Assembly: GCA_020347565.1 (NCBI GenBank)
Contig: CP070732.1
Coordinates: 861,216-925,215 of the forward strand
Source of the DNA: Methanobacteriota archaeon
Lineage (GTDB): Archaea; Thermoplasmatota; Thermoplasmata; UBA10834
Length of the DNA stretch: 64,000 nucleotides
Direction: 5' to 3'
Part shown: one piece after another, positions 1 through 64,000 of the stretch
Layout of the letters: each line of letters opens with the position of its first letter
Position numbering within the stretch: the first letter of the stretch is position 1
Position numbers and translations under genes: made by a program
Notes under the pieces: generated by a model
What the model was told of the DNA's origin: nothing
What the model saw: only the letters and a program-made list of their open reading frames with translations
Database searches by the model: none

Positions 1-84
1 CGTCATGGTCGAGGGGGCCATCAACGGTCCTAGCCTTGACTGGCCAATGGGTGTCGATTCTTTCCTAGATGTGCGCCCGCGCGC

Positions 85-143
85 GCGCTTATATAGGCGT
101 GACTGGCGCCAGTGCGTTTTTCACGAAACTTATATATATACTC
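85..143 (+). promoter_or_regulatory. Archaeal-type BRE/TATA elements upstream of surface-protein gene (two candidate TATA boxes, ~89-97 and ~129-140)
   Basis: Sequences 'gcttatatagg' and 'cgaaacttatatatatact' are the only AT-rich islands in an otherwise GC-rich region. The second box sits ~35-40 nt upstream of the ATG at 174. Confidence 0.4.
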
Positions 144-173
144 CAAGAAATAATGGCCTGGGATGGGACGCCT

Positions 174-2624
174 ATGAAAGACAGGATTCTAAGTGTAGCG
201 GTTGCGCTGAGCCTCTTGGCCGTAGTGTTTGTCGCGGTTCCGTCGCCGACGGAAGCGGCAGTCCACTACACGGGAACAGTGCAAGCGACGGACGACTCTG
301 GAGACCAAAAAGACGTGTATTGGCGCGGCGACCCCGTGTATGTGGCGGTGGAATCGTTCGAGGACGGGAACGCGTCCAACGAGACCATCGTCGTAGAGCT
401 GGTGAATCAGGACGGCGTGGAGCTGAACTCCTTCCTGGCCTGGACGGGTGTGTCGGAGACCGGCCTCTATGAGAGCTGGACGGATCCGCCCATACAGTGG
501 CTCAGCACATGGGCCACCATCAGCGGGGAGTTCGCGATCTACGATGTCGTGGTGAAGGTGCTTGACGGCCCTGAGTACGAAATCGCCAGAACGCAGATAA
601 CCGTCCGTAACGAAGGACTGACACTGGAGCCTCCGAACTGGGGCAGCTACTACCCTGGACAGGAGGTGAATATAACCCTCGTAACCAGTGAGGAGGATGA
701 CTTCTACATCCAGCTGGTGAACGACACCTACGAAGACTTCTACCTCAACGAGTCAAACCAGGACCCGGGCGACGAGGGTTACTGGCAATATACATGGATA
801 ATAGACAACCGCACACCCGACGGCACGTACATGCTGAACATCAGGGACGATAGCGACGATATCATCTGGTACACCGAGTGGGTGACGATCGCCAAGTACG
901 TGCTACTCGCGGACACCGACGCGACCTGGGTGCTCCCCGGGGAGATCGTCGCGGTGGTCTATGACGTGGTTGAGATCGCCACGCTGACGCACTACGCGGG
1001 CGTGTCGATAGAATGGAACGCAGTGTACTTCGACGAGGATGGCGACGAGGTCGTCGACACCGGCGCGACCGATGTGTCGCATGGCACCATCTATTATCAG
1101 GTGGCCGATGACATAGCGCTCTGGTCCGACATCGACATGATGATATGGGCCAACGAAAGCGATGAGAGGTCGAGCGACGAATGGCTGTGGTTCACCGTTG
1201 GCGTGCTGAGCGTGGACCTGGACGTGGATGACGGCCCGCACGTGCCGGGAGACGCTGTGAGCGTCGATGTCCAGGCCTTCGTGGGGAACGACGAGCTCTC
1301 AGGAGCCCAGGTTGACCTCAGTGTGTGGATGGACGGCACGGAGCTCGACCAGTACAGCGCATCCGGCATGATAACGGACATGACAGGCACGGTCGTTTAC
1401 GACTTCATGCTGGACACGGACTCGCAGAAAGGCACCTACATCGTCGAGGTTACGGTGTCGAAGCTGGGCTTCGAGGTAACCACGATGGCCACCTTCGAGG
1501 TCGAGTGGACCGGAGCCCTGTGGGTGGAGTTCTCCAAGGACTACTACTTCAGCGGACAGGAAGCATCCTTCGACTTCAAGGTCGTATGGAACAACGAGGA
1601 GGTGCTGGAGCCCACGTCCGTGTACTACGAGGTCGTCGGCGTCACAGGGCTTCTGAAGACGGGCAACACGACGACCGGTCACGGAAATTGCCAGATACCT
1701 GACGGCTATGTCGGCTGGATTGAGGTCTACGCCACGACGATCCTGAACGGCTACTGGCTCAGCGACTGGGACGACGCGGACGTATACATGGCGGATGTCA
1801 TCCTGGTGCCCATGAAGGAGACGTACCGCGCGGGCGACACCGTAACCTGGCTCTATGAGATAGTCGGCACGATGGACGACAACTCGAGCATAGCCTACGT
1901 CGTGGTCGACGACGATGATGTCAGGGTGGCGCAGGCCACGATGATGTACACTCCTGCTGGCTCGATATCCTTCGACGTTCCCGAGACCTACCCGTCGGAC
2001 TCGTACACCATGGAGCTCACCCTCGATGATGGGTTGGGCCACATCGCGTACACATCTTCGACCGTATGGCTTTACGCCAACTACGAGATACATGTGTGGC
2101 TGGAGTCTAGCGCGGGCTTCGCGTCCAACGCGTACGAGGCCGGCGCGACGCTCGTAGTCGGATACAGCATAGAGGCCGTCGGCGTCGAACACCTCGACCT
2201 GTACGCGATATGGTTCGAGTCGAGCGACGACTGGGTCGACCACAGCGTCCTTGTGACCGAGGCGACCGGGACATTCGAGTACCAGGTAGACGAGAACGCG
2301 GTGGACGGCGACTACTGGCTGTACGTGGACCTGCAGGACCCCGTGAGCGACTCCTGGCTGTCCTGGGACGGCGTGGGCTACTCCGTCCAGGCCGACCAGT
2401 CCACATGGGACAGGGATGTTGCGGGACTGAGCTTGTTCGAGATGACCGTGCTCTTCCTGCTGGTCGTGATGGTCATACTGCTGATTATCGTGCCCTTCCT
2501 CAAGGGTAGGGCTGGTGCCGAGAAGCCTCCGAAGCCGCGGTCAATGGAGCACGTACCGCCAGAGGAGCCGGAGCCGGCCGAGGAGCCTCCGCCCGCGCCC
2601 GAAGAGGAACCCCCGAGTTCCTGA
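174..2624 (+). CDS. Large secreted acidic cell-surface (S-layer/adhesin-like) glycoprotein with C-terminal TM anchor and Pro/Glu-rich cytoplasmic tail
   Basis: The ORF spans 69..2624. Starting at ATG 174 gives a classic signal peptide, MKDRILSVAVALSLLAVVFVAVPSPTEA|AV. The protein is very D/E-rich with many N-x-S/T sequons. A C-terminal hydrophobic helix (LFEMTVLFLLVVMVILLIIVPFL) is followed by KGRAGAEKPPKPRS and a PEEPEPAEEPPPAPEEEPP tail. The start is ambiguous (153 or 174). Confidence 0.6.
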   Translation: MKDRILSVAVALSLLAVVFVAVPSPTEAAVHYTGTVQATDDSGDQKDVYWRGDPVYVAVESFEDGNASNETIVVELVNQDGVELNSFLAWTGVSETGLYESWTDPPIQWLSTWATISGEFAIYDVVVKVLDGPEYEIARTQITVRNEGLTLEPPNWGSYYPGQEVNITLVTSEEDDFYIQLVNDTYEDFYLNESNQDPGDEGYWQYTWIIDNRTPDGTYMLNIRDDSDDIIWYTEWVTIAKYVLLADTDATWVLPGEIVAVVYDVVEIATLTHYAGVSIEWNAVYFDEDGDEVVDTGATDVSHGTIYYQVADDIALWSDIDMMIWANESDERSSDEWLWFTVGVLSVDLDVDDGPHVPGDAVSVDVQAFVGNDELSGAQVDLSVWMDGTELDQYSASGMITDMTGTVVYDFMLDTDSQKGTYIVEVTVSKLGFEVTTMATFEVEWTGALWVEFSKDYYFSGQEASFDFKVVWNNEEVLEPTSVYYEVVGVTGLLKTGNTTTGHGNCQIPDGYVGWIEVYATTILNGYWLSDWDDADVYMADVILVPMKETYRAGDTVTWLYEIVGTMDDNSSIAYVVVDDDDVRVAQATMMYTPAGSISFDVPETYPSDSYTMELTLDDGLGHIAYTSSTVWLYANYEIHVWLESSAGFASNAYEAGATLVVGYSIEAVGVEHLDLYAIWFESSDDWVDHSVLVTEATGTFEYQVDENAVDGDYWLYVDLQDPVSDSWLSWDGVGYSVQADQSTWDRDVAGLSLFEMTVLFLLVVMVILLIIVPFLKGRAGAEKPPKPRSMEHVPPEEPEPAEEPPPAPEEEPPSS

Positions 2625-2761
2625 TCGGTGCACGAGACGCACAGACCATAAACCCCTTCGCCGAAACCCCTTCTCCTATTCTTCTCACGCGGGCGCCTGT
2701 ACAGGGGTCCGTTGGGCGGTGATGGCAAAGCATTATACTCCGTTCGCTCCATCACGCGACA

Positions 2762-4066
2762 ATGGCCACCCGTGAGAAGGCCGCGGTCATCGGCCTGGGA
2801 TATGTCGGCATACCCCTGGCGTCCCTCCTGGCGGACAGGGGCTACGCCGTTGTGGGCATGGACATAGACCCACAGCGCGTAGGCGACGTCAACGAAGGGC
2901 GCGTGCCCCTAAAGGGAGACGAGCCGGACCTTCAGCCTCTGCTCGCGAAGGTCGTGAGGAAGGGCTGGCTTAAGGCTTCCGAGGACTTCGGTGGGTGCAG
3001 ACAGGCGAAGACCGTTTTCGTGTGCGTCGATACGCCGGTCGACGAGCAGATGCGGCCCGACAACCGTCGGATGATTGCCGCTGCGAAGCGCATCGGCGAG
3101 AACCTTTCGAAGGGGACGATGGTGGTCGTCGAGTCGACCGTCGCGCCAGGGACGATGCTGGGGACCGTGGCGCCGATCATCGAAGGCACGAGTGGACTTC
3201 GCCTCGGAAGGGACTTCAAGCTGGCGCACTGCCCAGAGAGGGTGATGCCTGGAAGGCTCCTGCACAACCTGACGAACTACGACCGCGTGCTGGGCTCCCT
3301 CGACGACGAGAGCGCGAGGAGGGCGGAGGCCATCTACTCGAAGCTCACGGCTGGCGAGCTGCACAGGACTGGGCTCACGACAGCGGAGGTCGTCAAGACG
3401 GCGGAGAACGCCTACAGGGACGTGCAGATAGCCTTCGCGAACGAGGTCTCGTCCATATGCGAGAAGCTCGGCGTTGACGCGTTCGAGGTGAGGAAGCTCG
3501 TGAACACCTCGCCATTCAGGGACATGCACCTCCCCGGTGCGGGCGTTGGCGGGCACTGCCTGCCGAAGGACCCTTGGCTGCTCGCCTTCGGGGGACGCGA
3601 GGCGCAGCCCGTGCTGATACCGACCGCGCGCATGATCAACGACGGCATGCCGTTCCACGTGGCCGAGCTCACCGCGGACGCCCTCAGGCGCATGAAGGTC
3701 AGGAGGGCCTCCGCGGTGGTGGCGGTTCTCGGCGCGTCGTACACGGGCGACGCTGGAGATATCAGGAACTCGCCTACGGCCTCGCTTATATCTTGTCTCG
3801 AGGGCGTGAAGGAGATACGCGTCCACGACCCGTTCGTGGACGACCTCTACGGGGTCAACGTGCTCCGCAGGGCGCCGGACGCGCTCAAGGGTGCCGACGT
3901 CGCGGTCTTCATGGTAGCGCACAAGGAGTACGCCAGACTGACGCCATCGACGCTTAAGAAGCACATGCGAAGGCTGGCGGTCGTCGACGGCAGGAACCTG
4001 TTCTCGGAGAAGAGGATGACGAAGGCAGGCTTCGTCTACCGGGGAGTGGGCAAGGGCCTCAGCTGA
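2762..4066 (+). CDS. Nucleotide-sugar 6-dehydrogenase (UDP-glucose/UDP-GlcNAc/UDP-ManNAc dehydrogenase family, WbpA/WecC-like)
   Basis: The N-terminus has a Rossmann motif (AAVIGLGYVGIPLA). The catalytic-Cys motif GGHCLPKDP is present. Length (434 aa) and domain order are typical of UDP-sugar 6-dehydrogenases. Confidence 0.85.
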   Translation: MATREKAAVIGLGYVGIPLASLLADRGYAVVGMDIDPQRVGDVNEGRVPLKGDEPDLQPLLAKVVRKGWLKASEDFGGCRQAKTVFVCVDTPVDEQMRPDNRRMIAAAKRIGENLSKGTMVVVESTVAPGTMLGTVAPIIEGTSGLRLGRDFKLAHCPERVMPGRLLHNLTNYDRVLGSLDDESARRAEAIYSKLTAGELHRTGLTTAEVVKTAENAYRDVQIAFANEVSSICEKLGVDAFEVRKLVNTSPFRDMHLPGAGVGGHCLPKDPWLLAFGGREAQPVLIPTARMINDGMPFHVAELTADALRRMKVRRASAVVAVLGASYTGDAGDIRNSPTASLISCLEGVKEIRVHDPFVDDLYGVNVLRRAPDALKGADVAVFMVAHKEYARLTPSTLKKHMRRLAVVDGRNLFSEKRMTKAGFVYRGVGKGLS

Positions 4067-4946
4067 GCAGCTCCTCGAGCCCCTCCCTGAGAGATATCCT
4101 AGGCACGAATCCGAAGGTGTCGTAGGTCTTCTTCATGTCAGCGACGCTGTGCCGTATGTCGCCAGTCCTCGGAGCTACATGCTCAGGCTCCAGGTCTAGC
4201 CCGCGTATCGATATCACGAGCCTCGCCAGGTCGAGCACGCTCGTGCGGTCGCCAGTGCCGCAGTTGAACACCTGACCGGAGTGTCCCTCCGCCTCCGCTA
4301 CCGTCCCCACGAACGCGGCTACGTCCTTCGCATGAATGAAATCTCTCGTCTGCAGGCCGTCGCCCTCGATTAGTGGTGGCTTGCCCTCCGCCACACGCCT
4401 GGTGAACTTGGTGATGACGCCCGAGTACGGGCTGTCTGGGTCCGCTCGCTCCGAGTAGAAGTTGAACGGCCGTATCGCCACGACCTCCATCTCGTGCGAG
4501 CTGGCGTACGCGACAGCGAAGCGCTCTCCCGCGAGCTTGCTCGCGCCGTAGTTGCTGGTGGGCTCCGTCGGATGTTCCTCGTCTATCGGCACGCGTCTCG
4601 GGTCGCCCAGAACCGCAGCGCTTGACAGATAGACGAACCTGCGCACGCCTGCCTCGGCGGCTTCGTGGAGCATGTTGATCGTGCCGATCACGTTCGTCTC
4701 GGCGTCGGTCACCGGGTCCACCATCGACCGTTCCACGCTCACCTGGGCGGCGCAGTGGACTACCACCTCGACGCCGGCAACGGCCTCCCTCACATCGGCC
4801 CGGCGTCTCACGTCGCCGATTATCGATTCGAGCCCCTCGACGCGACCGAGGAGCAGGTCAAAGCCGAGCACATCGTGCCCGTCGTACATGTGCTCGCAAA
4901 CGTACGATCCCAGCTGGCCGGAACTGCCCGTCACGAGCACCCTCAT
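4059..4946 (-). CDS. NAD-dependent nucleotide-sugar epimerase/dehydratase (SDR family)
   Basis: The protein begins MRVLVTGSSGQLGSYV, a glycine-rich NAD-binding motif. It carries the catalytic YGASK (YxxxK) motif. Its 3' end overlaps the convergent dehydrogenase gene by 8 nt. Confidence 0.8.
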   Translation of the reverse strand: MRVLVTGSSGQLGSYVCEHMYDGHDVLGFDLLLGRVEGLESIIGDVRRRADVREAVAGVEVVVHCAAQVSVERSMVDPVTDAETNVIGTINMLHEAAEAGVRRFVYLSSAAVLGDPRRVPIDEEHPTEPTSNYGASKLAGERFAVAYASSHEMEVVAIRPFNFYSERADPDSPYSGVITKFTRRVAEGKPPLIEGDGLQTRDFIHAKDVAAFVGTVAEAEGHSGQVFNCGTGDRTSVLDLARLVISIRGLDLEPEHVAPRTGDIRHSVADMKKTYDTFGFVPRISLREGLEELLS

Positions 4947-4992
4947 GTCACACCGTCCACGTCCGCTTCACCGCCTTTTCGCGCCGATCACG

Positions 4993-5970
4993 TCACCTGA
5001 CCGCCTGCTTGCCCCCGGTCCTCATGGACCGCAGCGCCGCGTAGGCGACCTTCAGCGTGGTCAGGGCGCTCTCGCCGGTCACGAGCGGGTCCACGCCATT
5101 GTCGATCGCACCGAGGAAGTCACCTATCTCTCGCTTCAGTGGCTCCTCCTTGCGAAGGGCTATGCGTCTGAGGTCGAACTCGATTGGCACCTCGTACAGG
5201 TTGCCGGTCTCGAGCTGCTTGAAGGACGACGAGCACACGAGGGCGCTCTGGTCCATGTAGTCGACTTCGACGTAGTTCTTGCTGCAAGTCAGCGAGAGCT
5301 TCCGAACCTTCATCGGAGTCAGCCAGTTCACCTCGATGAAGCCGGTTTCGCCTCCTTCGAAATCGATGAGTATGTTCGCGTGGTCTTCGTACTTCGTGCC
5401 CGCGCTCTTCCCCCCGAGGGCGTACACCGATCGCGGCGGCTTCGCGACGATGTGCTGCAGCACATCGATGTCGTGGATACCAAGATCCATGACAACCCCG
5501 ACGTCACGTATCCTCGTGGGCATGGATGACACGCGCCTGGTCGCGGCGGTGATCAGCTCGCCATAGGCCTTCGACTTGATGCTCCTCCGGGCGAAGTCGA
5601 CCGCGGGGTTGTGCCTCTCGGTGAACCCGCCGGCGAGGACGACCTTCTGTCGCCTGGCAAGCGACTCGAGCGCGGCGAGCTTCTTCGGGTCGCCTGTCAT
5701 AGGCTTCTCGAGCAGCACATGCTTTCCCAGCTTGAGCGCCTCCGTGGCGATCCGGCTGTGCGTCGTCGTCGGCGTCACGACCGTCACGGCGTCGAAGTCG
5801 CGCCTCAGGAGCTCCCTGTAGCTTAGGAAGTGCTTGACGGAAAACCGCTTTCCGATAGCCTTCGCCACGCCCGGCGCGGTATCCGCGACACCGCCGAGGA
5901 GGCCCATCTCGGACAGTATCCTGGCATGGTTGCGTCCCATGGACCCCACACCGATGACGCCTACGTTCAT
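4993..5970 (-). CDS. Gfo/Idh/MocA-family NAD(P)-dependent oxidoreductase (WbpB-like)
   Basis: The protein begins MNVGVIGVGSMGRNHARIL and contains the EKP motif (HVLLEKPM). The start was set to the internal ATG at 5970. The upstream 50 codons of the ORF have no homology-like content. Confidence 0.75.
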   Translation of the reverse strand: MNVGVIGVGSMGRNHARILSEMGLLGGVADTAPGVAKAIGKRFSVKHFLSYRELLRRDFDAVTVVTPTTTHSRIATEALKLGKHVLLEKPMTGDPKKLAALESLARRQKVVLAGGFTERHNPAVDFARRSIKSKAYGELITAATRRVSSMPTRIRDVGVVMDLGIHDIDVLQHIVAKPPRSVYALGGKSAGTKYEDHANILIDFEGGETGFIEVNWLTPMKVRKLSLTCSKNYVEVDYMDQSALVCSSSFKQLETGNLYEVPIEFDLRRIALRKEEPLKREIGDFLGAIDNGVDPLVTGESALTTLKVAYAALRSMRTGGKQAVR

Positions 5971-6076
5971 GTCCGAGCAATCGCCATGGACGATAATAAC
6001 TCTTGGGTATGGGGGACGGTAGAGCGGCGTGAAAGGATAAAATACGCAGCGCGGGATATCATGGCGGGTCTTAGGC

Positions 6077-6265
6077 ATGAAGAAGAAGCTGATGGAGATA
6101 CTCGCGTGTCCCGTGTGCAAGCATCACCCCCTGGAGCTGACGGTGACCAAGGAGGACGACAATGAAGTCCTTGAGGGGACGATCAGATGCTCGAAGTGCT
6201 GCATAGACTACCCCATCGAGGACGGCATACCGAACATGCTGCCGCCCGAACGCACCGGTCAGTGA
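6077..6265 (+). CDS. Trm112-family small zinc-finger protein (methyltransferase activator)
   Basis: The 62-aa protein reads MKKKLMEILACPVCKHHPLELT...IRCSKCCIDYPIEDGIPNMLP. This is the canonical Trm112/UPF0434 pattern. A TATA-like 'gataaaatac' lies ~30 nt upstream. Confidence 0.7.
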   Translation: MKKKLMEILACPVCKHHPLELTVTKEDDNEVLEGTIRCSKCCIDYPIEDGIPNMLPPERTGQ

Positions 6266-6720
6266 TCCGCGTCGCTCCTGGGCCGGTGTTCCAGCACCCA
6301 GCGCAGCAGCTCCGTGCTCCTGCACGCGGCCTCCTCCAGCTCCTTCTCCAGTGCATCCTTCTGGTCCGACCTGAAGGCCAGCCCGGACGGCAGGTCGTAC
6401 TCGAACCCGAACGTTATGAGGACCCTGCCGCCCAAGTCCTTGAACTCCCACTCCAGGCGCAGCCGCACGCCCTTCGTGGCCTTGATCACCAGCCTGCGGT
6501 TCTTCGCGAACTCGGTCACGTCCAGCGTCGTCCTGAGCTGCAGCTTGCCCAGGGCTATCGTGGCGTCGAGTGAAGTTCCGGGGCCGTACTGGACGAAGCT
6601 CGTCGGCTCGAGGTTGGAGAACATGGGCAGCCAGCTCTGGAAGTTCTTCCAGTCAGCCACGTACTCGAAGGCGTCTTCGACCCTGGAAGCTACCGATAGT
6701 CTGCGCCTGCAGGAAATCAT
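6259..6720 (-). CDS. SRPBCC (START/Bet v1/polyketide cyclase-like) ligand-binding protein
   Basis: The N-terminus ...LSVASRVEDAFEYVADWKNFQSW fits the SRPBCC 'I.A..E.VF..L.D..N' pattern. Length is ~153 aa. The ATG at 6720 was chosen over the GTG at 6732. Confidence 0.55.
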   Translation of the reverse strand: MISCRRRLSVASRVEDAFEYVADWKNFQSWLPMFSNLEPTSFVQYGPGTSLDATIALGKLQLRTTLDVTEFAKNRRLVIKATKGVRLRLEWEFKDLGGRVLITFGFEYDLPSGLAFRSDQKDALEKELEEAACRSTELLRWVLEHRPRSDADH

Positions 6721-6744
6721 CAGTAACGGCACATGGAACTAGGC

Positions 6745-6760
6745 CGTTGATATATATCCA
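6745..6760. promoter_or_regulatory. TATA box (ttgatatatatcc) in divergent intergenic region
   Basis: This palindromic AT-rich box sits ~30 nt from the minus-strand SRPBCC start (leaderless-type spacing). It lies 110 nt upstream of the PIG-L operon. Confidence 0.4.
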
Positions 6761-6866
6761 TTGCTGAGCGCACACACGAGGCATGAACCGGAGGGCCACA
6801 CAGGTAGTGGGATTTTTATGCGAGGTAATCCGTTCTCCCACCGTCTGCAAGAATGGATGGTTGATT

Positions 6867-7502
6867 ATGAGCGATGGTAGAACGGTTCTGGTCCTGGCAC
6901 CGCACACCGACGATGGTGAACTGGGCTGCGGGGGCACCATAGCGAAGGAGGTCGAGCGCGGCAGCGAGGTTATCTACGTGGCGTTCTCGTCCGCAGACAG
7001 GTCGCTTCCCGAAGGCTATCCGAAAGGCACGCTCAAAAAGGAGCTGACATGCGCCACCAAGGTGCTGGGCGTGCGGAAGGACCATGTGGTGTGCTACGAT
7101 TACGACGTCAGGAACTTCCACGTCAAGCGCCAGGACATACTGGATGAAATGCTCAGGCTCCGGGAGGAGTACGGCCCCACCGTCGTCTTCGCTCCCTCGC
7201 TGAACGACCTCCACCAGGACCACAAGATAGTCGCCGAGGAGGCGAGGCGCATGTTCAAGCGGACATCGATCCTCGGCTACGAGATGCCCTGGAACAACAT
7301 CAGCTTCGACACGCTCTCCTTCTCCGTCCTGGAGAAGAGGCACGTGGACCAAAAGGTCGAGGCGCTGAAATGCTATGAGAGCCAACGCCACAGGGCCTAC
7401 CTGAACAGCGATTTCATCAACAGCTTGGCGCTCGCCAGGGGAGTCCAGGTATCGGTCCCCTACGCCGAGGCGTTCGAGGTCGTACGGTGGATAATGCCAT
7501 GA
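6867..7502 (+). CDS. PIG-L/LmbE-family N-acetylglucosaminyl deacetylase
   Basis: The protein has the VLVLAPHTDDGELGCGGTIAK motif, the PIG-L signature HPDDxE region. Its stop overlaps the next start (ATGA). Confidence 0.75.
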   Translation: MSDGRTVLVLAPHTDDGELGCGGTIAKEVERGSEVIYVAFSSADRSLPEGYPKGTLKKELTCATKVLGVRKDHVVCYDYDVRNFHVKRQDILDEMLRLREEYGPTVVFAPSLNDLHQDHKIVAEEARRMFKRTSILGYEMPWNNISFDTLSFSVLEKRHVDQKVEALKCYESQRHRAYLNSDFINSLALARGVQVSVPYAEAFEVVRWIMP

Positions 7503-8581
7503 GCAGCGAAGCCCTGGGACGCGTCTCAGTACTGGTCACCGCCGTCGGGGCGCCCGGCGCGGCGGGCATCATCAGCGCGCTTCGCAGGAACGGCGAGCGC
7601 GAGACTTCCGTGTTCGGCGTGGACATGAACTCCCAGGCTTCGGGAAAGGCATTGGTGGACGGCTTCTCGAAGGTGCCGAAGGGCAACGACCCCGGGTTCA
7701 TCGATGATATCATCGACGCAAGCCACGAGTTCGATGTCGGCGTGATCCTCCCGCTCTCTACGGAGGAGCTTCTGGCCTTCGCGTCCGCGAAGGACCGCAT
7801 ACGCGAATCGACAGGCGCCGTCACAGTGGTGAGCGCGAAGGACGCGATCGCCGCATCCAACGAGAAGGGTAAGCTGTTCACTAGACTGGCGTCGGCCGGG
7901 GTGCCAGTGCCGGAACACTCCGTCGTGCGGTCGCCCGCGCAGCTGAGGCGGGCGTGCGCCGAGCTTGGCCACCCTGGCCTCCCGGTCTGCATGAAACCGT
8001 CGTTCGCCCACGGCGGCAGGGGGTTCAGGGTCATCGAGGACTCGGCACCGACGGACGATACACTGCTCAGGCGGAAGCCCGAGAGCGCGTCGATATCCCT
8101 CGTCGAGGCGGAGCGACTGCTCGCGGGCCTGGAGAGCCCTCCAGAGATGCTCGTGATGGAGTTCCTTCCCGGTCGGGAGTACAGCGTCGACCTGCTCTGT
8201 TCGAAGGGCGAGATGCTCGTGGCGATACCGAGGTCGAGGGACGAGATACGGTCGGGCATAAGCTTCCGGGGAACCGTAGTCGACCGCGACGACGCGGTCG
8301 ACGTCTGCCGCAGGGTTTGCGATACGATGGAGTTCGACGGGCCCATCGGGGTGCAGTTTCGCGAGGACAGGGATGGCGCGCTCAAGGTGCTGGAGATCAA
8401 CCCTCGTCTGCACGGCAGCGTCGCGCTGTCGGTCGCTGCCGGCGTGAACGTGCCGTATCTGGCCGTCAAGGGTGCGCTGAACGAGCCGTTTGACATCCCA
8501 CCCATCAGGTACGGCACGACGATGACCAGGTACTGGGGTGCGACCTTCCATGACAAGGATGGACTTCCACATACACTCTGA
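7499..8581 (+). CDS. ATP-grasp domain protein (carbamoyl-phosphate-synthase-like carboxylate-amine ligase fold)
   Basis: A glycine-rich N-terminal domain is followed by a typical ATP-grasp core (…CMKPSFAHGGRGFRVIED…LVMEFLPGREYSVDLL…EINPRLHGS). The ATG at 7499 overlaps the PIG-L stop (ATGA). Confidence 0.65.
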   Translation: MSSEALGRVSVLVTAVGAPGAAGIISALRRNGERETSVFGVDMNSQASGKALVDGFSKVPKGNDPGFIDDIIDASHEFDVGVILPLSTEELLAFASAKDRIRESTGAVTVVSAKDAIAASNEKGKLFTRLASAGVPVPEHSVVRSPAQLRRACAELGHPGLPVCMKPSFAHGGRGFRVIEDSAPTDDTLLRRKPESASISLVEAERLLAGLESPPEMLVMEFLPGREYSVDLLCSKGEMLVAIPRSRDEIRSGISFRGTVVDRDDAVDVCRRVCDTMEFDGPIGVQFREDRDGALKVLEINPRLHGSVALSVAAGVNVPYLAVKGALNEPFDIPPIRYGTTMTRYWGATFHDKDGLPHTL

Positions 8582-9281
8582 CTACTCCGACGGCACCGCC
8601 TCGCTCGAGGACATCGTCACCGAGGCGCTCAGATGGCGGCTCGAGGCGATAGGTATCGTCGACCACGTGAGAGGCGACGCCGACTGGCTCGCCGACAGGC
8701 AGCGCCAGATCGACGAGCTCAGGGGGGAGCACGGGGACGAATTGGAGATATTCTCGGGCATAGAGGTGAAGGTGAGAGACGAGGAGGGGGCGCTGAACGT
8801 GCTCCCGCAGGCGACTGAGAAGGTGGATTTCGTGATTGCATCGTTCCACGGGGTCCCGAGGAGCGTCGAGGAGCGCATGGAAGGAGGAGACAGGGACGCG
8901 CTCGTCGACTGGTGGCACAGCTGCACACGCATTCTCTTGGACTGCGGGCACGACGCCCACATATTGGGGCACCCGGACAGGATACTGGTCGACCGAGCGC
9001 TCTCCGTCGGGTCGGCGCGGATGAAACGCCTTGTGGAGCAGGCGCTGGCGTCGCGCATGTTCCTCGAATGGAACCCTGCAGCGGCCTATCCCGTACAGCC
9101 TTTCGCGACCGCGCTGGCAGAGCGCGGCGCCCCAAACGTCACCTATGGCAGCGACGCACACTCGACATCGGAACTGACGGACGCGCTCCGCGCGAGGACC
9201 GACTACGAGGCGGGAATAGTCGAGCGCGGGAACCAGGCCTTCCTGTCCATCCTGAGGGAAGATCGCGGCGACCTGTCCTGA
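8559..9281 (+). CDS. PHP-domain (polymerase/histidinol-phosphatase) metal-dependent phosphoesterase
   Basis: The protein begins MDFHIHSDYSDG, the PHP motif 1, and contains further His/Asp motifs (IVDHVRG, SFHGVP, GHPDR). It overlaps the ATP-grasp 3' end by ~23 nt. Alternative starts are at 8538 and 8550. Confidence 0.7.
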   Translation: MDFHIHSDYSDGTASLEDIVTEALRWRLEAIGIVDHVRGDADWLADRQRQIDELRGEHGDELEIFSGIEVKVRDEEGALNVLPQATEKVDFVIASFHGVPRSVEERMEGGDRDALVDWWHSCTRILLDCGHDAHILGHPDRILVDRALSVGSARMKRLVEQALASRMFLEWNPAAAYPVQPFATALAERGAPNVTYGSDAHSTSELTDALRARTDYEAGIVERGNQAFLSILREDRGDLS

Positions 9282-9405
9282 AGAGGGGGCAAGGCACAGA
9301 TTAGGACATCGCCCGCACAGCGGCGGCCAACAGATTGATATGCAGGAAGAAGCCGTCACCGTTCCGTCGTCCGGAGATGTCCATCGAGGACGAATGGTGA
9401 ACGGA

Positions 9406-10974
9406 ATGAAGATCCTCGTCGCCGACGAGATATCCGAGACTGGAGTGCAGACGCTGAAGGCCGAGGGCTACGAAGTCGACGTGAAGACGGGCATGGACGA
9501 GGACGAGCTGTCGACCGTGATCGGCGGCTACGATGTGCTCATAGTCAGAAGCGCGACGAAGGCCACTCGAAAGGTGATAGAGGCATCGACCCTGAAGGTC
9601 ATAGGCCGCGCGGGCATTGGCGTCGACAACATCGACGTGGATGCCGCGACCGAGCGCGGAATACTCGTGATGAACGCGCCGTCCGGGAACGTGGTATCGA
9701 CGGCGGAGCTGACGATCGGGCTGATATTCGCCGTTGCCCGCAGGATAGCCGAGGCGGACGCCTCCCTGAGGAGGGGCGAATGGAAGCGCAAGGAGCTGAA
9801 GGGCGTCCAGGTATCCGGGAAGACCCTCGGCATAATAGGTCTCGGCAGGGTCGGAGCCGAAGTGGCGAAGCGCGCTGCGGCGCTGGGCATGACGGCCATC
9901 GCGTTCGACCCGCTCGTATCGCCCGAGGTCGGCGTGAAGCTGCACGTCAGACTCGTCGGCCTGGACAGGCTGCTCCGGGAATCGGACTTCGTGTCGATAC
10001 ACGCTCCGCTAACGCCTCAGACAAAGGATCTGATAGGCAGGGTCGAGCTCTCGAAGATGAAGAAGAGCGCCGTGCTCATCAACTGCGCCCGTGGCGGAGT
10101 CGTCAATGAGGACTCGCTTCATGACGCCCTATCGGAGAGGACCATCGCGGGCGCTGCCCTCGATGTATACTCGAAGGAGCCGCCCAAGGAGTCGCCTCTT
10201 CTGAAGCTGCCGAACATCGTGCTGACGCCCCACCTCGGCGCCTCGACCAAGGAGGCGCAGGAGGATGTCGGGGCGGAGATAGCCGAGCAGATCATCGCAT
10301 ATGTCGGGAGCAACGAGGTCAGAAACGCAATCAACCTTCCGGCCAAGCTCGACCCGGAGATAGTGCCGTTCATGCCGCTCGCCGAGAAGCTGGGCACGCT
10401 CATAGCCCAGCTTGGCCAGTGCTCCGCAGGCAAGGTCGAGATATCATGCCTTGGGGAGCTGGCCCAGAAGGACACGCGCATCGTGTCCGCTTCGGTCATG
10501 ACAGGCATGCTCAAGCCCATATCGGAGGAGCTCAACGTCAACTACATAAACGCGATCGAGATGGCCAGGGCAAGAGGGATAGAGGTCGTCTCCTCCTCGA
10601 GCGAGGAGGGGGGACGGTACAGGGACCTCATACGCGTCGTGCTGCACACGAACGGCGAGGCGACGTCCGTCGCTGGGACGCTCTTCGCGGACAAGGGCGC
10701 CAGGGTTGTCGAGATAAACGGAAGCGTCGTCGACATCGAGCCTGAGGGCAGCTTCCTGCTGATAGGACACGAGGACAAGCCCGGCATGATCGGCAGCGTG
10801 GGGACGATACTCGGAGACCACGACGTCAACATCGCGAGCATGGAGGTCGCCCGAAAGGTGGTGCGTGGACCTGCCACGATGATAATCGCCATCGATGAGG
10901 AGCTGGACCGCGAGGTACTCGACAAGGTGCGGTCGATCAGAGACCTCAAGAGCGCAACCTACATCAGATTGTAG
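9406..10974 (+). CDS. serA: D-3-phosphoglycerate dehydrogenase (type I, with C-terminal ACT domain)
   Basis: The protein begins MKILVADEISETG. It has the 2-hydroxyacid dehydrogenase NAD-binding motif GIIGLGRVG and the catalytic region ...NCARGGVV...TPHLGAST. An ASB+ACT C-terminus brings it to 523 aa. Confidence 0.85.
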   Translation: MKILVADEISETGVQTLKAEGYEVDVKTGMDEDELSTVIGGYDVLIVRSATKATRKVIEASTLKVIGRAGIGVDNIDVDAATERGILVMNAPSGNVVSTAELTIGLIFAVARRIAEADASLRRGEWKRKELKGVQVSGKTLGIIGLGRVGAEVAKRAAALGMTAIAFDPLVSPEVGVKLHVRLVGLDRLLRESDFVSIHAPLTPQTKDLIGRVELSKMKKSAVLINCARGGVVNEDSLHDALSERTIAGAALDVYSKEPPKESPLLKLPNIVLTPHLGASTKEAQEDVGAEIAEQIIAYVGSNEVRNAINLPAKLDPEIVPFMPLAEKLGTLIAQLGQCSAGKVEISCLGELAQKDTRIVSASVMTGMLKPISEELNVNYINAIEMARARGIEVVSSSSEEGGRYRDLIRVVLHTNGEATSVAGTLFADKGARVVEINGSVVDIEPEGSFLLIGHEDKPGMIGSVGTILGDHDVNIASMEVARKVVRGPATMIIAIDEELDREVLDKVRSIRDLKSATYIRL

Positions 10975-11022
10975 ACAGCTTATACCCCCGCCGGGGACTC
11001 CTTGGCAGGAAGAACCAAGCAC

Positions 11023-11616
11023 ATGACGCCCGAGGGCGGGAACGGCAGTTCCAAGCCTGTACGGATACGCATACGCGAGGCGGGGGAGGACGACCTCGAC
11101 GAGATCGTCGACCTCTGGGAGGAGCTCGTCGAACACCATCAGACTTACTCTGACCACTTCACTCTATCGAGGAACGGACGTGAGATATGGGAGGAGTATC
11201 TCCGCGAGAAGTTCTCTGAGCCGAGCACGAAGCTGATCGTCGCTGAGGAGAACGACGGGCTCGTGGGTTTCATGCTCTGCCTACTCGACCCGGCGCGGCC
11301 GATATTCAAGGAGAAGGCCGTGGGCCTGGTGTCCGACGCGTACGTCGTGAAGAACAGGCGCAAGAAGGGCGTCATGAAGGAGATGCTGATCGTCGCCCTG
11401 AGGTGGTTCGAGAAGAACAGGATCAGGACGGCCGAGGTCAGCATCCTGCCGGCCAACCTCGAGGCGAGAGCGGCCTGGGTGCAGCTCGGTTTCAAGCCCT
11501 TCATGATAAGGAAGAGGATGGACCTACGGAGCCGGCCGGCGAGGACGCTGATAGAGGGCAAAGCAAAGAGCAAGGCCAAGAGGGTAGTCAGAAGGGATAG
11601 GGTGAAAGACGGCTGA
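11023..11616 (+). CDS. GNAT-family N-acetyltransferase
   Basis: The acetyl-CoA binding region reads ...VVKNRRKKGVMKEML.... The GNAT core is followed by a basic C-terminal tail. The ATG at 11023 was preferred to the TTG at 11002. Confidence 0.6.
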   Translation: MTPEGGNGSSKPVRIRIREAGEDDLDEIVDLWEELVEHHQTYSDHFTLSRNGREIWEEYLREKFSEPSTKLIVAEENDGLVGFMLCLLDPARPIFKEKAVGLVSDAYVVKNRRKKGVMKEMLIVALRWFEKNRIRTAEVSILPANLEARAAWVQLGFKPFMIRKRMDLRSRPARTLIEGKAKSKAKRVVRRDRVKDG

Positions 11617-11650
11617 AGGTGTTTGGACGACGCGGCGTCTCGGGGCCCGC

Positions 11651-12802
11651 TCAGGCGAGGGCCTTCTTGATCCTTCCAAGGCCCTTCGCGATGCTCTCCC
11701 TGTCCGTCGCGTAGGATATCCTGAGGTGCTTCTCGCCAGCCTCGCCGAACGCGGCGCCACCGGTGACGGCGACCTCGGCCGTGTCCATCAGGCTCAGGGC
11801 CATCTCCTGGGACTTCATCGGGCCATCATACCCGGGGAAGGCGTAGAATGCTCCCTTGGGCACGTCGCAGTGAAGCTGCGGTATCTCGCCAAGAAGCTTC
11901 ATGACGAGATCCCTGCGCTCCTTGAACTCCTTGACCATCGCCTCGACCGGCTCGTTCGGCCCCTTGAGCGCCGCGAGGCCGCCGTACTGGGCGAAGGTCG
12001 TGACATGCGTGATCGAATGCTGCTGCACCTTGCTGACCGCCTTGAACAACGGCTTGGGAGCTATGAGCCAGCCCATGCGCCAGCCCGTCATCGCGAAGGT
12101 CTTCGAGAAGCCGCTCACGGTCACGGTTCTGTCGAACATCCCGGGCTCGGCGGCGATCGAGTAGTGCTTGTGACCGTCGAAGATTATCTTCTCATACACC
12201 TCGTCGGATAGCACGACCAGGTTGTGGTCCTTGGCCAGGTCGGCGATTCCCCGCACATCCTCTTTGGTCGCAACTGAACCGCAGGGGTTGGACGGAGAGT
12301 TGAGCAGTATCATCTTCGTCTTGGGCGTTATCATCTCGGCGACGGCGCCTGGAAGGACTCGCCATTCGTCGTCCTGCGATGTCTTGACCGGAACCGCCCT
12401 GCCGCCGGCAAGGGCAGTCGCCGGCTCGTACGTGACCCACGACGGGTCCGGTATGATGACTTCCTCGCCAGGGTTGACGGTCGCCAGTATCGCCTCGAAT
12501 ATCGCGTGCTTGCTCGGCGCGACGAGCACGTTGGACGATTCGCAGGGGATGCCGTTGCCCGACTTGGCGGTGTCGGCGATGGCCTCTCTCAGCTCTGGAA
12601 GCCCAGCGGCGTTCAGGTACCTCGTCCTGCCCTCGTCGAGCGCCTTCTTCGCCGCCTCGACGATGTGCTCAGGTGTATCGAAATCGGGCTCTCCAACGGT
12701 GAAGGAGATGATCTTCTTGCCCTCGGCCTTCTTCTGGCCGGCCAGCTCCTTCATCTTCATCGTTCCTGACTCTTTCACCCGTTCTATCCGTTCCGCGATC
12801 AT
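11651..12802 (-). CDS. Class I/II PLP-dependent aminotransferase (aspartate aminotransferase-like)
   Basis: The protein begins MIAERIERVKESGTMKMKELAGQKKAEGKKIISFTVGEPDFDTP. An NP.G motif (LLNSPSNPCGS) and the lysine motif SGFSKTFAMTGWR are present. A 'tttatatt' TATA lies ~35 nt upstream. Confidence 0.8.
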   Translation of the reverse strand: MIAERIERVKESGTMKMKELAGQKKAEGKKIISFTVGEPDFDTPEHIVEAAKKALDEGRTRYLNAAGLPELREAIADTAKSGNGIPCESSNVLVAPSKHAIFEAILATVNPGEEVIIPDPSWVTYEPATALAGGRAVPVKTSQDDEWRVLPGAVAEMITPKTKMILLNSPSNPCGSVATKEDVRGIADLAKDHNLVVLSDEVYEKIIFDGHKHYSIAAEPGMFDRTVTVSGFSKTFAMTGWRMGWLIAPKPLFKAVSKVQQHSITHVTTFAQYGGLAALKGPNEPVEAMVKEFKERRDLVMKLLGEIPQLHCDVPKGAFYAFPGYDGPMKSQEMALSLMDTAEVAVTGGAAFGEAGEKHLRISYATDRESIAKGLGRIKKALA

Positions 12803-12902
12803 ACTTGTCGCCCACTGGGGCAGGCGCGACACCAATATAAAGCATTAGTGCCCAGATTTCGGCAGGGCAACGGCGAGTAGCCGGCTGCACGGAAACCCTA
12901 TT

Positions 12903-13928
12903 ATGTCGATAGTGCCTTCGAACGGTCCGATGCCTCTGAAGACGGGCAAGTTGCCGCCTCGACTGCTTGCCAGGAGCCTGCGTCACCTGGGCGCCAGGGA
13001 CGGGCGCGTGGTCGTTGGTCCTAAGCTGGGAGAGGACGCGTCGGTCGTGCGCCTGGGCGGGCAGCTCATCGTCCTCAAGACAGACCCAGTGACGTACGCC
13101 TCCGACCTGATAGGGTGGTACGCCGTCCACGTCAACGCCAACGACGTCGCAACGAGGGGCGCGACGCCAGCCTGGTTCCAGGCCGTCGTCCTGCTTCCTG
13201 AAGGCAGCGACGAGGCGTTGCCGGAGAAGATATCGAGGCAGATATCCTCTGCGTGCGAGGACATAGGCGTGGCGGTGACCGGCGGACATACGGAGGTCAC
13301 GCCCGGCATACCCAGCCCCATCGTCGTGGGAGACATGCACGGCGTACTCGGCAGACGCAGGCCTGTGCTCACGTCAGGCGCGCGCGTTGGCGACGCGATC
13401 GTGCTGACCAAGGCGGCCGGGATAGAGGGCACGGCGACCCTAGCGCGCACGAAGCGCCAGGAGCTCGTCGGTCCGCTGGGCAAGCGGCTCGTGGACCGAG
13501 CGTCCAAGTTCCTCTTCAACCCAGGGCTGTCAGTCATCCCAGAGGCGAAGGAGGCGCTGTCGTTCAGCGTGAGGGCGATGCACGATCCCACAGAGGGGGG
13601 CGTCCTCATGGGCGTGTACGAACTGGCATCTGCCTCCGGGAGGTCGGTCGAGCTGCGGGCCGATGACGTCCCAGTGCTCGACGAGACGAGGATTATCTGC
13701 GATTTCTACGACATCGACCCCTTAGGACTACTGGGCTCCGGAGCGCTCCTCGCGACGTTCAGGCCGCCGGACGCCGACAGGTATTTGGACGCTCTGGCCG
13801 ACGGAGGCGTCGAAGCGACGGTGATAGGCAGCGTCGTATCTGGAAAGAACAGGAGCTCGATCGTCAGGGACGGAACGGTCAGGCGGCTTTCTTCTTGCGA
13901 GCGGGACGAGCTGCTGAAGACCTCTTAG
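12903..13928 (+). CDS. AIR-synthase-related (PurM-like superfamily; HypE/ThiL-like) protein
   Basis: The N-terminal domain motif ...GEDASVV...ANDVATRGATP... and the C-terminal domain are arranged as in PurM-fold ATPases. The 3' end overlaps convergent nep1 by 49 nt. Confidence 0.6.
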   Translation: MSIVPSNGPMPLKTGKLPPRLLARSLRHLGARDGRVVVGPKLGEDASVVRLGGQLIVLKTDPVTYASDLIGWYAVHVNANDVATRGATPAWFQAVVLLPEGSDEALPEKISRQISSACEDIGVAVTGGHTEVTPGIPSPIVVGDMHGVLGRRRPVLTSGARVGDAIVLTKAAGIEGTATLARTKRQELVGPLGKRLVDRASKFLFNPGLSVIPEAKEALSFSVRAMHDPTEGGVLMGVYELASASGRSVELRADDVPVLDETRIICDFYDIDPLGLLGSGALLATFRPPDADRYLDALADGGVEATVIGSVVSGKNRSSIVRDGTVRRLSSCERDELLKTS

Positions 13929-14649
13929 ACGCCTTCTTCTCGGCCTTCTTCGTCCCCGCTCCAGCGGCTCCGGACGATTCGACCACTTCGAGCGCGCGGA
14001 GCGCCTTCGAGGCGACCGTCCACGCCTTCATCACGCGCTTCCCGACCGACACGCGTCTCGGATTCAGCTTCTTCATGTCCGAACTGAACGTGCCCTTCGA
14101 GAATCCGCCGAATATGAGCACGATCCTTTCGCCTCCGCAGGACGACACGACGTCCTCGAGCGGCGCATCCTCCCCCTCGGGGCCCAGGACGATCACTTCG
14201 TCCGCCTTGAGGGCGTTCACGAGCATCTCGAGCGGCACGTTCTGGCGGAGCTCGAGGAGGGCGTTTTCCCTCGACGGCACCACGTGTTGCTCGAATAGCT
14301 GCTCTATCAGCCCGACGAACCTGATGTAGTTCGGCGGAAGCCTCGTCTCCGGGTTGACTGCTATCACATCGTCGTTGCGTGTGTGAACGAATACCTTGAG
14401 CTTGCGTGCGGCGTTGACGTCGCTGTCCAGGCACAGCAGCAGCGATAGGTGCACTATGTCCGGCCGTCCCCTGCGCTCCCCGTCGGGCAGCTTGCCGAAC
14501 GCCGGATGATGGTGCGATGCGTCGAGGAGCATCTTCTTCGGGTCCTTGCTCCGCGCGCGGGCGCTATTCAACACGCAACGCTCCGTCACTATCTCCTCGG
14601 GTATGAGCTCGAGTTCGCCGTCGGCCAATATGATGATGTACTCCCTCAC
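13879..14649 (-). CDS. nep1: Ribosomal RNA small-subunit pseudouridine N1-methyltransferase Nep1 (EMG1, SPOUT) with Lys-rich C-terminal extension
   Basis: The protein contains ...MRGRPDIVHLSLL...KVFVHTRNDDVIAVNPETRLPPNYIRFVGL...KAWTV, matching archaeal Nep1 (MJ Nep1: GRPDIIHISLL...INPETRLPRNYFRFLGV). The GTG start at 14649 has an upstream GAGGT. Its GTGA overlaps the purP stop. A 33-aa K/A-rich tail follows the Nep1 core. Confidence 0.8.
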   Translation of the reverse strand: MREYIIILADGELELIPEEIVTERCVLNSARARSKDPKKMLLDASHHHPAFGKLPDGERRGRPDIVHLSLLLCLDSDVNAARKLKVFVHTRNDDVIAVNPETRLPPNYIRFVGLIEQLFEQHVVPSRENALLELRQNVPLEMLVNALKADEVIVLGPEGEDAPLEDVVSSCGGERIVLIFGGFSKGTFSSDMKKLNPRRVSVGKRVMKAWTVASKALRALEVVESSGAAGAGTKKAEKKASKRSSAARPARKKKAA

Positions 14650-15716
14650 GTCAAGACCTCTTTCAGACGGTTGTTGTTCCCGGCGCGGCGTATCTCCTGG
14701 GCGATTCGCCGACCAGTCGACAGCCCAGGTTCTATCAGGTCCGAATAGGGCGACCCGGATATGAACGGGTTCGTCCCGGCGACTATGCGGGACGATATCT
14801 CGAAGACCTTTATCCTCATGTCGTCCGTGACGATGCACTCCAAGCAGAAGGGGCCGAGCATGCCGTCGAACAGGTCTATCGACTTCTCGACGACCTTCTC
14901 GCCCAGCTCGAGCAGCTTGGGCAGGAGCGACTCCCTGAGGACGACCGGCACGTTGCCAGTCACGACGAAGGTCGGGAAGAAGCCGAGCTTCTTCAGCTCC
15001 TCCTGCGCACCCAGCTTGTACATCTCGTCGATGTTCGACTCGTCCCTCCTGTCAACGCTGAGCATCTCGAGGACGCCCTTCCTGAGCCGGTAGCCGTCCT
15101 CGCGAATGGGTGAGTAGAAGTAGTGCACGTAGTACCTCGTGCCGAGGATGTACTCCTGAATCGAGAACTTCTGAGCGTGGTCGATGCCCAGCTTGAAGTC
15201 CGGGTAGTCCTTCGCGATGAAGAACCCGCGGCCTCCCTTTGCGCCGTCGTACTTGACCAGGACAGGACGATCGATCATCTTGGGGTCGTCGATCCTGCAT
15301 GGCATCTCGACGCCGGCGGAGGTCAGCCACTCCCTCTCCTTCTCGCGGTTGCTCTCCCATTCGAGCACGCGCCTGTTGCCGAACGTGGGCACCTCGAGCA
15401 TCTCGAAGCTCCTGGGCGTCATGTACTCGACGAACGACCCGTGCGGGATTATGACGACGTTCCTCTCGACCAGCTCGGAGGCCCTATCGAGCAGGTCGGT
15501 GTATGAGGCGACCTCGAAGAACTCATCCGGCTTGCCTCGCGGGAAAGCCTCGTAGAACTTGATGTTCTGACCGATGTTGATGCCGAGGGTCTTGAAGCCC
15601 TCCTTGCGCGCACCGTCAAAGATCTGCAGAGAAGTGTGGGAACAGGCCGTGGCGATGACGACCTCTTCGGGGTCGTAGCCATCGATTATCGAACCGATCT
15701 TCTCCTTCGGAACCAT
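14646..15716 (-). CDS. purP: 5-formaminoimidazole-4-carboxamide-1-beta-D-ribofuranosyl 5'-monophosphate synthetase (archaeal FAICAR synthetase, ATP-grasp)
   Basis: The protein begins MVPKEKIGSIIDGYDPEEVVIATACSHTSLQIFDGARKEGFKT, matching the conserved PurP N-terminus (...IATLGSHTSLHILKGAK.EGF...). Length is 356 aa. Confidence 0.88.
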   Translation of the reverse strand: MVPKEKIGSIIDGYDPEEVVIATACSHTSLQIFDGARKEGFKTLGINIGQNIKFYEAFPRGKPDEFFEVASYTDLLDRASELVERNVVIIPHGSFVEYMTPRSFEMLEVPTFGNRRVLEWESNREKEREWLTSAGVEMPCRIDDPKMIDRPVLVKYDGAKGGRGFFIAKDYPDFKLGIDHAQKFSIQEYILGTRYYVHYFYSPIREDGYRLRKGVLEMLSVDRRDESNIDEMYKLGAQEELKKLGFFPTFVVTGNVPVVLRESLLPKLLELGEKVVEKSIDLFDGMLGPFCLECIVTDDMRIKVFEISSRIVAGTNPFISGSPYSDLIEPGLSTGRRIAQEIRRAGNNNRLKEVLT

Positions 15717-15736
15717 TAACCGATGAATTCGACACC

Positions 15737-15751
15737 CTGATATAAAAGTTG
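15737..15751 (-). promoter_or_regulatory. TATA box (minus-strand sense cttttatatcag) for purP-nep1 operon
   Basis: The AT-rich box lies ~25 nt upstream of the purP ATG (15716). This is consistent with a leaderless archaeal transcript. Confidence 0.45.
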
Positions 15752-15969
15752 TCACGGACCATATAAGTGCATTGACATCGAGGTCAGTGTGCCAGAATGC
15801 TCAATTCTGAGCTGCCTGACGGCGAACTGGCGTACATTGCCTCACGGACACGGCCAATCTTTTTATAACATATTCCCATAAGATTACGCACTGCTCAGAC
15901 GCTTCACGGACGGACTGTTACACCCTGTCCGTAGCCGCTGCGCACTAACTCGTTGAGGGGGGTCGTCGG

Positions 15970-17088
15970 TTGCCCAAGAGGAAATCATCTGCAGAGGGGA
16001 AGCCCACCTTCGCCGTATTGGGGGCGGGACACGGAGGTCTCGCCATGGCGGGGCACCTCGCGCTCATGGGCTTTCCCACGCACCTGTGGAACCGGTCGAA
16101 GGAGAAGATCGACCACGTGGAGGACCGAGGCGGCATCGACGTCATGGGTGTGGTCGAGGGCTTCGGCAGGCTCGAGCTGGCCACGGCGGACATGAAGGAG
16201 GCGCTGAGCGGGGCGGACATCGTAATGATCGTCGTCCCGGCTTCCGGTCACAAGGACGTAGCCGAGAAGTGCGCGAGGCATCTCAAGCAGGGGCAGCACG
16301 TGGTGCTCAACCCGGGAAGGACTTTCGGCGCCCTGGAGTTCCTCCAGACGCTTCGGAACAAGGGTGTCAGGGGACCGTCCACCGTCTCCGAGGCGCAGAC
16401 CTTCATATACGTTTCGAGGCACACGGACTTCGCCAGCTCTCACATCATGCAGATCAAGAACTCGGTCGCGATGGCCACGATACCTGCGCACAGGACGCCG
16501 AAGGTGCTGAAGGTTGTTACCAGGGCGTTCCCCCAGTTCGTGCCTGCGAGCAACGTGCTGGAGACGAGCCTGGACAACGTCGGCGCGGTCTTCCATCCGA
16601 CCCTCACGCTGCTGAACGCCACGAGGATCGAGTCGACGCATGGCGACTTCGAATACTATCTGGAGGGCGTAACACCGTCGACCGCGAGGATCCTCGAGGC
16701 CGCTGACGCCGAGAGGGTGGCCCTTGGAACGGCGCTCGGCGTGAGGCTGCACACCGCCCGGGAGTGGCTCTACCTGTCCTACGACTCGCCCGGCAGAACG
16801 CTCTACGAGGCCATACAGGCCACACCCGGATACAAGGGCGTGCGGGCCCCGGCTACCCTGACGCACAGGTACATCCTCGAGGACGTCCCGATGAGCATAG
16901 TGCCGATGGTCTCCGTCGGCCGTCAGCTCGGTGTCGAGACGCCGACGCTCGCATCCCTCGTGAACCTGGCCTCGCTGATACACGACAACGATTTCTGGAA
17001 GTCCGGCCGTACGGCTGAGCGGGTGGGGCTGGCCGGAAGGTCGGTGAAGGACATCAGGCTCCTCGCCGTGGAGGGGGCGCGCTCATGA
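15970..17088 (+). CDS. Opine (octopine/nopaline) dehydrogenase-family NAD(P)-dependent oxidoreductase
   Basis: A TTG start is followed by an N-terminal KPTFAVLGAGHGGLAMAGHLALMGFPTHLWNRS Rossmann motif. The ~370-aa length and the C-terminal helical domain are typical of the opine-DH family (the same family as CntM/ODH). A strong GAGGGGGG Shine-Dalgarno lies 10 nt upstream. Confidence 0.65.
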   Translation: MPKRKSSAEGKPTFAVLGAGHGGLAMAGHLALMGFPTHLWNRSKEKIDHVEDRGGIDVMGVVEGFGRLELATADMKEALSGADIVMIVVPASGHKDVAEKCARHLKQGQHVVLNPGRTFGALEFLQTLRNKGVRGPSTVSEAQTFIYVSRHTDFASSHIMQIKNSVAMATIPAHRTPKVLKVVTRAFPQFVPASNVLETSLDNVGAVFHPTLTLLNATRIESTHGDFEYYLEGVTPSTARILEAADAERVALGTALGVRLHTAREWLYLSYDSPGRTLYEAIQATPGYKGVRAPATLTHRYILEDVPMSIVPMVSVGRQLGVETPTLASLVNLASLIHDNDFWKSGRTAERVGLAGRSVKDIRLLAVEGARS

Positions 17089-18743
17089 GGGTGCTTGCAG
17101 CATCCGTTGGCAACTGCGTGCACGTCGCGGGGGTGCAGGCGTTCCTCGACGTGGCCCGGTCTTTCGGCTACGAGACCGTGTTCCTCGGCCCCGCCATGCC
17201 GATCGACAAGCTCACAGGGGCGATAAAGCAGCACGAGCCCGACCTGGTAGCGCTCAGCTACAGACTCAGCGAGGAGAGCGCCAAGGCCGTGTTCGAAGAC
17301 CTGAGGAAGGCGCTCGACAGCAACCCGGACATCGCCGGGAAGAGGTTCCTGTTCGGCGGGACACCGCCCGTCGCCCGACTTGCGCGCGAGTCGGGCATGT
17401 TCGAAGCGGCTTTCGACGGTAGCGAGCCCTTGGAGGTGACGATGGCCGTCCTCAGGGGCAGCGCGGCCGCCCAGGAGGACAGGGTCATGGGCGATACGCT
17501 GATGACACGTCTGCAGACGAACCATCCCTTCCCGCTCATCAGACATCACTTCGGTCAGCCGGACCTTCAGGAGACCATCGACGGCGTGCGGAGGCTGGCT
17601 GAGAGCGGCGCCCTTGACGTCATATCTATCGCCCCTGACCAGAACGCCCAGGAGTCGTTCTTCCGCCCAGACGAGATGGATTCCTCGCTCGCGGGTGCCG
17701 GAGGGGTGCCTCTGAGATCGCAGGACGACCTTGAGGCCCTGTACCAGGCCGCGCAGACGGGCAACAAGCCGTTGCTCAGGTGCTACAGCGGCACGAGGGA
17801 TCTCATCAAATGGGGTGGGATGCTCAAGGAGACCATCAAGGTCGCGTGGGGCGCCGTCCCACTGACATGGTACAGCGAACTGGACAGCAGGTCGAAGCGC
17901 CCGTTGCTGGATGCGATCAAGGAGAACCAGAAGGCCATCAGATGGTATGCGAAGAACGACATCCCGGTGGAAGTGAACGAGTCGCACCAGTGGGCCCTCA
18001 GGAGATCCGGCGACACAGTCGAGCTCGCGACCGCGTATCTTGCGGCGCACAACGCCAAAGCGCTTGGCGTGAGGAACTACGTGTGCCAGTTCATGTTCGA
18101 CACACCGAGGGGAATCTCGCCGGCTATGGACCTCGCGAAGATGTTCGCCAAGCTTGACCTCGTCGAGTCGCTCTCCGACGTCAACTTCAACGTCATCAGG
18201 ATGGTCCGTTCAGGACTGTCGTCATTGTCACCAAAGCCCAACCTCGCCAAGGGACAGCTCGCGGCGTCGATATACTCCGCAATGGCGCTCAAGCCACACA
18301 TAGTCCACGTCGTGGGCTACTCAGAGGCCGACCATGTCGCCACCGCCGACGAGATAGTGGAGAGCTGCGAGCTCGCCAACGGTGTCATCAGGAAGGCTCT
18401 GCTGGGGGTTCCGACGCCCGAGACCGACCCCGCTGTGGCGGAGCGAAAGGCCCAGCTCCTGGCGGATGCCCGGTTCCTGATCGAGGCCATCAAACGCCTC
18501 GAACAGGTGAACACCCACGACCCCCTCATAAGGCCGGAGGTCATCGCGACGGCGATAAAGGAGGGAATCCTGGACGCCCCTGACCTGAGGGGCAGCAGGG
18601 TTGCGAGGGGACGGATCACGACTGCGATGGTCAACGGGGCCTGTGTCCCCGTCGACAGCGCCACCGGCAGGGCGCTATCCGAGAAGGAGAGGATCGACGA
18701 GATAGCCATAAGCGAGAAGGACTTGGACCTGGCGGAGATATAG
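17085..18743 (+). CDS. Glutamate-mutase-like fusion protein: N-terminal GlmS-like B12-binding Rossmann domain (variant C-x-H-x-x-G motif) plus ~420-aa C-terminal domain (possibly GlmE-like TIM barrel)
   Basis: The N-terminus RVLAASVGNCVHVAGVQAF...LGPAMP...PDLVALSYRL...FLFGGTPP aligns to the GlmS sequence IVLGVIGSDCHAVGNKIL...SSLYG...LLYVGGN as I recall it. The remainder has weak, order-consistent resemblance to GlmE, also judged from my memory of that sequence. The start overlaps the opine-DH stop (ATGA). Confidence 0.45.
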   Translation: MRVLAASVGNCVHVAGVQAFLDVARSFGYETVFLGPAMPIDKLTGAIKQHEPDLVALSYRLSEESAKAVFEDLRKALDSNPDIAGKRFLFGGTPPVARLARESGMFEAAFDGSEPLEVTMAVLRGSAAAQEDRVMGDTLMTRLQTNHPFPLIRHHFGQPDLQETIDGVRRLAESGALDVISIAPDQNAQESFFRPDEMDSSLAGAGGVPLRSQDDLEALYQAAQTGNKPLLRCYSGTRDLIKWGGMLKETIKVAWGAVPLTWYSELDSRSKRPLLDAIKENQKAIRWYAKNDIPVEVNESHQWALRRSGDTVELATAYLAAHNAKALGVRNYVCQFMFDTPRGISPAMDLAKMFAKLDLVESLSDVNFNVIRMVRSGLSSLSPKPNLAKGQLAASIYSAMALKPHIVHVVGYSEADHVATADEIVESCELANGVIRKALLGVPTPETDPAVAERKAQLLADARFLIEAIKRLEQVNTHDPLIRPEVIATAIKEGILDAPDLRGSRVARGRITTAMVNGACVPVDSATGRALSEKERIDEIAISEKDLDLAEI

Positions 18744-18775
18744 AGCCGTGGTCGTCTGACGGAGTTGCAGCTGAG

Positions 18776-20248
18776 ATGGAAGGAATAGCCGGTACGTACG
18801 GACACGAAGACTGTGCCCTGGTAGGCAGAATGCTGAGGAAGCTGAGGCATCGCGGGCCGGGCAGGAAGAGGATCCACGCCGACGACGGCCTCGTGCTCGG
18901 CGCGCGGGCGGCGGTCACGGATTCGGCCGTGAGGAACACCCCGATGGCGGAGAGGGACGGCGTTGTCGTCGCCAGCGACTCGTACATATTCAACAGGCAG
19001 GCGCTCCGAACGGCGTTCGCCCCCGAGGCGAGTGCCGCCGCGTCCGATGCCGAGCTCCTTCTGGGCATGTACGAGGACCTCGGGACCGACATGTTCGGAT
19101 ACATCGACGGCGCCTATGCCGTCGCCATCGCGGACGGACGGAAGACCGTGCTGGCCAGGGACAGGTACGGCATCAAGCCGCTCTACCTCTCGGGCGGCGT
19201 GAGGAGGGGTACCTTCTCGTCCGAGATGAAGTCGCAGCTGCTCGCCAAGCAGGACTTCATACCGTTCCCGCCAGGCAAGGTCATGGTCAAGGGCAAGGGC
19301 GTGACGCCTGTGAGACAGAAGACGACCTACGTCGCCCGAGTGGCCGGTGACGCCGGCGCGAAGGCGCTGAGGTCGACGCTGATGGGGGCTACCCAGGCGG
19401 CTCTCGAGGACGGTGACAGGGCGAACATACTCCTGAGCGGAGGCGTGGACAGCAGCGCTATCGCTGCTGCGGCGTCCTGCCTTACGGACGACATCGACAC
19501 CGTGTGCGTCGCCTACGAGGGTGGGACCGACGCGGACATGGCTAGGAAGGTCTCCGAAGAGCTGGGAACGGACCACAGGGAGAGGGAGTACGAGGAGGAC
19601 GAGATGCTCGACCTGCTGGACGAGGTCGTCTACTCGGCCGAGACTTTCGACTACCCGCTGGTGAGGAGCTGCATACCAAACTACATAGCAACCCACTCGT
19701 TCCCCGATAGGGACAGGATAACGCTGTGCGGCGAGGGGGGCGACGAAGTGTTCGCAGGGTACGACTACATGCGGGAGATCGCTGACGATGGCCGGCTGCG
19801 CCGCGAGAGGAAGCTCCTGCTCCGCGCAGGCCACCTGACCGGCTTCCACAGGGTCGACAGGATGACGTCGTCGGCGTCGCTCGACGGCAGGATGCCGATT
19901 ATGAGCAGGTCCGTCGTCGACCTAGGCCTTGGAATGAGCAGGAGCGCAATCCTCGGGAGTGACATCAGCGAGAGCAAGCTGGCGCTGAGGAAGGCGTTCG
20001 CCGACATGCTGCCCGATGAGGTCGTCACGAGGGAGAAGAAGCGCTTCAGCGACGGTGCGGGCTCCCTCACAGCGCTCGTCAGGAGGGCAGAGAGCTTGAT
20101 ATCGGACGCCGAGTTCGACAGGGAGCGCACGGCGTTGCCTGGGGACAGGATACGTACGAAGGAAGAGCTTCTGTATTACAGGACCTTCGCTAAGCACTTC
20201 GACTCGCCGAGCGCGACCAGAGCCGTTGGCTTCACGCCGAGGCCTTGA
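18776..20248 (+). CDS. Asparagine synthetase (AsnB)-family protein with degenerate N-terminal glutaminase domain (Cys2 replaced by Glu)
   Basis: The N-terminus is MEGIAG...LRHRGPG..., against canonical MCGI(A/F)G...HRGPD. The PP-loop ILLSGGVDSS is intact. Length is 490 aa. Confidence 0.75.
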   Translation: MEGIAGTYGHEDCALVGRMLRKLRHRGPGRKRIHADDGLVLGARAAVTDSAVRNTPMAERDGVVVASDSYIFNRQALRTAFAPEASAAASDAELLLGMYEDLGTDMFGYIDGAYAVAIADGRKTVLARDRYGIKPLYLSGGVRRGTFSSEMKSQLLAKQDFIPFPPGKVMVKGKGVTPVRQKTTYVARVAGDAGAKALRSTLMGATQAALEDGDRANILLSGGVDSSAIAAAASCLTDDIDTVCVAYEGGTDADMARKVSEELGTDHREREYEEDEMLDLLDEVVYSAETFDYPLVRSCIPNYIATHSFPDRDRITLCGEGGDEVFAGYDYMREIADDGRLRRERKLLLRAGHLTGFHRVDRMTSSASLDGRMPIMSRSVVDLGLGMSRSAILGSDISESKLALRKAFADMLPDEVVTREKKRFSDGAGSLTALVRRAESLISDAEFDRERTALPGDRIRTKEELLYYRTFAKHFDSPSATRAVGFTPRP

Positions 20249-20336
20249 GCTGCGTCGTCGGCCGCGCAGCCGGGGCCGTCGTCGATAGCTAGATGAAGGG
20301 GGTCGCGGATTCGGGCACGGCCGAGAGGGCGGACCG

Positions 20337-21257
20337 TTGAAGATATCGAAGAACGTCGCTTATGTCCTGATGGGGCTGGCGGCGCTTGCATGGGCTACGT
20401 CGGGCACGCTCACCGTGCTCGCCATAGACGAAGGGGCGACGGCGAACGTCATAGCCCTGTACTCGGAGATATTCAGCGTTGCCATGTTCTTCACCGCAAT
20501 ACTAATCATAGACCGACGCGCCTTCATGATTCGCCGGGCGGACTTCATCCCGTTCCTGCTGTTCAGCACGGTGACGGGGGCGCTTTTCTCGGTGGCATGG
20601 TACCACTGCATCGACCTCACTTCGGTGACTACCGCTGTTGTACTGCTGTGCTCGTATCCTAGCATAGTCACAGTGGCCTCGATATTCCTCCTCGGTGAGA
20701 GGATGACTGCCGCGAAGGCGGTTGCTCTGCCGACGACGTTCATCGGATGCGTCTTCGTTGCCGAGGCTTACGACGTCGAGGCGATTCGTGTCAACGCGCT
20801 CGGTATCGCGCTCGGCGTCTTCACCGCGTTCTGCGCCGCCGCGTACTACATCTGGGGCAAGAAGTTCCTGAAGCTGTACTCGCCGTATACCGTCGCGCTG
20901 TACTTCTCCGGCCTCATGCTGCCCGCGCTGGTGATACTGACCAACCCTGCGAAGTCGCTCCTCCCCAGCCTGTCGCCAACCGCCTGGCTGATCGTATTCC
21001 TCATAGGGCTCATACCCTGCACTGTCGGGTTCTTCATATCGATGGTCGCCCTTAAGCGCATAGAGGCCAGCAAGGCCAGCATCGTGGCCAGTCTAGAGCC
21101 GGTGATGGCTGTCGCGCTGGCGGTCATCATAGTGTCCGAGGCGGTCGGCGGGCTCCAGATGGTCGGTGTCGCGCTCGTCATCGTGGGCATACTGACCCTG
21201 CGCTTGGTGAGACGAGAGGATGAGGACGCCCCGGTCGAGGCGCCGGCGAAGAGATAA
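20337..21257 (+). CDS. EamA/DMT-superfamily transporter (10 predicted TM helices)
   Basis: The protein has two EamA-type repeats of hydrophobic helices. A TTG start has GAGAGGG 9 nt upstream. An alternative ATG lies at 20370. Confidence 0.75.
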   Translation: MKISKNVAYVLMGLAALAWATSGTLTVLAIDEGATANVIALYSEIFSVAMFFTAILIIDRRAFMIRRADFIPFLLFSTVTGALFSVAWYHCIDLTSVTTAVVLLCSYPSIVTVASIFLLGERMTAAKAVALPTTFIGCVFVAEAYDVEAIRVNALGIALGVFTAFCAAAYYIWGKKFLKLYSPYTVALYFSGLMLPALVILTNPAKSLLPSLSPTAWLIVFLIGLIPCTVGFFISMVALKRIEASKASIVASLEPVMAVALAVIIVSEAVGGLQMVGVALVIVGILTLRLVRREDEDAPVEAPAKR

Positions 21258-21330
21258 TCTCTTCGACGCGTCGGAAGGGTGGAAGGCAAACGGCATATAC
21301 GCATGCCGGCATCAGGTCAAGCAGAGTTCG

Positions 21331-22083
21331 ATGATCGTCACGCGCGTGCCTAGCGGCATTCCGGGCCTGGACACGGCGCTCCAGGGAGGCATACCCGTCA
21401 ACTCCGCACTGGCCCTCAGGGGCGAGGCGTCGAACTACTGCGAGGCTTTTCAGCAGCAGTTCGTGGTTGAGGGGCTGAAGCACGGTTCTCCAGCGATATA
21501 CTGCTGCACTTCCCGCCCGGTCGCGACCATAATAAGGAGCATGAGGCACCAAGGGTTCGACGTCAAGGAGTACATCGTCAACGACGAGCTGGTCTTCCTC
21601 GACTGCTACTCCGCCCACAAGCGAACTTCGGTCGCGGGCGTCGACAGCGACGTTCAGAGGAAGATAATAACCGTCTCGGACGCCGACGACGAGAAGATGC
21701 TCCAGAACGGTCTCGCCACGGCCGTCGAGAGGGTGCCAAACATCAAGGGCGTCAGGGCGGTGTGCGAGAACGTTCCAGGATCGCTCACGAATAAATCGCC
21801 GACCGAGATGATGAGATGGGGCAGGAGATCGTTCGGCGACCTGCGCGCCTTCCAGACGATCGTGCTCCACACGTTCCCCCACGGCGTACGCGAGGAGCTG
21901 TTCACGATGATGGCTTCCGACTTCGACGGCCTGTTCGAGCTCAAGGCGGAGAGAGGGCTCGATCGCGTGAGGTACTACCTCAGCATACCGAAAATGAGGA
22001 TGACCGTTCTGCCGCCTAAGATGCACGAACTCGACATCAACAACGGCGTCGTCACGCTGAAGACGATACAGAAGATCACATGA
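21331..22083 (+). CDS. KaiC/RecA-superfamily-like protein with degenerate Walker A (pseudo-ATPase)
   Basis: The N-terminus has the VPSGIPGLDTALQGGIPVNSALALRGEASNYCEAF motif. The KaiC-type GIPGLD..L.GG.P motif is kept, but the P-loop GxxGxGK(T/S) is replaced by RGEASNY. Confidence 0.5.
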   Translation: MIVTRVPSGIPGLDTALQGGIPVNSALALRGEASNYCEAFQQQFVVEGLKHGSPAIYCCTSRPVATIIRSMRHQGFDVKEYIVNDELVFLDCYSAHKRTSVAGVDSDVQRKIITVSDADDEKMLQNGLATAVERVPNIKGVRAVCENVPGSLTNKSPTEMMRWGRRSFGDLRAFQTIVLHTFPHGVREELFTMMASDFDGLFELKAERGLDRVRYYLSIPKMRMTVLPPKMHELDINNGVVTLKTIQKIT

Positions 22084-22091
22084 TGCGGCGG

Positions 22092-22457
22092 TCACTGCAG
22101 ATCGTTCAGCCAGTGGGCCACGAGCTCCTCGAAATCGTCCATCGAGACGGGCACGAGGTCGCCTGACACGTACTCGTCTACCGGGACCGAGTAGCTGAGC
22201 TGGGTGCCGTTCCTGAGGACCTTGATCATCATGTTGCCGTCGTACTCCTTGCATCTGATTCTCAGCTGCGTGCCATCCTTGAGCTCGTGCTGCATTTCGT
22301 AGTGCCCGTCGACCTTGTCGAGCCTGTGGGAGTCGATGAGGAACTTGATCGATATCGTCCTCGCGCCGTGGACCTTGACCAGGACCAGGCTCAAGGTAAT
22401 CACGAGTATCATGTCGCGGTCGATCGGCAATCCTGCCTCAGGAGACCCGGACTCCAT
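22092..22457 (-). CDS. Hypothetical small protein (beta-rich, 121 aa)
   Basis: The ORF has high GC3 codon usage typical of the genome. No recognisable motif was found. The start could be the ATG at 22412. Confidence 0.4.
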   Translation of the reverse strand: MESGSPEAGLPIDRDMILVITLSLVLVKVHGARTISIKFLIDSHRLDKVDGHYEMQHELKDGTQLRIRCKEYDGNMMIKVLRNGTQLSYSVPVDEYVSGDLVPVSMDDFEELVAHWLNDLQ

Positions 22458-22544
22458 CCATTCATCCTCAGCTGTCCGGCGATTATGTAGCTGGACTCCT
22501 TTAATTCTTTCTGGGTTAGAGCGTCGTCGGACACCTCCTCAGGC

Positions 22545-23063
22545 CTATCCGAACAATTCAACCTCGAACAGCTCGAACAACGAGAATATGAGTATCGCCC
22601 TGGTGATGCCAGCGAGGATGTTCACTACCACGAACCAGTGAACCTTCATGAGCTCGCCCTCCTTGTTGAGGATGGAGAAGATGTACAGCGGGATCGTGTC
22701 GACCATCCCGGGGATGGACATGATCGCGTACATCGCGACGTAGCCGTACTTCCTGATGAGCACATCGCTCTTCCTCAGGAGCCACTGGTACCAACGCCAT
22801 TTATGGGCATACCTGCCGACGGTCTCGTCGATTTTTCTGCCGAAGAAGAACACCGCGAGGGCGCCCGTGCCCTTCCCGAGGCCCATGACGACCGCCTTCA
22901 CTCCTATGTGTATGCCAGGATTGGCGACCAGTGCGATCTCCACTGGTATCGGGAGGAACACGGCGGCGGCGACGCAGAAGACGTAGAATATCAGGAGGTA
23001 AGTGAGCGGGTCGGCCTGGTTCGCCTCCAGGAACTCCATAAGTTGGCCTAGATAGTCCGTCAT
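22545..23063 (-). CDS. DedA/VTT-domain (TVP38/SNARE-associated) membrane protein
   Basis: Four to five hydrophobic helices are predicted. The motif ...GKGTGALAVFFFGRK... and the ...RKYGYVAMYAIMSIPGMVDTIPLYIFSIL region are typical of the DedA family. Confidence 0.6.
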   Translation of the reverse strand: MTDYLGQLMEFLEANQADPLTYLLIFYVFCVAAAVFLPIPVEIALVANPGIHIGVKAVVMGLGKGTGALAVFFFGRKIDETVGRYAHKWRWYQWLLRKSDVLIRKYGYVAMYAIMSIPGMVDTIPLYIFSILNKEGELMKVHWFVVVNILAGITRAILIFSLFELFEVELFG

Positions 23064-23236
23064 AGATATGTCACGGCAAACACCTTGGCTTACTTCTATG
23101 TTGCTGTGGAAACCCATCTTCGTGCGATGCCCGTGACAGGCGCTTTACGGGCTAGGCCAGAAAAATAAAAGACCGGGTGAATAAATGCCAAATGTATATA
23201 TGCACGTAACATCATCACCATGACTGGGATGTACCA

Positions 23237-23842
23237 ATGGCCAAGGCCGAGAGCAAAGATGCTGATTGGTTCGCTGCGCTCGACGAAGAGCTCGAGAAGA
23301 AGACCCTGGAGGTCACGGACAACACCGTCGAGCAGAACACGCAGAAGGTCGCAGTCAACAGGAGCCTCTTGGAGGACTTCTTCAGGATATGGTCCAGGTT
23401 CAACAAGATCAACGTTCACTACAGCATGGCACCCGAGAACTCGACATTCGCCCAGTTCGTGGTGTACCCCGAGGAATGGAACTTCAAGCCCGACTTCGAC
23501 TTCCTTGGCGTGGACAACGTCGCCCTCACGGACAGGACACAGGGGAGGGTCGGCGACTCCATCAAGGCGTGGTACTACAGTATCGACAGCAAGATGCACA
23601 TAAGGATGGTGTTCGAGTACTGCGAGGGGGAGCACTATTACAAGTATGCCGGTTGGAAGAGGATCTTCAGCCAGTACGTGCTGCTAGATGTGCCCGTCGG
23701 CAAGTTCGACCTCAAGAAGTACCATGAGATGCTCGCCAACACGGTGAAGGTGTGGTACGAGTCGCATCTGAGGAAGGACAGGGACATCATACTCAAGCAC
23801 ATACGGGACAAGTACGAAAAGGGCGAGACTTTCACGCAGTAG
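23237..23842 (+). CDS. Hypothetical protein (201 aa)
   Basis: The ORF has genome-typical codon usage. An AT-rich 'aaatgtatatatgcac' TATA box lies ~45 nt upstream. No motif was recognised. Confidence 0.45.
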   Translation: MAKAESKDADWFAALDEELEKKTLEVTDNTVEQNTQKVAVNRSLLEDFFRIWSRFNKINVHYSMAPENSTFAQFVVYPEEWNFKPDFDFLGVDNVALTDRTQGRVGDSIKAWYYSIDSKMHIRMVFEYCEGEHYYKYAGWKRIFSQYVLLDVPVGKFDLKKYHEMLANTVKVWYESHLRKDRDIILKHIRDKYEKGETFTQ

Positions 23843-23879
23843 CGTTCCCCCGTGTTCAGCATCTGCCAATTCCATTCGC

Positions 23880-24518
23880 TCAGCCGCGGGCCCCCTTGAT
23901 CAGCGTCCTGGACACCACACCGCCCACCACGGTCAGGTCCTCCGTGGGCAGTATCTTCGCAGCGCTCGCGTCGTACAGAATGCTCGCTGAGGCAGACACC
24001 TCGGAGTCACCGAGCCAGAGTATCACGGCCACTGGCAGCCTGTCGAAGAAACGGACCTTCACGCCGACTGTACCCACCTCCAACGGTTCAGCGTTCAGCT
24101 TGGCCGCCACACGCCTCAGGCGCTCCGGGCTGAGCCCGAACTCCTCGACCAGTGGGTCAATGGTCCTCGCCTTGAAGGCCGGGTAATACAGCGCCCCGCC
24201 TGACAGCTCGCGGAAGGAGATGAGGCGGTCGGTCAGCTGCGTCTTGGTCGCCCCGGCGAGGTAGTGCAGTATCAACACCTGAAGGAACCTGGGGACCTCG
24301 GGGCCACCCAAATCGCTGTACGTGACCGCCTTCCCGCTCAGGTCAACGAAGCACTCGTCGTTGAGCATGGCAAGGCGGAGAACTGAAGGTCTGCCGTCGA
24401 CGACCGCGCCGAGGTCCTCTGCCAGCTGCCGAGGGTCCAGTTCTTCCAGGGCGGCCCACGCGAGCTCAAGCGCGTCCGTCAAGGGCGCCTTTCTGCCCGA
24501 TCCGACCCGCACCGTCAT
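23880..24518 (-). CDS. Conserved hypothetical protein co-transcribed with acsE (possibly DUF3786-family, acs-cluster associated)
   Basis: The 212-aa protein has a start that overlaps the acsE stop (ATGA). The family assignment comes from my recollection that DUF3786 genes accompany acs operons. It was not verified. Confidence 0.45.
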   Translation of the reverse strand: MTVRVGSGRKAPLTDALELAWAALEELDPRQLAEDLGAVVDGRPSVLRLAMLNDECFVDLSGKAVTYSDLGGPEVPRFLQVLILHYLAGATKTQLTDRLISFRELSGGALYYPAFKARTIDPLVEEFGLSPERLRRVAAKLNAEPLEVGTVGVKVRFFDRLPVAVILWLGDSEVSASASILYDASAAKILPTEDLTVVGGVVSRTLIKGARG

Positions 24519-25291
24519 GCCCTCAGGAACGAAGGCGCGTAGAGCTTCCTGTTGAGGAGCACCTCCGCCGCCTTCACCACCTTCATGAGCTCGGCGTCGT
24601 TAGGGTCCACGATCGCCGCATCTAGGCCCCTCCCGAGCAGCATGGCGAGATATGTCCGGTTCAGCAGCGACCGCTCCTCCGCGCCGCTCGAGACGTTGCT
24701 GAGACCGACTACAGTCTTGGGCGACGGGTCGTTGAGCGTTCTGAAGGATGTTATCGCGTCGCATACGTCGGGGCACTGGCTCTGGGCGGCCGATATCGGC
24801 AGCACAACCGGGTCGAGGTACACCTTCTCCGGAGGTATGCCCTGGTCCATGGCCGTCGCGAGCAACAACATGGCAATCTCCGTACGCCCCTCCGCGGAGT
24901 TCGGTATGCCCTTCTCATCGATGGTGAGACAGACTATCTCGGCGTTATGCTCCTTCGCCAGTGGGAAGAACTTCTCCATGCGCTTCTGCTCTGCCGTGGT
25001 CGAGTTGATCAGGGGCTCGCGGTTGCACGCAGACAGCCCGGCCGTCTGCGTCTTGAGCCCGGGTGAGTCTATGCAAAGCTTGACGTCGGCCACGTCCTGG
25101 ATCGTCTTGACGAGCCACGCGATGGCCTCCTGGGCGTCGTCCCTTCCCGGACCGGTGTTGACGTCCAGCACGTCCGCGCCGCCCTCGATTTGCTCGTTCG
25201 CAAGTCCCTGGATGTACTTCTCGTCGCGATCGTCTATGGCCTTCGCGACCTGTGGGAACTGACCGTTGATCCTCTCGCCTATCACTATCAT
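24515..25291 (-). CDS. acsE: Methyltetrahydrofolate:corrinoid/iron-sulfur protein Co-methyltransferase (pterin-binding, DHPS-like)
   Basis: The protein reads MIVIGERINGQF...GADVLDVN...LCIDSP...INSTTAEQ...FPLAKEH...DPVVLPISAAQ...VGLSNVS...RTYLAMLLGRGLDAAIVDP. This is co-linear with Moorella AcsE (MLIIGERINGMF...LDLNVG...LCLDST...NSTNAERE...). Length is 258 aa. Confidence 0.9.
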   Translation of the reverse strand: MIVIGERINGQFPQVAKAIDDRDEKYIQGLANEQIEGGADVLDVNTGPGRDDAQEAIAWLVKTIQDVADVKLCIDSPGLKTQTAGLSACNREPLINSTTAEQKRMEKFFPLAKEHNAEIVCLTIDEKGIPNSAEGRTEIAMLLLATAMDQGIPPEKVYLDPVVLPISAAQSQCPDVCDAITSFRTLNDPSPKTVVGLSNVSSGAEERSLLNRTYLAMLLGRGLDAAIVDPNDAELMKVVKAAEVLLNRKLYAPSFLRA

Positions 25292-25427
25292 CTCTCAACC
25301 CCCGCCAATGGTTGTTTGAAGGCCATACACCGTTAGTCTGATATCAATCATTCGGCTCTCCGCGAAGCGCCTGGGACAGCACAACAGTTAATACCGATGC
25401 TAATCGATTGCTGGACGCTGGTCTCGG

Positions 25428-27338
25428 ATGTCTGGTGAGGAGGAGGGGACCCTTTGCACGGTGAGTTTCTCACCTGACGGCGTCGCCGTCGAGATGGTCA
25501 GAGGCACTACCATCCTCGAGGCCTGCAGAGCCGCTGGCATAGCCATAGACGCTGTCTGCGGAGGCACCGGCAAATGCGGCAGATGCAAGGTAAGGCCGAA
25601 GGGGCTTTTCGACCCCGGAGACACCTCCGCCCTCGCCGAGGAAGAACGGGAGTCCGGCGTGGTCCTGGCGTGCGAGACGTTGGTGACCGGCGACCTCGAA
25701 GTGGAGGTGCTGCCGCGCTCAAGGATACGCGAGCATCAAATCCTGACCAGGACGCTGGAGACGCCGGTCGTCAAGCTGTCGCCCTGGGTCAGGAAGGTTC
25801 TGCTGGAGCTCCCGAAGGCCACCCTCTACGACAACACGGCGGATTTCGAGAGGGTCCTGCGAGCGCTAGGCGATAGGAACCTCGAGATGCCCATAGTCAC
25901 GCTCCGCAACATGTCGAACGTCCTGCGGGAAGGCGGGTGGACCGTGACGGCGACGGTGGCCGACCTGAAGAGCAGAGGCGAGATAACGCGTCTCGAGCCC
26001 GGGGACAAGTGCGGCTGCCTCCTGGGGGTCGCGATCGACATCGGCACGACGACGGTCGTCGGGCAGCTTATCGACCTGCTGACGGGCGATGTGCTCGCCA
26101 GCGCATCCGAGTACAACAGGCAGATATCCAAGGGCGAGGACGTCATCGCGAGGATGATGTACGGCGAGGAGAACGGCGTTGGGGAGCTGACGGACCTCGC
26201 GAGAGAGACTGTCAACTCGGTCATCGGCAGGCTGCTGGAGGACACGTCGAAGGAGCGGGAGTGTCCCGTCACCGCCGTCGACGTCGTCGGTGCGGCCATC
26301 GCCGGCAACACGATAATGACGCACTTCTTCGTAGGCGTCGATACGCGCTTCATACGGCTCGAGCCGTACGTTCCCGTAGCCCATCACATGCCGCCGCGCA
26401 GCGGCCATGACCTCGGCATGGAGGCTCACCCATCCAGCGATGTGCTCCTGTTCCCGTCGAGGGCGGGCTACCTCGGCGGAGATGTCGTGGCAGACGTGCT
26501 CGCGAGCGGCATTCACAGGAGCGACGACCTCGCGATGCTGATAGACGTGGGCACCAACGGCGAAATCGTCCTCGGGTGCAGGGAGTGGCTCGTGTCCTGC
26601 GCGTGCTCCGCCGGGCCTGCGTTCGAGGGCGGGGAGGTGTCGTCCGGCATGAGGGCCATGCATGGCGCGATAGACAGCATACGCGTCAACCACGACTTCG
26701 CAACCTCGTACCATGTAATAGGCGATGAGCGGCCGAACGGCATCTGCGGGTCCGGGCTAATAGACCTGATCGCGGAGATGTACGAGAACGGCGTGATAGA
26801 CCGCAAAGCTCGGATACAGCGGCTCCAGACGGACAGGGTAAGGGAGGGCGAGGAAGGGCTGGAGTACGTCGTCGAGTTCCAAGGGAGCCTCGGCGAGGGC
26901 GCGACCGGTGACCTCGTCATAACCGACGCCGACCTGCAGAACGTCCTCAGGACGAAGGCCGCGATCTTCGGCGCAGCGACGGTCCTGCTCAGGAAGATGA
27001 GCGAAGACCTGGACGGCATCGACACGTTTGTGATCGCCGGGGGGTTCGGCAACCACCTCGACATAGACCGCGCCGTCTCTATCGGTATGTTCCCTGACAT
27101 ACCAAGGGACAAGTACAGGTTCATAGGCAACGGGGCCCTCGAGGGCGCGAGGCTCGCTCTGCTCTCAGAGGAGATGCGGAAGGACATGGTGGAGATATTC
27201 GACCAGATGACGTACATCGAGCTGAGCGTGGACAACGACTTCTACGACGAGTTCACCTCCTCGATGTTCATACCGCACACGGATCTCGCGAAGTTCCCCA
27301 GCTTCAAAGACAGAGGGTCACAGGAGACGGCGAGATGA
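25428..27338 (+). CDS. Reductive activator of corrinoid protein (RACo/AcsV): N-terminal [2Fe-2S] ferredoxin + ASKHA ATPase (DUF4445)
   Basis: The N-terminus carries plant-type ferredoxin cysteines (CGGTGKCGRCKV...C). The ~630-aa length matches RACo. The ATPase-like middle and C-terminus and the location inside the acs cluster also fit. Confidence 0.8.
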   Translation: MSGEEEGTLCTVSFSPDGVAVEMVRGTTILEACRAAGIAIDAVCGGTGKCGRCKVRPKGLFDPGDTSALAEEERESGVVLACETLVTGDLEVEVLPRSRIREHQILTRTLETPVVKLSPWVRKVLLELPKATLYDNTADFERVLRALGDRNLEMPIVTLRNMSNVLREGGWTVTATVADLKSRGEITRLEPGDKCGCLLGVAIDIGTTTVVGQLIDLLTGDVLASASEYNRQISKGEDVIARMMYGEENGVGELTDLARETVNSVIGRLLEDTSKERECPVTAVDVVGAAIAGNTIMTHFFVGVDTRFIRLEPYVPVAHHMPPRSGHDLGMEAHPSSDVLLFPSRAGYLGGDVVADVLASGIHRSDDLAMLIDVGTNGEIVLGCREWLVSCACSAGPAFEGGEVSSGMRAMHGAIDSIRVNHDFATSYHVIGDERPNGICGSGLIDLIAEMYENGVIDRKARIQRLQTDRVREGEEGLEYVVEFQGSLGEGATGDLVITDADLQNVLRTKAAIFGAATVLLRKMSEDLDGIDTFVIAGGFGNHLDIDRAVSIGMFPDIPRDKYRFIGNGALEGARLALLSEEMRKDMVEIFDQMTYIELSVDNDFYDEFTSSMFIPHTDLAKFPSFKDRGSQETAR

Positions 27339-28093
27339 ACTCGTTCACCATAGCGGTAGCAGGCAAGGGCGGCGTAGGCAAGACGACCTTCGCCGCGCTT
27401 GCGATAAGGCACCTTCATCACATCACGGGTGAGGTGATATTGGCCGTCGACGCCGATCCCAACGCCAACCTGCACGCGAAGCTCGGGACATCGCCGAGGA
27501 GGACCATCGGCGACATCAGGGAGGAGCTGCTCGTTGAGGCGGACCAGCTGCCTTCAGGAGTTACGAAGCAGGAGCATGTCGACTACCAGATACGGCTGGC
27601 GCTGGCTGAGGGCGACGGGTTCGACCTCCTGACGATGGGGAGGCAGGAGGGGCCTGGATGCTACTGCTATGTGAACAACATCCTCAGGACCTTCGTTGAC
27701 TCCCTATCCGAGAGATACGCTTACGTTGTAATAGACAACGAGGCGGGGATGGAGCACCTCAGCAGGAGGACGACGAGGACCTCGGACGTCCTGTTCGTCG
27801 TCTCCGACGCGTCGAAAGCAGCGGCGGACTCCGCGGTCAGAATCGCGGCGTTGGCAAAGGAAATGGATCTGGGCATAGGTAGGACCGCCCTGGTAAGGAA
27901 CATGCTCCCCCCCGACTCGGACGGGCAGGATGCGCCAGCGGGCTTCGATGCCGCATACGCCGTGACGGCCTCCGCGGCCATACGCTCCGGGAGCATGCGG
28001 AGCGAGTCCCTCCTCGACATACCCCAGCACGACCCCACATATCAGGACATATCGAAGGCCTTGGACGAGGAGAGAAAGCTGGCAAGGCAATGA
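27335..28093 (+). CDS. cooC: CO dehydrogenase/ACS nickel-insertion accessory ATPase CooC/AcsF (MinD/ParA family)
   Basis: The protein begins MNSFTIAVAGKGGVGKTT and has the LAVDADPNANL and CYCYVNNIL (CxC) motifs of CooC. The ATGA overlaps the RACo stop. Confidence 0.85.
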   Translation: MNSFTIAVAGKGGVGKTTFAALAIRHLHHITGEVILAVDADPNANLHAKLGTSPRRTIGDIREELLVEADQLPSGVTKQEHVDYQIRLALAEGDGFDLLTMGRQEGPGCYCYVNNILRTFVDSLSERYAYVVIDNEAGMEHLSRRTTRTSDVLFVVSDASKAAADSAVRIAALAKEMDLGIGRTALVRNMLPPDSDGQDAPAGFDAAYAVTASAAIRSGSMRSESLLDIPQHDPTYQDISKALDEERKLARQ

Positions 28094-28236
28094 CGCAGAC
28101 GTCGATCCGAACAGAAGTGACGTCGCGAGCATCCTGACGCTCGTCCGGCAGCGGGGACGGGCTGACTGGGCGCCTCAAGGTCCCGCAGGGGGCAATGGAA
28201 ACGCACGCACCAACGGTTTCCGTGCCGTGAACGGCT

Positions 28237-29562
28237 TCATGCCAGAGACTTCATCATCTTCGGCAGCCCGGACGACTCCCTCGGCCCGACGGTCACCTTG
28301 AGGTCGGTCAGCTCGTTCAGCTTGCCGCTCATTCTGCTAACCATGCCCGGGATGATGATCTCGTTCCTGTTGCTCTTCTCCTTGACCTTGAAGTCGTCCA
28401 CCGCCTTGGCTACCGACTCCGGCGTCATCTTGCCAGCGGCGAAAGCCGTCATGACGGACTGTCCCTCGGTATCCACCACGAGTAGCCACGCGGGCACCTT
28501 GCTCTTCTCTATGTCCGCACGCACGGTGAAGTACGTCAGCGAGAAGTTCGTGGTGAACATGACAGGCGACGACTCCGTCGGCTCGCCGACTGGGTACAGC
28601 CCTGGCTTGACCTGGATGGGCACTTGCGGGTCGGTGTATATGTTCTGTCTCAGGGCGAGGAGCGGATACACGAAATCCCTCGGCATCTCCTCCATCATGA
28701 TGGCGGATGCGTACTTCATCACGCCCAGTGAGGCATTCATCTTGTCCGCGGTCGACGACCCGAGCACCGCAATCGTCGGGAAGCCGAGCGGCCTGAATTT
28801 GCTCTTTATCGCGGCCCGGCGTATCACCGTCATGTTCTCAAGCATCTTCCCGGAGCTGTCGATCGGCGGCTCGAGGAGCACGTCGCTCAACCCGGCCTTC
28901 TTGGCTCGCTCCGACAGCTCGACGAGTTCGTCCAGGCCGGCGACACCACCTACCACGAGCGGGAGCGACCGGCCCTTCGCGAGTTCCGCCATCGCATCGA
29001 AGTTCGCGCCTGTCGCGCGGTAGAGCAACGGCTTCTTGTCGGCGCACGCATCCGCCGCCTTCGCCGCCAGCGCAGCGTCCTCGCACATCAGCACGATGGG
29101 AAGCTCCTTGCCTGCCGCGGCCTTGACGGCCTCGAGGTAGTCCTCCTCGCTTCCGGACGAGTGCCGCAGGGCCACGGAGTCCACGCGCAGGATCTGACCC
29201 ACCCGCTCGAACGCCGCGGAATGGGCGTCATCGACCCTGGTCCGCATCGCCTCGAGTCCTGCGGAATCGTCGGCTATCAGGCCCAGCACGGTGGGGTTGT
29301 AGAAGGTCTTGTCGTGTCTGAACAGCTGCGTCTCGTCCCCCATCTTGACCGCCAGCTCGCCCGAGCCGATCGTGACGGAGCGGATCGGCGGAGCACCGCT
29401 CTCCTCGAGCTGAGCCTTCGCCTCATCGCTGACGGACGGACAGGCCTCGAGGGACACTTTCTGGTTGGCCAGCTGCATAGCGAATGCGAGGCAGGTTGGA
29501 AACTTGCACTCTCCGCAGTTCGTCTTCGGGAGCAGTTTGTAGATCTCCATCGCAGTCGGCAT
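28237..29562 (-). CDS. acsC: Corrinoid iron-sulfur protein large subunit (AcsC/CdhE)
   Basis: The N-terminus is MEIYKLLPKTNCGECKFPTCLAFAMQLA, the [4Fe-4S] motif of the CFeSP large subunit. A TIM-barrel and B12-binding C-terminus follow. A GGAGG Shine-Dalgarno lies inside the acsD 3' end, with a 1-nt gap. Confidence 0.88.
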   Translation of the reverse strand: MPTAMEIYKLLPKTNCGECKFPTCLAFAMQLANQKVSLEACPSVSDEAKAQLEESGAPPIRSVTIGSGELAVKMGDETQLFRHDKTFYNPTVLGLIADDSAGLEAMRTRVDDAHSAAFERVGQILRVDSVALRHSSGSEEDYLEAVKAAAGKELPIVLMCEDAALAAKAADACADKKPLLYRATGANFDAMAELAKGRSLPLVVGGVAGLDELVELSERAKKAGLSDVLLEPPIDSSGKMLENMTVIRRAAIKSKFRPLGFPTIAVLGSSTADKMNASLGVMKYASAIMMEEMPRDFVYPLLALRQNIYTDPQVPIQVKPGLYPVGEPTESSPVMFTTNFSLTYFTVRADIEKSKVPAWLLVVDTEGQSVMTAFAAGKMTPESVAKAVDDFKVKEKSNRNEIIIPGMVSRMSGKLNELTDLKVTVGPRESSGLPKMMKSLA

Positions 29563-29563
29563 C

Positions 29564-30517
29564 TCACTCGCCTCCTGCCAGGGATTTGAGCGTATCCCTC
29601 AGCATCTTCACCGATTCGGGATGGCGCATCACCACGATGCCCGCCCCGGCTACCGCCGCCGAGAGAGCTGTGATCGTCTCCCAGTATATCCCGCGCATCT
29701 TCACGTCGCCGTGCTCCGGATTCTCCTCCAACGCCTCCGGCACGGTCCACGCGCACGAGCAGTCGCATATCATGGGCATCTGCAGCACGGGATCGCCAGA
29801 CAGCGCCCCGAGTCGCAGGCGTTCGATGTTCGAGTAGGAGTATTCCAATCCCATGCCGAGCGGCGCCATGAGCGGGTCCATGAGGATGTTCTCCGGTTTC
29901 ATGCCGAAGTCGAGCAGCAGGATGTTCATCTGCTTCGCAAGGTTGATGTCCAGGTTGGAGAACGCCACGATACCGTGGCCGTTCGCCATCGACGCGGCAG
30001 CGAGAGACTTGTATGCCTTCTCCTCGGCGAGCCCGAGAAACAGCCGCTCGCCCTTGGCAACGTTGGACACCTTCTCCATGACCTTCGCGTCCTTCTCCTC
30101 GAACCCGCACCCGTAAACTGCGAGCGGTAAAGCGGTCGTCTGAAGCACCTTCGACACGAGCGCCTCGAGCTCCTCAGCGGGCCTGTCCTCCTCCTCCGGA
30201 TTTGCGGATGCAAGCTTGAGGACGCACATATCCGCGCCCCACTCGGCCTCGCACTTCTTGGCCCATCCTGCTGGGTCGGCAAGCGACGGCCCCATCGTCT
30301 CCTGAAGACGCTCAGGCACCATCCGCATCGTGTCAACGACGTCCATCGCGACCAGCGGCATGGGCCCCGACTCCCCCTCGAACAGATGGAAGGGAAGGCC
30401 GTTCGACCCTCCCGCGACGAGCTTGGCGCGCCTGGTTCCCCCGTATTCCTTGGTCGCGCCTATCGCGACCTCCTTGATCCGTCCTCCAAACTTCTCCTTT
30501 GGCACTTCAAATCCCAA
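29564..30517 (-). CDS. acsD: Corrinoid iron-sulfur protein small subunit (AcsD/CdhD)
   Basis: The 317-aa TIM-barrel protein sits immediately upstream of acsC and downstream of the CODH/ACS gene. The start is TTG with AGGGGGA upstream. Confidence 0.85.
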   Translation of the reverse strand: MGFEVPKEKFGGRIKEVAIGATKEYGGTRRAKLVAGGSNGLPFHLFEGESGPMPLVAMDVVDTMRMVPERLQETMGPSLADPAGWAKKCEAEWGADMCVLKLASANPEEEDRPAEELEALVSKVLQTTALPLAVYGCGFEEKDAKVMEKVSNVAKGERLFLGLAEEKAYKSLAAASMANGHGIVAFSNLDINLAKQMNILLLDFGMKPENILMDPLMAPLGMGLEYSYSNIERLRLGALSGDPVLQMPMICDCSCAWTVPEALEENPEHGDVKMRGIYWETITALSAAVAGAGIVVMRHPESVKMLRDTLKSLAGGE

Positions 30518-30538
30518 GTCAGAATCCCCCTGCTAACC

Positions 30539-33500
30539 TCAATTGATCATCGGCGGCATCTTCAGCGCGGGATGGTCGACCTTGGCCATCCACTCGGTGA
30601 GCTCCTCAGGCGTGCGAGCGACCGTCTCGTCGGCGATCTTCTCGATGAAATCCGAGATGCCGAGCTCCTCGGCGCGTCTGGTCAGCTCTTCCTTCATGGC
30701 CTCCTTGAGGTCCTTCGGCATCCATACGATCCGCTCGAAACCGCCGTCCGCGGTGATGAACTTCCTGCTGACCAGGTACTTCCTCCCCACGCCTATGAAC
30801 CCGGGCGTCTGTATGCCTCCTCCGACAGAGCCTGCGAGCGTCGAGAACGTCATGCCGATGGGCGTCATGCCCGAGTACTCCCTGTTCACGACGACCACGC
30901 CCTGCAGGTCCGCGGACACCGCGACGATGCACTCGAAGCATCCGCAAGACGTCATCGGGTCGTCCATCATCGTGTACGCATTGAACTTCTGCAGCTTGCC
31001 CATGGTCTTCTCCGTCACCGCCTCGTTAACGCCGACCCATTGCCCCTTCACCTCGTCGATCACTTCCTTCTTGGGGACCGGGTTGTTCGGACCCGTAGGC
31101 GCGATCTGGTACGACGCCTTCGCGTCGAGCCAGTTAATGGCGCCGCACAGACCGAGCCTCTCCGGCGTGACGATGCACAGATGCCCTGGGGCGAAGCTCT
31201 GGCAGAGCGTGCACGTGTAGAACGTGTCCACCTTCTCGTCCGTGAGGTCGGCTATCCTCGCGTCCCTCTTGGCATACGCCTCGTTCGCCTCGTCGACGTG
31301 TTTCCTCAGCTCCGTCTCGTCCGTGACGATCTTGACCTCCACCTTCGACACTATCGCCCCGAACTCCTCCTTGAGCTTGGTCACCAGTACGTCCCCGATG
31401 TGCTTGAGCCTCAGCCCGGCCTTGACCGAACTCTTGCTCAGGCGGACCCACAGGAGGTTCCTCTGGCCCGTGTGCCAAGTGCCCTCGGCGAAGTTGACGA
31501 ACTGGTGTATGCGGCGCTCCAGCACGGACTCGAAGTCGTCCTGCATGTTCTTGCCGTACACGTTTACCAGTATGCCTAGGTGCGTGGACGAGCCCTCGGC
31601 CATCTCGTCGACGTCCTCGCCGATCAGAGTCACCTGGCCGTCCTTGACCTCCTCCGACCCGCTCATCTTCAGCAGCTCGAACGCCAGCGTCTTCGACGGA
31701 CCGCCAGCCTCGATGTGCATGTCCGGCCGCCTTATCGTCTCGCCTTCGAACGCCGGCCCGTAGGCGACTGGCAGGTCGACTGCCCCCAGCTTGATCCTGC
31801 AGCCTCGGATCTCGATCGCCGTGGCGATCATCTCGTCCAGGTTCTTCTGCACGACGTATTTGTCTGGGATGGGCTCGACTTCCTGGTCGGTTATCGTCGG
31901 CGAGCCGTTGAACATGACGGCGAACTCGGCCGCCACCTTGATGTGGTCGAGCGGGCCCATCTGCAGTACGAAGACCTTCGGCCGTTTGGAAAGGTAGTTG
32001 TACAGGCCCTCGCGGTCGCCCTTCTGTATGCCTCCGAAGGACAGCGCCGCCCTGATGGCGAAGTTCAAGCCATGAATCACCTGCGTGAACTCCCCCACCG
32101 GGTAGAGCATCCTGTCCAGTCCCATGGCGATGTTCTCGTCCTTCAGCTGCTTGATGATGTCATAGGTGGCGATGATGAGCATTCCCTTGTTCTGACAGTC
32201 GCGTATCATCGCCGCGAGCTTCTTCGGATCGGAGGCCTTGCCGACGAACACGGCAGCTCCGGGTATCGTGTCGTCTACGAACGCGATCCCGAGCTGCCTC
32301 AGTATCCTGTCGGGAACGAAGCCGCAGTACGGCGAGCCCTCGTACGGCGCGGGGTTGTCGATGTACTTGAGTGCCTCGACGATCTCCGCCGCCACCATGG
32401 TCGCCTCACCTGAGGCGACCGCTGCCTCGAACGTCGGCTCCTCTACTATCTTGCCCCGCACGTCGCCCAGCATCTTTGGCAGGTTGCCCAGTCGCGTGCA
32501 GTCCTCCCCGAGCCACGCGAACAGGCTCGGGAGCTGATAGCCCGTCTCGGGGAACTCTATCGTCTTGTCCGGCCCGTGCTTCCGCAGCGCGCGGCTGAGC
32601 AGGAAGTCGGCGTATCCGGTCGCGATGATCGAGCCCTCGACAGCCATCCTGTAGAGCTGCTCGTTCGTGACCTTGCCTTTGTCGGGAACGCACATCGCCT
32701 CCCGTTCGACCGCCGGGTCGGTGAGGTCCAGCTTCCATCGCCTGTACTCGATCGCCGAGTAGAGCCGCTTCGCCGCGACGACCGGGTCCTTCTCGAATAT
32801 GAAGTAGCCGCCGTAGACGTCCCTCGCAGTGTTCTCCAGCACTTCGGTCACGAGGGTGCTTCCATACAGGTAGTTGATCGTGCCGACATGGACGGGGAAT
32901 CCCATCGTGACGGCCCATGTTCCGATGGACACGGCCTTTTCGTGCATCGCCTCTGGGGCGGCCGCTACGAACGGTATCTGGTGGATGTCGACGCCCAGCC
33001 TGTTCGCGACCTCCGTCGCCAGGTTGGAGTACCTCGGGTTGTCGACGCACGAGCCGATATGCCACACGCAGGGCAGGCCGTCCACGCCCGCGGCCTCGCT
33101 CAGCTCGGAGAGGAACGACCTCAGCCCCTCACCGGCCGCCTCGCCAACCTTCGCCGGATCCATGAATCCTGCCTTGGCGAGCTCGATGGCGTTGCAGCCG
33201 GTCGCGAGCACCAGCACGTCCCTCTTGACCAGCTCCGCCACCATCGTGATGACGTCCTCGTCCTTCTCCGTACGAAGGTTCTTGCATCCAGCGAAGAGCG
33301 CCAGACCGCGGACCTTTCCGCTCATCATGTTGCTCACGATGTGCTGGAAGGGGTCGTCTGGATTCGCTTTTGAGAACAGCTCCCGCATCTGCTCCACGCT
33401 GAAGCCGGCGACGACCTTCGCAGGAGTGACGGTCGGCAAACGCCTCATGTCGCCCCTGCGCTTGTACGCCTCGAGCGCGAGCAGTAGTATCTCGCGAGCG

Positions 33501-34675
33501 GACTCGCGAGCGTGCTCCGGGATCACCTCTATGTGCGTGTCACCTACGAGACGTGCGGCCGCCTCCGTGCTAATCAGCCTCGTATGGGTGCACTTCGACA
33601 GCGCCGAGAGCGCCGGCAGGAAGCACTGGTAGTCCAGGACCATAGCGTCGAGCAGGCCGCTCAGCAGCACTAGCTCCTGCGCCATCACGTTCGACGCGAT
33701 CGGGATCCCCTTCCGCATGAGTATCTCGTTCCCGGTGCAGCAGACGCCGACGATGTTGAACCCTTCCGCGCCGGCCTTCTTCGCCTCATCCCTCATCTCG
33801 CGGGCGACATCGACCATGATGTCGCTGAGGATTGGGTTGTGGCCGTGCACGGCGACGTTGACGCTCTTCTCGTCGAGCACGCCGAGGTTCGCCTCGCTCA
33901 GGACGACCTTCGGCGTCCCGAAGAGCACGTCGCTCAGGTCGGACGATATCTGTGCGCCAGTGTAGTCCGCAAGTGCGCATCGGATGCCAGCGAAGAGCAT
34001 GGGCACGGGGTCCGCGTCCACGCCCATCGCGGTCCTGTGCATGACGTCGGTTATGACCGACTCGATGTTGTATGGCATGACACCGTGGGAGTCCCACAGG
34101 GCCATCCGCTTGTTGGTTACGGTGGACTTGAGGAACGATAGGGGCTCGTGCGTGTACCTCGAGTAATCGTCGAGGGCCGCGCGGGCCACATCACCGGCCA
34201 GCGCAAGCGTCTCCTTGCCATCGGCTTCGATGCCGAGTTTCTTCGCGATGGCCTGTAGCTTTGTGGGGTCCGTCACTGTGTAGTCTTTGGCCACGCCTCC
34301 CGAGACCTGCAGGAGGACCTCCGCAACCTCCTTGCCATGGTACGAGTGCGATGCGGTCCCGCCGACGATCATCCTGTCTATGTGCCTCGCTACGATCGTG
34401 TAGTCCTTTGCGCCACATATGCCCGTGGTCGGCTCCTTGCCCATTGGGTTGATTCTGCACGGACCCTGGAGGCATATCCTGCAGCACAAACCCAACTTGC
34501 CAAACCTGCACTGGGCGCCTTGGTTGTCCGCACGGTCGTACACTGTGCAGACCTCTTCCCCACGCAGCGTCGTGAACATCTCGCTGCAGCTGCCGTCCCA
34601 AAGCCCGGCAACCCTGTCCTTCTTGCCTTTCGCTGCGGTCTCGGTCGCCCGTGCCTCGCCTCCGTCCATCGTCAT
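30539..34675 (-). CDS. acsAB: Fused bifunctional carbon monoxide dehydrogenase (AcsA/CooS-like, aa ~1-600) / acetyl-CoA synthase (AcsB-like, aa ~600-1378)
   Basis: The N-terminus has the CooS motifs CRFGKLGLCCRICLQGPCRI and ...VAVHGHNPILSD.... The C-terminal ~780 aa are co-linear with Moorella AcsB, including the A-cluster motifs CTLCQSFAPGHLCIVTPERLGLCGAINWLDAKASY and PMTSCGCFECIV. It is one continuous 1378-codon frame. An AGGAG Shine-Dalgarno lies 8 nt upstream. Confidence 0.88.
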   Translation of the reverse strand: MTMDGGEARATETAAKGKKDRVAGLWDGSCSEMFTTLRGEEVCTVYDRADNQGAQCRFGKLGLCCRICLQGPCRINPMGKEPTTGICGAKDYTIVARHIDRMIVGGTASHSYHGKEVAEVLLQVSGGVAKDYTVTDPTKLQAIAKKLGIEADGKETLALAGDVARAALDDYSRYTHEPLSFLKSTVTNKRMALWDSHGVMPYNIESVITDVMHRTAMGVDADPVPMLFAGIRCALADYTGAQISSDLSDVLFGTPKVVLSEANLGVLDEKSVNVAVHGHNPILSDIMVDVAREMRDEAKKAGAEGFNIVGVCCTGNEILMRKGIPIASNVMAQELVLLSGLLDAMVLDYQCFLPALSALSKCTHTRLISTEAAARLVGDTHIEVIPEHARESAREILLLALEAYKRRGDMRRLPTVTPAKVVAGFSVEQMRELFSKANPDDPFQHIVSNMMSGKVRGLALFAGCKNLRTEKDEDVITMVAELVKRDVLVLATGCNAIELAKAGFMDPAKVGEAAGEGLRSFLSELSEAAGVDGLPCVWHIGSCVDNPRYSNLATEVANRLGVDIHQIPFVAAAPEAMHEKAVSIGTWAVTMGFPVHVGTINYLYGSTLVTEVLENTARDVYGGYFIFEKDPVVAAKRLYSAIEYRRWKLDLTDPAVEREAMCVPDKGKVTNEQLYRMAVEGSIIATGYADFLLSRALRKHGPDKTIEFPETGYQLPSLFAWLGEDCTRLGNLPKMLGDVRGKIVEEPTFEAAVASGEATMVAAEIVEALKYIDNPAPYEGSPYCGFVPDRILRQLGIAFVDDTIPGAAVFVGKASDPKKLAAMIRDCQNKGMLIIATYDIIKQLKDENIAMGLDRMLYPVGEFTQVIHGLNFAIRAALSFGGIQKGDREGLYNYLSKRPKVFVLQMGPLDHIKVAAEFAVMFNGSPTITDQEVEPIPDKYVVQKNLDEMIATAIEIRGCRIKLGAVDLPVAYGPAFEGETIRRPDMHIEAGGPSKTLAFELLKMSGSEEVKDGQVTLIGEDVDEMAEGSSTHLGILVNVYGKNMQDDFESVLERRIHQFVNFAEGTWHTGQRNLLWVRLSKSSVKAGLRLKHIGDVLVTKLKEEFGAIVSKVEVKIVTDETELRKHVDEANEAYAKRDARIADLTDEKVDTFYTCTLCQSFAPGHLCIVTPERLGLCGAINWLDAKASYQIAPTGPNNPVPKKEVIDEVKGQWVGVNEAVTEKTMGKLQKFNAYTMMDDPMTSCGCFECIVAVSADLQGVVVVNREYSGMTPIGMTFSTLAGSVGGGIQTPGFIGVGRKYLVSRKFITADGGFERIVWMPKDLKEAMKEELTRRAEELGISDFIEKIADETVARTPEELTEWMAKVDHPALKMPPMIN

Positions 34676-34994
34676 GCGAACAGCTCCTGCATGGCCGTGT
34701 CGTCAGGCAAGGGAGCCGTCGGGCCCCTGCGTCTGGGGTAGCATCACGCGGTCGATGGACGCATCAAACGGGATGTCGTCGAACGGCTTTCGAAAGGGTG
34801 TCCGGTCGTCACGTGCGCAGCGGCGACGCTGTTGAAGTCAAAGGTGACAACGGCACGCCGAACGGTAACATCTGCGCACATTGCTCTCAAACGCAGCCCC
34901 CACCAAGCGATTATCTGGCTCTACTCAACTGCGACAACGGCACTCGGCATTCGACGAATACAGATGCTACTTAAAAACATTGTCGTCTAGTCCA

Positions 34995-35025
34995 CATCGG
35001 CGCGCGCCGATGAGGGCGCGCCCTC
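34995..35025 (-). terminator. Two abutting perfect GC-rich palindromes (CATCGGCGCGCGCCGATG and GAGGGCGCGCCCTC) immediately after the cooC2 stop, followed on the mRNA by TGTTTTTAAG
   Basis: The palindromes were read directly from the sequence. Hairpins plus a T-tract resemble an intrinsic terminator or RNA-stability element between cooC2 and the acsAB promoter region. Confidence 0.35.
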
Positions 35026-35836
35026 ACACGGCGTCAGAAACCCTATCGAGCATGCGCTGAATCTCATTCGAGAGACCTCTAACGGGGGATTCCCAGTCCT
35101 TCGCGGCATCCATCTGGAAGACAGACCTACCTTCGATGTCGGCCCTCGCCACAACCTCGGACCGGGGGAGCGCGAAAGACAGCTCGAGGCCGTGCTCCGC
35201 CAGCATCGACCGTATGGCGCGCTCGTCATGCTCACCGGTCACGTGGTTGGCCACGACGGCCATCCTCTCCAAGCCCATCTCCCGGGCGAGGGCTGCGATC
35301 CTCCTGCCCGTGTCAACGGCCCTCGCGCTGGGCCCGACGACTATCAGCAGCAGGTCGACCCCTCTGCAGGTCGCCCTCCCAAACTGCTCCAGCCCTGCCT
35401 CCATGTCTACCAGGACCGCGTCGTCCCTCTCCAGTATAATGTGGTCGAGCAGCGCTCGCAGGATGGCGTTCTCGGGGCAGAAACAACCGCTGCCTGCAGC
35501 GCGAATCGTTCCCAGGACAACGAGCCTCACGCCGTCCGCGCCCTTGACGGAGTACGCATCCGGAATGTCATCGACCTTAGGGTTGAGCTTGTAGAAGGGA
35601 CCGGTCGTAGCGCCTGGCCTGGAGCCCGTGCGCTCCTCGATCAGGTCGAGCTCAGCCGAGATCGGCTTCGGAACTCGGTCGAGCGGCACTTCCAACACGG
35701 AGTGGAGATGCGAGGCGGGGTCCGCGTCGACTGCTAGCACCTTCATTCCGTCCCGAGCCCACACGCGGGCCAAGGAACCGACGACGGTCGTCTTGCCGAC
35801 GCCGCCCTTGCCGGCGACGGCTATCTTGTAGCCCAA
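35024..35836 (-). CDS. cooC: Second CooC-family Ni-insertion ATPase
   Basis: A TTG start gives the N-terminus LGYKIAVAGKGGVGKTTVVGSLA. The VLAVDADPASHL motif is present. A CxC-like 'GSGCFCPENAIL' motif fits CooC. Upstream ORF codons lack homology. Confidence 0.75.
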   Translation of the reverse strand: MGYKIAVAGKGGVGKTTVVGSLARVWARDGMKVLAVDADPASHLHSVLEVPLDRVPKPISAELDLIEERTGSRPGATTGPFYKLNPKVDDIPDAYSVKGADGVRLVVLGTIRAAGSGCFCPENAILRALLDHIILERDDAVLVDMEAGLEQFGRATCRGVDLLLIVVGPSARAVDTGRRIAALAREMGLERMAVVANHVTGEHDERAIRSMLAEHGLELSFALPRSEVVARADIEGRSVFQMDAAKDWESPVRGLSNEIQRMLDRVSDAV

Positions 35837-35841
35837 TCCAC

Positions 35842-36039
35842 TCAGCCCTTCCCTGGCTTTAGGAGTATCTCGTGCTTGACCAGGTTCGCCTCGTCGAGCA
35901 CGGCACCCTCCACGAGCTTGCGCTCCCCGAGGGTGTCCAAACATACTACGCCCTCCGGGACGATCATGACCTTCGCCGCCTCCTGCATTACCAGGGTGCG
36001 TTCGTCTCCGCTTACCAGATAGACTGCCGATTCACACAT
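35842..36039 (-). CDS. cooT: CooT-like small nickel-binding protein
   Basis: The 65-aa protein starts MCESAVYLVSG... (Cys2). Its size and alternating hydrophobic pattern resemble RrCooT (MCMAKVVLT...). It is co-transcribed upstream of cooC2. Confidence 0.55.
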   Translation of the reverse strand: MCESAVYLVSGDERTLVMQEAAKVMIVPEGVVCLDTLGERKLVEGAVLDEANLVKHEILLKPGKG

Positions 36040-36093
36040 GATGGTTGCTCCTAGCCCCACGGCGTCGTGATGGCTCCGGCCGCATCGCCGTGC

Positions 36094-36498
36094 TCAGTCG
36101 ACGGAATACTCAGCGATCTGCCCGATGACGGCCTTGGCGCCGTCATAGTCGTCTACGCCGAACACGAACCTGAGCTTATCGCCCTCCTGCCCGCTGAGGT
36201 AGCTCGTCTCGACTACCACACCGGCGCTGAGGAGCGCTCTGGCGGCCTTCATCCACTGCCCGGGCTTGTTGTACATCTGCACGACCAAGACCTTGCGCTC
36301 CTTGAAGGGCAGGTCGGACTTCATGAAGGTTCTCCTGCACTCCTCCTCGCAGCCGGTCAGGAACTTAATGACGTACTTGTCGTCAACCTTGGCGGTCGCT
36401 ATCGTGTCAAGGTTGACTTGGTGCTCGGCCAGGAGGCTTATCGCGTTCAGTAGGTTCTCGCTCGATCCGTCGACGGACAGCTCGAATTCCGTTGTCAT
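36094..36498 (-). CDS. ACT-domain protein
   Basis: The 134-aa protein has two beta-alpha-beta-beta-alpha-beta-like halves (…EFELSVDGSSENLLNAISLLAEHQVNLDTIAT… and …VLVVQMYNKPGQWMKAARALLSAGVVVETSY…). A GGGGGAG Shine-Dalgarno precedes the ATG at 36498. Confidence 0.5.
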   Translation of the reverse strand: MTTEFELSVDGSSENLLNAISLLAEHQVNLDTIATAKVDDKYVIKFLTGCEEECRRTFMKSDLPFKERKVLVVQMYNKPGQWMKAARALLSAGVVVETSYLSGQEGDKLRFVFGVDDYDGAKAVIGQIAEYSVD

Positions 36499-36747
36499 CG
36501 AAAACTCCCCCGAGGGCGTCTTTCCAGGATAATGCGATGCCATGTATATATTCTGTACCCAAGACGCTGCGATTGTCGACTCCGACACGGAGCGCGGTTG
36601 CCAGAACTCGTAACGTCGTGCGTGCTGCATCATAGCGTGCTATCACGGCTCTATCGATTGGCTTTCGAAACAGCGGACGGGTCGGCGATCGACCGCAAGC
36701 GAGATTACCACGTTCCATGCTACTGAGGATGAGAGGCTGAAAGGACC

Positions 36748-37524
36748 GTGCCGCCCAGGATCTCCTTTGACCACGTGGCAGATGTGTATGATGAGACGAG
36801 GGCGTATGCTCAAGGCGTGACGGACCTGATAGGCGAGGCGTTGGAGAGGGTCGTCTCGAAGGAGTCGCGACTGCTCGAGGTCGGCGTGGGCACGGGGCGG
36901 ACTGCCCACCCGCTGACTGAGAGGGGATTCGACATCACAGGCGTCGACATATCGACAGGGATGCTGTCGAAGGCGAGGGCCAAAGGCCTGAGGAGACTGC
37001 TCATCGCCGATGCGACAGCGCTCCCGTTCGCCGACCTCGCGTTCGACCATGTCCTCAGTGCGCACCTCACACATCTCATCAGCGATTGGCGCCATGCCCT
37101 GGCGGAGATAGGCCGCGTCGCGAGCGGGCTCTATCTTTCGGTCATCAACGAGAGGATAGGGTGCCAGGCCGAGGAGATGCAGAGGGCGTATGAGGATCTG
37201 TGCGCCGAGGACGGCTTCGAGGTGCGCCATCCGGGCATGAGGGAGAGGGAGATCGCTGACATCGTGGCACCGCTGAAGACGATCGACATCGCCGACAGCA
37301 CCGAGAGCGTCCCCGTGGAGAAGGCGATAGGGCGGTACAGGTCGAGGTGCTTCTCGGACCAGTGGAGCGTGCCGGACGACGTGCACGAGAACGCCATGAG
37401 GAAACTGGAGAGGATGTACGCTGGCGTTAAGGAACTGGACCGCAGGGAGAAGACCCGGCTCTTCATCTGGAGCGCAGGCTATATCCGGGAGTGCGCATCC
37501 GAGCCTGTGCGCACGCCCGAGTGA
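36748..37524 (+). CDS. Class I SAM-dependent methyltransferase
   Basis: SAM-binding motif I reads LLEVGVGTGRTAHPL. Motifs post I and II (DISTGML; RLLIADATALPFADLAFDHVL) follow. The start is GTG with an upstream GAAAGGA. Confidence 0.7.
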   Translation: MPPRISFDHVADVYDETRAYAQGVTDLIGEALERVVSKESRLLEVGVGTGRTAHPLTERGFDITGVDISTGMLSKARAKGLRRLLIADATALPFADLAFDHVLSAHLTHLISDWRHALAEIGRVASGLYLSVINERIGCQAEEMQRAYEDLCAEDGFEVRHPGMREREIADIVAPLKTIDIADSTESVPVEKAIGRYRSRCFSDQWSVPDDVHENAMRKLERMYAGVKELDRREKTRLFIWSAGYIRECASEPVRTPE

Positions 37525-37639
37525 AGCGGCCACTTTCGCCTGCCTGCAGCGAATCGCTTTATATCATCGGAGCTTGTGTATTCACCTGGCAGCAGAGTGT
37601 AACAAACGGCTGCCTGAACACACGCAGAGGGGGTTTCTG

Positions 37640-38959
37640 ATGGGAGAGAACAAACTAGCGCCCCATGTGGAGGACGTCGCCAGGGCGCTCGGGAGCAAGT
37701 TGTCTGAAGAGGAGATAGAGAGCGAGCTGAAGGAGTACATAGAGGTCTACAAGCTCACCATTCCCATGGCCAAGAAGACCATGGTGAAGAAGCACGGCGG
37801 CGATGCCAGCGCCTTCACGACCGGCTTCCAGAGGAAGCTGGCCGAGCTGAGACCGAACGAGCCGAACGTGGATTTCGTGGCGAGGGTGGTGACCGCGAAT
37901 GACAAGACGATCGAGGCCAAGGGCGAGAAGAGGCGGATAATGTACGGCCTGCTGGGAGACGACACGACCACGCTCCCCTACACCGTGTGGGAGCCCGAGG
38001 GGATGCAGCTGGAGAAGGGGGACGTCGTGTCTGTCAAGGGCGCGTACACCAGGGAGTACCGCGGAAGGGTCGAGGTGCACTTCGGAAACCGGGTCACTGT
38101 CCGCAGGGAGGACCCGGCGACCATAGACGCGTCGGATGTGGCGCAGGGGCCGCCCAAGGTCGTGACAATCAACCAGATACGGGACAGCATGGGCTACATC
38201 GAGGTGAAGGCGCGCGTGCTTTCCGTCGAGCCCAAGGACGTCACCGTGCAGGGCGAGGAGAAGACGATATACACCGGCACCATGGCCGACCAGACGGGAC
38301 GGATACAGTTCACTGCATGGTCAGACTTCCATCTGAAGCCAGGCGAGCTCGTCAAGATATCGAAGGCAACGGCCAAAAGCTGGAGGAGTATACCCCAGGT
38401 GAACTTCGATGACCGGGCGGAGCTGCTGCGCGTGAAGGAGAAGTTCCCGACGGCAGAGGAGCTCAGCAGGACGAGCATCGTGCCCATCTCGGACGTCGCT
38501 CAAAGAGGCGGCGCGGCGGACGTGTCGGTGAGAGGGACCATAGTCGAGGTCAGGGATGGCTCCGGCCTGATCATGCGCTGTCAGGAGTGCAAGCGGGCGT
38601 TGCAGAAGGGCACGTGCAAGGTTCACGGCCGCGTCGAGGGCTACCCCGACCTGAGGATAAAGGCTGTAATCGACGACGGGACTGGATCGGTCAGCACAGT
38701 GTTCGGCAGGGAGATAACTGAGAAGCTCATGGGCTTCACGCTCGACGAGTGCATGGACAAGGCACGGCAGGCGATGAACTTCGACGCCGTCAAGGATTCC
38801 CTAGACGAGGCGCTGCTGTTCAGAATAGTCGACATTGGAGGCAACGTAACGGCCGACGCGTACGGGCTTTCGATGATAGCCAAGGAGGCAGAGCTGGTGA
38901 CCCCAGACTCGAAGGAGGATATAGAGACCCTCCTCGTCGACCTGGAGGAAACGAAATGA
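37640..38959 (+). CDS. rpa: Replication factor A (RPA, ssDNA-binding) with tandem OB folds and C4 zinc ribbon
   Basis: OB-fold repeats (…VDFVARVV…; …GYIEVKARVL…; …VSVRGTIVEV…) and a zinc ribbon CQECKRALQKGTCKVHGRV are present. A GAGGGGGT Shine-Dalgarno lies before the ATG at 37640. Confidence 0.8.
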   Translation: MGENKLAPHVEDVARALGSKLSEEEIESELKEYIEVYKLTIPMAKKTMVKKHGGDASAFTTGFQRKLAELRPNEPNVDFVARVVTANDKTIEAKGEKRRIMYGLLGDDTTTLPYTVWEPEGMQLEKGDVVSVKGAYTREYRGRVEVHFGNRVTVRREDPATIDASDVAQGPPKVVTINQIRDSMGYIEVKARVLSVEPKDVTVQGEEKTIYTGTMADQTGRIQFTAWSDFHLKPGELVKISKATAKSWRSIPQVNFDDRAELLRVKEKFPTAEELSRTSIVPISDVAQRGGAADVSVRGTIVEVRDGSGLIMRCQECKRALQKGTCKVHGRVEGYPDLRIKAVIDDGTGSVSTVFGREITEKLMGFTLDECMDKARQAMNFDAVKDSLDEALLFRIVDIGGNVTADAYGLSMIAKEAELVTPDSKEDIETLLVDLEETK

Positions 38960-39873
38960 ACGCCCGCGAGGTCTCGTGGCGAGTCTTCGCGGACGAGTAC
39001 AGCTCATCGACCATGGAGTATCGGGGCGAGGGCGAGAAGCCCGTGTCGTACATCGTCACGCCGCTCGGCGCCAGGGTCAACCGCATGCTCGCCGTCGGCG
39101 TGATCACGGAGATCGAAGATGTCGGCGAGGGGGACAAGCCAAGGTACCGCGCACGCCTGGCCGACCTGACCGGGACGTTCTACATCTCCGCAGGGGAGTA
39201 CCAGCCGGAGGCCGCGACGGCGCTCTCGAAGATGTCGCCTCCGGCGTTCGCCGCGGTCGTTGGCAAGAGCCGTGCTTACTCGCCCGAGGAGGGCGTCAAG
39301 TACCTGAGCATCCGCCCGGAGCGGATAAGGGAGGTGGATGCCGCCACCAGAGACTACTGGGTGCTGGAGACTGCGAGGAGCACGCTCACGAGGATAGACG
39401 CGACGGGCGAGGCTGCTAGGATGAGCCAGCCGACGGCAGGCGAGATGATGCGCCTGGGATTCCCGGAGGGGCTGGCGGATGGTGTGGTGCTCGCGGCGGA
39501 GTACTACGGAGATGTCGACCTGGACAGGTTCAGAGGGGTCATCAGGGACGCCCTCAGGGCCGTCCTGCCGGACGGCGCGAGCGCGCCGAAGGCCCCGGAG
39601 GCCGAAAGGACGAAGGCGCCTGAAGAGGCCAGGCGCGAGGGCGCGGCCCGGGAGGAGATGCAGGAGCTCGAGGTCGGCGCGGACGAGGAGGAGACGGTAC
39701 TCGGCATCATCGACGCCCTGGCCGACGGGCCGAAGGGCGCCCAGTGGGAGAGGATAGTGGAAGCCGCCAAGGAGAAGAAGATCGACAAGGTAAGGCTCGA
39801 GGAGGTCGTCTCCGCGCTGCTGGACAAGGGGGACATATACGAGCCCGAACTCGGAATGATGAAGCGCATTTAG
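38956..39873 (+). CDS. RPA-associated protein (COG3390-like OB-fold protein) with acidic/basic C-terminal region
   Basis: The start overlaps the RPA stop (ATGA). An N-terminal OB-like domain is followed by a low-complexity E/A/R-rich segment. The assignment rests on memory of the RPA-RPAP gene pair in Euryarchaeota. Confidence 0.55.
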   Translation: MNAREVSWRVFADEYSSSTMEYRGEGEKPVSYIVTPLGARVNRMLAVGVITEIEDVGEGDKPRYRARLADLTGTFYISAGEYQPEAATALSKMSPPAFAAVVGKSRAYSPEEGVKYLSIRPERIREVDAATRDYWVLETARSTLTRIDATGEAARMSQPTAGEMMRLGFPEGLADGVVLAAEYYGDVDLDRFRGVIRDALRAVLPDGASAPKAPEAERTKAPEEARREGAAREEMQELEVGADEEETVLGIIDALADGPKGAQWERIVEAAKEKKIDKVRLEEVVSALLDKGDIYEPELGMMKRI

Positions 39874-39919
39874 AGAATAGACGCAAAGGGGTTTGCGAAG
39901 AAGACAGTCCAAGCCTCGA

Positions 39920-40369
39920 TCAATTGCCGAACTCGTCCTTCGATACCGCGACCAGTATGAGACCGATCAGCCCAAGTATCGACGGGATTGTCAGTATGCC
40001 CGCCAGCAACGCCAAGACGAAGTTCTTCTTCTGGGTCGCAAATATGCCGCCGAGCAACGCCAGTATTCCGAGGACGAGCACAACAGCTCCGCAGACTACC
40101 GCAGCCGCGCCTTCACCCACGTCGGCCCAGGACCAAAGGGCGCCACCGGCGACCATCAATCCTCCACCTATGAAGTACATGATGCTCGCGATGATTATCA
40201 GGATACCTCCCACGAGCGGCATAGCGCTGTCCTTCTTCTGGGTCTGCCCGGGTGCTGCCATCACCGCCCTGAAATCGTGTCCGCAGTAGGGACATACGTT
40301 CGCATCCCAGGAGATCGAACGTCCGCAGGACACGCAGTTCCTGGGTTGCTGGGATTGTGCTTCAGACAT
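39920..40369 (-). CDS. Zinc-ribbon + polytopic membrane protein (paralog 1)
   Basis: The protein begins MSEAQSQQPRNCVSCGRSISWDANVCPYCGHDFR, followed by ~4 TM helices, and ends ...LILVAVSKDEFGN. A GGAAAGGTGA Shine-Dalgarno lies upstream. Confidence 0.55.
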   Translation of the reverse strand: MSEAQSQQPRNCVSCGRSISWDANVCPYCGHDFRAVMAAPGQTQKKDSAMPLVGGILIIIASIMYFIGGGLMVAGGALWSWADVGEGAAAVVCGAVVLVLGILALLGGIFATQKKNFVLALLAGILTIPSILGLIGLILVAVSKDEFGN

Positions 40370-40468
40370 GGTTCACCTTTCCCTGTAGTGAGCGGTGTAT
40401 GCCAGGACACTGCTCATGCTACCCGAAGATACCTGGACATTATAAAACGGTTGGCATGTCCCACTGGT

Positions 40469-41002
40469 TCAGTAGTGGTATTCAGACTTCTCGAGGCGCT
40501 CCGCGGCCTGCTCGAACTCGTCCTTGGACAAGGCTACCAGTATAACCCCGATCAGCCCGAGGAGGCTTCCCACAAGGAACCCGAGGCCAACGAGTCCGAA
40601 TATGCCGCCCACCAAGGCGAGATAGAAATGTCTGCGCATGAGGGCGAACACGCCTCCGAGCACAGCTATGGTTCCGAAGACGAACTCCAGACCGCCGCAC
40701 ACGTTCAGTATTTCCTCAAGGTCTTCCAGAGAAATCTCACTCTGCGACACGGGCGTGTACCCAGCCTCTTCGAAGTCATCTGCGTCCATGCTGAGGTATA
40801 GTGCGCCCATGGCTATTGCCAGGAGGCCCGCGATGATTATCAGTGCGCCAGCAACGATAGGCTTCGCGCTCTTCACCACGACCGGCACGGGCTGCATCGC
40901 GCTTCTGTAGTCATGGCCGCAGTACGGACAGACGTTCGCATGCCAGTCGATCTTCCGTCCACAGGAAACACAGGTTCTCGGAGGCTGGCTCGGCTGAGGC
41001 AT
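40469..41002 (-). CDS. Zinc-ribbon + polytopic membrane protein (paralog 2)
   Basis: The protein begins MPQPSQPPRTCVSCGRKIDWHANVCPYCGHDYR, followed by TM helices and an acidic insert, and ends ...VILVALSKDEFEQ.... It is clearly paralogous to the downstream gene. An alternative start lies at 41047. Confidence 0.55.
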   Translation of the reverse strand: MPQPSQPPRTCVSCGRKIDWHANVCPYCGHDYRSAMQPVPVVVKSAKPIVAGALIIIAGLLAIAMGALYLSMDADDFEEAGYTPVSQSEISLEDLEEILNVCGGLEFVFGTIAVLGGVFALMRRHFYLALVGGIFGLVGLGFLVGSLLGLIGVILVALSKDEFEQAAERLEKSEYHY

Positions 41003-41109
41003 AGCCGACACGATACCTTCGCCGGATTCGTATGTCCCTCGCTCCATTCACGTCACCCACGCAGCTGGAACAGCATCCAGGCGTGTATTGCGATTGGCTA
41101 CGGAGTATA

Positions 41110-41676
41110 TCATGATTTCCGATTGTCGCCGACAGAATCGGTTTCCGACTGCTCTCGCTTCCTGTCAGCCTCATCCTTCAGCGCGACCAGGAATAGCGCA
41201 AGAAGCAGAGCCAGGGAGATGCCTGCGATGACGCCAGTGGTGATCCTCAGTGGGTTCGTCGATTCGTAATCGGTCACGGCCTGGAGCCCCCCATCGATTC
41301 CTATCGGTACCAGACCCAGTAGGAGCAAGAGGGGGTTCACGGACGTCGTGACGAACACGGCTACCCCCGATGCGACCGCGAGGCCGATGAAGAGCCCCAG
41401 GTCACGCGAGCAGAAAGGCATCTGGTTGCCGTTGAGGAAGTAGCTTCTCTCGGAGATCTGATGACATTGGCTGTCGCCGATCGTGTACACGGCTCTGGGC
41501 AGCAGGTCGAGGTCGGAGAACGCCTCCGCGTTGTCTCTCATCCCCACCACGCCCGAGAGGTCCGTCAGCGTACCCTCGGGGACAAGGTAAGGTGAAAGAA
41601 CGACGAGCACGAGCCACACAGACGTGACGACGAACATCATGAGCACTGCGAGAGATGTTATCCTCGGAAGGCGCAT
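41110..41676 (-). CDS. DUF2085-like membrane protein
   Basis: The protein has four TM helices and the conserved motif ...YTIGDSQCHQISERSYFLNGNQMPFCSRDLGLFIG.... The family assignment comes from memory of the DUF2085 motif. Confidence 0.5.
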   Translation of the reverse strand: MRLPRITSLAVLMMFVVTSVWLVLVVLSPYLVPEGTLTDLSGVVGMRDNAEAFSDLDLLPRAVYTIGDSQCHQISERSYFLNGNQMPFCSRDLGLFIGLAVASGVAVFVTTSVNPLLLLLGLVPIGIDGGLQAVTDYESTNPLRITTGVIAGISLALLLALFLVALKDEADRKREQSETDSVGDNRKS

Positions 41677-41705
41677 CGAGACCTTGATGATGAGCGGCCC
41701 TAATG

Positions 41706-42521
41706 TTACTTTTCAATCACAACGGCCGCGTACCCCACAACGTCGCGCATCGGCCTGACACCGCCCGATGTAGCCCACTTCAGGACGCGCGCCTTACCGC
41801 CTTCGCAAGCGGTCATCATGGCCATGACCGGCCCGTATCCACACATGGATATGCTCTCTTCCATGACGACGTCGTACAATCCCTTGACGTCCATGCGCTC
41901 GATTGCCTCCAGAGCCATGCCGTCCTTCTCGCGCGCCGTCTCGCTGGTGACGTAGTGCGAGAAGTCCGTGGACGCCACGACGATCGCGTCCTTGCCGCGC
42001 ACGGCGTCCCTGACCGTCTCGCCCAAGGATCTGGCGGCGTCGTAGTCCTGGAAGGCCATGCATATGGGGACGAACTTGAACTCCTCAGAGATGTACTGTA
42101 TGAACGGAAGCTGGACCTCGATGGAGTGCTCGTAATGGTGCGCCTTAGGGTCCACGTCCACGAGATCCTTTCTCATGGCTGCGGCAAGCTCCTGGTCCAC
42201 CTTTGCGACCCCCAGGGGCGTCTCGAAGTCCTCCATCGCCAGGGCGACGCCTGAGCCGCTCCCCGTGTGATTGGGACCGATGATGACGAAGGTACCGGGC
42301 ACGCCATCGGAGGCGATCGCGTCATACAGGTGTGCTGCGACGGGACCCGAGAACATCAGACCCGCGTGTGGGGAGACGCCCCCCAGTATGTTCCTGGAGC
42401 CGTTACCTTTCGAAGGCAAGTGCTGCGGCCCGATAGGACTCTTGAAGCATTCCTCGACCTCACGCCTGAGGCCCTTCTCGTCACCTGAGTAGAATTGACC
42501 AGCGACAGCGGGACTCCTCAT
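41706..42521 (-). CDS. MEMO1-family protein (AmmeMemoRadiSam system protein B)
   Basis: The protein begins MRSPAVAGQFYSGD. The motifs ...GGVSPHAGLMFSG..., ...VIIGPNH... and ...STDFSHY... are typical of the MEMO1/AmmeMemoRadiSam protein B family. A GGAG Shine-Dalgarno lies upstream. Confidence 0.8.
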   Translation of the reverse strand: MRSPAVAGQFYSGDEKGLRREVEECFKSPIGPQHLPSKGNGSRNILGGVSPHAGLMFSGPVAAHLYDAIASDGVPGTFVIIGPNHTGSGSGVALAMEDFETPLGVAKVDQELAAAMRKDLVDVDPKAHHYEHSIEVQLPFIQYISEEFKFVPICMAFQDYDAARSLGETVRDAVRGKDAIVVASTDFSHYVTSETAREKDGMALEAIERMDVKGLYDVVMEESISMCGYGPVMAMMTACEGGKARVLKWATSGGVRPMRDVVGYAAVVIEK

Positions 42522-42600
42522 GGATATTCAACTCCCTCGAGATACGGAGCTATGGCTCAGCACAAGTAATAGCTTTTTCCAATGTCGGTGTCGCGGCAGA

Positions 42601-43242
42601 CTACAACGACGCCTCGAAATCCTCTACCGGCATCTTGAAGTCATCGTCCGTTTTGATGGCGCCCCTTGCCCTGAGGACCTCGCGCGCGAGTAGCCAGTAG
42701 ATCGTCGCGAGCGCTCGCCGCCCCTTGTTGTTCGAGGGCACCACGAGATCGACGTTTCTGGTCTCGTTGTTGGCATCGCATATGGCCACGATAGGTATGC
42801 CTATGCTGAGGGCCTCCGACAGCGCCTGATCGTCCGCCGCAGGATCGGTCACGAGTACCATCTCCGGCTCCGCGAAGCCAGGCAGGATCGGATTGGTCAG
42901 CGAGCCCGGTACGAACCTGCCAGCGACGATCGAGGTGCCGACCGTCTTGGCGAAGACCTTCGCGGGCTTCTGGCCGTACTGCCTCGCCGACACCACGAGC
43001 ACTCGTTCCGGCTGAAACCGAGCGATGAATCTGGCGGCCACCCTGATGCGCTCATCCGTCTTCTTGACGTCTAATACGTACAGGCCGTCCGACCTGACCT
43101 TGAAAATGAAATCCTTCATGTCGGCGCTCTTCTGCTGAGTGCCGATGTGGACGCCGGACGTCAGGTACACGTCTTCCGGTATGAGAAGCCGCGACTCTGG
43201 CGCTTCCGTCTCACCCGTCTCCGGTATCGCCTGCTCTTCCAT
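42601..43242 (-). CDS. rps2: 30S ribosomal protein S2 (uS2), archaeal type
   Basis: The protein contains ...[13 protein letters not shown]...DGLYVLDV...[13 protein letters not shown]...TDPAAD..., the canonical uS2 motifs. Length is 213 aa. Confidence 0.9.
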
Positions 43243-43251
43243 CTGAAAACC

Positions 43252-43425
43252 TCAATCCTCTCGCTTGACAGTCATCGGTATCGCGCCCGTGTCGAACTCT
43301 ATTATGGATATCTCAATCGGGTCAATCATCTCGTCCGGTATGTCCACGAGCACCGGCGCGCCCATGCTGATCTGCAGCGCCCTGGCGCCGATGATCCTTG
43401 CCCTCTCAAACCGAGTATACCTCAC
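43252..43425 (-). CDS. rpoK: DNA-directed RNA polymerase subunit K (Rpo6/RpoK)
   Basis: The protein reads (GTG)[29 protein letters not shown].... This is the canonical RpoK core (compare MJ: [26 protein letters not shown]). It is 57 aa from the GTG with a GAGAGG upstream. The track ORF is longer (43560), and the start is uncertain. Confidence 0.7.
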
Positions 43426-43724
43426 AGTGGTGACCTCTCTGTGGAGGTATCCCCTAAAATATGGCCCCTTTATATACGTTTGGGGCGTGAGGGCTGTGCT
43501 GGTCGAATAGGCGAAGCTCGTCACGCTCGTCTGCAGGCTCGAGGCGCCGCCCCCCGACAAGAGCCTTTGCCTGCCCGTCCCGAGGCGCCCGTATGCAGCT
43601 TTCGCCTGATACGGTTATCGTATGCACATGTTCGAAATCGCCGTTTTCCGCGCCCGAATGCGCAGGTGAAACCACAACCGATTTATCAAGCGTTCGCTTA
43701 CAGCCAAGCAAGGAGAGCATTGTC

Positions 43725-45065
43725 ATGGCAGAAGTTCCCGACATCAAGGTGGAGCCTCCAGGCCCGGAGGCCAAGAAGGCTGTCGCAGCCGACGACGAAT
43801 GGCTCGTCAAGGCGACGAAGTCCTGGCCGCTCGTGTTCAAGAAGGCAGAAGGGGCTGTCATCGAGGACGTCGATGGCAACAGATACATCGACTTCTACGC
43901 CGGGGTTGGAGTGCTGAACGTGGGGGCTAGGCATCCAAAGGTCGTCGCAGCGGTGAAGGACCAGGTAGACAAGTACACGCACGTGGCAGGCACGGACTTC
44001 TACTGTCAGCTCCAGAACGAAGTGGCGGAGAGACTCGCCAAGTCCATACCAGGGGACAGGAGGATGGTCTTCTTCTCCAACACGGGCTCGGAGTCCTACG
44101 AGTCGGCAATCAAGATAGCCAAGTGGGCGACGAGGAAGCAGGTGATAATGGACTTCCTGGGCGCGTTCCACGGCAGGACCACAGGCTCGATGTCTCTGAC
44201 GGCGAGCAAGTGGGTCCAGAGGGAAGGATACACGGCGACCCTGATGCCCGGAGTCTACCATGTGCCATATGCTTACTGCTACAGATGCATGTACAACCTC
44301 GAGTACCCAAGCTGCGCGATGTACTGCGTCAAGGCTGTCGAGGACATCTACTTCGAGAACCAGATACCGCCGAGCGAGTTGGCCGCGATAAGCATGGAGG
44401 TCGTCCAGGGCGAAGGCGGCTACGTGGTACCGCCGAAGGAGTTCGTCAAGGGCATCTACGAGCTCACCAGAAAGCACAGGTGCCTTCTGATAGACGACGA
44501 GGTCCAGTCCGGCATGGGCAGGACAGGCAAGATGTGGGCGTTCGAGCATTTCGACATAGTTCCTGATATCGTATGCAGCGCAAAGTCGCTCGGAGGCGGC
44601 CTGCCGCTGGGCGCCACGATTGTCGACGCGAAACTCGCGTTCGACAGATATGGCAGGCATTCGAACACTTTCGGCGGAGCGTCTCTGTCGCACGCTGCTG
44701 CGCTCGCGACACTCGACGTCATCGAGGAGGAGAAGCTCCTGGACCGCGCAACGAAGCTGGGCGAGAAGACGAAGAAGAGGCTGGAGGAGATGCAGGACGA
44801 GTACGAGATCATCGGCGACACGAGAGGCGTCGGCATGATGCTCGCCCACGAGTTCGTTCAGAACAGGAAGACGAAGAAGCACGCCTCGAAGAGCAGGGAC
44901 AGGATCACGGAGATAGCCTTCAAGAAGGGCGTGATGCTGCTTCCGTGCGGCAGGTCCGTGGTGAGGTACATCCCACCCCTCAACATCCCCGAGGAGCAAC
45001 TCGACAAGGGCTTCGACATAGTCGAGGAATGCATCAAGACCGTGGACAAGGACCGGGCGGACTAA
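43725..45065 (+). CDS. Class III PLP-dependent aminotransferase (4-aminobutyrate/acetylornithine aminotransferase family)
   Basis: The protein contains ...DVDGNRYIDFYAGVGVLNVGARHPKVVAAVKDQ...LIDDEVQSGMGRTGKMWAFEH...CSAKSLGGGLPLGA..., the AT-III fingerprint including the Schiff-base Lys. A GGAGAG Shine-Dalgarno lies upstream. Confidence 0.85.
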   Translation: MAEVPDIKVEPPGPEAKKAVAADDEWLVKATKSWPLVFKKAEGAVIEDVDGNRYIDFYAGVGVLNVGARHPKVVAAVKDQVDKYTHVAGTDFYCQLQNEVAERLAKSIPGDRRMVFFSNTGSESYESAIKIAKWATRKQVIMDFLGAFHGRTTGSMSLTASKWVQREGYTATLMPGVYHVPYAYCYRCMYNLEYPSCAMYCVKAVEDIYFENQIPPSELAAISMEVVQGEGGYVVPPKEFVKGIYELTRKHRCLLIDDEVQSGMGRTGKMWAFEHFDIVPDIVCSAKSLGGGLPLGATIVDAKLAFDRYGRHSNTFGGASLSHAAALATLDVIEEEKLLDRATKLGEKTKKRLEEMQDEYEIIGDTRGVGMMLAHEFVQNRKTKKHASKSRDRITEIAFKKGVMLLPCGRSVVRYIPPLNIPEEQLDKGFDIVEECIKTVDKDRAD

Positions 45066-45110
45066 CATTCGCAGGCACGCCCCGCCCAGCACAAACCCGC
45101 TTGGCTTTCC

Positions 45111-45146
45111 GGCCCGGCGGAACGCCGGGCCATATTCCTTTTCGTC
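45111..45146 (+). terminator. Perfect 9-bp stem hairpin (GGCCCGGCG-gaa-CGCCGGGCC) followed by a T-rich tract (atattccttttcgtc)
   Basis: This was read directly from the sequence. It lies 46 nt downstream of the aminotransferase stop and looks like an intrinsic terminator. Confidence 0.5.
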
Positions 45147-45197
45147 TACCATTAAATACGACCATGAGTCTAGGTACGGCAAGGAAATGGTGACTCC

Positions 45198-45419
45198 ATG
45201 CCCGAAGAGCACATGATATCGGCGATGTACAGGATTCCCGTGGATAAGGTCAAAGCGGTGCAGAGAGCAGCATCAGGAAAGACACGATGCCCGAAATGCA
45301 GCTCACTCAACCCGGCCAATCGCAGATATTGCAGGGCCTGCAAAGCCAAGCTGTATCCGGTCGAAGAGGAGAACGACAGGATGTACGTGCTCGAGAAGCT
45401 CCAGGGCAAGGAGGATTGA
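45198..45419 (+). CDS. Small C4 zinc-ribbon protein (73 aa)
   Basis: The protein has a CPKC-x10-CRAC ribbon, an AAGGAAATGGTGA Shine-Dalgarno, and a TATA-like 'cattaaatacg' ~40 nt upstream. The CxxC-10-CxxC spacing is like ribosomal L40e, but the N-terminus differs. No assignment was made. Confidence 0.45.
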   Translation: MPEEHMISAMYRIPVDKVKAVQRAASGKTRCPKCSSLNPANRRYCRACKAKLYPVEEENDRMYVLEKLQGKED

Positions 45420-45492
45420 CCGAGGCTGCGGAAGAACCATGATGTCTCCTGAACTGCGTTCTACGGAGATAGGTTGAGATAGGAGGGAGGAA

Positions 45493-48405
45493 TTGCGCGA
45501 AGAAGGATCGCGCAGCATATGTCTAGCTGCGTTGGTCGGAGCTGTCGCACTGATATTGATGATCTCGACTGTTCCAGTGAAGCCGGTGAAGGCCGCGCTG
45601 CCTACGCTACAGGTCATCGACATCTATGCCGAGCAAGACACCTACGTCTCCGATGTGGTCGGATTCACGAACTGGAACTATGGCGGCGATGGGCTTCTGA
45701 AATGCGGATACTACACCACCTTCGAGATGGATTACGGCCACCGTTGCATACTGATTCAATTCGATATGGCCATACTGCCCGCAGACGCGGTGATCAGCTC
45801 GTCGAGTCTGCGCCTTACGCTGGAATCCGGTGGGGGCGAAGACCTCAACGTCCTGCGTGTCGCGTCCGCATGGGATGAGAGGTATGTCACATGGAACACG
45901 AAGCCGGACGTTGTTACCACGGACCCCGAGCTTCCGGTCACCATGTTTGTCGGCACCTCCTCGCTCACTGAGTACTCCGTATCCATCACTCCTTGGGTGG
46001 AGGACTGGCACAGCGAGACGACCGTGAACAACGGCCTCTGGCTTCAGCCGGAGGAGTGGGCTATTCTAGGCGACCCCTGCTACTTCTACAGCTACGACGG
46101 CGCTTGGACCGAGCCGGATGAGAACATGAGCAAGCTCAAGCATCCGAAGTTGCGAATAACCTTCACGTCAGCTACTGTCGTCGAACAGCCGCCTCCGCCC
46201 GACCCGCCACCGTGGCTCGACGACTACACGCCGCCAGAGGTGGAGATATCCATCGAGCCCTCGACTGACATCGCTCCCGACGACTTGGTCACCATAACCG
46301 CGGTGGCGACGGACGATACCTGCCTTGACCAGGCAACCTTGATGGTCGATCTGGCAATCGTCGACCAGGAGCTGATAGACTTCCACGTCCTGGACGCCAC
46401 GGAAGTGACGCTCACCTACTCGACGACCCTCGACTTCGGGGACCATCACATACAGGCATTCGCCAACGATCGGATGGCGCTATCCGGCGGAGACTACATC
46501 CTCAAGCATGTCGGCTCTAGGACACCTCCTTCGGTGATGGTCGCCTGCGAGACCGAACGCGTGATGCCTGAGGATGGTTCGGACATCGTGGCGACGGTCG
46601 TAGCGGAGGACTCCGAGGGAATCAAACGTCTGGTAGTTGGCCTCGAAAGGGCCGTCTGGGACCACGTCTCGTTCCCCGACCACTCGGAGGTGTTCGTCTT
46701 CTCGGAGCCGTATCCGAAATCGTTCTCAACCACTGTCACCTTGCCGAACCTGGACGTCCCGGGCTACGTGACGCCCAAGACGGACGCTACGAAGGTGGAG
46801 TGCCTCGCCTACGCGGATGATGTCGAGGACCTCTACACTATAGCCAGCGACAACGTAACGGTCGTGAGGCCCTATCAATGGGATTATGGGATAGCCTACC
46901 AGAACCCCACGGGCGGGCTCTCCTGGCAGCGATACGAGGACACCTTCGGACACGGGGAGCTCTGGGGCCCGGGAAGCCTGGAGTGGTGGAAGACCGCCGT
47001 GGCGAGATTCTGGTGGCCCATCTACGATGTGATGGCCAACAACGGCGAGTGCTTCGGCATGAGCATGTACAGCCTATGGCATCAAAGGAACGAGATACCC
47101 GTACCCGATAGCCTGACGGAACATGTGGGCGGCGACCTGCCACCGGCGCTTCCAGGATATAACGAGCAGAACTACGCCAGGAGGACCATTGAGAGGTGGC
47201 AGGGCGCGCAGATCTCGCAGGAGATCCTGTCCAAGTACATAGACCAGGTCGGCGACCAGCTGTCCGCGTCGAACGCCATAAGACCGTTCCTGTCCGGGCC
47301 GTTCCAACGCCTCATCGAGGATCTCGACAGGGGTGAGCCCGGTGTTCTCTACATGGCGGAGTACAGGGGTCTCGGTGGCGGTGTGACGGAGTGCGTTGGG
47401 GCTCATGCCGTCGTCCCGTGGCTCGTCGTCGAGACCGAGCCGAACGTGTGGAGGATCTACGTCTACGACTCAAACAGGCCTTACGCCAGCACGACCAACT
47501 CGACGGAGTACGACAACTTCGACCACTATCCATTCGTAGAGGTCAGCGAGGACGGCTACACGTGGAACATGGGCGACGAGACCTGGAACGACTACATCTG
47601 GTACGTGTCATACGAGAGCGTCCTGAGGAACGACTACGATTTGATGGACGGATGGCTCGTCGCGGCGACCGTCCTTCTCATGATCGTTGTGGTTGGCACG
47701 GTGCTGGCGATCGCGGGCGGCGTTCTAGTCACCATAAAGGCTCTTCTGCCGATCCCGTTGCCTCTCCCCATGGGAGCGCCCACGGCGCAGGGTATCGCGT
47801 TGCCCCTGGGACAGCCGTACGAGGTCGAGATCCGCGGGCAGGTGGACGCGGAGTACACCTGGGCAATGGCGGCAGATCACTCGACTTACTCCATCGCCAA
47901 CAAGAGCTGCAGCGACGGCAGCGTGGACGGGCTGACGCTCGACATCGATGACGATTGGAAGGGCTATTCGATGAGGCTCAAGCCTGGGCTGGTCGACGAC
48001 GACTTCGCCGTGGGCATGTCCCACGGGATAGGCGCGGAGGAGAGGGAGTACCTGATGGAGAACATATCGCTCCGAGAAGACGGGGACATGCAGACCTACG
48101 CGACACATGACGGTGATAGCCTCGTGATAGCCAACCACGGCACCGACGCCATCCCCGTGAAGGTGATGTTCAGGAGCAACAGGTCGAACGGAGAGGCGAC
48201 GGACGATATCGTCGTTCCCGCTGGTAAGCAGGTCGTCATCACGGTGGACTGGAGCGACCTGGCCAACTCGAGTGTCGAAGTGGATACGGAGGGCATAGGC
48301 GGGGAGCGGACGCCTCTGTTCATAATCGTCCTCGTGGTCGGCCTCGTCATCATAGCGGCGGCGGTGATATCCTACGTCGCATACAGGAGGAACAAGGCGG
48401 AGTGA
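45493..48405 (+). CDS. Large secreted surface protein with N-terminal DNRLRE-like domain, internal hydrophobic segment and C-terminal TM anchor
   Basis: A TTG start gives the signal peptide (L)REEGSRSICLAALVGAVALILMISTVPVKPVKA. The N-terminal domain contains ...SSLRLTLESGGGEDLNVLRVASAWDERYVTWNTKP..., resembling the secreted DNRLRE-domain pattern. The C-terminus FIIVLVVGLVIIAAAVISYVAYRRNKAE is a TM anchor. Confidence 0.55.
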   Translation: MREEGSRSICLAALVGAVALILMISTVPVKPVKAALPTLQVIDIYAEQDTYVSDVVGFTNWNYGGDGLLKCGYYTTFEMDYGHRCILIQFDMAILPADAVISSSSLRLTLESGGGEDLNVLRVASAWDERYVTWNTKPDVVTTDPELPVTMFVGTSSLTEYSVSITPWVEDWHSETTVNNGLWLQPEEWAILGDPCYFYSYDGAWTEPDENMSKLKHPKLRITFTSATVVEQPPPPDPPPWLDDYTPPEVEISIEPSTDIAPDDLVTITAVATDDTCLDQATLMVDLAIVDQELIDFHVLDATEVTLTYSTTLDFGDHHIQAFANDRMALSGGDYILKHVGSRTPPSVMVACETERVMPEDGSDIVATVVAEDSEGIKRLVVGLERAVWDHVSFPDHSEVFVFSEPYPKSFSTTVTLPNLDVPGYVTPKTDATKVECLAYADDVEDLYTIASDNVTVVRPYQWDYGIAYQNPTGGLSWQRYEDTFGHGELWGPGSLEWWKTAVARFWWPIYDVMANNGECFGMSMYSLWHQRNEIPVPDSLTEHVGGDLPPALPGYNEQNYARRTIERWQGAQISQEILSKYIDQVGDQLSASNAIRPFLSGPFQRLIEDLDRGEPGVLYMAEYRGLGGGVTECVGAHAVVPWLVVETEPNVWRIYVYDSNRPYASTTNSTEYDNFDHYPFVEVSEDGYTWNMGDETWNDYIWYVSYESVLRNDYDLMDGWLVAATVLLMIVVVGTVLAIAGGVLVTIKALLPIPLPLPMGAPTAQGIALPLGQPYEVEIRGQVDAEYTWAMAADHSTYSIANKSCSDGSVDGLTLDIDDDWKGYSMRLKPGLVDDDFAVGMSHGIGAEEREYLMENISLREDGDMQTYATHDGDSLVIANHGTDAIPVKVMFRSNRSNGEATDDIVVPAGKQVVITVDWSDLANSSVEVDTEGIGGERTPLFIIVLVVGLVIIAAAVISYVAYRRNKAE

Positions 48406-48408
48406 TGA

Positions 48409-50013
48409 ATGATGACGATCCACCGGCCTGCGTCTGCGGCTCTCGCGCTCTGCGCGATGATGGGGAGCCTAATCGCGCTCGCCATCCCGGCGGCTTCTGA
48501 GGGATATGTCACCGTATACACGGAAGACTTCGAAGGAGAGCCTGGCCCCGAATGGTACTCCACGGACTACAACTCGGACTCTGGCGCCGACTACTGGGGA
48601 ACGACAACATATAGGGAGCAGTCCGGCGAGAGGAGCGCGTGGTGCGCCCAAATTGGGAGCAGCAGCGTGAACTACCTGGCGAACAGCGTCAACCACTATT
48701 ACGACCAGGACATGCAGGCCGCGCTCGAGCTGTACGTGCCTGACATGTCGGGCTTCGAAACCGTGCAGGTGAGGTTCTACTTCTGGGCGGAGACCGGGAC
48801 CTACAACCTCAACGACTACTTCGAGGTCAGCGCGTGGACGGGCACCTACTGGCAGCACCTGTGGAAACAGCAGTCGGTGGTCACGGGCGGATGGGATTTC
48901 GTAGCCGTCCCGCTTCCGATGAACACGGTGTGGATCAGCTTCACGTTCCGGAGCGACGACGCCGTGGGCCTTGGCCCCTACGAAGGCGTGTACATCGATT
49001 CCGTGGACATCCGCGGCTGGGATTCCGCGCCTCCTGAGTCCATGCTCGACGAGCTCGACGAGTACTACGCGAGCGAGGTCGTTTACATGGCATACACAGC
49101 AGTCGACCGCGGCGGAAGCGGGGTCCAGTATGTCCAGCTGTTCCACTGCGTGGAGGGGGCGGGTAGCTATTCGATCTACTCCACGCCCTCGAACCCGGAC
49201 GGTCAGTGGTTCCCTGACGTGGACCCGCTGATACCGTTCGACTGCACCTATGCCAACGGCACAGGCGCGTATGACTTCTACGTTATCGCTGTGGACCTCG
49301 GGGGCAACGGGGAGGTGGCCACCACCATCCCGCAGACTTCAACCGTAATCGACGTGGCGCCTCCGGTGACAACCATGACCGTGAACGACCAGCCGTGGGA
49401 CGGCGGCTGGCTGAATGCGACCGCGATGATCGAGCTGAAGCCTTCGGATGAAGGAAGCGGCGTGGCTGAGACATGGTACAGTCTCGGCTCAGCCTCGTGG
49501 GCGGAATACGACGAGCGGCTTCAGCTGACCGAAGATGCAACGCTGAACCTCTCGTTCTACTCAATCGATAGGGCAGGGAACTCTGAGGCGGTCAAGACAT
49601 TCACGATGAGGATGGACGCGACGGCTCCCACGGCGAGTCTGATGGTCGCGGACAACGCGACGAGGGTGGAGAACCCGAACGTCAGCCTCGTATGGACCAG
49701 TGCGGACGACCTCAGCGGCATGGACTACTGCCTCGTGAAGGTGGACGACCGTGCGTTCGAGTACTTCAGCGGGGACTCCGGCATCGCTGAGATGCCTCGT
49801 CTGGAGGATGGCGGGCACACGGCGACGCTCAGGGCGTTCGACAACGCGGGCAACTGCATCGAGACGACAATCGGCTTCGAAGTCGACCTCGGGGAATCAG
49901 AATCAGGCCCACTCGGAGATGCCATGGGATGGATCGTCGCCTTGATAGTGATCGTCGTCGCCGCCTTGGCGGTCGTCCTGCTCATTCGGTTCCACGGTAG
50001 ATCATCCGGCTGA
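48409..50013 (+). CDS. Secreted surface protein with Ig-like (Big/chitobiase-C-like) repeats and C-terminal TM anchor
   Basis: The start is 3 nt after the previous stop. A signal peptide (MMTIHRPASAALALCAMMGSLIALAIPAASEG) is present. A repeat ...AETWYSLGSASWAEYDERLQL... resembles bacterial Ig-like domains. The C-terminal helix IVALIVIVVAALAVVLLIRFHGRSSG is a TM anchor. Confidence 0.5.
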   Translation: MMTIHRPASAALALCAMMGSLIALAIPAASEGYVTVYTEDFEGEPGPEWYSTDYNSDSGADYWGTTTYREQSGERSAWCAQIGSSSVNYLANSVNHYYDQDMQAALELYVPDMSGFETVQVRFYFWAETGTYNLNDYFEVSAWTGTYWQHLWKQQSVVTGGWDFVAVPLPMNTVWISFTFRSDDAVGLGPYEGVYIDSVDIRGWDSAPPESMLDELDEYYASEVVYMAYTAVDRGGSGVQYVQLFHCVEGAGSYSIYSTPSNPDGQWFPDVDPLIPFDCTYANGTGAYDFYVIAVDLGGNGEVATTIPQTSTVIDVAPPVTTMTVNDQPWDGGWLNATAMIELKPSDEGSGVAETWYSLGSASWAEYDERLQLTEDATLNLSFYSIDRAGNSEAVKTFTMRMDATAPTASLMVADNATRVENPNVSLVWTSADDLSGMDYCLVKVDDRAFEYFSGDSGIAEMPRLEDGGHTATLRAFDNAGNCIETTIGFEVDLGESESGPLGDAMGWIVALIVIVVAALAVVLLIRFHGRSSG

Positions 50014-50014
50014 C

Positions 50015-51202
50015 CTATGCCTCGCAGAGCCTCCGCACGGTCGAAAGGTATGCCTCCAGAGCCGCGGGCAGCTGGGAGATGGTGATTGCCTCTTCAGGCC
50101 TGTGATGTCTGGCCATATCGCCCGTCTCGCCAGGGCCCATGCATATCACCGGCAGGCCCGTCTCCTCCGCGACGATGTTGTCGTCGGCCTCGGAGACGCC
50201 GCACGCCAGGGTCGGCTTCGTGCCCGTGACCTCAGTCAGCGAATCGACCGCCGACCTGACAAGGGGTTCCTCGGCATCCGTCAGGTACGGTTTGTAGAAG
50301 TCGCCGGGCTCGTCCTTGAACTCGATGTCCACCTCGCACTCGAGCGAGAGTCTGGATACCAAGGCCTCCAGCTCCGGCAGGATGTCTATTCTCCCACCAG
50401 GTATGGTGCATCTGACAATGTTCACCACACACCTATCGGGCACGCTCAGACTTATGCCGCCTCCGTGTATGCTCAGGACTGTCTGCGTCTCCTTGAGTGG
50501 CTCGAGGGCGTCGGAGAATAGCCCCTCGGACTCAGAGAGGTTCATCTGCTCCAGGGCACATACCAGCCGCGAGGCGTCGACCGCCGCATTCTTGCCCATG
50601 TGCGGCGTCGCGCCGTGGGCCGACTGCCCGAGCACGTGGAAGTCGTAGTATGATCCGCCTCGGCGGGCGTTGGTGACAACGTGCAGGCCGCCGAACCCCT
50701 CGCCTATGATGACCGCTTCAGCGTTTCTGAAGACTCCTTCGCGTATCAGCGTCCTCGTCCCGATTCCAAGGTCCTCCTCCCCAGGGACAGCCTGGAACAC
50801 GACCCTGCGGCCGCGGAGCGCATCGGACCCGGCCAGCGTTCTGAACGTCATCATCAGCGCCGCCAGACCGCATTTCATGTCAAGGGCGCCGAGACCGTAC
50901 AGCATGCCATCCTCGACCTCGGCTCCGAAAGGATCGTGCTTCCATCCAGACATAACCTCGACGGTATCCATGTGCCCGTTCAATACGACCGACGGCGAAG
51001 CCGGGTCGCCGTGCTCAGCCACGATGCACGGGCCGTGATCGGGGACAGGCACCTTCCTCGGTTCGAATCCCCAATCGCTTAGACGACCGTATACGAAATC
51101 GGCGATCTCCGCCTCATGTGTGTAGACGCTCGGGATGCGTATCATCTCCTGAGACAGAGTGAGCAACTCATCCGCCCTCCCTCCGCTGCCAGGTTGCACC
51201 AT
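50015..51202 (-). CDS. M20-family metallopeptidase (ArgE/DapE/acetylornithine deacetylase-like)
   Basis: The N-terminus is ...ADELLTLSQEMIRIPSV... The metal-binding motifs ...VLNGHMDTV..., ...GLGALDMKCG... and ...GEE... match the M20 signature. The ATG at 51202 was preferred over the TTG at 51247. Confidence 0.75.
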   Translation of the reverse strand: MVQPGSGGRADELLTLSQEMIRIPSVYTHEAEIADFVYGRLSDWGFEPRKVPVPDHGPCIVAEHGDPASPSVVLNGHMDTVEVMSGWKHDPFGAEVEDGMLYGLGALDMKCGLAALMMTFRTLAGSDALRGRRVVFQAVPGEEDLGIGTRTLIREGVFRNAEAVIIGEGFGGLHVVTNARRGGSYYDFHVLGQSAHGATPHMGKNAAVDASRLVCALEQMNLSESEGLFSDALEPLKETQTVLSIHGGGISLSVPDRCVVNIVRCTIPGGRIDILPELEALVSRLSLECEVDIEFKDEPGDFYKPYLTDAEEPLVRSAVDSLTEVTGTKPTLACGVSEADDNIVAEETGLPVICMGPGETGDMARHHRPEEAITISQLPAALEAYLSTVRRLCEA

Positions 51203-51298
51203 CGTATCATACCAGCCTCGTGGACATACCACGACCAGGAGAGGCAAGATGATATTCGTCCTGAAAAGCCTTCTGACGCGGGGCTGCTATGCTCCTGT

Positions 51299-52864
51299 CT
51301 ACTCCATCCTCCTCAGGTTCCTGTATCCGAGCTGCAGAACGGCCAAACCCCCGATCCAGCTCAGCCCGAGGATTAGGAGCCATCCTTCGAGCTCCGCGAA
51401 GACGCCCAACAGCAACGCAGCGAAGAAATAGCCAAACATGAAGAAGAAGCCGACCATCACGTTCAACATCATGTCTGCTGGCCTCTCGCTGAACACCGGC
51501 ATCATGAGGAACAATCCGAGGGACATGGTCACAAGCGCGACAGAGAGAGCGGAGATGTACGCAGCGACCGCCAGCAGCTCCATCGCCTGTGGCTCCGGGG
51601 TGTTCATATGGGATATGAGCGTCGACAGCGCGGCCACGGGCAGGATGGTTATCGACCCCTGAACGATCCTGGCTTTGACGAGTCTCGGCTCTCCATTCGG
51701 CGCCTTCCTGTATATGAAAAGGTTCTCCTTTCCCCGGACGGTCACTTCTCCGATGATGAACCCGGACAGAAACGGCAGCAAGAACAGAAGCATCACGACT
51801 CCCATCTCCGAGTCCTCGGCGTCACCGAAGAACAAGGTGACTAGGAACACCAGGCCAACGACGTAGATGACCTTGGACGTGTTCTCGAGGCGTCTGCCAT
51901 AGTCCTTGAAGATGGCGACTACGAGCGAGCCGAAAGAGCCGCTGCCGCTGAGCCGCCTGACGGACCGATAGAACAGGCCCTCCGGCTTCGCCAGTTGGGA
52001 TGAGAGCCCTCGGATGTCTAGATTGTAAGCGCGGCCAGCCGCCTTGGAACCGAACCAGAGCAAACCAGGAAAGAGAGCGCACAGGCCGGCGAAGCTGATC
52101 GCGGACCTCAGCGAGATTGCGAGGCTGTCGCCAGGGTTGGCTGCTATGTCGACCACTATGTCCGCTCCCCACGAACTCGGCAACAGGTCCAGTGCGAGCG
52201 GGAGCAATCCCTCTGAACCTGTGTCGACGAGTGCGTCGTAGACCCCTCCGCGCATCAGCGCGTAGATCAGCGCCACCAACGGAAGGGCTATGGTCATTGA
52301 GAATGCCCTTCCGATGTCCTTGCCCCGCGCCGATGTGCCTATCTTGGCCCTGATTAAGGCAGCGAGTATGACGCCTATCCACATTGCGGACAGGAATGTG
52401 AGGGCGAACACTGCCAATATCACAGCCCCCTGAAGGATGGTGAGGCCCAACGGGACGAGCAGAGCAGCCATTATGGAGGCGGCCGCAACAATCGCAACCG
52501 TGTAGAATGGCACATCCCCTACGAATCTCCCGAGCAACACGTCCTTCGGCTCAATCGGGGCTGCGAGGAACACGTCGTAGTGTTCCTCCTGGGCCGCGTT
52601 CAGGGCGAAGTTAATCGGGAAGGTAACGAACAGGACGAAGAAGGTGAAAAGGAGGGTCTGAATGAACATGACGGCCACCTCGGAGACGAAGAACACCTCC
52701 AACTCGTCCGCGAACGTCTCGCCGAACCAAGGGACGATGTAGAATATGGCCAATATGACAGGGGCTGCCACCAGTATAGGGAATATCTTGCGGACGCTCC
52801 TGAAGCCGCTCGTTCTGACGCGATAGACGTTCTTCGCGACGACCAGCCACTTATGCCCCGGCAC
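51299..52864 (-). CDS. ABC-2-type transporter permease (multi-pass membrane protein)
   Basis: The 521-aa protein is highly hydrophobic with more than 10 predicted TM helices. A GTG start with a GGAGGGAG Shine-Dalgarno overlaps the 3' end of the upstream ATPase gene by 14 nt. Confidence 0.6.
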   Translation of the reverse strand: MPGHKWLVVAKNVYRVRTSGFRSVRKIFPILVAAPVILAIFYIVPWFGETFADELEVFFVSEVAVMFIQTLLFTFFVLFVTFPINFALNAAQEEHYDVFLAAPIEPKDVLLGRFVGDVPFYTVAIVAAASIMAALLVPLGLTILQGAVILAVFALTFLSAMWIGVILAALIRAKIGTSARGKDIGRAFSMTIALPLVALIYALMRGGVYDALVDTGSEGLLPLALDLLPSSWGADIVVDIAANPGDSLAISLRSAISFAGLCALFPGLLWFGSKAAGRAYNLDIRGLSSQLAKPEGLFYRSVRRLSGSGSFGSLVVAIFKDYGRRLENTSKVIYVVGLVFLVTLFFGDAEDSEMGVVMLLFLLPFLSGFIIGEVTVRGKENLFIYRKAPNGEPRLVKARIVQGSITILPVAALSTLISHMNTPEPQAMELLAVAAYISALSVALVTMSLGLFLMMPVFSERPADMMLNVMVGFFFMFGYFFAALLLGVFAELEGWLLILGLSWIGGLAVLQLGYRNLRRME

Positions 52865-53654
52865 TCCTCAGCTCCCTCCAGGACAGAAGCTCCTGCTTCT
52901 CAACGCCTCCCGTCAGTTCGATGTACGCTTTCTCGAGAGTCGGCTGACCTGATTTGGAGAGGAGTTCCTCCACGGTGCCCACGGCCACGAGGCGTCCGTT
53001 GTTGATTATCCCGATTCGATCGCACAGCTCCTCGACTATGGGCAGTATGTGGCTGCAGATGACTATCGTCTTGCCAGCGCCCTCGGATAGGTCCTTCATC
53101 AGATCTTTGACCATCAACGCTGCCCTGGGGTCCAGTGTTGAAGTCGGCTCGTCGAAGAAAAGCAAAGGGGGGTCATGAATCAACGCCGCCGCAATCAACA
53201 CCTTCTGCTTCATACCTCTGCTGTATCCCTCCAGAAGGTGGTTACGGCGTCCATGCAATCCGAAGAGCTCGAGCAGGCTCTCGATGCGCGTCGGCAACAG
53301 GTCCTTCGGCACGTCGTACAGTGACCCGATGAACTCCAGGAACTCCTCGGCGCTGAGCTTCTCGTACAGCCCAGGAGACTCTGCTAGAAGACCTGTTGTG
53401 CGCTTGACGCCGAGCTGGTCGGAGACTATATCATGCCCGTTGACAGACGCGGTACCGCCGGATGGACGGATTATGCAGTTGAGGAGCCGCACAGTGGTCG
53501 TCTTTCCCGCACCGTTGGGTCCCAGGAGGCCAAACGTCTCGCCCTCGCCTACCGTCAGACTAAGCCGATCCACAGCCTTTATGAGACCCTTCTTCGTCCC
53601 GTAGTGCTTGGACAGGTTCCTTGCCTCAACGGCGTTCCGTACCACGTGAACCAT
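52851..53654 (-). CDS. ABC transporter ATP-binding protein
   Basis: The protein has Walker A (GLLGPNGAGKTT), the signature LSGGMKQKVLIAAAL and Walker B (LLFFDEPTSTLD). The N-terminus is MVHVVRNAVEARNLSKHYG. An alternative GTG start lies at 53672. Confidence 0.85.
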   Translation of the reverse strand: MVHVVRNAVEARNLSKHYGTKKGLIKAVDRLSLTVGEGETFGLLGPNGAGKTTTVRLLNCIIRPSGGTASVNGHDIVSDQLGVKRTTGLLAESPGLYEKLSAEEFLEFIGSLYDVPKDLLPTRIESLLELFGLHGRRNHLLEGYSRGMKQKVLIAAALIHDPPLLFFDEPTSTLDPRAALMVKDLMKDLSEGAGKTIVICSHILPIVEELCDRIGIINNGRLVAVGTVEELLSKSGQPTLEKAYIELTGGVEKQELLSWRELRSAGA

Positions 53655-53806
53655 CTCTTGCTTCGGAGTCACTATCGCTGACAGCGCCCGGTTTCATTCG
53701 CAGTATAGAGAAATGCTACTAAACCCTTGCGCTAGCACCACGAAGAGGTCGCGCACGAGCGTTCACATCTTCAGGGGAGGCATCGTAAATGCGGAATCAG
53801 CACCAA

Positions 53807-55252
53807 CTATTCCTCAGGTATCGCCTTGGTATTGCTGAAGAACAGCGTCAGGAAGGCGCCTGTCGCCAAGAGCCCGGCCCCGATGCGGAATATCGTGCTG
53901 TATGAGCCGCCGTCCGGAAGAGCCTGCTCCGAAATCAGCACTGTGGCCACCGCGGGGCCGACCACCGCGCCGCAAGTCCTCACGATTATGTTCACGCCGG
54001 TGGCGATTCCAGTCTCCTCCTTGGGCGTGGAGATGACTATTATGTTTATCATCCCGACCATCGCACAGACTATGCCCGACCCCATTATCACGATGCCGAG
54101 GACGATATCGAGCTCGGTTGCATGGTTCAGGTCCAAGGCGATGAAGCCCGCTACCGCCAAAGTCATCCCAAACGTCGTCGGCCACTTGGGACCGAACTTC
54201 TTCACTGCTAAGCCTGCTGTCGGCCCGAGGATGAACATCAGAACAGACATCGGAAGGTTCAGCATGCCAATCCTGAGTGGTCCGAGGCCGAAGCTGTAAC
54301 TCGCGATGGCCGTTATCGTGAGCGACGCAGTGAACATCGCGAATCCGACCATGAACCCGATTGTGTTGGTCAACGCGATGTCTCTGATCTTCATGAGGGA
54401 GGGGCGGATGAGGGGGCTCTTGGCCCTCATCTGCCAGAGGGCGAACGAAAGCAGCCCAACTGCGGACGCTGCGAGCAGTGCGACGATCAAGGAATCCGTC
54501 CAGCCTCTGTTCCTCGCCTCAGTAGCACCTACAAGGAAGGTCACGAGAGTGAACCCGAGCAGAACTCCGCCGAGTATGTCCACCTTGGCCTTCAGCCTGA
54601 CCGTTGATTCTCGTACCTTGAACGCGACGACGACGGTCGCGAAGACTGAAAAGGGGACGACCGTATGGTACGTCCATTCCCAGCCCCAGTGCTCCGTGAC
54701 ATATCCGCCGACGACGAGACCGAAGGCGTTTCCCACGCCGAACATGGCCGATATCACACCCTGTGCAACGGCCATCTTGTCGTTCGGGAATTCGTCTCGG
54801 ATGATTGCGAAGGCGAGAGGGAAGGATGACATCCCGATTCCCTGGACGGCTCTGAAGAATATCATCAGGTATATCGAGTCGGACAGGTCCCTCGAGAAGC
54901 CTGTGACGGTCACCGCGACGCTGTATATCGAGAGTGCGATCAGGAGCATCTTCTTCTTGCCGTATATGTCGCCGAGCTTTCCGAAGATGGCGATTGCGAC
55001 GGCGGCCACGACAAGATACACGGTGACTATCCACGAACCGAGTGCGTAGTCCTCCTGGCCGAGGCCGAAGTCCTCCATCACCCAGGGGAGGGAGGGTATT
55101 GCCATTGCCTCAACGTACATCACCATGATGGCTATTGCTCCGAGAAGCAGCAGGAGGAATGTCGTGTAATCGTTCCCGAAACTGCTTCTGTTCGCAGGCA
55201 TTGAAGCGCCATCGGCTCTAACCTCGGAGGCGCACATCGACCTCACACTCAT
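53807..55252 (-). CDS. MFS transporter (DHA2-like, 14 TM)
   Basis: The MFS motifs G.....GKLGDIYGKKKML and the ...FRAVQGIGMS... region are present, with 14 hydrophobic segments. The start is uncertain (55252, 55237 or 55201). Confidence 0.75.
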   Translation of the reverse strand: MSVRSMCASEVRADGASMPANRSSFGNDYTTFLLLLLGAIAIMVMYVEAMAIPSLPWVMEDFGLGQEDYALGSWIVTVYLVVAAVAIAIFGKLGDIYGKKKMLLIALSIYSVAVTVTGFSRDLSDSIYLMIFFRAVQGIGMSSFPLAFAIIRDEFPNDKMAVAQGVISAMFGVGNAFGLVVGGYVTEHWGWEWTYHTVVPFSVFATVVVAFKVRESTVRLKAKVDILGGVLLGFTLVTFLVGATEARNRGWTDSLIVALLAASAVGLLSFALWQMRAKSPLIRPSLMKIRDIALTNTIGFMVGFAMFTASLTITAIASYSFGLGPLRIGMLNLPMSVLMFILGPTAGLAVKKFGPKWPTTFGMTLAVAGFIALDLNHATELDIVLGIVIMGSGIVCAMVGMINIIVISTPKEETGIATGVNIIVRTCGAVVGPAVATVLISEQALPDGGSYSTIFRIGAGLLATGAFLTLFFSNTKAIPEE

Positions 55253-55298
55253 CACGCTAACACCGAGCCGCTACTCAATTCTGATGCCGTTCATGCAT

Positions 55299-55314
55299 GG
55301 TACTTTAAATACCC
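55299..55314 (+). promoter_or_regulatory. TATA box (tactttaaatacc) ~25 nt upstream of HTH-regulator gene; divergent from MFS gene
   Basis: This is an AT-rich consensus-like TTTAAATA box. The spacing implies a leaderless transcript starting near 55334. Confidence 0.4.
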
Positions 55315-55333
55315 GCGGCGCGATTCGGCTCCG

Positions 55334-55984
55334 ATGAAGAAGATAGTGATCAGATGCCGCCCGCATAAGGAGATCTATGGCCCATACAACGCGGTGCTTG
55401 AGATGCTCGAGTCGTTCGAGATGCTCGACCTTCTGAAAGTGGACTTCGACAAGGGGGAGAAGGTCGGCCTCATAGAGTTGGAGCTCAAGGAAGGCATCGC
55501 TCTGGAGGATCTGCCCTTTCCTGAAGGATATGAGATTCTGAGCATCGTCAGACAGGAAGGCAACAAGTATGTTCTCATAGGCAAGGTGAAATCCCCTGGT
55601 GATATGATACCCATCTACAAGATGTTCGACCTCGACATCGTCTGGGCGCCGCCGATCCGCAAATCCAAGAACGAAGTTGTCATGGGGGCGATAGGCGACG
55701 AGGAGAACCTGAGGAAGTTGCTCCAGGCTATGGGGAGAATCGGCGACGTCATCGATGTCAGCGTAGTCAGCCCCAGCATCGAGCCCTACGACATGCTCTC
55801 GGGGCTAACGCGAAAGCAGAAGGAAGTGATCATAGCCGCGAAGGAGGCCGGGTACTACGACTACCCAAGGAGGATCAACGCTGAGGAGCTTTCCAGGAAG
55901 ATCGGCATAAGCAAGGCCACCACCCTTGAGCATCTCAGGAAGGCGGAGGGACGCCTGCTCTCGACCATCTTGGCAAGCTACTGA
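55334..55984 (+). CDS. HTH_10 (bacterio-opsin activator-type) family transcriptional regulator
   Basis: The C-terminus LTRKQKEVIIAAKEAGYYDYPRRINAEELSRKIGISKATTLEHLRKAEGRLL is the HTH_10/Bat-type helix-turn-helix. An N-terminal sensor-like domain precedes it. Confidence 0.65.
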   Translation: MKKIVIRCRPHKEIYGPYNAVLEMLESFEMLDLLKVDFDKGEKVGLIELELKEGIALEDLPFPEGYEILSIVRQEGNKYVLIGKVKSPGDMIPIYKMFDLDIVWAPPIRKSKNEVVMGAIGDEENLRKLLQAMGRIGDVIDVSVVSPSIEPYDMLSGLTRKQKEVIIAAKEAGYYDYPRRINAEELSRKIGISKATTLEHLRKAEGRLLSTILASY

Positions 55985-56001
55985 TTCGCGATATGTGCCG
56001 T

Positions 56002-56211
56002 TCAATATGTGGCCAACACGGCTCGACAGTCCTTGCACCTGTAGGCGTTGACACACCCTGGGGTATCGAACTTCGTCAATGGCACTCCGCCTGTCGACAC
56101 GAACCTCGGTTTCTGGCCGAACCACTCGAGGCGCGTCATGCCTTTTATCGACGTCGTCCCTGACGCCACGTAACCCCGTTCCATCAGCCCGTCGCAGTAA
56201 GGACACTTCAT
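56002..56211 (-). CDS. Small zinc-ribbon protein (DUF6487-like: MKCPYC...GY...W....C.DC)
   Basis: The 69-aa protein has CPYC and CKDC pairs and genome-typical codon usage. A GAGGAG lies immediately upstream of the ATG. Confidence 0.5.
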   Translation of the reverse strand: MKCPYCDGLMERGYVASGTTSIKGMTRLEWFGQKPRFVSTGGVPLTKFDTPGCVNAYRCKDCRAVLATY

Positions 56212-56562
56212 CTCCTCGCACCTTATACGTCATACCTTCGCTGCGCCGTCAATCCTTCGCCTAGGCCAAGCGCGCGGCGTGAGATGAGTATCCTAAGAAC
56301 GATATCTCCGTTCTCGAGCGAGAGCCTCATGGCGATTGCGTCATCGCAGGAGCGCATCTCTGACGGTATCTCAGGGTGTCTCCCTTTTCGGGCCCACTTT
56401 GTGCCCTCTAGACCCGCTTGTCACAAGTCCCTCGGATGGTGGTCTGCGAACCGGGTCAGCCACGCTCATCGTCAAGCACGCTCTCGGGGGTGAGCAGGTG
56501 CAACATCTACCGGCGACCCGCCTTGGCAGGCAAGCGATTCTTCCGGTTGGACGTGGAGCAAA

Positions 56563-58515
56563 TCACTCTCCGAGCGGACCCTTATCTCTCGTCTCGGTCC
56601 TCTGCCCCTTGGCTCGTCTCCTTCTCAGGAACACAGTAGCAGCGATGGCCGCAGAGACGACGACCACTCCAGCGATTACCGCAGGCCATGGTACATCCGT
56701 GCTCTTAGCCTCCCCTGGAACAAGGTCGAAGTAGAGCGGGTTCCCGGTCCAGAAATTGTCCACGCTCCTCCCGGGATGCGCCTCCCAATCGCCCCATCCG
56801 GTGAATGTGTCGGTCCTCCAGGCATATGTCTGGTCCACATAATTCAGTATGATATAGACGGCGTCGTTGTAGTGGATTCTCTGGCAGTTGTGGACGTACT
56901 CCCTCCGCTTCTCCACGTCGAACTCCTGGACAGATAGCGTGAAGTTCTCCTCGTACGCGGGGTTGTAGTACTTGTTGTCGCTCCAGCCTCCCCATGACAC
57001 CCATGACTGACAGAATAGCATGTACATCGGGTCGATATCCGCGCTCCAGTACCACACCGTTATATCGTACATGTAGCCGTAGGTCAGTGTGCCGAGTGCT
57101 GCTTCGGTCATTATGTCGAAGTAGATGTCCACCCCTATCTTTGCCCACTCGTTCTGCAGAAACATGACGATATCCTTCTCCTCGGGAGCCTCCTGCCTGA
57201 CCCCGACATGGTAGCTCAGGGGTGTACCCTCGTCGATCAAGTTCTGCTGCACTGCGTAGCTATCCGCGGTGCAGACCCTCACATCGGGCGATTCCGGAGT
57301 GTATCTGTATCCGCCAGCCTCGAGCAGTGCAGCGGCGGCGACTAGGTCGTACTCATAGAGCTCCTCTTCCGTGGGCTCGTAGTGCCATTCCTCGTTGACT
57401 GGTGGTATCATCGTCGTTCCTGGCTCTCCATATCCGAGGTAGTAATTGCTGTTGATGTGCTCCAGGTCAGTCGCCATCGTCAAGGCTCGACGAATGACTG
57501 GGTCGAGTCTCGAAGGGTTCGGACCCGCATTGTTCATGTTGAAGTTCGCTTCGCTCCAGTACTGTGTACACTTCGGGCTGTTGTGAGCGACGACGTCTCG
57601 GAGTTGTCCGCTCTCAACCTTGCCTTTGATTGTGTGGTATTCATGTGGGGGGAACTGCGCGACGTCTATGTCACCGTTCTCAAGTGCTATGGCCATGGCC
57701 GTCGCGTCATTGAAGAAGTGCATCTCAAGCCTGTCGAAATGTATCTCGGGATTTCCCTCTTTGTCCATCTGCCAATGGTAGTAGGGGTTCCTCTCGAAAG
57801 TCAAGATGTTGCCGTCTAGGAATTCCTCATAGATGTCTTCAGAAGCCATGAAAGGCCCGGTTCCCACTATGGGAGGGTCGTAACCATGGAACACGCCTTC
57901 CCAGTCGAAAGCGATGTCCGTCGGACTCCATTCCTTTAGCATGTGCTCGGGAAGAATCGGGATGCATATCATACGGGCATATGCCGCGGGCATGGGATCT
58001 TCCGTCGCCCTGTCGAAGTAGTGCACCCTGACGGTGTAGTCGTCTATCTTCTCGGAGTAGTTCATATAGTATGCGTACGGCTGGTACGCCCACATGGTGA
58101 CGTAGTTCTGGCAGTTCAGGTTGAACGTGAAGACGACGTCGTCAGCAGTCAGGCGTTCGCCGTCGTGCCATTTGGCGTTATCCGTGAACTCCATGATCCA
58201 CGCAGAGCCATAGGGCTCGTAGTCCTCGTCAACGTACCAGTCTGTGCAGAGATTGCCTATGATGTTCAGATCCTCGTCGAGACAGTGAGGGGTGTCATAG
58301 ACCAGACCGTAAAAGATGTATGCTGCGTCGACCAAGCCTATGTTCGGGTTCATGCTATCGACCTTCGCCAGAAATCCTATTCTGAGGACGTCGTCTGTCT
58401 CCCCCTCGGCCCCTTCGCTAATCAAGTTCATAACGAAGGCTATCGGCATCACGAGAGCGAAGGATACGACGAGGACTCCATACGCTCTGACTGACTTGCT
58501 GCTTCCGTAGTTCAA
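56563..58515 (-). CDS. ABC transporter substrate-binding protein, family 5 (Opp/Dpp/Nik-like), C-terminally membrane-anchored
   Basis: The ~650-aa protein has a TTG start with a GGGGGTG Shine-Dalgarno. A signal peptide-like N-terminus is present. The family-5 SBP fold signature (…KWHDGERLTADDVVFTF…) is seen. The C-terminal helix VIAGVVVVSAAIAATVFLRRRRAKG is a membrane anchor. No cognate permease or ATPase genes are adjacent. Confidence 0.75.
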   Translation of the reverse strand: MNYGSSKSVRAYGVLVVSFALVMPIAFVMNLISEGAEGETDDVLRIGFLAKVDSMNPNIGLVDAAYIFYGLVYDTPHCLDEDLNIIGNLCTDWYVDEDYEPYGSAWIMEFTDNAKWHDGERLTADDVVFTFNLNCQNYVTMWAYQPYAYYMNYSEKIDDYTVRVHYFDRATEDPMPAAYARMICIPILPEHMLKEWSPTDIAFDWEGVFHGYDPPIVGTGPFMASEDIYEEFLDGNILTFERNPYYHWQMDKEGNPEIHFDRLEMHFFNDATAMAIALENGDIDVAQFPPHEYHTIKGKVESGQLRDVVAHNSPKCTQYWSEANFNMNNAGPNPSRLDPVIRRALTMATDLEHINSNYYLGYGEPGTTMIPPVNEEWHYEPTEEELYEYDLVAAAALLEAGGYRYTPESPDVRVCTADSYAVQQNLIDEGTPLSYHVGVRQEAPEEKDIVMFLQNEWAKIGVDIYFDIMTEAALGTLTYGYMYDITVWYWSADIDPMYMLFCQSWVSWGGWSDNKYYNPAYEENFTLSVQEFDVEKRREYVHNCQRIHYNDAVYIILNYVDQTYAWRTDTFTGWGDWEAHPGRSVDNFWTGNPLYFDLVPGEAKSTDVPWPAVIAGVVVVSAAIAATVFLRRRRAKGQRTETRDKGPLGE

Positions 58516-58976
58516 CTCAAGAGCACCCCCTCAATGACGGATCTTCATCACCAGCTCCAAGGCATTAGGGCTGAGCAACAACGCGATTCCTATTTGCAGT
58601 GGCTCCCCAGACCAACATCGGACTCGCTTGGAGGCCGATGTCCTCTCTCTCCATTCCTCAGACCAATGCTCCGTATCATTCTCATAGAGTGAATACTTTC
58701 CCATGGACGCGTGCGATGCTCCGTCTTCACTCGGCAGTCCTTGTGAGGCGCGGCCTTCGTAACCGACGTCTGCGGCACAAACACGGGCCTTGTCGAACTC
58801 CTTGCGCCTTGCGAAGGGGTTTCCCGCGCAGCGGTCGGCCCGGTTCCATGCGAGACCAGAATCGCAGCTCGCGCAGAGCACCGGCATTCTAGATCGAAGC
58901 GGGTTTCGGTGAGAGGCGTTGCGTCCATTGAAATATCCGTAAGTCATCAGGAGGAAACCGACGTGGAAGTGACAAC

Positions 58977-60005
58977 TTGACGACGCAACCATTCCAGTTG
59001 CTATCGGACAAGTATCTCGAAGGCTTCAGATCCCAGTACTTGCCGCAGATACTTGACATGCTGTTGACCGAGGACGAGGCCGTCCTGCTGGAGAGATTAC
59101 CGGCTTCGGCGGAAGAAGTTGCACAGGTGACGGGACAGGACCCTGCATCAGTCTCGGATACTCTATCTCGCCTATGCGAGACCGGTCTCGTGCTTCGAGA
59201 GGAGGGAGACGGAGAACCGAAGTACGGACTCGACAAGGACATCCTGGATTCTCTGCTTCAGGATAGGAGGATCCGCTCCAGACTGAGCGACCCCGAAGAC
59301 CTTGACAGATTCCTTGGATTGTTCCGAGACCTGTTCGAGAACGAGCTGAAGCATGACGAGAAGTGGTCGAAGGTGATCATTCCTCAGGCTCGAGTGATAC
59401 CTATAGAGCGGACGATCACGATTAAATGGGGAGAGGTGATTCCGCAGGAACGCTTGTCGACTGTACTCGAAGAGGCAAGGGTCATTGCGCGGGCAGAATG
59501 CACGTGCAGGATCATTGAGAAGAACTGCGACCATCCGACCGATGTGTGCATACTGCTCAATGACTTCGCTGAGAACTTCATCGAGAGAGGTGCCGCTATG
59601 AGGATCACTAAGGAGGTGGCAACCGGCATTCTGAAGAGGACGGAGGACCTCGGTCTTGTGCATCAACTTAACAACACGGACTCTGAAGGATACGAGTTCA
59701 TATGCAGCTGCTGCAGCTGCTGCTGCATGGTCCTCAGGGCCATGACGACCCTTGGTAAGGAGGACATCTGCTATCAGAGTCGATACCTCGCGCGCGTGAA
59801 CCATGATGCATGTGCCGCATGCGGCGCGTGCGTCGAGCGGTGTCAGTTCGCAGCGGTCCGCCTCGACAGTGATCATGCGGAGGTGGACGACACAAGATGT
59901 TTCGGATGCGGGCTGTGCGCATCAGGTTGCCCCTCGGAGGCGATTGAGATGGTGTGCATCCGCGAGCCTGGGCACGTGACGGAGAGGCTCCAGATGACAA
60001 TCTGA
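58977..60005 (+). CDS. Winged-helix + Cys-rich + 2x[4Fe-4S] ferredoxin-domain protein (putative redox/metal-sensing regulator)
   Basis: A winged-helix-like segment (…AEEVAQVTGQDPASVSDTLSRLCETGLVLRE…) is followed by the Cys clusters ECTCRIIEKNCDHPTDVC and ICSCCSCCCMV. The C-terminus has two CxxCxxCxxxCP motifs (CAACGACVERC; CFGCGLCASGCP). The TTG start is of low confidence. Confidence 0.5.
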   Translation: MTTQPFQLLSDKYLEGFRSQYLPQILDMLLTEDEAVLLERLPASAEEVAQVTGQDPASVSDTLSRLCETGLVLREEGDGEPKYGLDKDILDSLLQDRRIRSRLSDPEDLDRFLGLFRDLFENELKHDEKWSKVIIPQARVIPIERTITIKWGEVIPQERLSTVLEEARVIARAECTCRIIEKNCDHPTDVCILLNDFAENFIERGAAMRITKEVATGILKRTEDLGLVHQLNNTDSEGYEFICSCCSCCCMVLRAMTTLGKEDICYQSRYLARVNHDACAACGACVERCQFAAVRLDSDHAEVDDTRCFGCGLCASGCPSEAIEMVCIREPGHVTERLQMTI

Positions 60006-60291
60006 AACCTGAATCGAGGCGGCAACATCACTTGAGACTGCCTGCCTTTCGAACGTGCTGCGCCGCCAGAGAGACACTGTGTATGTCGGACCCTGCGTGG
60101 CCCGCCGTCGGAAGACCACGTCACTCTCTGGATCCACAGCGTAGGCGCAGACGCCGAGAGCCTTCGCTCATGTCGAGTGGGTCGAAATCGGAGGATTGAA
60201 AAGGGAATCCCGGCCGTCTCTTAATCGACCGCGTATCGGCCTCGGCAGAAAAGATAATCAGTGGGTCCCTGCCTACCGAGGGACGAGAGAG

Positions 60292-61215
60292 ATGTGCAGG
60301 GATTCTACGTCCGTCGAGGGACGTGAACGGAACGTGCTGTTCTTCACGATGGCACGAAACCATGACGAACTCAACTCTGCAAGGCTGTTTGCGGAGAGCC
60401 TCAGAGAGTTCGGCGGCCAGCTGAACTCGAGTCCGATTTGGCTCTTCGAATACGAGGCCTCAAGCGATGACGACCAGCACCTGGCAGAGCTCGGTGTCGA
60501 CCCAGTCTCTGTCACGGTCCCAGATTCCATGAGAGGCTACGAGCTGGCAGCCAAAGTACACTCCTGCGCCGAGGCAGAGCGACTCGTTCCCCAACACATA
60601 GAATCGCTCGTCTGGATCAGCCCCGACAGCGTTGTCGTGAGCACGCCCGACCTCTACGTTCTAGATGAGAAGCATGATGTGGCGGTAAGACCGGTTCACG
60701 TCAAGAATGTCGGCCTGACCGCCGGTGAGCCCCTCGACGCCTACTGGTCCCGAATACTCGAGACCACCGGTGCGGAGTCCTCTGAGTTCTACGTCGAATC
60801 CTATGTCGACCACCAGCGCCTCAGGGGATACTTCAATTCGCATTCATACTGCGTTAGGCCGTCGCTGGGCCTGTTTCGACGTTGGTCTGAGTGCTTTGAG
60901 AGACTGGTGCATGATGGTGAATTCCAGTCTTCGTCCTGCTCTGATGACCTCAGCAGAATCTTCCTTCATCAAGCAGTGCTCAGCGCCCTCACGCTGTCGA
61001 TGGTGGATCATGATCGAATCAGGATTCTGCCGCCGGCCTATTGTTATCCCTATAACCTTCATTCCTCTGTCGCAGCGGGAGATAGAATCGACGCGCTCAA
61101 TCAGCTGACATCCTTTGTTTACGAGGATCTTTCAATAGACCCGGATCGAGTAGAAGACATCGAAATCAATGAACCACTGAGATCGTGGCTCAAAAACAAG
61201 GTGGGAGGGCTTTGA
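60292..61215 (+). CDS. Hypothetical protein (lower-GC segment)
   Basis: The ORF lies in a ~53% GC region. The ATG at 60292 is directly preceded by GAGAGAG. No family was recognised. Confidence 0.4.
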   Translation: MCRDSTSVEGRERNVLFFTMARNHDELNSARLFAESLREFGGQLNSSPIWLFEYEASSDDDQHLAELGVDPVSVTVPDSMRGYELAAKVHSCAEAERLVPQHIESLVWISPDSVVVSTPDLYVLDEKHDVAVRPVHVKNVGLTAGEPLDAYWSRILETTGAESSEFYVESYVDHQRLRGYFNSHSYCVRPSLGLFRRWSECFERLVHDGEFQSSSCSDDLSRIFLHQAVLSALTLSMVDHDRIRILPPAYCYPYNLHSSVAAGDRIDALNQLTSFVYEDLSIDPDRVEDIEINEPLRSWLKNKVGGL

Positions 61216-61480
61216 ACGTCTGTCTTGCGCTCGTTCGGAAGAGGCTTCGATGAGAGCCTTGGATGTCCCTCAGCGCAGATCACAAGAACTCTGCGGAGTT
61301 GTCTCAGTAATCAGGCACTGCTCACCTAGGCACTGGTCTTCTCACTTGCTTTCGAGGTATGACCTTCTCCACGGGAGCCCGGACCAAACAGTCTTCACCT
61401 CCTCTTGTGACGCCCCGGCTAGAGAGCTCTCTCTTGCCAGAGTGTTGATCTCTCATGGCTCTGGACCAAGGCTCAAGAGG

Positions 61481-61987
61481 TCATTCAAGCATCGGGAACC
61501 GCTTCACAAGGGACTGTTTGGACCACCAGCTTCCAAGCCCAAGCCATCGGCCAGCGCCGATTAACGCGAGCAGTATCAGTGCAAACATATACACGATATG
61601 ATCATCAAGGACTGGGTTGTTCTCCGGTGGAAGCCTAGATGACCACATTAGCAACATCAATGCAGCGCCGGACACGGCGGCCACCCTCATTCCGATGCCA
61701 AGTATGAGTGCAACCCCGAGTCCAAGCAGACCCAGCATGAACAAGGTGTCAACCGCTGCGCTTCCAGCGAGATCCTGATAGAATCCAGCGAGGGGGCCTG
61801 TAGCAGCATAGCTCAGAAAGCCGGATGTCGGAGATCCGCCGTTGATCCACGCACTTTCCGAGGCCGTAGCGTGTCCAAGCCCCAGTAGTTTGTCGAAGAA
61901 AGCCCAGATGAATGTCCATCCGAGGGCGAGCCGCAGAGCTGCCGCCACATATTGCTGCCCGGTATAATCAGGGAATGTAATTCTCAA
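61481..61987 (-). CDS. DoxX-family membrane protein
   Basis: Four TM helices are predicted. The N-terminal LRLALGWTFIWAFFDKLLG pattern is typical of DoxX. A TTG start has a strong AAGGAGGAAAGG Shine-Dalgarno. Confidence 0.5.
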   Translation of the reverse strand: MRITFPDYTGQQYVAAALRLALGWTFIWAFFDKLLGLGHATASESAWINGGSPTSGFLSYAATGPLAGFYQDLAGSAAVDTLFMLGLLGLGVALILGIGMRVAAVSGAALMLLMWSSRLPPENNPVLDDHIVYMFALILLALIGAGRWLGLGSWWSKQSLVKRFPMLE

Positions 61988-62813
61988 GACCTTTCCTCCT
62001 TTGAACGCTCAGACAGGCAATACAGCTCGGGGATATATGAATCTCGGGCCGAACCAGCGATGAAAGGCCGCAGCCGCTTGCCTCTCCCTGGGTTGCCGAC
62101 TCTGACCGTTCTCGTGATGATGGCGTCAGAGTGGCCGCGATGCTTACTCAGTCAGCTAAGAGTGGCACCAGCTATCTCAGCAGAGGACTGTTCTCGAGCA
62201 GATTGGGGAAGATACGCGCCTGAATGCAACGCAATGGCGCATGGCTAATGGTGATATCCAGGAACGGCTGATTGGTGTCTGTGTCATGTCATCAAATTGC
62301 CTCTTGGGCGCAGACCCAAAGGGGCCTCAGAGGAGCTATGACCGCGACCCCTTCAGCCTAACCGACGTCATCTCCGGGTGCACAGACTCTCGCCGACCGT
62401 GAACCGACTGCTCAGGTGGTCGTGCATCTGCTTGAAATCAGCTCTCGGCCTGTCCAGACGACAAGGCCGCGGCGTGGACATGATCCTTCGAGTCTACGAT
62501 CCACATGGCGAAGGGCCTGGACCTGAGGGACCTTGAGGTCTTCGACTGCTACCGCCCTTTGAAGTGTCTGCTCTGAGAGAAGAACCGACTGTGCGGGAAT
62601 CCGAAGAGCCCGGCGAGATTCCACGGTCTCATAGGAAGGGTGGACGAGACGAATGAGAGTATCAGAAACTACCCGACCAGGAGGTCAAGAGCCGAATCAA
62701 GGAAGAGGCCCAGATGATCAAGAAGGCCATAGTTATGCCGGGCTCCGCAGCATCGTCATATCTCTTCATAGTCGGCAAAGGGCAAAGGATGCAAGGGTTG
62801 GAGAAGAACTGGG

Positions 62814-62887
62814 AGCGGGCCCGGTGGGATTTGAACCCACGTCGTCGGCTCCGAAGGCCAAAAGGATGTCCGAACTACCCTACGGGC
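62814..62887 (-). tRNA. tRNA-Arg (anticodon TCG)
   Basis: Reverse complement: GGGCCCG-TA-GGGT-AGTTCGGAC-ATCC-TT-TTGGC-CTTCGGA-GCCGA-CGAC-GTGGG-TTCAAAT-CCCAC-CGGGCCC-G. It has a 7-bp acceptor stem, a canonical T-arm (GTGGG/TTCAAAT/CCCAC), and an anticodon loop CT-TCG-GA with U33. The D-arm register is slightly atypical. No encoded CCA. Confidence 0.75.
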
Positions 62888-63175
62888 CCAGAGACGAGAT
62901 TGCCCTGTCGTATATATCCTTTGCAGGCACGGCGGCCAAATGTGATTACATCCGATTCGAACAAGGGCTCCGTACGGCTCACATGTTCGTTTCAACGCCT
63001 GTGATCACACTCACCTGTCAAGCACAATGCTGATTCTCACCCGGGATAATCTGTCCCTTGTTAGGGACAGAAAATAATATATTGCCATCAAGTGAGTCAG
63101 TATAACACCCCCACCAACGCGGAATTGCAGCACTGTCTCACAGTCGATGACACAGATACAGCATAAGCGGTAGAC

Positions 63176-64000
63176 CATGACACCGAGCGGAATGAAGATA
63201 CTGTCGTGCCCAGCCTGCGGATACAGGGTTTCAGGATTAGAGGGAGCTTGCCCCCGCTGCGGGAAGGTGTTCGACAAGGACTCCAAGTTCGAATGTCCGT
63301 TCTGCGGCACCCTTGTCCCAGCGTCCGCCGACTCATGCCCGTCATGCCAGATAGACTACCTCGACTTCTCGAGCAAGGCGGAGAAGAAGCTACTGGACAA
63401 GGCGATGGACAAGATCCTTGAAGAGCTGGATTCTCTGATGGAGCCTGGCGAGGGGGGGCCCGTCTGTCCCAAGTGCAGCTCGCCATTAGACGCCCCAGGC
63501 GTCCGATGTCCTCACTGTGGATTCACCCCGAAAGCGAAGGACAAGCCCTCCGAGGAGATCCCTCCAGAACCTGAGGAGCCGCCAGCCTCCACGGATGCAC
63601 TGTGCCCCATATGCGGGGCGTGGGTGAAATCGGACGACCCATCCTGTCGGGAATGCGGTGCAGAGTTCGTTGCTGACGAAGGAGAAATGGTGGACGACGG
63701 CGAACTGGTCTACTGCCCCGTCTGCGATGAACCAGTGGGGTTCGACGTGACTCTGTGCCCTCACTGTGGCGCCGAGTTCGAAGAGGAGGAGGTACAGGAG
63801 CCTGAAATCGTCGAAGCTCCGCCTCAAGCTGAAAAGGCTCCGAGCCTGACGGCAGACGAAGAGGAGGTCGTCGAGGAGATGGACCTGGTCCCCCCGCCTC
63901 CCACAGACGTGCCAGTACGTCGGAGGACCCCTCCTGCACGACCAAAACCGGCGGAGAAGAGGCCTGGGAAGGCCCCGGCTGTAGTGATCCCTCGCCCCAA
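63176..64000 (+). CDS. Multi-zinc-ribbon protein (at least 5 tandem CPxCG...CxxC ribbons), 3'-partial at window end
   Basis: This ORF is not in the track because it has no stop in the window. The translation is MTPSGMKILSCPACGYRVSGLEGACPRCG...FECPFCGTLVPASADSCPSCQ...VCPKCSSPLDAPGVRCPHCG...LCPICGAWVKSDDPSCRECG...YCPVCDEPVGFDVTLCPHCG..., followed by an acidic/Pro-rich segment. Confidence 0.5.

Follow-up and report, generated by a model that had tools for sequence, protein, structure and literature searches.

Organization of the locus

The window, a stretch of 64,000 nucleotides of archaeal contig CP070732.1, carries an operon of three genes with a carrier gene behind it:

15970..17088, forward strand: opine dehydrogenase (ODH) of the CENDH type, first gene of the operon (Pfam Octopine_DH, 3.9e-49)
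17085..18743, forward strand: fused B12-dependent mutase-like protein of 552 aa, second gene of the operon (Pfam B12-binding, 2e-08)
18776..20248, forward strand: AsnB-type amide synthetase of 490 aa with a predicted inactivated glutaminase domain, ATG start
20337..21257, forward strand: EamA/DMT-family carrier, 88 nt downstream of the AsnB-type gene (Pfam EamA, 9.5e-31)

The product of the first gene is homologous to N-(1-D-carboxyethyl)-L-norvaline dehydrogenase (PDB 1bg6, E = 1.1e-78, residues 12-363). The TTG at 15970, its most upstream start, was adopted here, although translation may begin a few codons further on. The first-pass annotation had described an opine dehydrogenase adjacent to the AsnB-type gene; such an enzyme is indeed encoded in the same operon, but the two genes do not touch, as the gene for the 552-aa B12 protein, overlooked in that annotation, lies between them. 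The start of this gene overlaps the ODH stop codon (ATGA, 4 nt) and a gap of 32 nt separates it from the AsnB-type gene.

The B12 protein begins with a cobalamin-binding Rossmann domain and ends in a TIM barrel that resembles glutamate mutase E. In the B12 domain the motif DxHxxG is replaced by CxHxxG, of which C11, H13 and G16 are invariant. The best Foldseek match of the AF2 model (pLDDT 88) was glutamate mutase E (1cb7_B, E = 4.7e-16, TMt 0.66), with ornithine and lysine aminomutases and MCM as runners-up for the barrel. Pfam Met_asp_mut_E was undetected in the window protein and matched its relative P0212 (2e-05). The likeness to GlmS/GlmE (1cb7) lies in the barrel fold and in the His of DxHxxG, which the Rossmann domain keeps, whereas the window protein differs in fusing both parts in S-E order in one chain, in its CxHxxG motif and in an identity of only 14%. 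A corrinoid protein of the methyltransferase type and a PLP aminomutase were also considered for this gene and rejected, because the fold search ranks glutamate mutase E first, the B12 domain has no invariant Lys and no helical cap precedes it.

The carrier scored 91 bits, under the cut-off, against TIGR00950 (carboxylate/amino acid/amine transporters). Only among the closest relatives is it present behind the operon; it also occurs in loci L001, L005, L009, L011 and L016. It may export or import the product of the pathway.

Start codon of the AsnB-type gene

The predicted AsnB-type protein has the N-terminus MEGIAGTYGHED, beginning MEGIAG, and its second codon is GAA (Glu, 18779-18781). The nearest upstream in-frame stop is the TGA at 18758-18760, 18 nt before the ATG, and none of the five codons in between (GGA GTT GCA GCT GAG) is a start codon. 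An upstream start, and with it an N-terminal extension supplying a Cys, is therefore ruled out and the MEGIAG start stands. A sequencing error at codon 2 can be dismissed as well, since none of 82 cluster representatives of full length in the family has Cys at position 2: residue 2 is Glu in 43, Gln in 29, His in 4, Leu in 2 and Ser in 1. The absence of the catalytic Cys that had been noticed in the first-pass annotation was thereby borne out.

Loss of the glutaminase site

18776..19345, forward strand: degenerate Ntn-glutaminase-like domain, residues 1-190 (alignment to 1ct9, family counts, AF2)

The Pfam model GATase_7 matches the window protein (2.7e-18) and the N-terminal domain is confidently folded in its AF2 model. 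When aligned with E. coli AsnB (1ct9), Glu2 stands in place of the nucleophile Cys1, and Asp68-Ser69-Tyr70 (18977-18985) in place of Asn74-Gly75-Glu76, which include residues of the oxyanion hole. This second replacement is a property of the family, with D68 found in 82, S69 in 73 and Y70 in 69 of the 82 representatives. The segment AHERLSIVD reads GARAAVTD; the His is gone and the next strand is unconserved. The alteration of LGHRRL to LGARAA reported earlier is approximately correct, except that the key Arg (R44, equivalent to Arg49) persists in the window protein and in 57 of the 82 relatives. Asp98 is also kept, as D91. Of the residues expected of a glutamine-hydrolysing AsnB (EC 6.3.5.4, a class II or Ntn amidotransferase), the equivalents of Arg49 and Asp98 are present, but Cys1 and Asn74/Gly75/Glu76 are missing, and the window protein does not qualify as such an enzyme. 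Pairs of family members are on average 49% identical in the N-terminal and 60% identical in the C-terminal domain. In the reading favoured below, the glutaminase domain would no longer be catalytic and would serve as a structural module alone.

An intact synthetase domain

19436..19453, forward strand: PP-loop SGGVDS, S221-S226, the ATP pyrophosphatase motif, read from the sequence
19727..19747, forward strand: C318-G-E320-G-G-D323-E324, corresponding in the alignments to S346-G-E348-G-S-D351-E352 of AS-B

The C-terminal domain matches Asn_synthase (PF00733) with 9.9e-44 and 150.8 bits, against a gathering score of 21. Within the PP-loop S221, G222, G223, D225 and S226 are invariant in the family, and the adenylation residues E320, D323, K401 and K421 (AsnB Glu348, Asp351, Lys429 and Lys449) are each present in at least 80 of the 82 relatives, in agreement with the earlier description of the PP-loop as intact. 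In human asparagine synthetase (ASNS) Glu364, Asp367 and Glu368 form an acidic pocket that holds the amino group of the substrate (PMC6748925). This pocket is preserved in the window protein, and by alignment the segment C318-E324 is predicted to provide both the pocket and the general base of the acyl-adenylation step. Other positions have changed: the TT motif that precedes Arg324 in the E. coli and human enzymes is P-L and Asp384 (the Asp400/Asp384 position) is Gly356, both replacements being invariant in the family, and the position of AsnB Lys376 is occupied by Leu. The conserved residues support the assignment of the window protein to the AsnB family, as a member whose adenylating PP-loop domain is intact although its glutaminase site is dead.

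Relationship to AsnB, beta-lactam synthetase and other relatives

The AF2 model of the AsnB-type protein (pLDDT 92) superimposes on AS-B (1ct9) and human ASNS (6gq3) with TM-scores of 0.88 and 0.86, and on beta-lactam synthetase (BLS, 1jgt) and CarA (1q15) with 0.75 and 0.72. The profile scores of the family follow the same ranking (1ct9, 1.6e-114; BLS, 8.7e-50; CarA, 5e-34). BLS and CarA share with the window protein an origin from AsnB, the want of an N-terminal Cys, a non-catalytic N-terminal domain and the adenylation of a carboxylate. Their Tyr-Glu dyad (Tyr348/Glu382 in BLS, Tyr345/Glu380 in CarA) lacks its Tyr in the window protein, where Glu320 occupies the position of BLS Tyr348, as Glu348 does in AS-B; a less certain pairwise HMMER alignment matches BLS Glu382 with Arg359. 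The inspection of the residues that separate BLS and CarA from AsnB, as had been advised, returned the AsnB-type Glu and no Tyr. Judged from sequence and model, the window enzyme is AsnB-like and not like beta-lactam synthetase, and the intramolecular amide formation that had been offered as one alternative was not upheld.

The likeness to AsnB and ASNS extends to the two-domain fold, the SGGxDS motif and the equivalents of Glu348/Asp351/Glu352, Lys429 and Lys449. The window protein differs from AsnB in having neither Cys1 nor Asn74-Gly75-Glu76, in a C-terminus shorter by about 60 residues and in the placement of its gene in the ODH/B12-mutase operon. Moreover, it falls below both NCBIfam equivalog cut-offs for AsnB, scoring 310.7 bits with NF006949 (cut-off 499) and 227.3 bits with TIGR01536 (cut-off 267). 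The operon-linked clade is set apart from ordinary AsnBs by no more than two positions, T355 and F447, both weak, so that no call on substrate specificity is made and plain L-aspartate may be the substrate.

Other amide-forming relatives were tried and rejected. Lasso and macrolactam cyclases and the PEP-CTERM amidotransferase lie far under their NCBIfam cut-offs (91.6 bits with lasso model NF033535, cut-off 525; 47.4 bits with macrolactam model NF033561, cut-off 300), and no lasso or macrolactam precursor or protease genes were found among the larger neighbouring ORFs. The identity of an AsnO of N-acetylglutaminylglutamine amide (NAGGN) synthesis was likewise discarded (TIGR03104, 122 bits against a cut-off of 570). 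Nevertheless AsnO, which belongs to the AsnB family and makes an osmolyte amide, is the closest functional analogy to the role proposed here, although it has Cys1, uses glutamine and is partnered by the Ngg peptide synthase rather than by an ODH and a B12 mutase.

Distribution of the module and Cys-bearing relatives

At least 578 species genomes, bacterial and archaeal, carry the pair of ODH and B12-mutase genes. In 78 of 82 related loci the ODH gene is directly upstream of the B12 gene, and in 39 of the 82 the AsnB-type gene adjoins the pair, in several bacterial phyla as well as in archaea; among the latter, Thermoplasmata, Thorarchaeota and Thermococci conserve all three genes. No further conserved neighbour of the pair was found in the 82 loci. 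Half of the loci have no adjacent AsnB-type gene, which counts against a pathway shared by all three enzymes. We found no description of the cluster in the searchable literature.

Three operon-linked members (L020, L049 and L078) retain Cys1, Arg49, Asn74, Gly75, Glu76 and Asp98 and pass the 499-bit AsnB cut-off with 532, 579 and 642 bits, whereas the scores of the Cys-less members fall stepwise to the 311 bits of the window protein. L078, with Cys (Thermoanaerobacter thermocopriae, AsnB-type gene at 7723-9183 of the locus), and L069, without it (Caldanaerobacter subterraneus, 7715-9196), are sisters (200 of 200 bootstraps) in the same gene context. The glutaminase has probably been lost repeatedly among operon-linked genes, as these sequences suggest; a simple NJ tree united all operon-linked AsnB-type genes, those with Cys included, as one clade in only 115 of 200 bootstraps. 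Since operon-linked members with a complete glutaminase site pass the AsnB cut-off, free ammonia is probably the nucleophile of the window enzyme, and the earlier suggestion of direct ammonia use fits this evidence. AsnB itself accepts NH4+ instead of glutamine, and ASNS has been assayed with ammonium chloride (PMC6748925).

Riboswitches and neighbouring genes

Ten loci have a c-di-AMP riboswitch at a distance of 90-220 nt before the operon, with scores of 84-118 bits against a cut-off of 38; in one of them, L019, the AsnB-type gene is the first gene downstream of it. Two loci have nhaA-I Li+/Na+ riboswitches, placed before the B12 gene in L017 and before the ODH gene in L023, where the AsnB-type gene has a separate one. 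The order promoter, aptamer, terminator was seen in L069 and L023. The riboswitches are confined to Firmicutes-type, Armatimonadota, Planctomycetia and Desantisbacteria loci; the Rfam scan of 25 other bacterial loci (mainly Bacteroidota, Aminicenantes and Ignavibacteria) gave no riboswitch. Moreover, 7 loci have a MscS channel gene behind the B12 gene, and in 5-12 loci the operon has Na+/H+ exchanger and CBS genes beside it. Riboswitches for c-di-AMP and Na+ control osmolyte genes (PMC9337991, PMC9646797), and the riboswitches and neighbours together suggest that bacteria switch the operon on under salt or osmotic stress. In the window the Rfam scan returned one tRNA and no riboswitch, and no MscS or antiporter gene stands beside the operon, so the stress link for the window operon is borrowed from bacterial and other archaeal loci.

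Proposed function and alternative explanations

The reading that we favour, although at somewhat less than an even chance, is that of an ammonia-dependent AsnB-type carboxamide synthetase working with the ODH and the B12 mutase in a salt- or osmotic-stress solute pathway. With its PP-loop, Glu320, Asp323, Lys401 and Lys421, the C-terminal domain would adenylate a carboxylate on an aspartate-like substrate, and the acyl-AMP so formed would be attacked by free ammonia to give the amide, AMP and PPi. The CENDH-type ODH, the fused mutase (an adenosylcobalamin enzyme akin to glutamate mutase) and the synthetase would belong to one pathway, most likely the stress-induced synthesis of a small organic solute. 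As a guess at the order of steps, the mutase may convert glutamate into 3-methylaspartate, the ODH may condense this reductively with pyruvate to an opine, the AsnB-type enzyme may amidate the beta-carboxylate and so remove one negative charge, and the EamA carrier may finally export or take up the product. An N-carboxyalkyl amino acid, as was proposed from the ODH gene, is a possible substrate. To our knowledge an amidated opine solute of this kind has never been reported.

A plainer explanation, which we consider unlikely, is an ammonia-dependent L-asparagine synthetase (L-Asp + ATP + NH3 to L-Asn) that has no specialised substrate and is either housekeeping or feeds the neighbouring pathway. 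AsnB and ASNS are its closest characterised enzymes, members with Cys from this gene context score above the AsnB equivalog cut-off, hardly any residues set the clade apart and the acidic amino-group pocket is preserved. However, the window protein itself is below both equivalog cut-offs, the TT and Asp384 replacements are invariant, the synteny with ODH and B12 mutase spans two domains of life, and neither a Li+/Na+ riboswitch of its own (L023) nor the first place in a c-di-AMP-repressed operon (L019) is expected of a housekeeping gene. Somewhat less probable still is an amide ligase in which an organic amine, supplied by an amino acid, a polyamine or the secondary nitrogen of an opine, would attack the adenylated carboxylate to form a larger molecule, e.g. 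an opine-type metallophore, exported by EamA or MFS carriers. With the glutaminase gone, the tunnel and the N-domain would be available to another nucleophile, and this domain is well conserved, with D68 invariant. EamA and MFS carriers lie downstream of the gene in Thermoplasmata, and a Cys-less relative (P0105, locus L087) sits in an operon that also encodes an opine dehydrogenase and, as importer, an ABC system of the Opp/SBP_bac_5 type, but no B12 protein, a layout reminiscent of the staphylopine and pseudopaline systems. Orthologues with a complete glutaminase imply NH3 as the nucleophile, however, no nicotianamine-synthase-like gene is present, the c-di-AMP and Na+/Li+ riboswitches are not a metal type of regulation, and the MscS and Na+/H+ antiporter neighbours suggest osmotic rather than metal stress.

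Closure of a lactam ring in an N-carboxyalkyl amino acid supplied by the ODH, in the manner of BLS or carbapenam synthetase, is very improbable. Like BLS and CarA the enzyme is without Cys1, BLS was matched at E = 3.8e-23, and the secondary amine of an opine would be near a carboxylate as in carboxyethylarginine; a cyclase of this type was nevertheless rejected on the Glu at the position of the dyad Tyr and on the similarity ranking, the macrolactam and lasso scores speak against it, and glutaminase-competent, Cys-bearing orthologues in the same operon would be senseless for an intramolecular reaction. In addition, no clavulanate or carbapenem genes are near the window gene, whose neighbours are the ODH, the B12 mutase and the EamA carrier. 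We would give hardly any weight to a bacterial operon for cell-wall remodelling (e.g. amidation of peptidoglycan precursors, AsnB/LtsA-type) of which the archaeal copy is a shifted or decaying remnant. AsnB homologues amidate meso-diaminopimelate in some bacteria. A D-Ala-D-Ala ligase gene is divergently upstream in 6 Firmicutes loci, a D-Ala-D-Ala carboxypeptidase gene is downstream in L069 and, by inference, in the syntenic L078, and cell-wall genes are under c-di-AMP riboswitches too (PMC9337991). Yet the operon is kept in Thermoplasmata, Thorarchaeota and Thermococci, all of which are without peptidoglycan, and purifying selection on the archaeal family is clear, its catalytic residues being unchanged in 80-82 of 82 members.

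Significance

A Cys-less AsnB homologue alone is a known theme, as in beta-lactam synthetase, CarA and the lasso cyclases. The glutaminase-competent and glutaminase-dead orthologues in one gene context, on the other hand, offer a natural series for the passage from amidotransferase to ammonia dependence, and the core of the three-gene module, the ODH and the fused glutamate-mutase-like B12 enzyme, spans both prokaryotic domains. More speculatively, the ODH, the CxHxxG B12 mutase and the mostly Cys-less AsnB may form an unrecognised B12-dependent route from glutamate to amidated opine-type compatible solutes of a new class, present in more than 500 species of anaerobes and in bacteria under the control of c-di-AMP and Li+/Na+ riboswitches, with the window gene encoding the final, charge-neutralising enzyme. 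If the stress link is true, it would provide a function for an orphan target of the c-di-AMP and Li+/Na+ riboswitches, together with a new adenosylcobalamin mutase and a new osmolyte of anaerobes.

The AsnB-type protein and its lost glutaminase site

The gene at 18776-20248 (+) is an ORF of 490 aa with an ATG start and the N-terminus MEGIAGTYGHED. Its product, recorded as 'hypothetical protein JSV90_04105', contains the Pfam domain Asn_synthase (9.9e-44) together with GATase_7 and GATase_6, both class II glutaminase domains. Aligned by HMMER to E. coli AsnB (AS-B, 1ct9; E = 1.3e-47), it has Glu2, encoded by GAA, in place of Cys1, and the catalytic cysteine is thus missing, as the first-pass annotation had stated. 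The second glutaminase motif, which it had described as altered, is so only in part: in the 'AHERLSIVD' strand of 1ct9, here 'GARAAVTD', the histidine is gone and the remainder is unconserved, but the Arg49 equivalent is retained as R44. Moreover, Asn74-Gly75-Glu76 of 1ct9 correspond to Asp68-Ser69-Tyr70, while Asp98 is kept. The PP-loop SGGVDS (residues 221-226) is intact, as first read, and the adenylation set is complete (E320, D323, E324, K401 and K421, equivalent to AS-B E348, D351, E352, K429 and K449).

Upstream, the frame is closed by a TGA at 18758-18760, and no start codon is found among the five codons that separate it from the ATG, so an N-terminal extension cannot provide a cysteine. 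A sequencing error at codon 2 can also be dismissed from the relatives of the protein. A homologue search of 5.8 billion proteins gave about 103 clusters with at least 43% identity, every one from Thermoplasmatota MAGs, and the next matches fell abruptly to about 35%. None of the 82 full-length representatives has C at position 2, where the residues are E (43), Q (29), H (4), L (2) and S (1). D68 is present in all 82, S69 in 73 and Y70 in 69, and the synthetase residues are kept in 80 to 82. The mean identity among the representatives is 49% in the N-domain versus 60% in the C-domain, which indicates that the N-domain is maintained and not decaying. Judged from these alignments, the loss of the cysteine is a trait of the family and not an error.

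Relationship to asparagine synthetases and substrate pocket

A family profile placed AsnB first (1.6e-114), followed by human asparagine synthetase (ASNS, about 1e-92), TsnB9 (1e-54), beta-lactam synthetase (BLS, 8.7e-50) and carbapenam synthetase (CarA, 5e-34). The AF2 model (pLDDT 92, pTM 0.92) superposed best on AS-B and ASNS, with TM values of 0.88 to AS-B, 0.86 to ASNS, 0.76 to TsnB9, 0.75 to BLS and 0.72 to CarA. BLS and CarA are defined by a Tyr-Glu dyad, whereas in the pairwise alignment the position of BLS Tyr348 is occupied by Glu320, the AS-B state (Glu348). The scores against lasso and macrolactam cyclase models were far under the cut-offs. By sequence and model the protein is AsnB-like and not BLS-like.

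The acidic pocket which in ASNS receives the amino group of the substrate (Glu364, Asp367, Glu368 and Asp400, the last being E. coli Asp384; PMC6748925) keeps its first three positions (E320, D323, E324), the fourth being Gly356. In addition, Pro-Leu invariably takes the place of 'TT' in E. coli 'ETYDVTTIRAS' across the family, and Lys376 is replaced by Leu. These positions also vary in an outgroup of ordinary long-type AsnBs, and in that comparison the operon-linked clade was set apart at no more than two positions, T355 and F447. The retained pocket, the variation in the outgroup and the small number of specific positions make an aspartate-like, amino-bearing substrate likely. L-aspartate, 3-methylaspartate and an N-carboxyalkyl derivative would fit the residue pattern alike.

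Operon partners and distribution of the module

The AsnB-type gene is the third of an operon in the window:
15970-17088, opine dehydrogenase (ODH); Pfam Octopine_DH 3.9e-49, full-length match to the Arthrobacter dehydrogenase CENDH (1bg6), E = 1e-78
17085-18743, B12 protein of 552 aa; start overlapping the ODH stop, N-terminal B12-binding domain
18776-20248 (+), AsnB-type protein, 32 nt after the B12 gene

An EamA carrier gene follows 88 nt further on, and its end is overlapped by 38 nt by the start of a KaiC-like ATPase gene (21220-22083), which also follows the carrier in the related locus L001. The adjacent opine dehydrogenase of the first-pass annotation is genuine, but the B12 gene, which was not mentioned there, intervenes.

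The B12 protein has C11-x-H13-x-x-G16 in place of the canonical DxHxxG, and this motif is invariant in 27 diverse relatives. When its AF2 model (pLDDT 88) was compared with known folds, the closest match to the C-terminal TIM barrel was glutamate mutase E (1cb7_B, E = 4.7e-16), followed by ornithine and lysine aminomutases and methylmalonyl-CoA mutase; Pfam Met_asp_mut_E matched one relative weakly. The S-E fusion order and the length of 552 aa are fixed in bacteria and archaea (at least 50% identity). The window also encodes CODH/ACS, a corrinoid Fe-S protein, a methyltransferase and RACo, genes which indicate an organism already dependent on corrinoids. The Wood-Ljungdahl/acetyl-CoA-synthase block at 23880-34675 comprises DUF3786, a pterin-binding methyltransferase, the RACo corrinoid activase, a CooC-like ATPase, two CdhD-family corrinoid Fe-S subunits and a fused CODH-ACS of 1378 aa (Prismane + CdhC + ACS_CODH_B_C). 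Apart from this, a close-packed trio at 6783-9281 (PIG-L-type deacetylase, Ter-operon-type ATP-grasp enzyme with a PylC-like N-domain, PHP-domain phosphoesterase) is a possible small biosynthetic cassette.

A scan with the B12-protein alignment, in which each GTDB species was represented by one genome, confirmed at least 578 loci, in archaea (Thermoplasmata, Thorarchaeota, Thermococci) and in many bacterial phyla, including Bacteroidales, Ignavibacteria, Aminicenantes, Armatimonadota, Chloroflexi and Planctomycetia. Cultured carriers are Caldanaerobacter subterraneus, Thermoanaerobacter thermocopriae, Tepidanaerobacter acetatoxydans, Fervidicola ferrireducens and Rosettibacter primus. Neighbourhoods were compared in a set of 84 loci, with counts over 82. 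The ODH gene lies immediately 5' of the B12 gene in 78/82 and an AsnB-type gene adjoins in 39/82, mostly immediately downstream, so the module has the ODH-B12 pair as its core, which the AsnB-type gene frequently joins; no further gene family was found conserved across the set. At least 40 of the Thermoplasmatota AsnB-type clusters have a B12-protein cluster on the same longest contig.

The ODH of L004 (595-1721, Thermoplasmata) appears split into gene calls of 281 and 60 aa, which suggests a frameshift or assembly error. L047 (Thermococci MAG) has a D-glutamate-cyclase-like gene (6989-8074; GLUCM-like_C, 5e-69) between the B12 and AsnB-type genes, a hint at the possible involvement of an intermediate that is cyclic or derived from glutamate. 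L087 (333-8449) encodes MarR, ODH, an Opp/SBP_bac_5 ABC importer and, as last gene, a related Cys-less AsnB-type protein (P0105) with no B12 gene, so the dehydrogenase/AsnB-type pairing also exists mutase-free.

Loss of the glutaminase among operon-linked relatives

Most operon-linked AsnB-type proteins have A, S, E, Q, K, P, T or I at position 2, and many of the bacterial Cys-less forms have N-domain deletions. Cys1, Arg49, Asn74, Gly75, Glu76 and Asp98 are all kept in three, from L020 (Chloroflexi), L049 (Ignavibacteriaceae) and L078 (T. thermocopriae). These score 532, 579 and 642 bits, above the NCBI curated AsnB equivalog cut-off of 499 bits; the Cys-less proteins score 483 (L069), 445 (L019), 387 (L026), 352 (L023), 345 (L047), 316 (L034) and 311 (window). 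In a neighbour-joining tree of the synthetase domain (200 bootstraps) the Cys-bearing proteins are basal within the operon-linked group, whose monophyly has only moderate support (115/200), and L078 is sister (200/200) to L069 of C. subterraneus, which lacks the cysteine and carries R49W, N74D and D98L. The simplest reading of these sequences is that the ancestral operon enzyme was a glutamine-dependent AsnB-type amidotransferase and that two or more losses of its glutaminase followed. Ammonia would therefore be the nucleophile, presumably used directly by the Cys-less forms, and this counts against an intramolecular reaction.

Riboswitches and stress-related neighbours

Riboswitches associated with the operon in other genomes:
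L069 4654-4786, c-di-AMP, before the ODH gene
L078 4659-4790, c-di-AMP, before the ODH gene
L042 4595-4769, c-di-AMP, before the ODH gene
L053 4663-4809, c-di-AMP, before the ODH gene
L080 4598-4765, c-di-AMP, before the ODH gene
L072 3737-3900, c-di-AMP, before the ODH gene
L070 4487-4700, c-di-AMP, before the ODH gene
L076 4659-4790, c-di-AMP, before the ODH gene
L083 4609-4767, c-di-AMP, before the ODH gene
L019 250-382, c-di-AMP, before the AsnB-type gene, here the first gene
L017 5799-5858, nhaA-I (Li+/Na+), 5' of the B12 gene
L023 4766-4819, nhaA-I, 5' of the ODH gene
L023 9459-9511, nhaA-I, 5' of the AsnB-type gene

The c-di-AMP riboswitches (RF00379; Rfam gathering-level cut-off 38 bits) score 84-118 bits and lie on the operon strand 90-220 nt 5' of the first gene in these 10 bacterial loci. 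Ahead of the ODH start in L069 come, in this order, a promoter close to consensus, the aptamer and a terminator hairpin, and in L023 a perfect TTGACA-17-TATAAT promoter, aptamer and terminator precede the AsnB-type gene. No riboswitch was found in 25 further bacterial loci, and no published mention of an ODH/B12-mutase operon as a c-di-AMP riboswitch target was found. Riboswitches for c-di-AMP are OFF switches of osmotic-shock and cell-wall genes, nhaA-I RNAs sense Li+ with variants sensing Na+, and an osmolyte gene (lysine 2,3-aminomutase) is under joint Na+ and c-di-AMP riboswitch control (PMC9337991, PMC9646797).

Apart from riboswitches, a gene for an MscS-type mechanosensitive channel directly follows the B12 gene in seven bacterial loci (L028, L032, L039, L052, L062, L082, L017). 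Genes for a CBS protein and a Na+/H+ exchanger lie between the B12 and AsnB-type genes of L023, and an exchanger is close to the operon in three distinct Thermoplasmata loci (L002 and its duplicate L003; L006; L010) and in L020 (Chloroflexi). Twelve Thermoplasmata loci (L002-L004, L006-L013, L016) have near the ODH gene a wHTH-CBS gene (winged helix HVO_A0114-like), divergent and upstream where orientation was checked (L002/L003; L011, 3928-4761, minus strand); its product could sense ionic strength or adenine nucleotides and control the operon in archaea. MFS and EamA carrier genes follow the AsnB-type gene in the relatives of the window. In these loci, regulation and accessory genes point to salt and osmotic stress. 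No riboswitch, MscS, Na+/H+ exchanger or wHTH-CBS gene was found in the window itself, so the stress link is extrapolated to its archaeon.

Six Firmicutes loci (L051, L059, L070, L072, L080, L083) have a D-Ala-D-Ala ligase gene divergently upstream of the operon, and a D-Ala-D-Ala carboxypeptidase gene lies downstream in L069 (9219-10472), with a syntenic ORF in L078 (9262-10533).

Proposed function

The explanation we tentatively favour, at somewhat short of even chances, is that this AsnB-type protein is a carboxamide synthetase which depends on ammonia and whose substrate is aspartate or an aspartate-like compound produced by the pathway of the ODH and B12 mutase, a pathway leading to a stress-induced small solute. 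As a guess, step order included, glutamate would be converted to 3-methylaspartate, this to an N-(1-carboxyethyl) opine, and the opine to its beta-amide; such a scheme fits the three enzyme types and the neutralisation of a carboxylate by amidation in osmolytes. A plain NH3-dependent asparagine synthetase is an unlikely alternative. We give rather less credence to a ligase with an organic amine as nucleophile, possibly for an opine metallophore, to which the L087 operon lends some weight, since its Cys-less AsnB-type gene accompanies ODH and an Opp-type importer but no B12 gene.

The first-pass annotation had allowed for either direct use of ammonia or intramolecular amide formation. The Cys-bearing orthologues favour ammonia, and a BLS-type cyclase is improbable given this probable nucleophile, Glu320 at the Tyr348 position and a model closer to AS-B than to BLS or CarA. 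A role in the cell wall, to which the ligase and carboxypeptidase neighbours in Firmicutes could point, is hard to square with wall-less archaea and appears very improbable. Cys-less AsnB homologues are already known as a kind; no description of this subfamily, of the series of glutaminase-competent and glutaminase-dead orthologues within one operon or of the operon was found in the literature. The operon could represent a genuinely new pathway.

Follow-up and report, generated by a model that had tools for sequence, protein, structure and literature searches.

[quoted passage not shown] The host belongs to the Thermoplasmata order UBA10834, named Ca. Gimiplasmatales / Lunaplasmatales in this report. 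A preliminary description of the 64-kb window (the whole stretch of DNA that was analysed) had placed a pterin methyltransferase gene, corrinoid protein genes, maturation genes and a CODH/ACS gene among archaeal genes, and considered the set to be either laterally acquired or typical of a non-methanogenic archaeal lineage. From the present analysis, the region very probably represents a complete carbonyl branch of the AcsABCDE type that has been vertically inherited within the order. The cluster is real but not new, since earlier literature describes the acsA-E set as a normal, inherited trait of the order UBA10834 / Ca. Gimiplasmatales.

Gene content of the region

The limits of the region (23880-36039) coincide with ORF boundaries, namely the stop of the DUF3786 gene and the ATG of cooT. 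Domain and family assignments located every gene named earlier (acsE, RACo, two cooC, cooT, acsC/acsD and CODH/ACS; Table 1). All six core proteins match solved bacterial structures near full-length with high scores in a PDB comparison (AcsB 791-809, AcsA-type CODH 630-653, AcsC 399, AcsD 270, AcsE 247 and CooC 135 bits). The archaeal neighbors were also identified as claimed: nep1 (PF03587, 169 bits), purP, an RPA-like OB-fold protein, uS2 and rpoK/Rpb6. The sole tRNA of the window, dismissed in the preliminary description as too distant, lies 26.8 kb away. Two features had not been named before: the presence of AcsA and AcsB in one polypeptide, and the DUF3786 gene that overlaps the end of acsE.

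Table 1. Features of the CODH/ACS region, in window coordinates.
Feature	Coordinates	Strand	Length	Assignment and remarks
DUF3786 protein	23880..24518	-	212 aa	start overlaps acsE stop by 4 bases
acsE, methyl-pterin:corrinoid Fe-S protein methyltransferase	24515..25291	-	258 aa	NF005719 294 bits (cutoff 259)
RACo/AcsV, ATP-dependent reductive activator of corrinoid protein	25428..27338	+	636 aa	Pfam Fer2, RACo_linker, Raco_middle, RACo_C_ter
cooC2, second, more divergent CooC-family ATPase	27335..28093	+		P-loop families; 55 bits to CooC1 (3kje); GKGGVGKT and GCYC (CxC)
acsC, corrinoid Fe-S protein (CFeSP) large subunit	28237..29562	-	441 aa	N-terminal [4Fe-4S] domain; Pfam FeS and CdhD; NF003195 539 bits; 399 bits to Moorella CFeSP large subunit
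acsD, CFeSP small subunit	29564..30517	-	317 aa	no archaeal N-terminal extension; NF003376 342 bits (cutoff 280); 270 bits to Moorella CFeSP small subunit
acsA-acsB fusion	30539-34675	-	1378 aa	single ORF; TIGR01702 664 bits (residues 29-650), NF040764 957 bits (residues 680-1377)
Three-domain ACS (AcsB: A1, A2, A3)	30539..32662	-	residues 672-1377 and stop codon	NF040764; Pfam CODH_A_N, CdhC, ACS_CODH_B_C
CODH-ACS junction	32663..32725	-	residues ~651-671	short, sequence variable, 1-7-residue indels among homologues (conservation profile)
CODH domain (AcsA/CooS-type, clade F-like)	32726..34597	-	residues 27-650	TIGR01702; CODH-II alignment
Conserved non-coding block in cooC1-acsAB spacer	34896..35015	-		aligns across 17 genomes
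cooC1, CooC-type P-loop Ni-insertion ATPase	35024..35836	-		CbiA/ParA-type P-loop (Pfam); 134.8 bits full-length to C. hydrogenoformans CooC1 (3kje)
cooT, small Ni-binding CODH maturation protein	35842..36039	-	65 aa	starts MCESAVYL; Pfam PF10133, 52 bits, E 8.4e-14, full-length; start and stop codons read from sequence

A single-chain CODH/ACS

The CODH part is collinear with C. hydrogenoformans CODH-II over its whole extent (653 bits) and scores 630-645 bits to AcsA-type chains, whereas the archaeal CdhA chain 8riu_A gives only 46 bits. The ligands of the D-cluster (C56/C64) and B-cluster (C65/C68/C73/C87) are present, the C-cluster set is complete (H279/C313/C351/C464/C494/C543), and the acid-base residues are H110/K580, the conservation of K580 coming from a separate count. 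Having the B, C and D clusters but no insert for E/F clusters, the domain is a Ni-CODH of the CooS/AcsA type. The ACS part aligns to residues 18-728 of the C. hydrogenoformans ACS (809 bits) and scores 791 bits to Moorella AcsB. CdhC (9c0s_E, 342 bits) covers only A2-A3, while the window protein has an N-terminal A1; together with A2, A3 and the A-cluster Cys motif, this is the composition of a three-domain ACS. Among 114 fused homologues, conservation is 100% at the A-cluster cysteines (C1155/C1158/C1167/C1177 and C1244-G-C1246) and 96-100% across the Cys and His ligands of the B-, C-, D- and A-clusters as a whole.

One continuous 1378-codon ORF takes the place of the separate AcsA and AcsB subunits of an alpha2beta2 enzyme. 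In the PDB alignments, AcsA ends at residue 658 and the match restarts at residue 672, which corresponds to AcsB residue 18-20. An AlphaFold2 model covering residues 1-1131 of the fusion (pTM 0.85) has pLDDT values of 83-95 at the junction, including a short helix at 654-660. The model is compatible with docking of the A1 domain on the CODH domain of its own chain, and the fused chain may form an (AcsAB)2 homodimer equivalent to the bacterial alpha2beta2 enzyme. The fusion is a variant of subunit organisation and not of chemistry.

A single ORF carries all four Pfam domains in 114 full-length representatives (1300-1450 aa) of clusters drawn from NCBI, JGI, ENA and Logan; the fusion counts (>110 archaeal protein clusters) refer to representatives at 90% clustering. 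An exact-sequence look-up with the fused protein matched no contig. Two such fusions were recorded earlier in Supplementary Table 1 of PMC6344411, where they are filed under 'others' and not analysed, in contrast to the >110 cluster representatives found here. The architecture is the same, and one of the two, OGS44063.1 (on MGVW01000027.1; locus L023 here), shows a type II D-cluster and a full set of C-cluster ligands. The 'Cys3 motif' that PMC6344411 describes at the N-terminus is reduced in the window protein (C30 46% and C43 22% conserved). The AcsA-AcsB fusion is so far on record only in that supplementary table.

Corrinoid protein, activator and nickel maturation genes

AcsC, with its [4Fe-4S] domain, and a short AcsD make up a two-subunit CFeSP. 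The length of AcsD is that of the bacterial protein; its match to the archaeal model TIGR00381 cdhD is below cutoff and begins only at model position 64. RACo scores 597 bits to NF040756, short of the strict cutoff of 800. Indeed, RACo, AcsE and AcsD all fail to reach the strict 'exception' cutoffs that NCBIfam sets in its acetogen-specific models NF040756, NF040758 and NF040759, and have therefore diverged from the characterised bacterial proteins.

In addition to the four domains of RACo, the accessory factors comprise two CooC-family Ni-insertion ATPases and CooT. The position of cooT directly upstream of cooC1 is kept in related genomes. CooC1 has a GKGGVGKT P-loop and a GCFCP (CxC) motif; the mechanical ORF reaches 35944, and the start is likely the TTG at 35836, a few bases past the cooT stop. 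The start of cooC2 overlaps the RACo stop, and the protein is 47-50% identical to the product of the cooC gene within clostridial acs operons. CooC2 is possibly an AcsF-like paralogue serving the ACS A-cluster, and the two CooC proteins may divide the labour between them.

A conserved element upstream of acsAB

Within the 348-bp cooC1-acsAB spacer, only the block listed in Table 1 aligns between genomes; the remainder does not. Its motifs are an inverted repeat (CATCGGC-gcgc-GCCGATG), a TATA-like, T-rich box with ATGTT/AACAT on its flanks, a palindrome (ATTCG-T-CGAAT) and GCCAG. The block is probably the promoter and operator of acsAB-acsD-acsC. A riboswitch or leader RNA was considered and dropped in favor of promoter/operator DNA because RNAalifold gave no credible structure (-1.5 kcal/mol, one 5-bp hairpin). 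An Rfam scan of 23000-37000 returned no matches at E ≤ 1. Short ORFs follow a G-rich motif in the spacer of most genomes; a conserved leader peptide is unlikely since the peptides are not conserved between subclades. A degenerate motif search of the window found no second copy of the block; as a test this is weak, since the pattern also missed the window's own copy by a 1-nt indel.

AcsE and the DUF3786 protein

The collinearity of AcsE with Moorella AcsE that had been pointed out previously is borne out by a gap-free alignment that pairs its residues 1-257 with the same residues, 1-257, of Moorella MeTr (247 bits). Counterparts of Moorella Asp75, Asp160 and Asn199 are kept. The best matches are to AcsE/MeTr and then to MetH, and no match to MtrH was found among NCBIfam and Pfam families at E ≤ 0.001 or PDB chains at E ≤ 0.01. 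The protein is thus a separate AcsE of the methyl-H4folate:CFeSP family and not of the MtrH type. The 4-base overlap between acsE and the gene that follows it suggests translational coupling. The DUF3786 protein travels with acsE and with folate genes.

Origin of the cluster and the choice of pterin

Separate, adjacent acsA and acsB genes do exist, at loci L030, L031, L032 and L044 and at the actinomycete locus L039, and the fused gene might be viewed as a sequencing or assembly frameshift that joined such a pair. An artefact of this kind is exceedingly improbable given the 114 representatives from four sources and the earlier pair in PMC6344411. Moreover, the junction is in frame at every UBA10834-order locus compared, and the real stop codon, Shine-Dalgarno-like GGAGG and new ATG of the unfused genomes are missing from the window. 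Recent acquisition of the cluster as a bacterial island, or a contig that is a bacterial/archaeal assembly chimera, is also very improbable and, as far as these data go, already refuted, even with an architecture that is classically called bacterial and best structural matches to solved bacterial enzymes. The contig is not a chimera because independent assemblies of ~25 related, species-level Thermoplasmata genomes, two closed chromosomes among them (CP070748.1 and the 1,966,570-bp source contig), share the archaeal flanks and the order RPA - methyltransferase - ACT-like - cooT - cooC - acsAB - acsD - acsC - cooC - RACo - acsE - DUF3786. An independent Logan assembly of run SRR14739668 agrees: its DUF3786 is identical, and acsE, RACo and cooC2 match in order and in ORF length. 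The preliminary description had proposed a comparison of composition with the genome; comparison with the neighboring genes found GC, GC3 (0.82 in the cluster, 0.82 in neighboring genes) and codon usage to be equal, with no difference in codon-usage distance (Mann-Whitney p = 1.0). AcsAB, AcsE and DUF3786 each have their closest homologues in archaea, and among the loci compared, bacterial AcsB is 43-45% identical against 57-93% for archaeal homologues. A neighbor-joining tree, which has no support values and many unlabelled sequences and serves as a rough guide only, places the archaeal sequences in their own clade. The same rough tree groups the fused sequences that carry the labels Thermoplasmatota, Methanomassiliicoccales, Bathyarchaeia and Halobacteriota into a single clade, with unfused archaeal AcsB as the sister group and one unfused subclade inside the fused clade. 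The representative library carried no taxonomy, and names could be given to only a few of the nearest unfused AcsB clusters. Of the two origins that had been offered, the lineage-typical one holds, and no sign of recent lateral acquisition was found.

An archaeal host raises the possibility that the module uses methyl-tetrahydromethanopterin (methyl-H4MPT) like the classical archaeal ACDS, with the AcsE homologue acting as a methyl-H4MPT:corrinoid methyltransferase. The pterin specificity of AcsE is not fixed by sequence alone, as its pterin-binding residues are common to pterin methyltransferases and do not tell folate from methanopterin, and the methyl-branch genes fhs, folD and metF are absent from the 64-kb window. 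Use of methyl-H4MPT is nevertheless improbable. AcsE is above the curated cutoff of the methyl-H4folate enzyme family and matched no MtrH family or structure. At locus L012, from a genome of the same taxonomic order with a 78% identical AcsAB, FTHFS (689 bits) and FolD are encoded no more than 10 kb from the cluster, with an FdhA-like oxidoreductase, MvhD and an HdrA-like protein on its other side. At locus L046, from a Methanomassiliicoccales relative, the AcsE orthologue (64% identical) adjoins MTHFR, MetV, FlpD and an HdrA-like protein, with DUF3786, FTHFS and FolD nearby. Published surveys also find a folate branch and no H4MPT branch in UBA10834 and its sister order: acsA-E with Fhs/FolD/MTHFR in Ca. 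Gimiplasmatales MAGs (PMC11264602), and a complete C1-THF pathway with no known role for H4MPT in Methanomassiliicoccales (PMC6147122). ACS/CODH and the Wood-Ljungdahl pathway have been reported in UBA10834 as well (Zinke et al., preprint 10.1101/2020.03.09.984617). By this indirect route, from gene linkage in relatives and the literature, a folate link has good support, and the module probably depends on folate. The preliminary description had named two findings that would tell against it, an AcsE that groups with MtrH and a chimeric contig; its claim stands because AcsE groups with AcsE and the gene order and archaeal flanks recur in the independent assemblies.

Comparison with known systems

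Every component of the Moorella thermoacetica and Carboxydothermus hydrogenoformans CODH/ACS is present and aligns nearly end-to-end, all cluster ligands are kept, and AcsE is a separate methyltransferase as in bacteria. Unlike in the bacterial systems, AcsA and AcsB form one polypeptide instead of two subunits, and the genes stand in a different order, divided between both strands in three transcription units. The cluster also includes cooT and a DUF3786 gene that overlaps the acsE end, and its host is an archaeon.

The archaeal ACDS (CdhABCDE) of Methanosarcina and other methanogens shares the overall chemistry, and its A2-A3 domains and corrinoid Fe-S protein are homologous. In contrast to ACDS, there is no CdhA-type CODH with E/F clusters (TIGR00314 cdhA, 54 bits against a cutoff of 781) and no CdhB-like ORF in the cluster. 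A1 is present where CdhC has none, AcsD has no archaeal N-terminal extension, and methyl transfer has its own AcsE, whereas the archaeal CoFeSP performs this step itself (PMC13370988). The archaeal combination of a two-domain CdhC, an extended CdhD and no separate methyltransferase is therefore not found, and the earlier assignment to an AcsABCDE-like rather than a CdhABCDE-like architecture agrees with the CODH, the A1-bearing ACS, the AcsD length, the separate AcsE and the lack of CdhB.

The acsA-E clusters published for Ca. Gimiplasmatales (UBA10834, genus COMBO-56-21) and for Methanomassiliicoccales relatives are the same system in the same lineage, with no substantive difference. Locus L012 is RBG_19FT_COMBO_56_21, and L005 is isolate UBA10834 (86% AcsAB identity). 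AcsB is also listed in Thermoplasmatota, Methanomassiliicoccales and Bathyarchaeota (PMC13370988). The searched portions of the text of PMC11264602, the Zinke et al. preprint and PMC13370988 give no description of the AcsA-AcsB fusion, of the coupling to DUF3786 or of the conserved element upstream of acsAB.

Proposed mechanism and significance

In the proposed mechanism, the CooS-type N-terminal domain would reduce CO2 to CO at its complete C-cluster, and the A-cluster in the three-domain AcsB part, C-terminal in the same polypeptide, would receive the CO. AcsE would take the methyl group of a methyl-pterin, most probably methyl-H4folate, and place it on the cobalt of the corrinoid Fe-S protein AcsC/AcsD, which would then methylate the A-cluster; condensation with CoA would yield acetyl-CoA in a reversible reaction. 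RACo would re-reduce inactive Co(II) at the expense of ATP, and CooT and the two CooC paralogues would insert nickel. The physiological direction may be acetogenesis/autotrophy, methylotrophic acetogenesis or acetyl-CoA oxidation.

A broader reading is that the single-chain AcsA-AcsB, the acsE-coupled DUF3786 and the upstream operator together mark a branch of the three-domain ACS family that is specific to archaea and passed on vertically, and not a bacterial import. Taken in this full form, it is tentative and rather doubtful. If true, such an archaeal branch would fit the proposal that an AcsB-like enzyme with an A1 (prismane-like) domain is older than the split between bacteria and archaea, and would give structural and engineering studies a naturally 'tethered' CODH/ACS.

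The locus provides single-locus, closed-genome confirmation that a non-methanogenic Thermoplasmata order has a complete AcsABCDE-type carbonyl branch, one that is physically linked to folate C1 genes in relatives. The confirmation is relevant to acetogenesis, autotrophy and methylotrophy in anoxic sediments and to the debate over the distribution of 'bacterial' and 'archaeal' CODH/ACS types, and all of it has been published before. What remains of value are the details that papers leave unanalysed: the widespread covalent AcsA-AcsB fusion and its secondary fission within a single subclade, an uncharacterised protein (DUF3786) that accompanies acsE, and the putative promoter/operator-like element conserved upstream of acsAB. 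Each of the three presents a concrete, inexpensive experimental target.

Gene content and enzyme type

An ORF map of window positions 20–40 kb, combined with Pfam and NCBIfam scans, recovered every gene that the preliminary description had assigned to the acs/CODH cluster, and the limits given there, 23880–36039, coincide exactly with the stop codon of the DUF3786 gene and the start codon of cooT. The archaeal neighbors are also real, with nep1 (PF03587, 169 bits), purP, an RPA-like OB-fold protein, ribosomal protein uS2 and rpoK/Rpb6 all identified by family. What had been overlooked is that AcsA and AcsB form a single chain, AcsAB.

Features of the cluster, its spacers and the remainder of the window (window positions; bit scores from comparison against solved structures)
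Feature	Position	Strand	Basis or remark	Structure match
cooT	35842-36039	-	PF10133	
cooC-type ATPase (cooC1)	35024-35836	-	mechanical ORF to 35944; likely TTG start at 35836	C. hydrogenoformans CooC1, 135 bits
cooC1-acsAB spacer	34676-35023			
Conserved non-coding block	34896-35015	-	about 120 nt	
Leader ORF	34744-34890	-	48 codons, TTG start, after a GGGGG motif	
CODH-ACS fusion (acsAB)	30539-34675	-	1378 codons; TIGR01702 and NF040764	
acsD	29564-30517	-	Pfam and NCBIfam scans	Moorella CFeSP small subunit, 270 bits
acsC	28237-29562	-	Pfam and NCBIfam scans	Moorella CFeSP large subunit, 399 bits
Second cooC paralogue (cooC2)	27335-28093	+	start overlaps RACo stop	
RACo	25428-27338	+	Pfam and NCBIfam scans	
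Divergent acsE-RACo spacer	25292-25427			
acsE	24515-25291	-	Pfam and NCBIfam scans	Moorella MeTr, 247 bits, residues 1-257 on 1-257, gap-free
DUF3786 gene	23880-24518	-	4-base overlap with acsE stop	
Apparent three-gene operon	15970-20248	+		
Region of lower GC3	45493-64000			
Winged-helix/ferredoxin gene	58977-60005	+	342 aa	
tRNA	62815-62889		sole tRNA in the window	

The claim of a complete AcsABCDE-type module holds, AcsA to AcsE each being identified by both family and structure match. Residues 29–650 of AcsAB are a CooS/AcsA-type CODH (TIGR01702, 664 bits) and residues 680–1377 a complete three-domain AcsB (NF040764, 957 bits; Pfam CODH_A_N, CdhC, ACS_CODH_B_C). Among solved structures, the ACS part matched C. 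hydrogenoformans ACS with 809 bits (chain residues 18–728) and Moorella AcsB with 791 bits, compared to 342 bits for archaeal CdhC over A2–A3 only. The CODH part scored about 650 bits against CODH-II and 630–645 bits against AcsA-type chains, compared to 46 bits for archaeal CdhA. The metal ligands can be assigned for the D-cluster (C56, C64), B-cluster (C65, C68, C73, C87), C-cluster (H279, C313, C351, C464, C494, C543) and A-cluster (C1155, C1158, C1167, C1177, C1244-G-C1246), and these cysteines and histidines are 96–100% conserved among 114 full-length AcsAB homologues. The CODH acid-base residues are H110 and K580, and both CooC paralogues carry a CxC motif.

An AcsE-like protein in an archaeon could instead have been a methyltransferase of the MtrH type. 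The protein retains the equivalents of Moorella Asp75, Asp160 and Asn199, its structure matches ranked below AcsE/MeTr are MetH domains, and it matched no MtrH family in NCBIfam or Pfam and no MtrH chain among solved structures. The cluster contains no CdhB, and AcsD is without the archaeal N-terminal extension. From the structure matches, the ligands, the absence of CdhB and the short AcsD, the module can thus be assigned to the AcsABCDE type, in agreement with the original proposal. Compared to the Moorella and Carboxydothermus CODH/ACS, all defining features are present except separate AcsA and AcsB subunits; compared to the archaeal CdhABCDE complex, every Cdh-specific feature is missing. 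As judged from its sequence, the system would work like the Moorella / Carboxydothermus CODH/ACS.

The AcsA-AcsB fusion

The junction of AcsAB, at about residues 651–671, is short and variable with small indels. An AlphaFold2 model of residues 1–1131 (pTM = 0.85; junction pLDDT = 83–95) is compatible with A1 docking on the CODH domain of its own chain and with a putative AcsAB homodimer, which would be the equivalent of the bacterial α2β2 enzyme. An artefact can be ruled out, since the fusion recurs in 114 full-length representatives of protein clusters, drawn from four data sources; Thermoplasmata, Methanomassiliicoccales, Bathyarchaeia and Halobacteriota are among the taxa named in their source labels.

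In one subclade (loci L030, L031, L032 and L044), acsA ends in a genuine stop codon and acsB starts at an ATG of its own behind a Shine-Dalgarno-like GGAGG, the junction lying near 11830–11930 in L030 and L031 and near 3930 in L032. In an actinomycete locus (L039) the two genes are separate but adjacent. In a rough neighbor-joining tree, the fused proteins grouped as a single archaeal clade that also takes in the unfused L031; an unfused Methanomassiliicoccaceae AcsB was sister to the fused clade, and bacteria lay outside. This arrangement suggests that the separate genes of the L030, L031 and L032 subclade arose by secondary fission of the fusion.

Two fused homologues of about 1895 aa, P0085 and P0110, contain a 538-residue LAGLIDADG intein immediately before the residue equivalent to C1158 (window about nt 31202–31204), which we take to be the A-cluster bridging cysteine, Cys509 in Moorella numbering. 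The closed Methanomassiliicoccales-like genome CP070767.1 has a split acsB, its two parts separated by 1.17 Mb: one locus (L044, 9899–12743) carries acsA and only the A1 domain of acsB, and the other (L033, 10010–11677) carries the A2–A3 part alongside acsD and acsC. This layout is read as a rearrangement that would have left a CdhC-like two-domain ACS gene.

Previously the fusion was recorded only in PMC6344411, whose Supplementary Table 1 has two entries for it; one of the proteins listed comes from the contig of locus L023. In the searched passages of a 2026 preprint (PMC13370988), AcsB is listed in several archaeal phyla and an AcsA-AcsB fusion is not mentioned.

Upstream and intergenic elements

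Within the spacer between cooC1 and acsAB, conservation across 17 genomes is confined to one non-coding block. The block contains an inverted repeat (CATCGGC-N4-GCCGATG), a T-rich TATA-like box flanked by the arms of a palindrome (ATGTT-N8-AACAT), another palindrome (ATTCG-T-CGAAT) and GCCAG. It has no Rfam match and an RNA fold is unsupported; from its motifs, it is probably a promoter with a palindromic operator. If so, acsAB would have a leader of about 250 nt. A short ORF lies in this leader, and most relatives have short ORFs at the same position. Since the peptides differ between subclades, a conserved leader peptide is improbable.

The divergent acsE-RACo spacer also contains blocks that are conserved across relatives, namely GTATTAACTGTTG, GCCGAATGATTGATAT and a GGGGGT that precedes the acsE start by about 7 nt. 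They resemble archaeal promoter (TATA-like) and ribosome-binding (SD-like) elements.

Descent of the cluster

Bacterial-type genes between archaeal ones could reflect a chimeric contig or a recent import. AcsAB is 100% identical to a protein of an NCBI MAG on a 1,966,570-bp contig, and a Logan assembly made independently from run SRR14739668 contains an identical DUF3786 protein, with matching neighboring genes and ORF lengths. When GTDB species representatives were scanned, 44 loci were obtained, and only six of them do not come from Thermoplasmata or Methanomassiliicoccales MAGs. The nearest are L001 (91%), L005 from isolate UBA10834 (86%), L004 on the closed chromosome CP070748.1 (86%) and L012 from RBG_19FT_COMBO_56_21 (78%), which places the host in order UBA10834 (Ca. 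Gimiplasmatales, taxid 2807469). By tblastn of the window proteins against the loci, about 25 genomes keep the full gene order together with the archaeal flanks: RPA, methyltransferase, ACT-like, cooT, cooC, acsAB, acsD, acsC, cooC, RACo, acsE, DUF3786 and three hypothetical genes. This shared order and the Logan assembly rule out a chimera.

In the compositional comparison proposed in the preliminary description, the cluster was indistinguishable from its neighbors, with a GC3 of 0.82 for both and no difference in codon-usage distance to the window mean (Mann-Whitney p = 1.0). With native composition and an order shared across about 25 genomes, recent import can be set aside. Thus, of the two origins offered, lateral acquisition or a trait typical of the lineage, the latter stands and a recent acquisition does not.

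Folate or methanopterin

The module had been described as folate-linked. Methyl-branch genes of either the folate or the H4MPT kind are absent from the 64-kb window, and the evidence comes from relatives. In L046/L047, the immediate neighbors of an AcsE orthologue (64% identical) are MTHFR, FlpD/MvhD, a MetV-like DUF5981 protein and an HdrA-like protein; FTHFS, FolD and a DUF3786 gene are less than 10 kb away, with purH on the other side. Within the window's own order, the acs cluster of RBG_19FT_COMBO_56_21 sits inside a larger Wood-Ljungdahl neighborhood (L012, flanks 3–7582 and 20647–24122). One side has FTHFS (689 bits), FolD, an AMP-forming acetyl-CoA synthetase, a beta-carbonic anhydrase and an MFS transporter; the other has an FdhA-like molybdopterin oxidoreductase, an Fe-S protein, FlpD/MvhD and an HdrA-like fragment. 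The window genome has other genes at these positions. L023 has FolD upstream of the cluster.

Ca. Gimiplasmatales COMBO-56-21 MAGs encode Fhs, FolD and MTHFR together with acsA-E (PMC11264602), UBA10834 has ACS/CODH and the Wood-Ljungdahl pathway (Zinke et al. preprint), and Methanomassiliicoccales have a complete C1-THF pathway with H4MPT without a known role (PMC6147122). Folate dependence is therefore favored, and is the best-supported reading of the window module given the gene linkage in relatives and the literature.

Other genes of the window

The winged-helix/ferredoxin protein has a MarR/TrmB-type winged helix at its N-terminus and a 2x[4Fe-4S] ferredoxin domain at its C-terminus, and may be a redox-sensing transcription regulator. 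Three proteins are encoded by the apparent operon: one resembling octopine/nopaline dehydrogenase, one of 552 aa recognizable only by its N-terminal B12-binding domain, and an asparagine-synthase-like amidotransferase. Past 45.5 kb, GC3 falls from about 0.82 to about 0.73; this region opens with two large secreted-looking proteins (970 aa, CBM96; 534 aa, Big_13 domain), and includes transporters, and the genome may be more variable here.

Significance

An AcsABCDE module with a folate branch has already been published for order UBA10834, so that the main finding is not new. The DUF3786 protein has a confident structure model and no solved structural relative. The fusion, the coupling of DUF3786 to acsE and the conserved element upstream of acsAB are details that have been described too little and do not make this a new kind of system; the residual value, which is modest, lies in the fusion and DUF3786.

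Follow-up and report, generated by a model that had tools for sequence, protein, structure and literature searches.

Relation to described CODH/ACS systems

CODH/ACS is the central and very ancient CO2-fixing machine of the Wood–Ljungdahl pathway, and loss-free transfer of CO from CODH to ACS is an active structural question. The closest described systems are the AcsA2AcsB2 enzymes of Moorella thermoacetica and Carboxydothermus hydrogenoformans (PDB 1MJG, 1OAO, 7ZKJ). The locus analyzed here lies in a 64,000-nt stretch of contig CP070732.1 (hereafter, the window). It encodes the same two catalytic modules, including a three-domain ACS with a tunnel-bearing A1 domain and all metal-cluster ligands, and shares the partner genes acsC, acsD, acsE, RACo and cooC with those systems. 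The CODH half aligned with 7zkj_A and 1mjg_A at 630–645 bits, and the whole AcsB half aligned with 7zkj_B at 809 bits. However, AcsA and AcsB are separate chains in the two bacteria, as the preliminary description held and the distinct PDB chains show, whereas here they form one chain in an archaeal host. None of the solved chains in the PDB covers both halves. The canonical α2β2 arrangement with separate AcsA and AcsB genes was rejected for this locus, given a single ORF without a stop and at least 116 fused clusters.

Archaeal ACDS (CdhABCDE) has its overall chemistry in common with the fusion, and CdhC is homologous to ACS domains A2-A3 but lacks the A1 domain (PMC13370988). In contrast to ACDS, the window encodes a CODH that is not of CdhA type, an ACS that keeps A1, and an AcsE of tetrahydrofolate (THF) type. 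A CdhA-type CODH with extra E/F clusters was rejected at 54 bits against the TIGR00314 cutoff of 781.3. TIGR00316 (CdhC) did match aa 967–1372, but a CdhC-type ACS without A1 was rejected because A1 was found by PF18537 and by alignment to PDB chains. No CdhB was detected among the scanned ORFs near the acs genes of the window. The preliminary description had passed over this combination of an archaeal host with a bacterial-type acs cluster.

Another CODH/ACS component fused to CooS is known from Desulfomonile tiedjei (WP_014808137.1). In that protein an ACDS delta subunit is N-terminal, so that the partner is AcsD, not AcsB, and sits at the opposite end. Long representatives such as P0144 (1122 aa, CooS at residues 501–1112) may be of the same type.

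The CooS-AcsB fusion itself has been noted before. Inoue et al. 2019 (PMC6344411) marked two such proteins in their Supplementary Table 1 as “fused with ACDS beta subunit”, namely OGS41472.1 and OGS44063.1 of ‘Euryarchaeota archaeon RBG_16_62_10’ and ‘RBG_13_57_23’. Both were classed under ‘others’, and no CODH-ACS fusion is described in the main text. The RBG_13_57_23 locus comes from a different species but belongs to the family studied here; over an alignment that spans the junction it shares 76% identity with the window protein. In neighbor-joining (NJ) trees, both halves fall in the same clade. The RBG_16_62_10 protein is likewise from another species. Beyond this supplementary table, our literature search found no further analysis of the CooS-AcsB fusion. 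The breadth of the family, its connector, its split sister clade and its uniqueness are not described in PMC6344411. Being widespread in archaeal MAGs and already listed in 2019, the fusion is less novel than the preliminary description implied.

Organization of the fused gene

The fused acsA::acsB gene occupies positions 30539..34675 on the minus strand (1378 codons plus stop). It starts with ATG, contains no internal stops and ends with a stop codon at 30539–30541. The plus-strand translation of the same interval is full of stops; the strand had not been stated in the preliminary description, whose single 1378-aa ORF joining CODH and AcsB was otherwise borne out by an uninterrupted frame and by both families scoring above curated HMM cutoffs. 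Because these scores are so high, chance is not an issue for either assignment.

An N-terminal extension (aa 1–28, 34592..34675, minus strand) is poorly conserved, with a mean conservation of 0.26 over aa 1–25 in the family alignment and a pLDDT of 47–67 in the AlphaFold2 model. It is followed by a Ni,Fe-CODH module of CooS/AcsA type (aa 29–650, 32726..34591, minus strand), which matched TIGR01702 (anaerobic CODH catalytic subunit) at 663.8 bits over aa 29–650 (curated equivalog cutoff 478) and the Pfam Prismane family over aa 63–631. Alignment to CODH-II (1su6) placed the D-cluster ligands at C56/C64 (C39, C47 of CODH-II), the B-cluster ligands at C65/C68/C73/C87 (C48, C51, C56, C70) and the C-cluster ligands at H279/C313/C351/C464/C494/C543 (H261, C295, C333, C446, C476, C526). 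The acid-base residues H110 and K580 correspond to H93 and K563. All of these positions are invariant or nearly so across 53 fused homologues. The CooS motifs previously assigned to the N-terminal part were located at aa 56–75 (CRFGKLGLCCRICLQGPCRI) and aa 277–281 (HGHNP). In the AlphaFold2 model, the CODH half superposed on solved CODHs, including CODH-II, with a TM score of 0.96.

The remainder of the protein is a complete AcsB, matching NF040764 (aa 680–1377, 956.7 bits, cutoff 800) and NF007078 (aa 672–1377, 950.5 bits, cutoff 809). The N-terminal, CODH-docking and tunnel-bearing domain A1 (aa 672–959, 31799..32662, minus strand) aligned with residues 18–310 of the isolated A1 construct 9fu4_B and matched PF18537 at aa 693–772. 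Domains A2-A3 with the A-cluster (aa 965–1377, 30545..31783, minus strand) matched PF03598 and PF19436 and aligned with residues 7–419 of 3git_A. The alignment of the whole AcsB half with residues 18–728 of 7zkj_B covered all three domains, including the prismane-like and Rossmann parts of A1. Both A-cluster Cys motifs claimed earlier for a full-length AcsB are in place, namely the [4Fe-4S] ligands C1155-x2-C1158-x8-C1167-x9-C1177 and the Ni-binding motif C1244-G-C1246, and these ligands are invariant across the 53 fused homologues.

Gene neighborhood

The conserved cluster around the fusion consists of cooC, acsA::acsB, acsD, acsC, cooC2, RACo and acsE, a complete carbonyl-branch set. Upstream on the same strand, in a position conserved in fused loci, lies a CooC-like P-loop ATPase and putative Ni-insertion maturase (35024..35944, minus strand; CbiA/ParA/NifH-like P-loop families). 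The acsD gene begins 22 nt beyond the fusion and encodes the corrinoid Fe-S protein small subunit (29564..30517, minus strand; PF03599; NF003376, 342 bits, cutoff 280), followed by acsC for the large subunit (28237..29562, minus strand; PF04060 and PF03599; NF003195, 539 bits, cutoff 306). A second CooC/AcsF-like P-loop ATPase (27335..28093, plus strand) is conserved beside RACo in fused loci. The RACo/AcsV corrinoid protein reductive activator (25428..27338, plus strand) has Fer2 and three RACo domains; it scored 597 bits with NF040756, under the 800-bit exception cutoff. Next come acsE, encoding the methyl-tetrahydrofolate:corrinoid Fe-S protein methyltransferase (24515..25291, minus strand; PF00809; NF005719, 294 bits, cutoff 259), and a DUF3786 gene (23880..24518, minus strand; PF12654), which follows acsE in the fused loci extending far enough.

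Conservation and distribution of the fusion

Clustering at 90% identity gave at least 116 full-length (1250–1450 aa) fused protein clusters (56–100% identity). Each of the 120 matches listed has all four Pfam domains, and the length of 116 falls within this range. In 30 GTDB species-representative loci, a single tblastn HSP spanned the junction; these loci come from independent assemblies made with different assemblers (e.g., megahit k141 and SPAdes NODE contigs). Homologues in sister genomes were thus consistently fused in the same frame rather than consistently split, which answers the call in the preliminary description for a survey of related genomes. In 1.84 billion 50%-identity representatives, P0117 was the sole full-length one with both halves, CooS then AcsB; at this scale, a single chain of that order is found only in one protein family.

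The family occurs in Thermoplasmata and in MAGs labeled Methanomassiliicoccales, Bathyarchaeia and Halobacteriota. The host of the window locus is probably a member of the order UBA10834 (Ca. Gimiplasmatales). NJ trees of the CooS half and the AcsB half were congruent, the AcsB half being the more conserved. These data show that acsA::acsB is a genuine and evolutionarily stable gene fusion, which very probably yields one ~150 kDa polypeptide acting as a complete bifunctional CODH/ACS.

Split relatives and proposed origin of the fusion

Separate but translationally coupled acsA and acsB genes were found in a small related Thermoplasmata subclade comprising b1.sp2_bin.40 (L030), E29_bin30 (L031), RS_14_3 (L032) and bin24 (L044). 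These MAGs share the gene order of the window, with acsD/acsC flanking, and their AcsB and CooS show 67–68% and 50–52% identity to the window protein, values on a par with those of distant fused members. They differ from it in having two ORFs in different frames and a longer CooS tail. Within this tail lie a GGAGG-like, Shine-Dalgarno-like motif and the acsA stop codon; the acsB start overlaps or sits 5 nt downstream. The tail is absent from fused forms. In L030 and L032 it carries YW(T/S)G, which matches the motif YWDG/YWNG in the connector of a clade of fused proteins. An Actinomycetota locus (L039) also keeps two coupled genes, with acsA and acsB in the same adjacent, overlapping order.

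Adjacent, translationally coupled subunits of tight complexes commonly fuse in evolution, and a fusion here is not surprising in kind. The fusion would have arisen from such an acsA-acsB pair that lost its internal stop codon and Shine-Dalgarno-bearing tail, leaving a connector made of the former CooS C-terminal tail and the former AcsB N-terminus. In NJ bootstraps, a weak method here with one distant outgroup, the split subclade appeared to lie within the fused lineages. A tentative alternative, plausible but short of probable, is that the fusion is ancestral in an old archaeal AcsA/AcsB lineage, with the connector locking A1 onto CODH, and that the two-gene form of the one Thermoplasmata subclade is a secondary fission. 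The lineage now stands under several phylum-level labels, and fission would mean that a Shine-Dalgarno site and a start codon were rebuilt inside the old connector. If so, nature would offer a fused/unfused pair for studying the effects of tethering on CO channeling or leakage; an ancestral fusion would also offer a single-gene CODH/ACS for heterologous expression.

Junction, connector and probable expression as one chain

The junction maps to aa 651–671 (DLTDPAVEREAMCVPDKGKVT; 32663..32725, minus strand), a connector of ~20 residues between the modules. It had earlier been put at ~32,900, ~200 nt from the actual site. The alignment with C. hydrogenoformans AcsA ends at query residue 658 (residue 660 of 669) and that with its AcsB begins at 672 (residue 18 of 730), leaving 9 and 17 terminal residues of the separate proteins unaligned. 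As merely 13 residues lie between the two aligned cores, ‘essentially no linker’ was a fair description. The span from RRW to A[IV][ED]G varied from 24 to 35 residues over 114 proteins, and the indels in the family junction alignment were always in frame, in multiples of three.

Of the internal segments, the connector shows the lowest conservation (0.46 versus ~0.75 elsewhere), and in the window a GGGAGG motif lies 2 nt ahead of the Met661 codon, as might be expected if connector proteolysis or internal initiation released separate AcsA and AcsB to form an ordinary α2β2 enzyme. We consider this improbable. Met661 and the Shine-Dalgarno-like motif are kept in the closest relatives only, and a 2-nt spacing is poor. 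Furthermore, the connector was modeled by AlphaFold2 as a short helix with a pLDDT of 86–97 and is predicted to be ordered and packed rather than an exposed loop, and the Pfam domain scan of the fused protein revealed no protease or intein-like element at the junction.

Many Ni-CODH structural groups have incomplete cluster motifs (Inoue et al.), and a degenerate fusion with one catalytically dead module serving as a scaffold, for instance a monofunctional CODH carrying an appendage derived from ACS, or the opposite case, was also considered. It is very unlikely here, since the ligands of the C-, B-, D- and A-clusters and the catalytic His/Lys are all present and conserved in the homologues, both halves score far over their equivalog cutoffs, the full partner-gene set adjoins the gene, and the halves evolve congruently with AcsB the more conserved. 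That an indel in sequencing or assembly erased the acsA stop or shifted the frame between two ordinary genes can practically be dismissed, even though a 1-nt error could merge overlapping genes like those of L030–L032 and L039 and the source is a ~1.97 Mb single-contig MAG, possibly long-read based, because the same in-frame junction recurs across the independent clusters and species-level genomes, its indels keep the frame, and fused forms lack the Shine-Dalgarno-bearing tail.

Structure model and proposed working of the enzyme

The AlphaFold2 monomer model of aa 20–1000 (CODH and A1) had a pTM of 0.89 and a mean pLDDT of 84.4; this pTM suggests confident packing of CODH against A1. In CooS-type enzymes, the D-cluster is built by two protomers. 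Because Cys56/Cys64 would likewise come from two protomers, the fused protein is expected to dimerize via its CODH module, and the homodimer would be equivalent to the α2β2 enzyme of Moorella and Carboxydothermus.

In the proposed mechanism, the C-cluster would reduce CO2 to CO, which would reach the A-cluster by way of the A1 tunnel, A1 being joined to CODH for good. At the A-cluster, CO, CoA and a methyl group would condense, the methyl group coming from methyl-THF via AcsE and AcsCD. The reverse reaction would be equally possible. The fusion would fix a 1:1 stoichiometry, and ACS could not dissociate from CODH. The conserved ligands, the modeled packing and the ordered connector are consistent with the earlier proposal that the fusion hard-wires both the CO channel and the stoichiometry.

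With a fixed alpha:beta ratio and a fixed CODH:A1 contact, the natural fusion may be useful for cryo-EM and tunnel kinetics, and it would provide a one-gene route to expression of the bifunctional enzyme. It would also be a clear architectural marker for Ca. Gimiplasmatales and their relatives, a widespread group of sediment archaea that are uncultured and for which an acetogenic or methylotrophic lifestyle has been suggested (PMC11264602). IMG annotation of the fused proteins names both functions. In NCBI they are named for a single half, some as ‘anaerobic carbon-monoxide dehydrogenase catalytic subunit’ and others as ‘ACDS subunit alpha/beta’, so that metabolic reconstructions based on gene names may overlook acsA or acsB.

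The fused gene and its catalytic modules

The minus strand of positions 30539–34675 carries one ORF with an ATG start and 1378 codons, and its translation contains zero internal stops; many stops interrupt the plus-strand reading of the same interval, which places the gene on the minus strand. Pfam domains cover the product in the order Prismane/CODH (aa 63–631, 492 bits), CODH_A_N (aa 693–772, 87 bits), CdhC (aa 968–1122, 211 bits) and ACS_CODH_B_C (aa 1134–1377, 403 bits). According to NCBIfam, aa 29–650 constitute a complete anaerobic CODH catalytic subunit (equivalog TIGR01702, 663.8 bits, cutoff 478) and aa 672–1377 a complete bacterial-type AcsB (NF007078, 950.5 bits, cutoff 809); a second AcsB model, NF040764, matches aa 680–1377 (956.7 bits, cutoff 800). 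The archaeal CdhA model scored 54 bits against the protein, under its cutoff of 781. The single-ORF AcsA–AcsB fusion proposed in the preliminary description was thus borne out by a stop-free minus-strand ORF, by both halves scoring above the NCBIfam cutoffs and by conservation in homologues; the CooS motifs quoted there were also found in the protein.

Residue-level alignment to C. hydrogenoformans CODH-II assigned every CODH metal ligand: C56 and C64 for the D-cluster, C65, C68, C73 and C87 for the B-cluster, and H279, C313, C351, C464, C494 and C543 for the C-cluster. The catalytic residues H110 and K580 were assigned by the same alignment. The A-cluster ligands are C1155, C1158, C1167 and C1177 together with C1244-G-C1246. 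As to the N-terminal "Cys3 motif" noted by Inoue, the protein has C30 and C43, which lie outside the conserved columns. In one fused homologue (P0010, 1434 aa; locus L016, 10372–10614), the CODH module is enlarged by an insertion of ~30–55 residues that falls between positions equivalent to aa 132 and 181.

Conservation and distribution of the fusion

A search among 5.8 billion proteins gave 120 matches listed, 56–100% identical and each with all four Pfam domains; 116 of these 120 were 1250–1450 aa long. Scanning one genome per GTDB species yielded 44 loci, and in 30 of them a lone tblastn HSP spans the junction, the projects and assemblers differing between loci. Junction-spanning loci include L005 (isolate UBA10834, 86% identical), L012 (RBG_19FT_COMBO_56_21) and L023 (RBG_13_57_23, a member of the same protein family, 76% identical). 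An indel that removed a stop codon in this assembly, a possibility raised in the preliminary description, is excluded, since the fusion recurs in frame across the 120 matches listed and 30 species-level loci of varied assembly. The homologues in sister genomes, proposed there as a check, retain the fusion with an in-frame junction.

The uniqueness of the architecture was assessed by a phmmer search with residues 50–1200 against 1.84 billion 50%-identity representatives. The sole full-length representative with both halves was P0117 (1375 aa), and the junction was also covered by two shorter ones, P0121 and P0124. The remaining strong matches were CooS alone (~600–680 aa), AcsB alone (~650–745 aa) or proteins of other architecture, and no separate CooS-to-AcsB fusion outside this family was found among the 1.84 billion representatives. 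Because all other strong matches are single-module or otherwise built, a single chain with CooS ahead of AcsB is confined to one family. Its members are labelled as Methanobacteriota, Thermoplasmatota, Thermoplasmata, Methanomassiliicoccales, Bathyarchaeia and Halobacteriota MAGs, and the window itself holds archaeal markers (PurP-type DUF1246/DUF1297, EMG1/NEP1 and an RPA-like OB-fold protein). Similarity to L005 and L012 would place the host, most likely, in the order UBA10834 (Ca. Gimiplasmatales). The fusion is a genuine, conserved and family-specific architecture of bacterial-type CODH/ACS in archaea.

Other architectures include N-terminally extended CooS and long AcsB. Among the long CODH/ACS representatives, namely P0125, P0127 and P0131 (844–878 aa), P0144 (1122 aa) and P0139, P0147 and P0151 (1209–1276 aa), CooS is extended by 250–500 aa at the N-terminus and AcsB by ~500 aa at the C-terminus. 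Intein/LAGLIDADG domains (PF14890, PF14528) occur in the fused homologues P0085 (1894 aa), P0110 (1896 aa), P0289 (1894 aa) and P0122 (1155 aa), some of which are ~520 aa longer; an intein looks to be inserted within the ACS half.

Junction and connector

The junction comprises aa 651–671, corresponding to nt 32663–32725; the preliminary description had correctly recognised a junction but located it ~200 nt away, at about 32,900. The alignment with C. hydrogenoformans AcsA ends at residue 658 of the query (residue 660 of 669), and that with AcsB begins at residue 672 (residue 18 of 730). Only 13 residues lie between the two alignable parts, so "essentially no linker" was a fair wording; the separate proteins have 9 and 17 unaligned terminal residues, respectively. 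In the homologue alignment the junction has a conservation of 0.46 versus ~0.75 elsewhere, the lowest of the internal segments. Homologues differ here by in-frame indels only, and the invariant RRW and A[IV][ED]G motifs are 24–35 residues apart.

Within the connector, a GGGAGG motif stands 2 nt 5' of the Met661 ATG (32690–32710, minus strand, codons 656–662), and this arrangement resembles an internal ribosome-binding site. An internal start as a family-wide feature was rejected, since, apart from the window, the motif is shared by its closest relatives alone.

Split relatives and probable origin of the connector

In four related Thermoplasmata loci (L030, L031, L032 and L044), whose neighbourhood is the same, acsA and acsB are separate ORFs that differ in frame. 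The CooS and AcsB encoded there are 50–52% and 67–68% identical, respectively, to the fused protein. The longer CooS tail of these relatives holds a GGAGG-like SD motif and a stop codon, and AcsB starts either within an ATGA shared with the acsA stop or 5 nt after that stop (junction regions at 11840–11960 in L030, 11850–11970 in L031 and L044, and 3857–3977 in L032), the classical arrangement of translationally coupled genes. In L030 and L032 the tail contains YW(T/S)G, matching the connector motif YWDG/YWNG of one fused clade. The actinomycetotal locus L039 likewise has the acsA–acsB order with overlapping genes; it was rejected as a fusion, because the tblastn match spans residues 32–1378 yet covers two overlapping ORFs in different frames. 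Given the tail bearing the SD motif and stop, the YW(T/S)G match and the gene order in L039, the connector probably derives from the CooS tail joined to the AcsB N-terminus by loss of the stop and SD segment.

Neighbour-joining (NJ) trees of the CooS and AcsB halves were congruent. With one distant outgroup, the bipartition that sets all fused proteins apart from the split ones received NJ bootstrap values of 2% (concatenated), 30% (CooS half) and 0% (AcsB half), and the split clade fell among fused lineages. These NJ trees, with their single distant outgroup, would weakly favour either a secondary fission or repeated fusion events.

In MAG bin24 (CP070767.1), AcsB is divided between two sites. 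The one at 1.5 Mb (L044, 1500519–1522979) encodes CooS and ~170 aa from the AcsB N-terminus; at the other, 0.33 Mb (L033, 333929–355602), the remaining AcsB (equivalent to aa 820–1377) follows directly on an N run and is accompanied by acsD and acsC. This division may be an artefact of masking or of assembly, or acsB may have been the site of a rearrangement; as biology it was set aside owing to the N run immediately upstream of the fragment.

Earlier records of the fusion

The halves of CODH/ACS from Moorella and Carboxydothermus are separate PDB chains, whereas the protein described here is one chain. The fused architecture is already recorded in Supplementary Table 1 of Inoue et al. 2019 (PMC6344411), where two members of this family are flagged, one of them from RBG_13_57_23 (L023); the main text of that paper says of fusions only that fused Ni-CODHs were manually searched; the same table also has a Desulfomonile tiedjei CooS with the ACDS delta subunit fused N-terminally. 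IMG labels many family members with both functions, and NCBI labels derive from one half only. In targeted reading, a 2026 preprint (PMC13370988) was found to list AcsB for these archaeal groups and to leave a CODH fusion unmentioned, and MAG papers on Yaplasmales, on UBA10834 with its sister orders and on Gimiplasmatales to report CooS/Acs genes with the fusion unremarked. Targeted full-text searches returned no discussion of a CooS–AcsB fusion beyond the supplementary-table entry, although an earlier mention may exist. This kind of fusion is thus already flagged, yet uncharacterised; it is not new in kind and is unsurprising in principle. Structural and engineering studies of CO channelling could profit from it, and it bears on the annotation of uncultured archaeal acetogens.

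Predicted structure and proposed mechanism

An AlphaFold2 model of aa 20–1000 (CODH, connector and the N-terminal CODH-docking domain of AcsB, A1), built from a 53-sequence alignment, had a mean pLDDT of 84.4 and a pTM of 0.89. The connector was modelled as a short helix with pLDDT 86–97. The model indicates that the connector is ordered and packed and that A1 is confidently placed, rather than the modules resembling beads on a string. The CODH half superposed on solved CODHs with a TM of 0.96; the PDB holds no solved chain with both halves.

Purifying selection acts on both catalytic modules, each of which is intact; the partner genes are there as well, and the reading frame through the connector is conserved. 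CooS-type CODHs and the CODH/ACS of Moorella and Carboxydothermus form the basis of the mechanism proposed here. Two protomers would pair through their CODH modules and share a D-cluster, and the resulting homodimer would correspond to alpha2beta2. CO from the C-cluster would pass through A1 to the A-cluster, the methyl donor would be supplied and maintained by AcsCD, AcsE and RACo, and nickel would be inserted by the cooC-type ATPases. The fusion would impose a 1:1 stoichiometry and prevent ACS dissociation, and the enzyme could operate in either direction, towards acetyl-CoA synthesis or cleavage. MAG studies of the UBA10834 order propose mixotrophy or methylotrophic acetogenesis (PMC11264602; bioRxiv 10.1101/2020.03.09.984617).

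Gene neighbourhood

The fused gene is set in a full carbonyl-branch cluster. On the minus strand, a cooC-like ATPase gene (35024–35944) precedes it, and acsD (29564–30517; NF003376, 342 bits, cutoff 280), acsC (28237–29562; NF003195, 539 bits, cutoff 306) and acsE (24515–25291; NF005719, 294 bits, cutoff 259) follow. A second cooC-like ATPase (27335–28093) and RACo/AcsV (25428–27338) are encoded on the strand opposite to acsA::acsB. The acs gene order is kept in most fused loci of sufficient length. In a distant fused clade (P0109, 312 member sequences; locus L045), a CooF-like poly-ferredoxin gene (L045, 7589–8017) takes the place of the upstream cooC and overlaps acsA::acsB at its 5' end.

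Directly after acsE lies a DUF3786 gene (23880–24518, minus strand), co-conserved at this position in most fused loci reaching that far. Upstream of cooC, a 296-aa ORF (36643–37533, minus strand) gave no Pfam or NCBIfam match; weak homologues (30–40% identity) occupy the equivalent position in many fused loci. Some 6–7 kb from the acsE/DUF3786 end of the cluster, a 552-aa ORF (17085–18743, plus strand) has an N-terminal B12-binding domain (PF02310) as its sole match, with no NCBIfam match, and possibly encodes a corrinoid-dependent enzyme.
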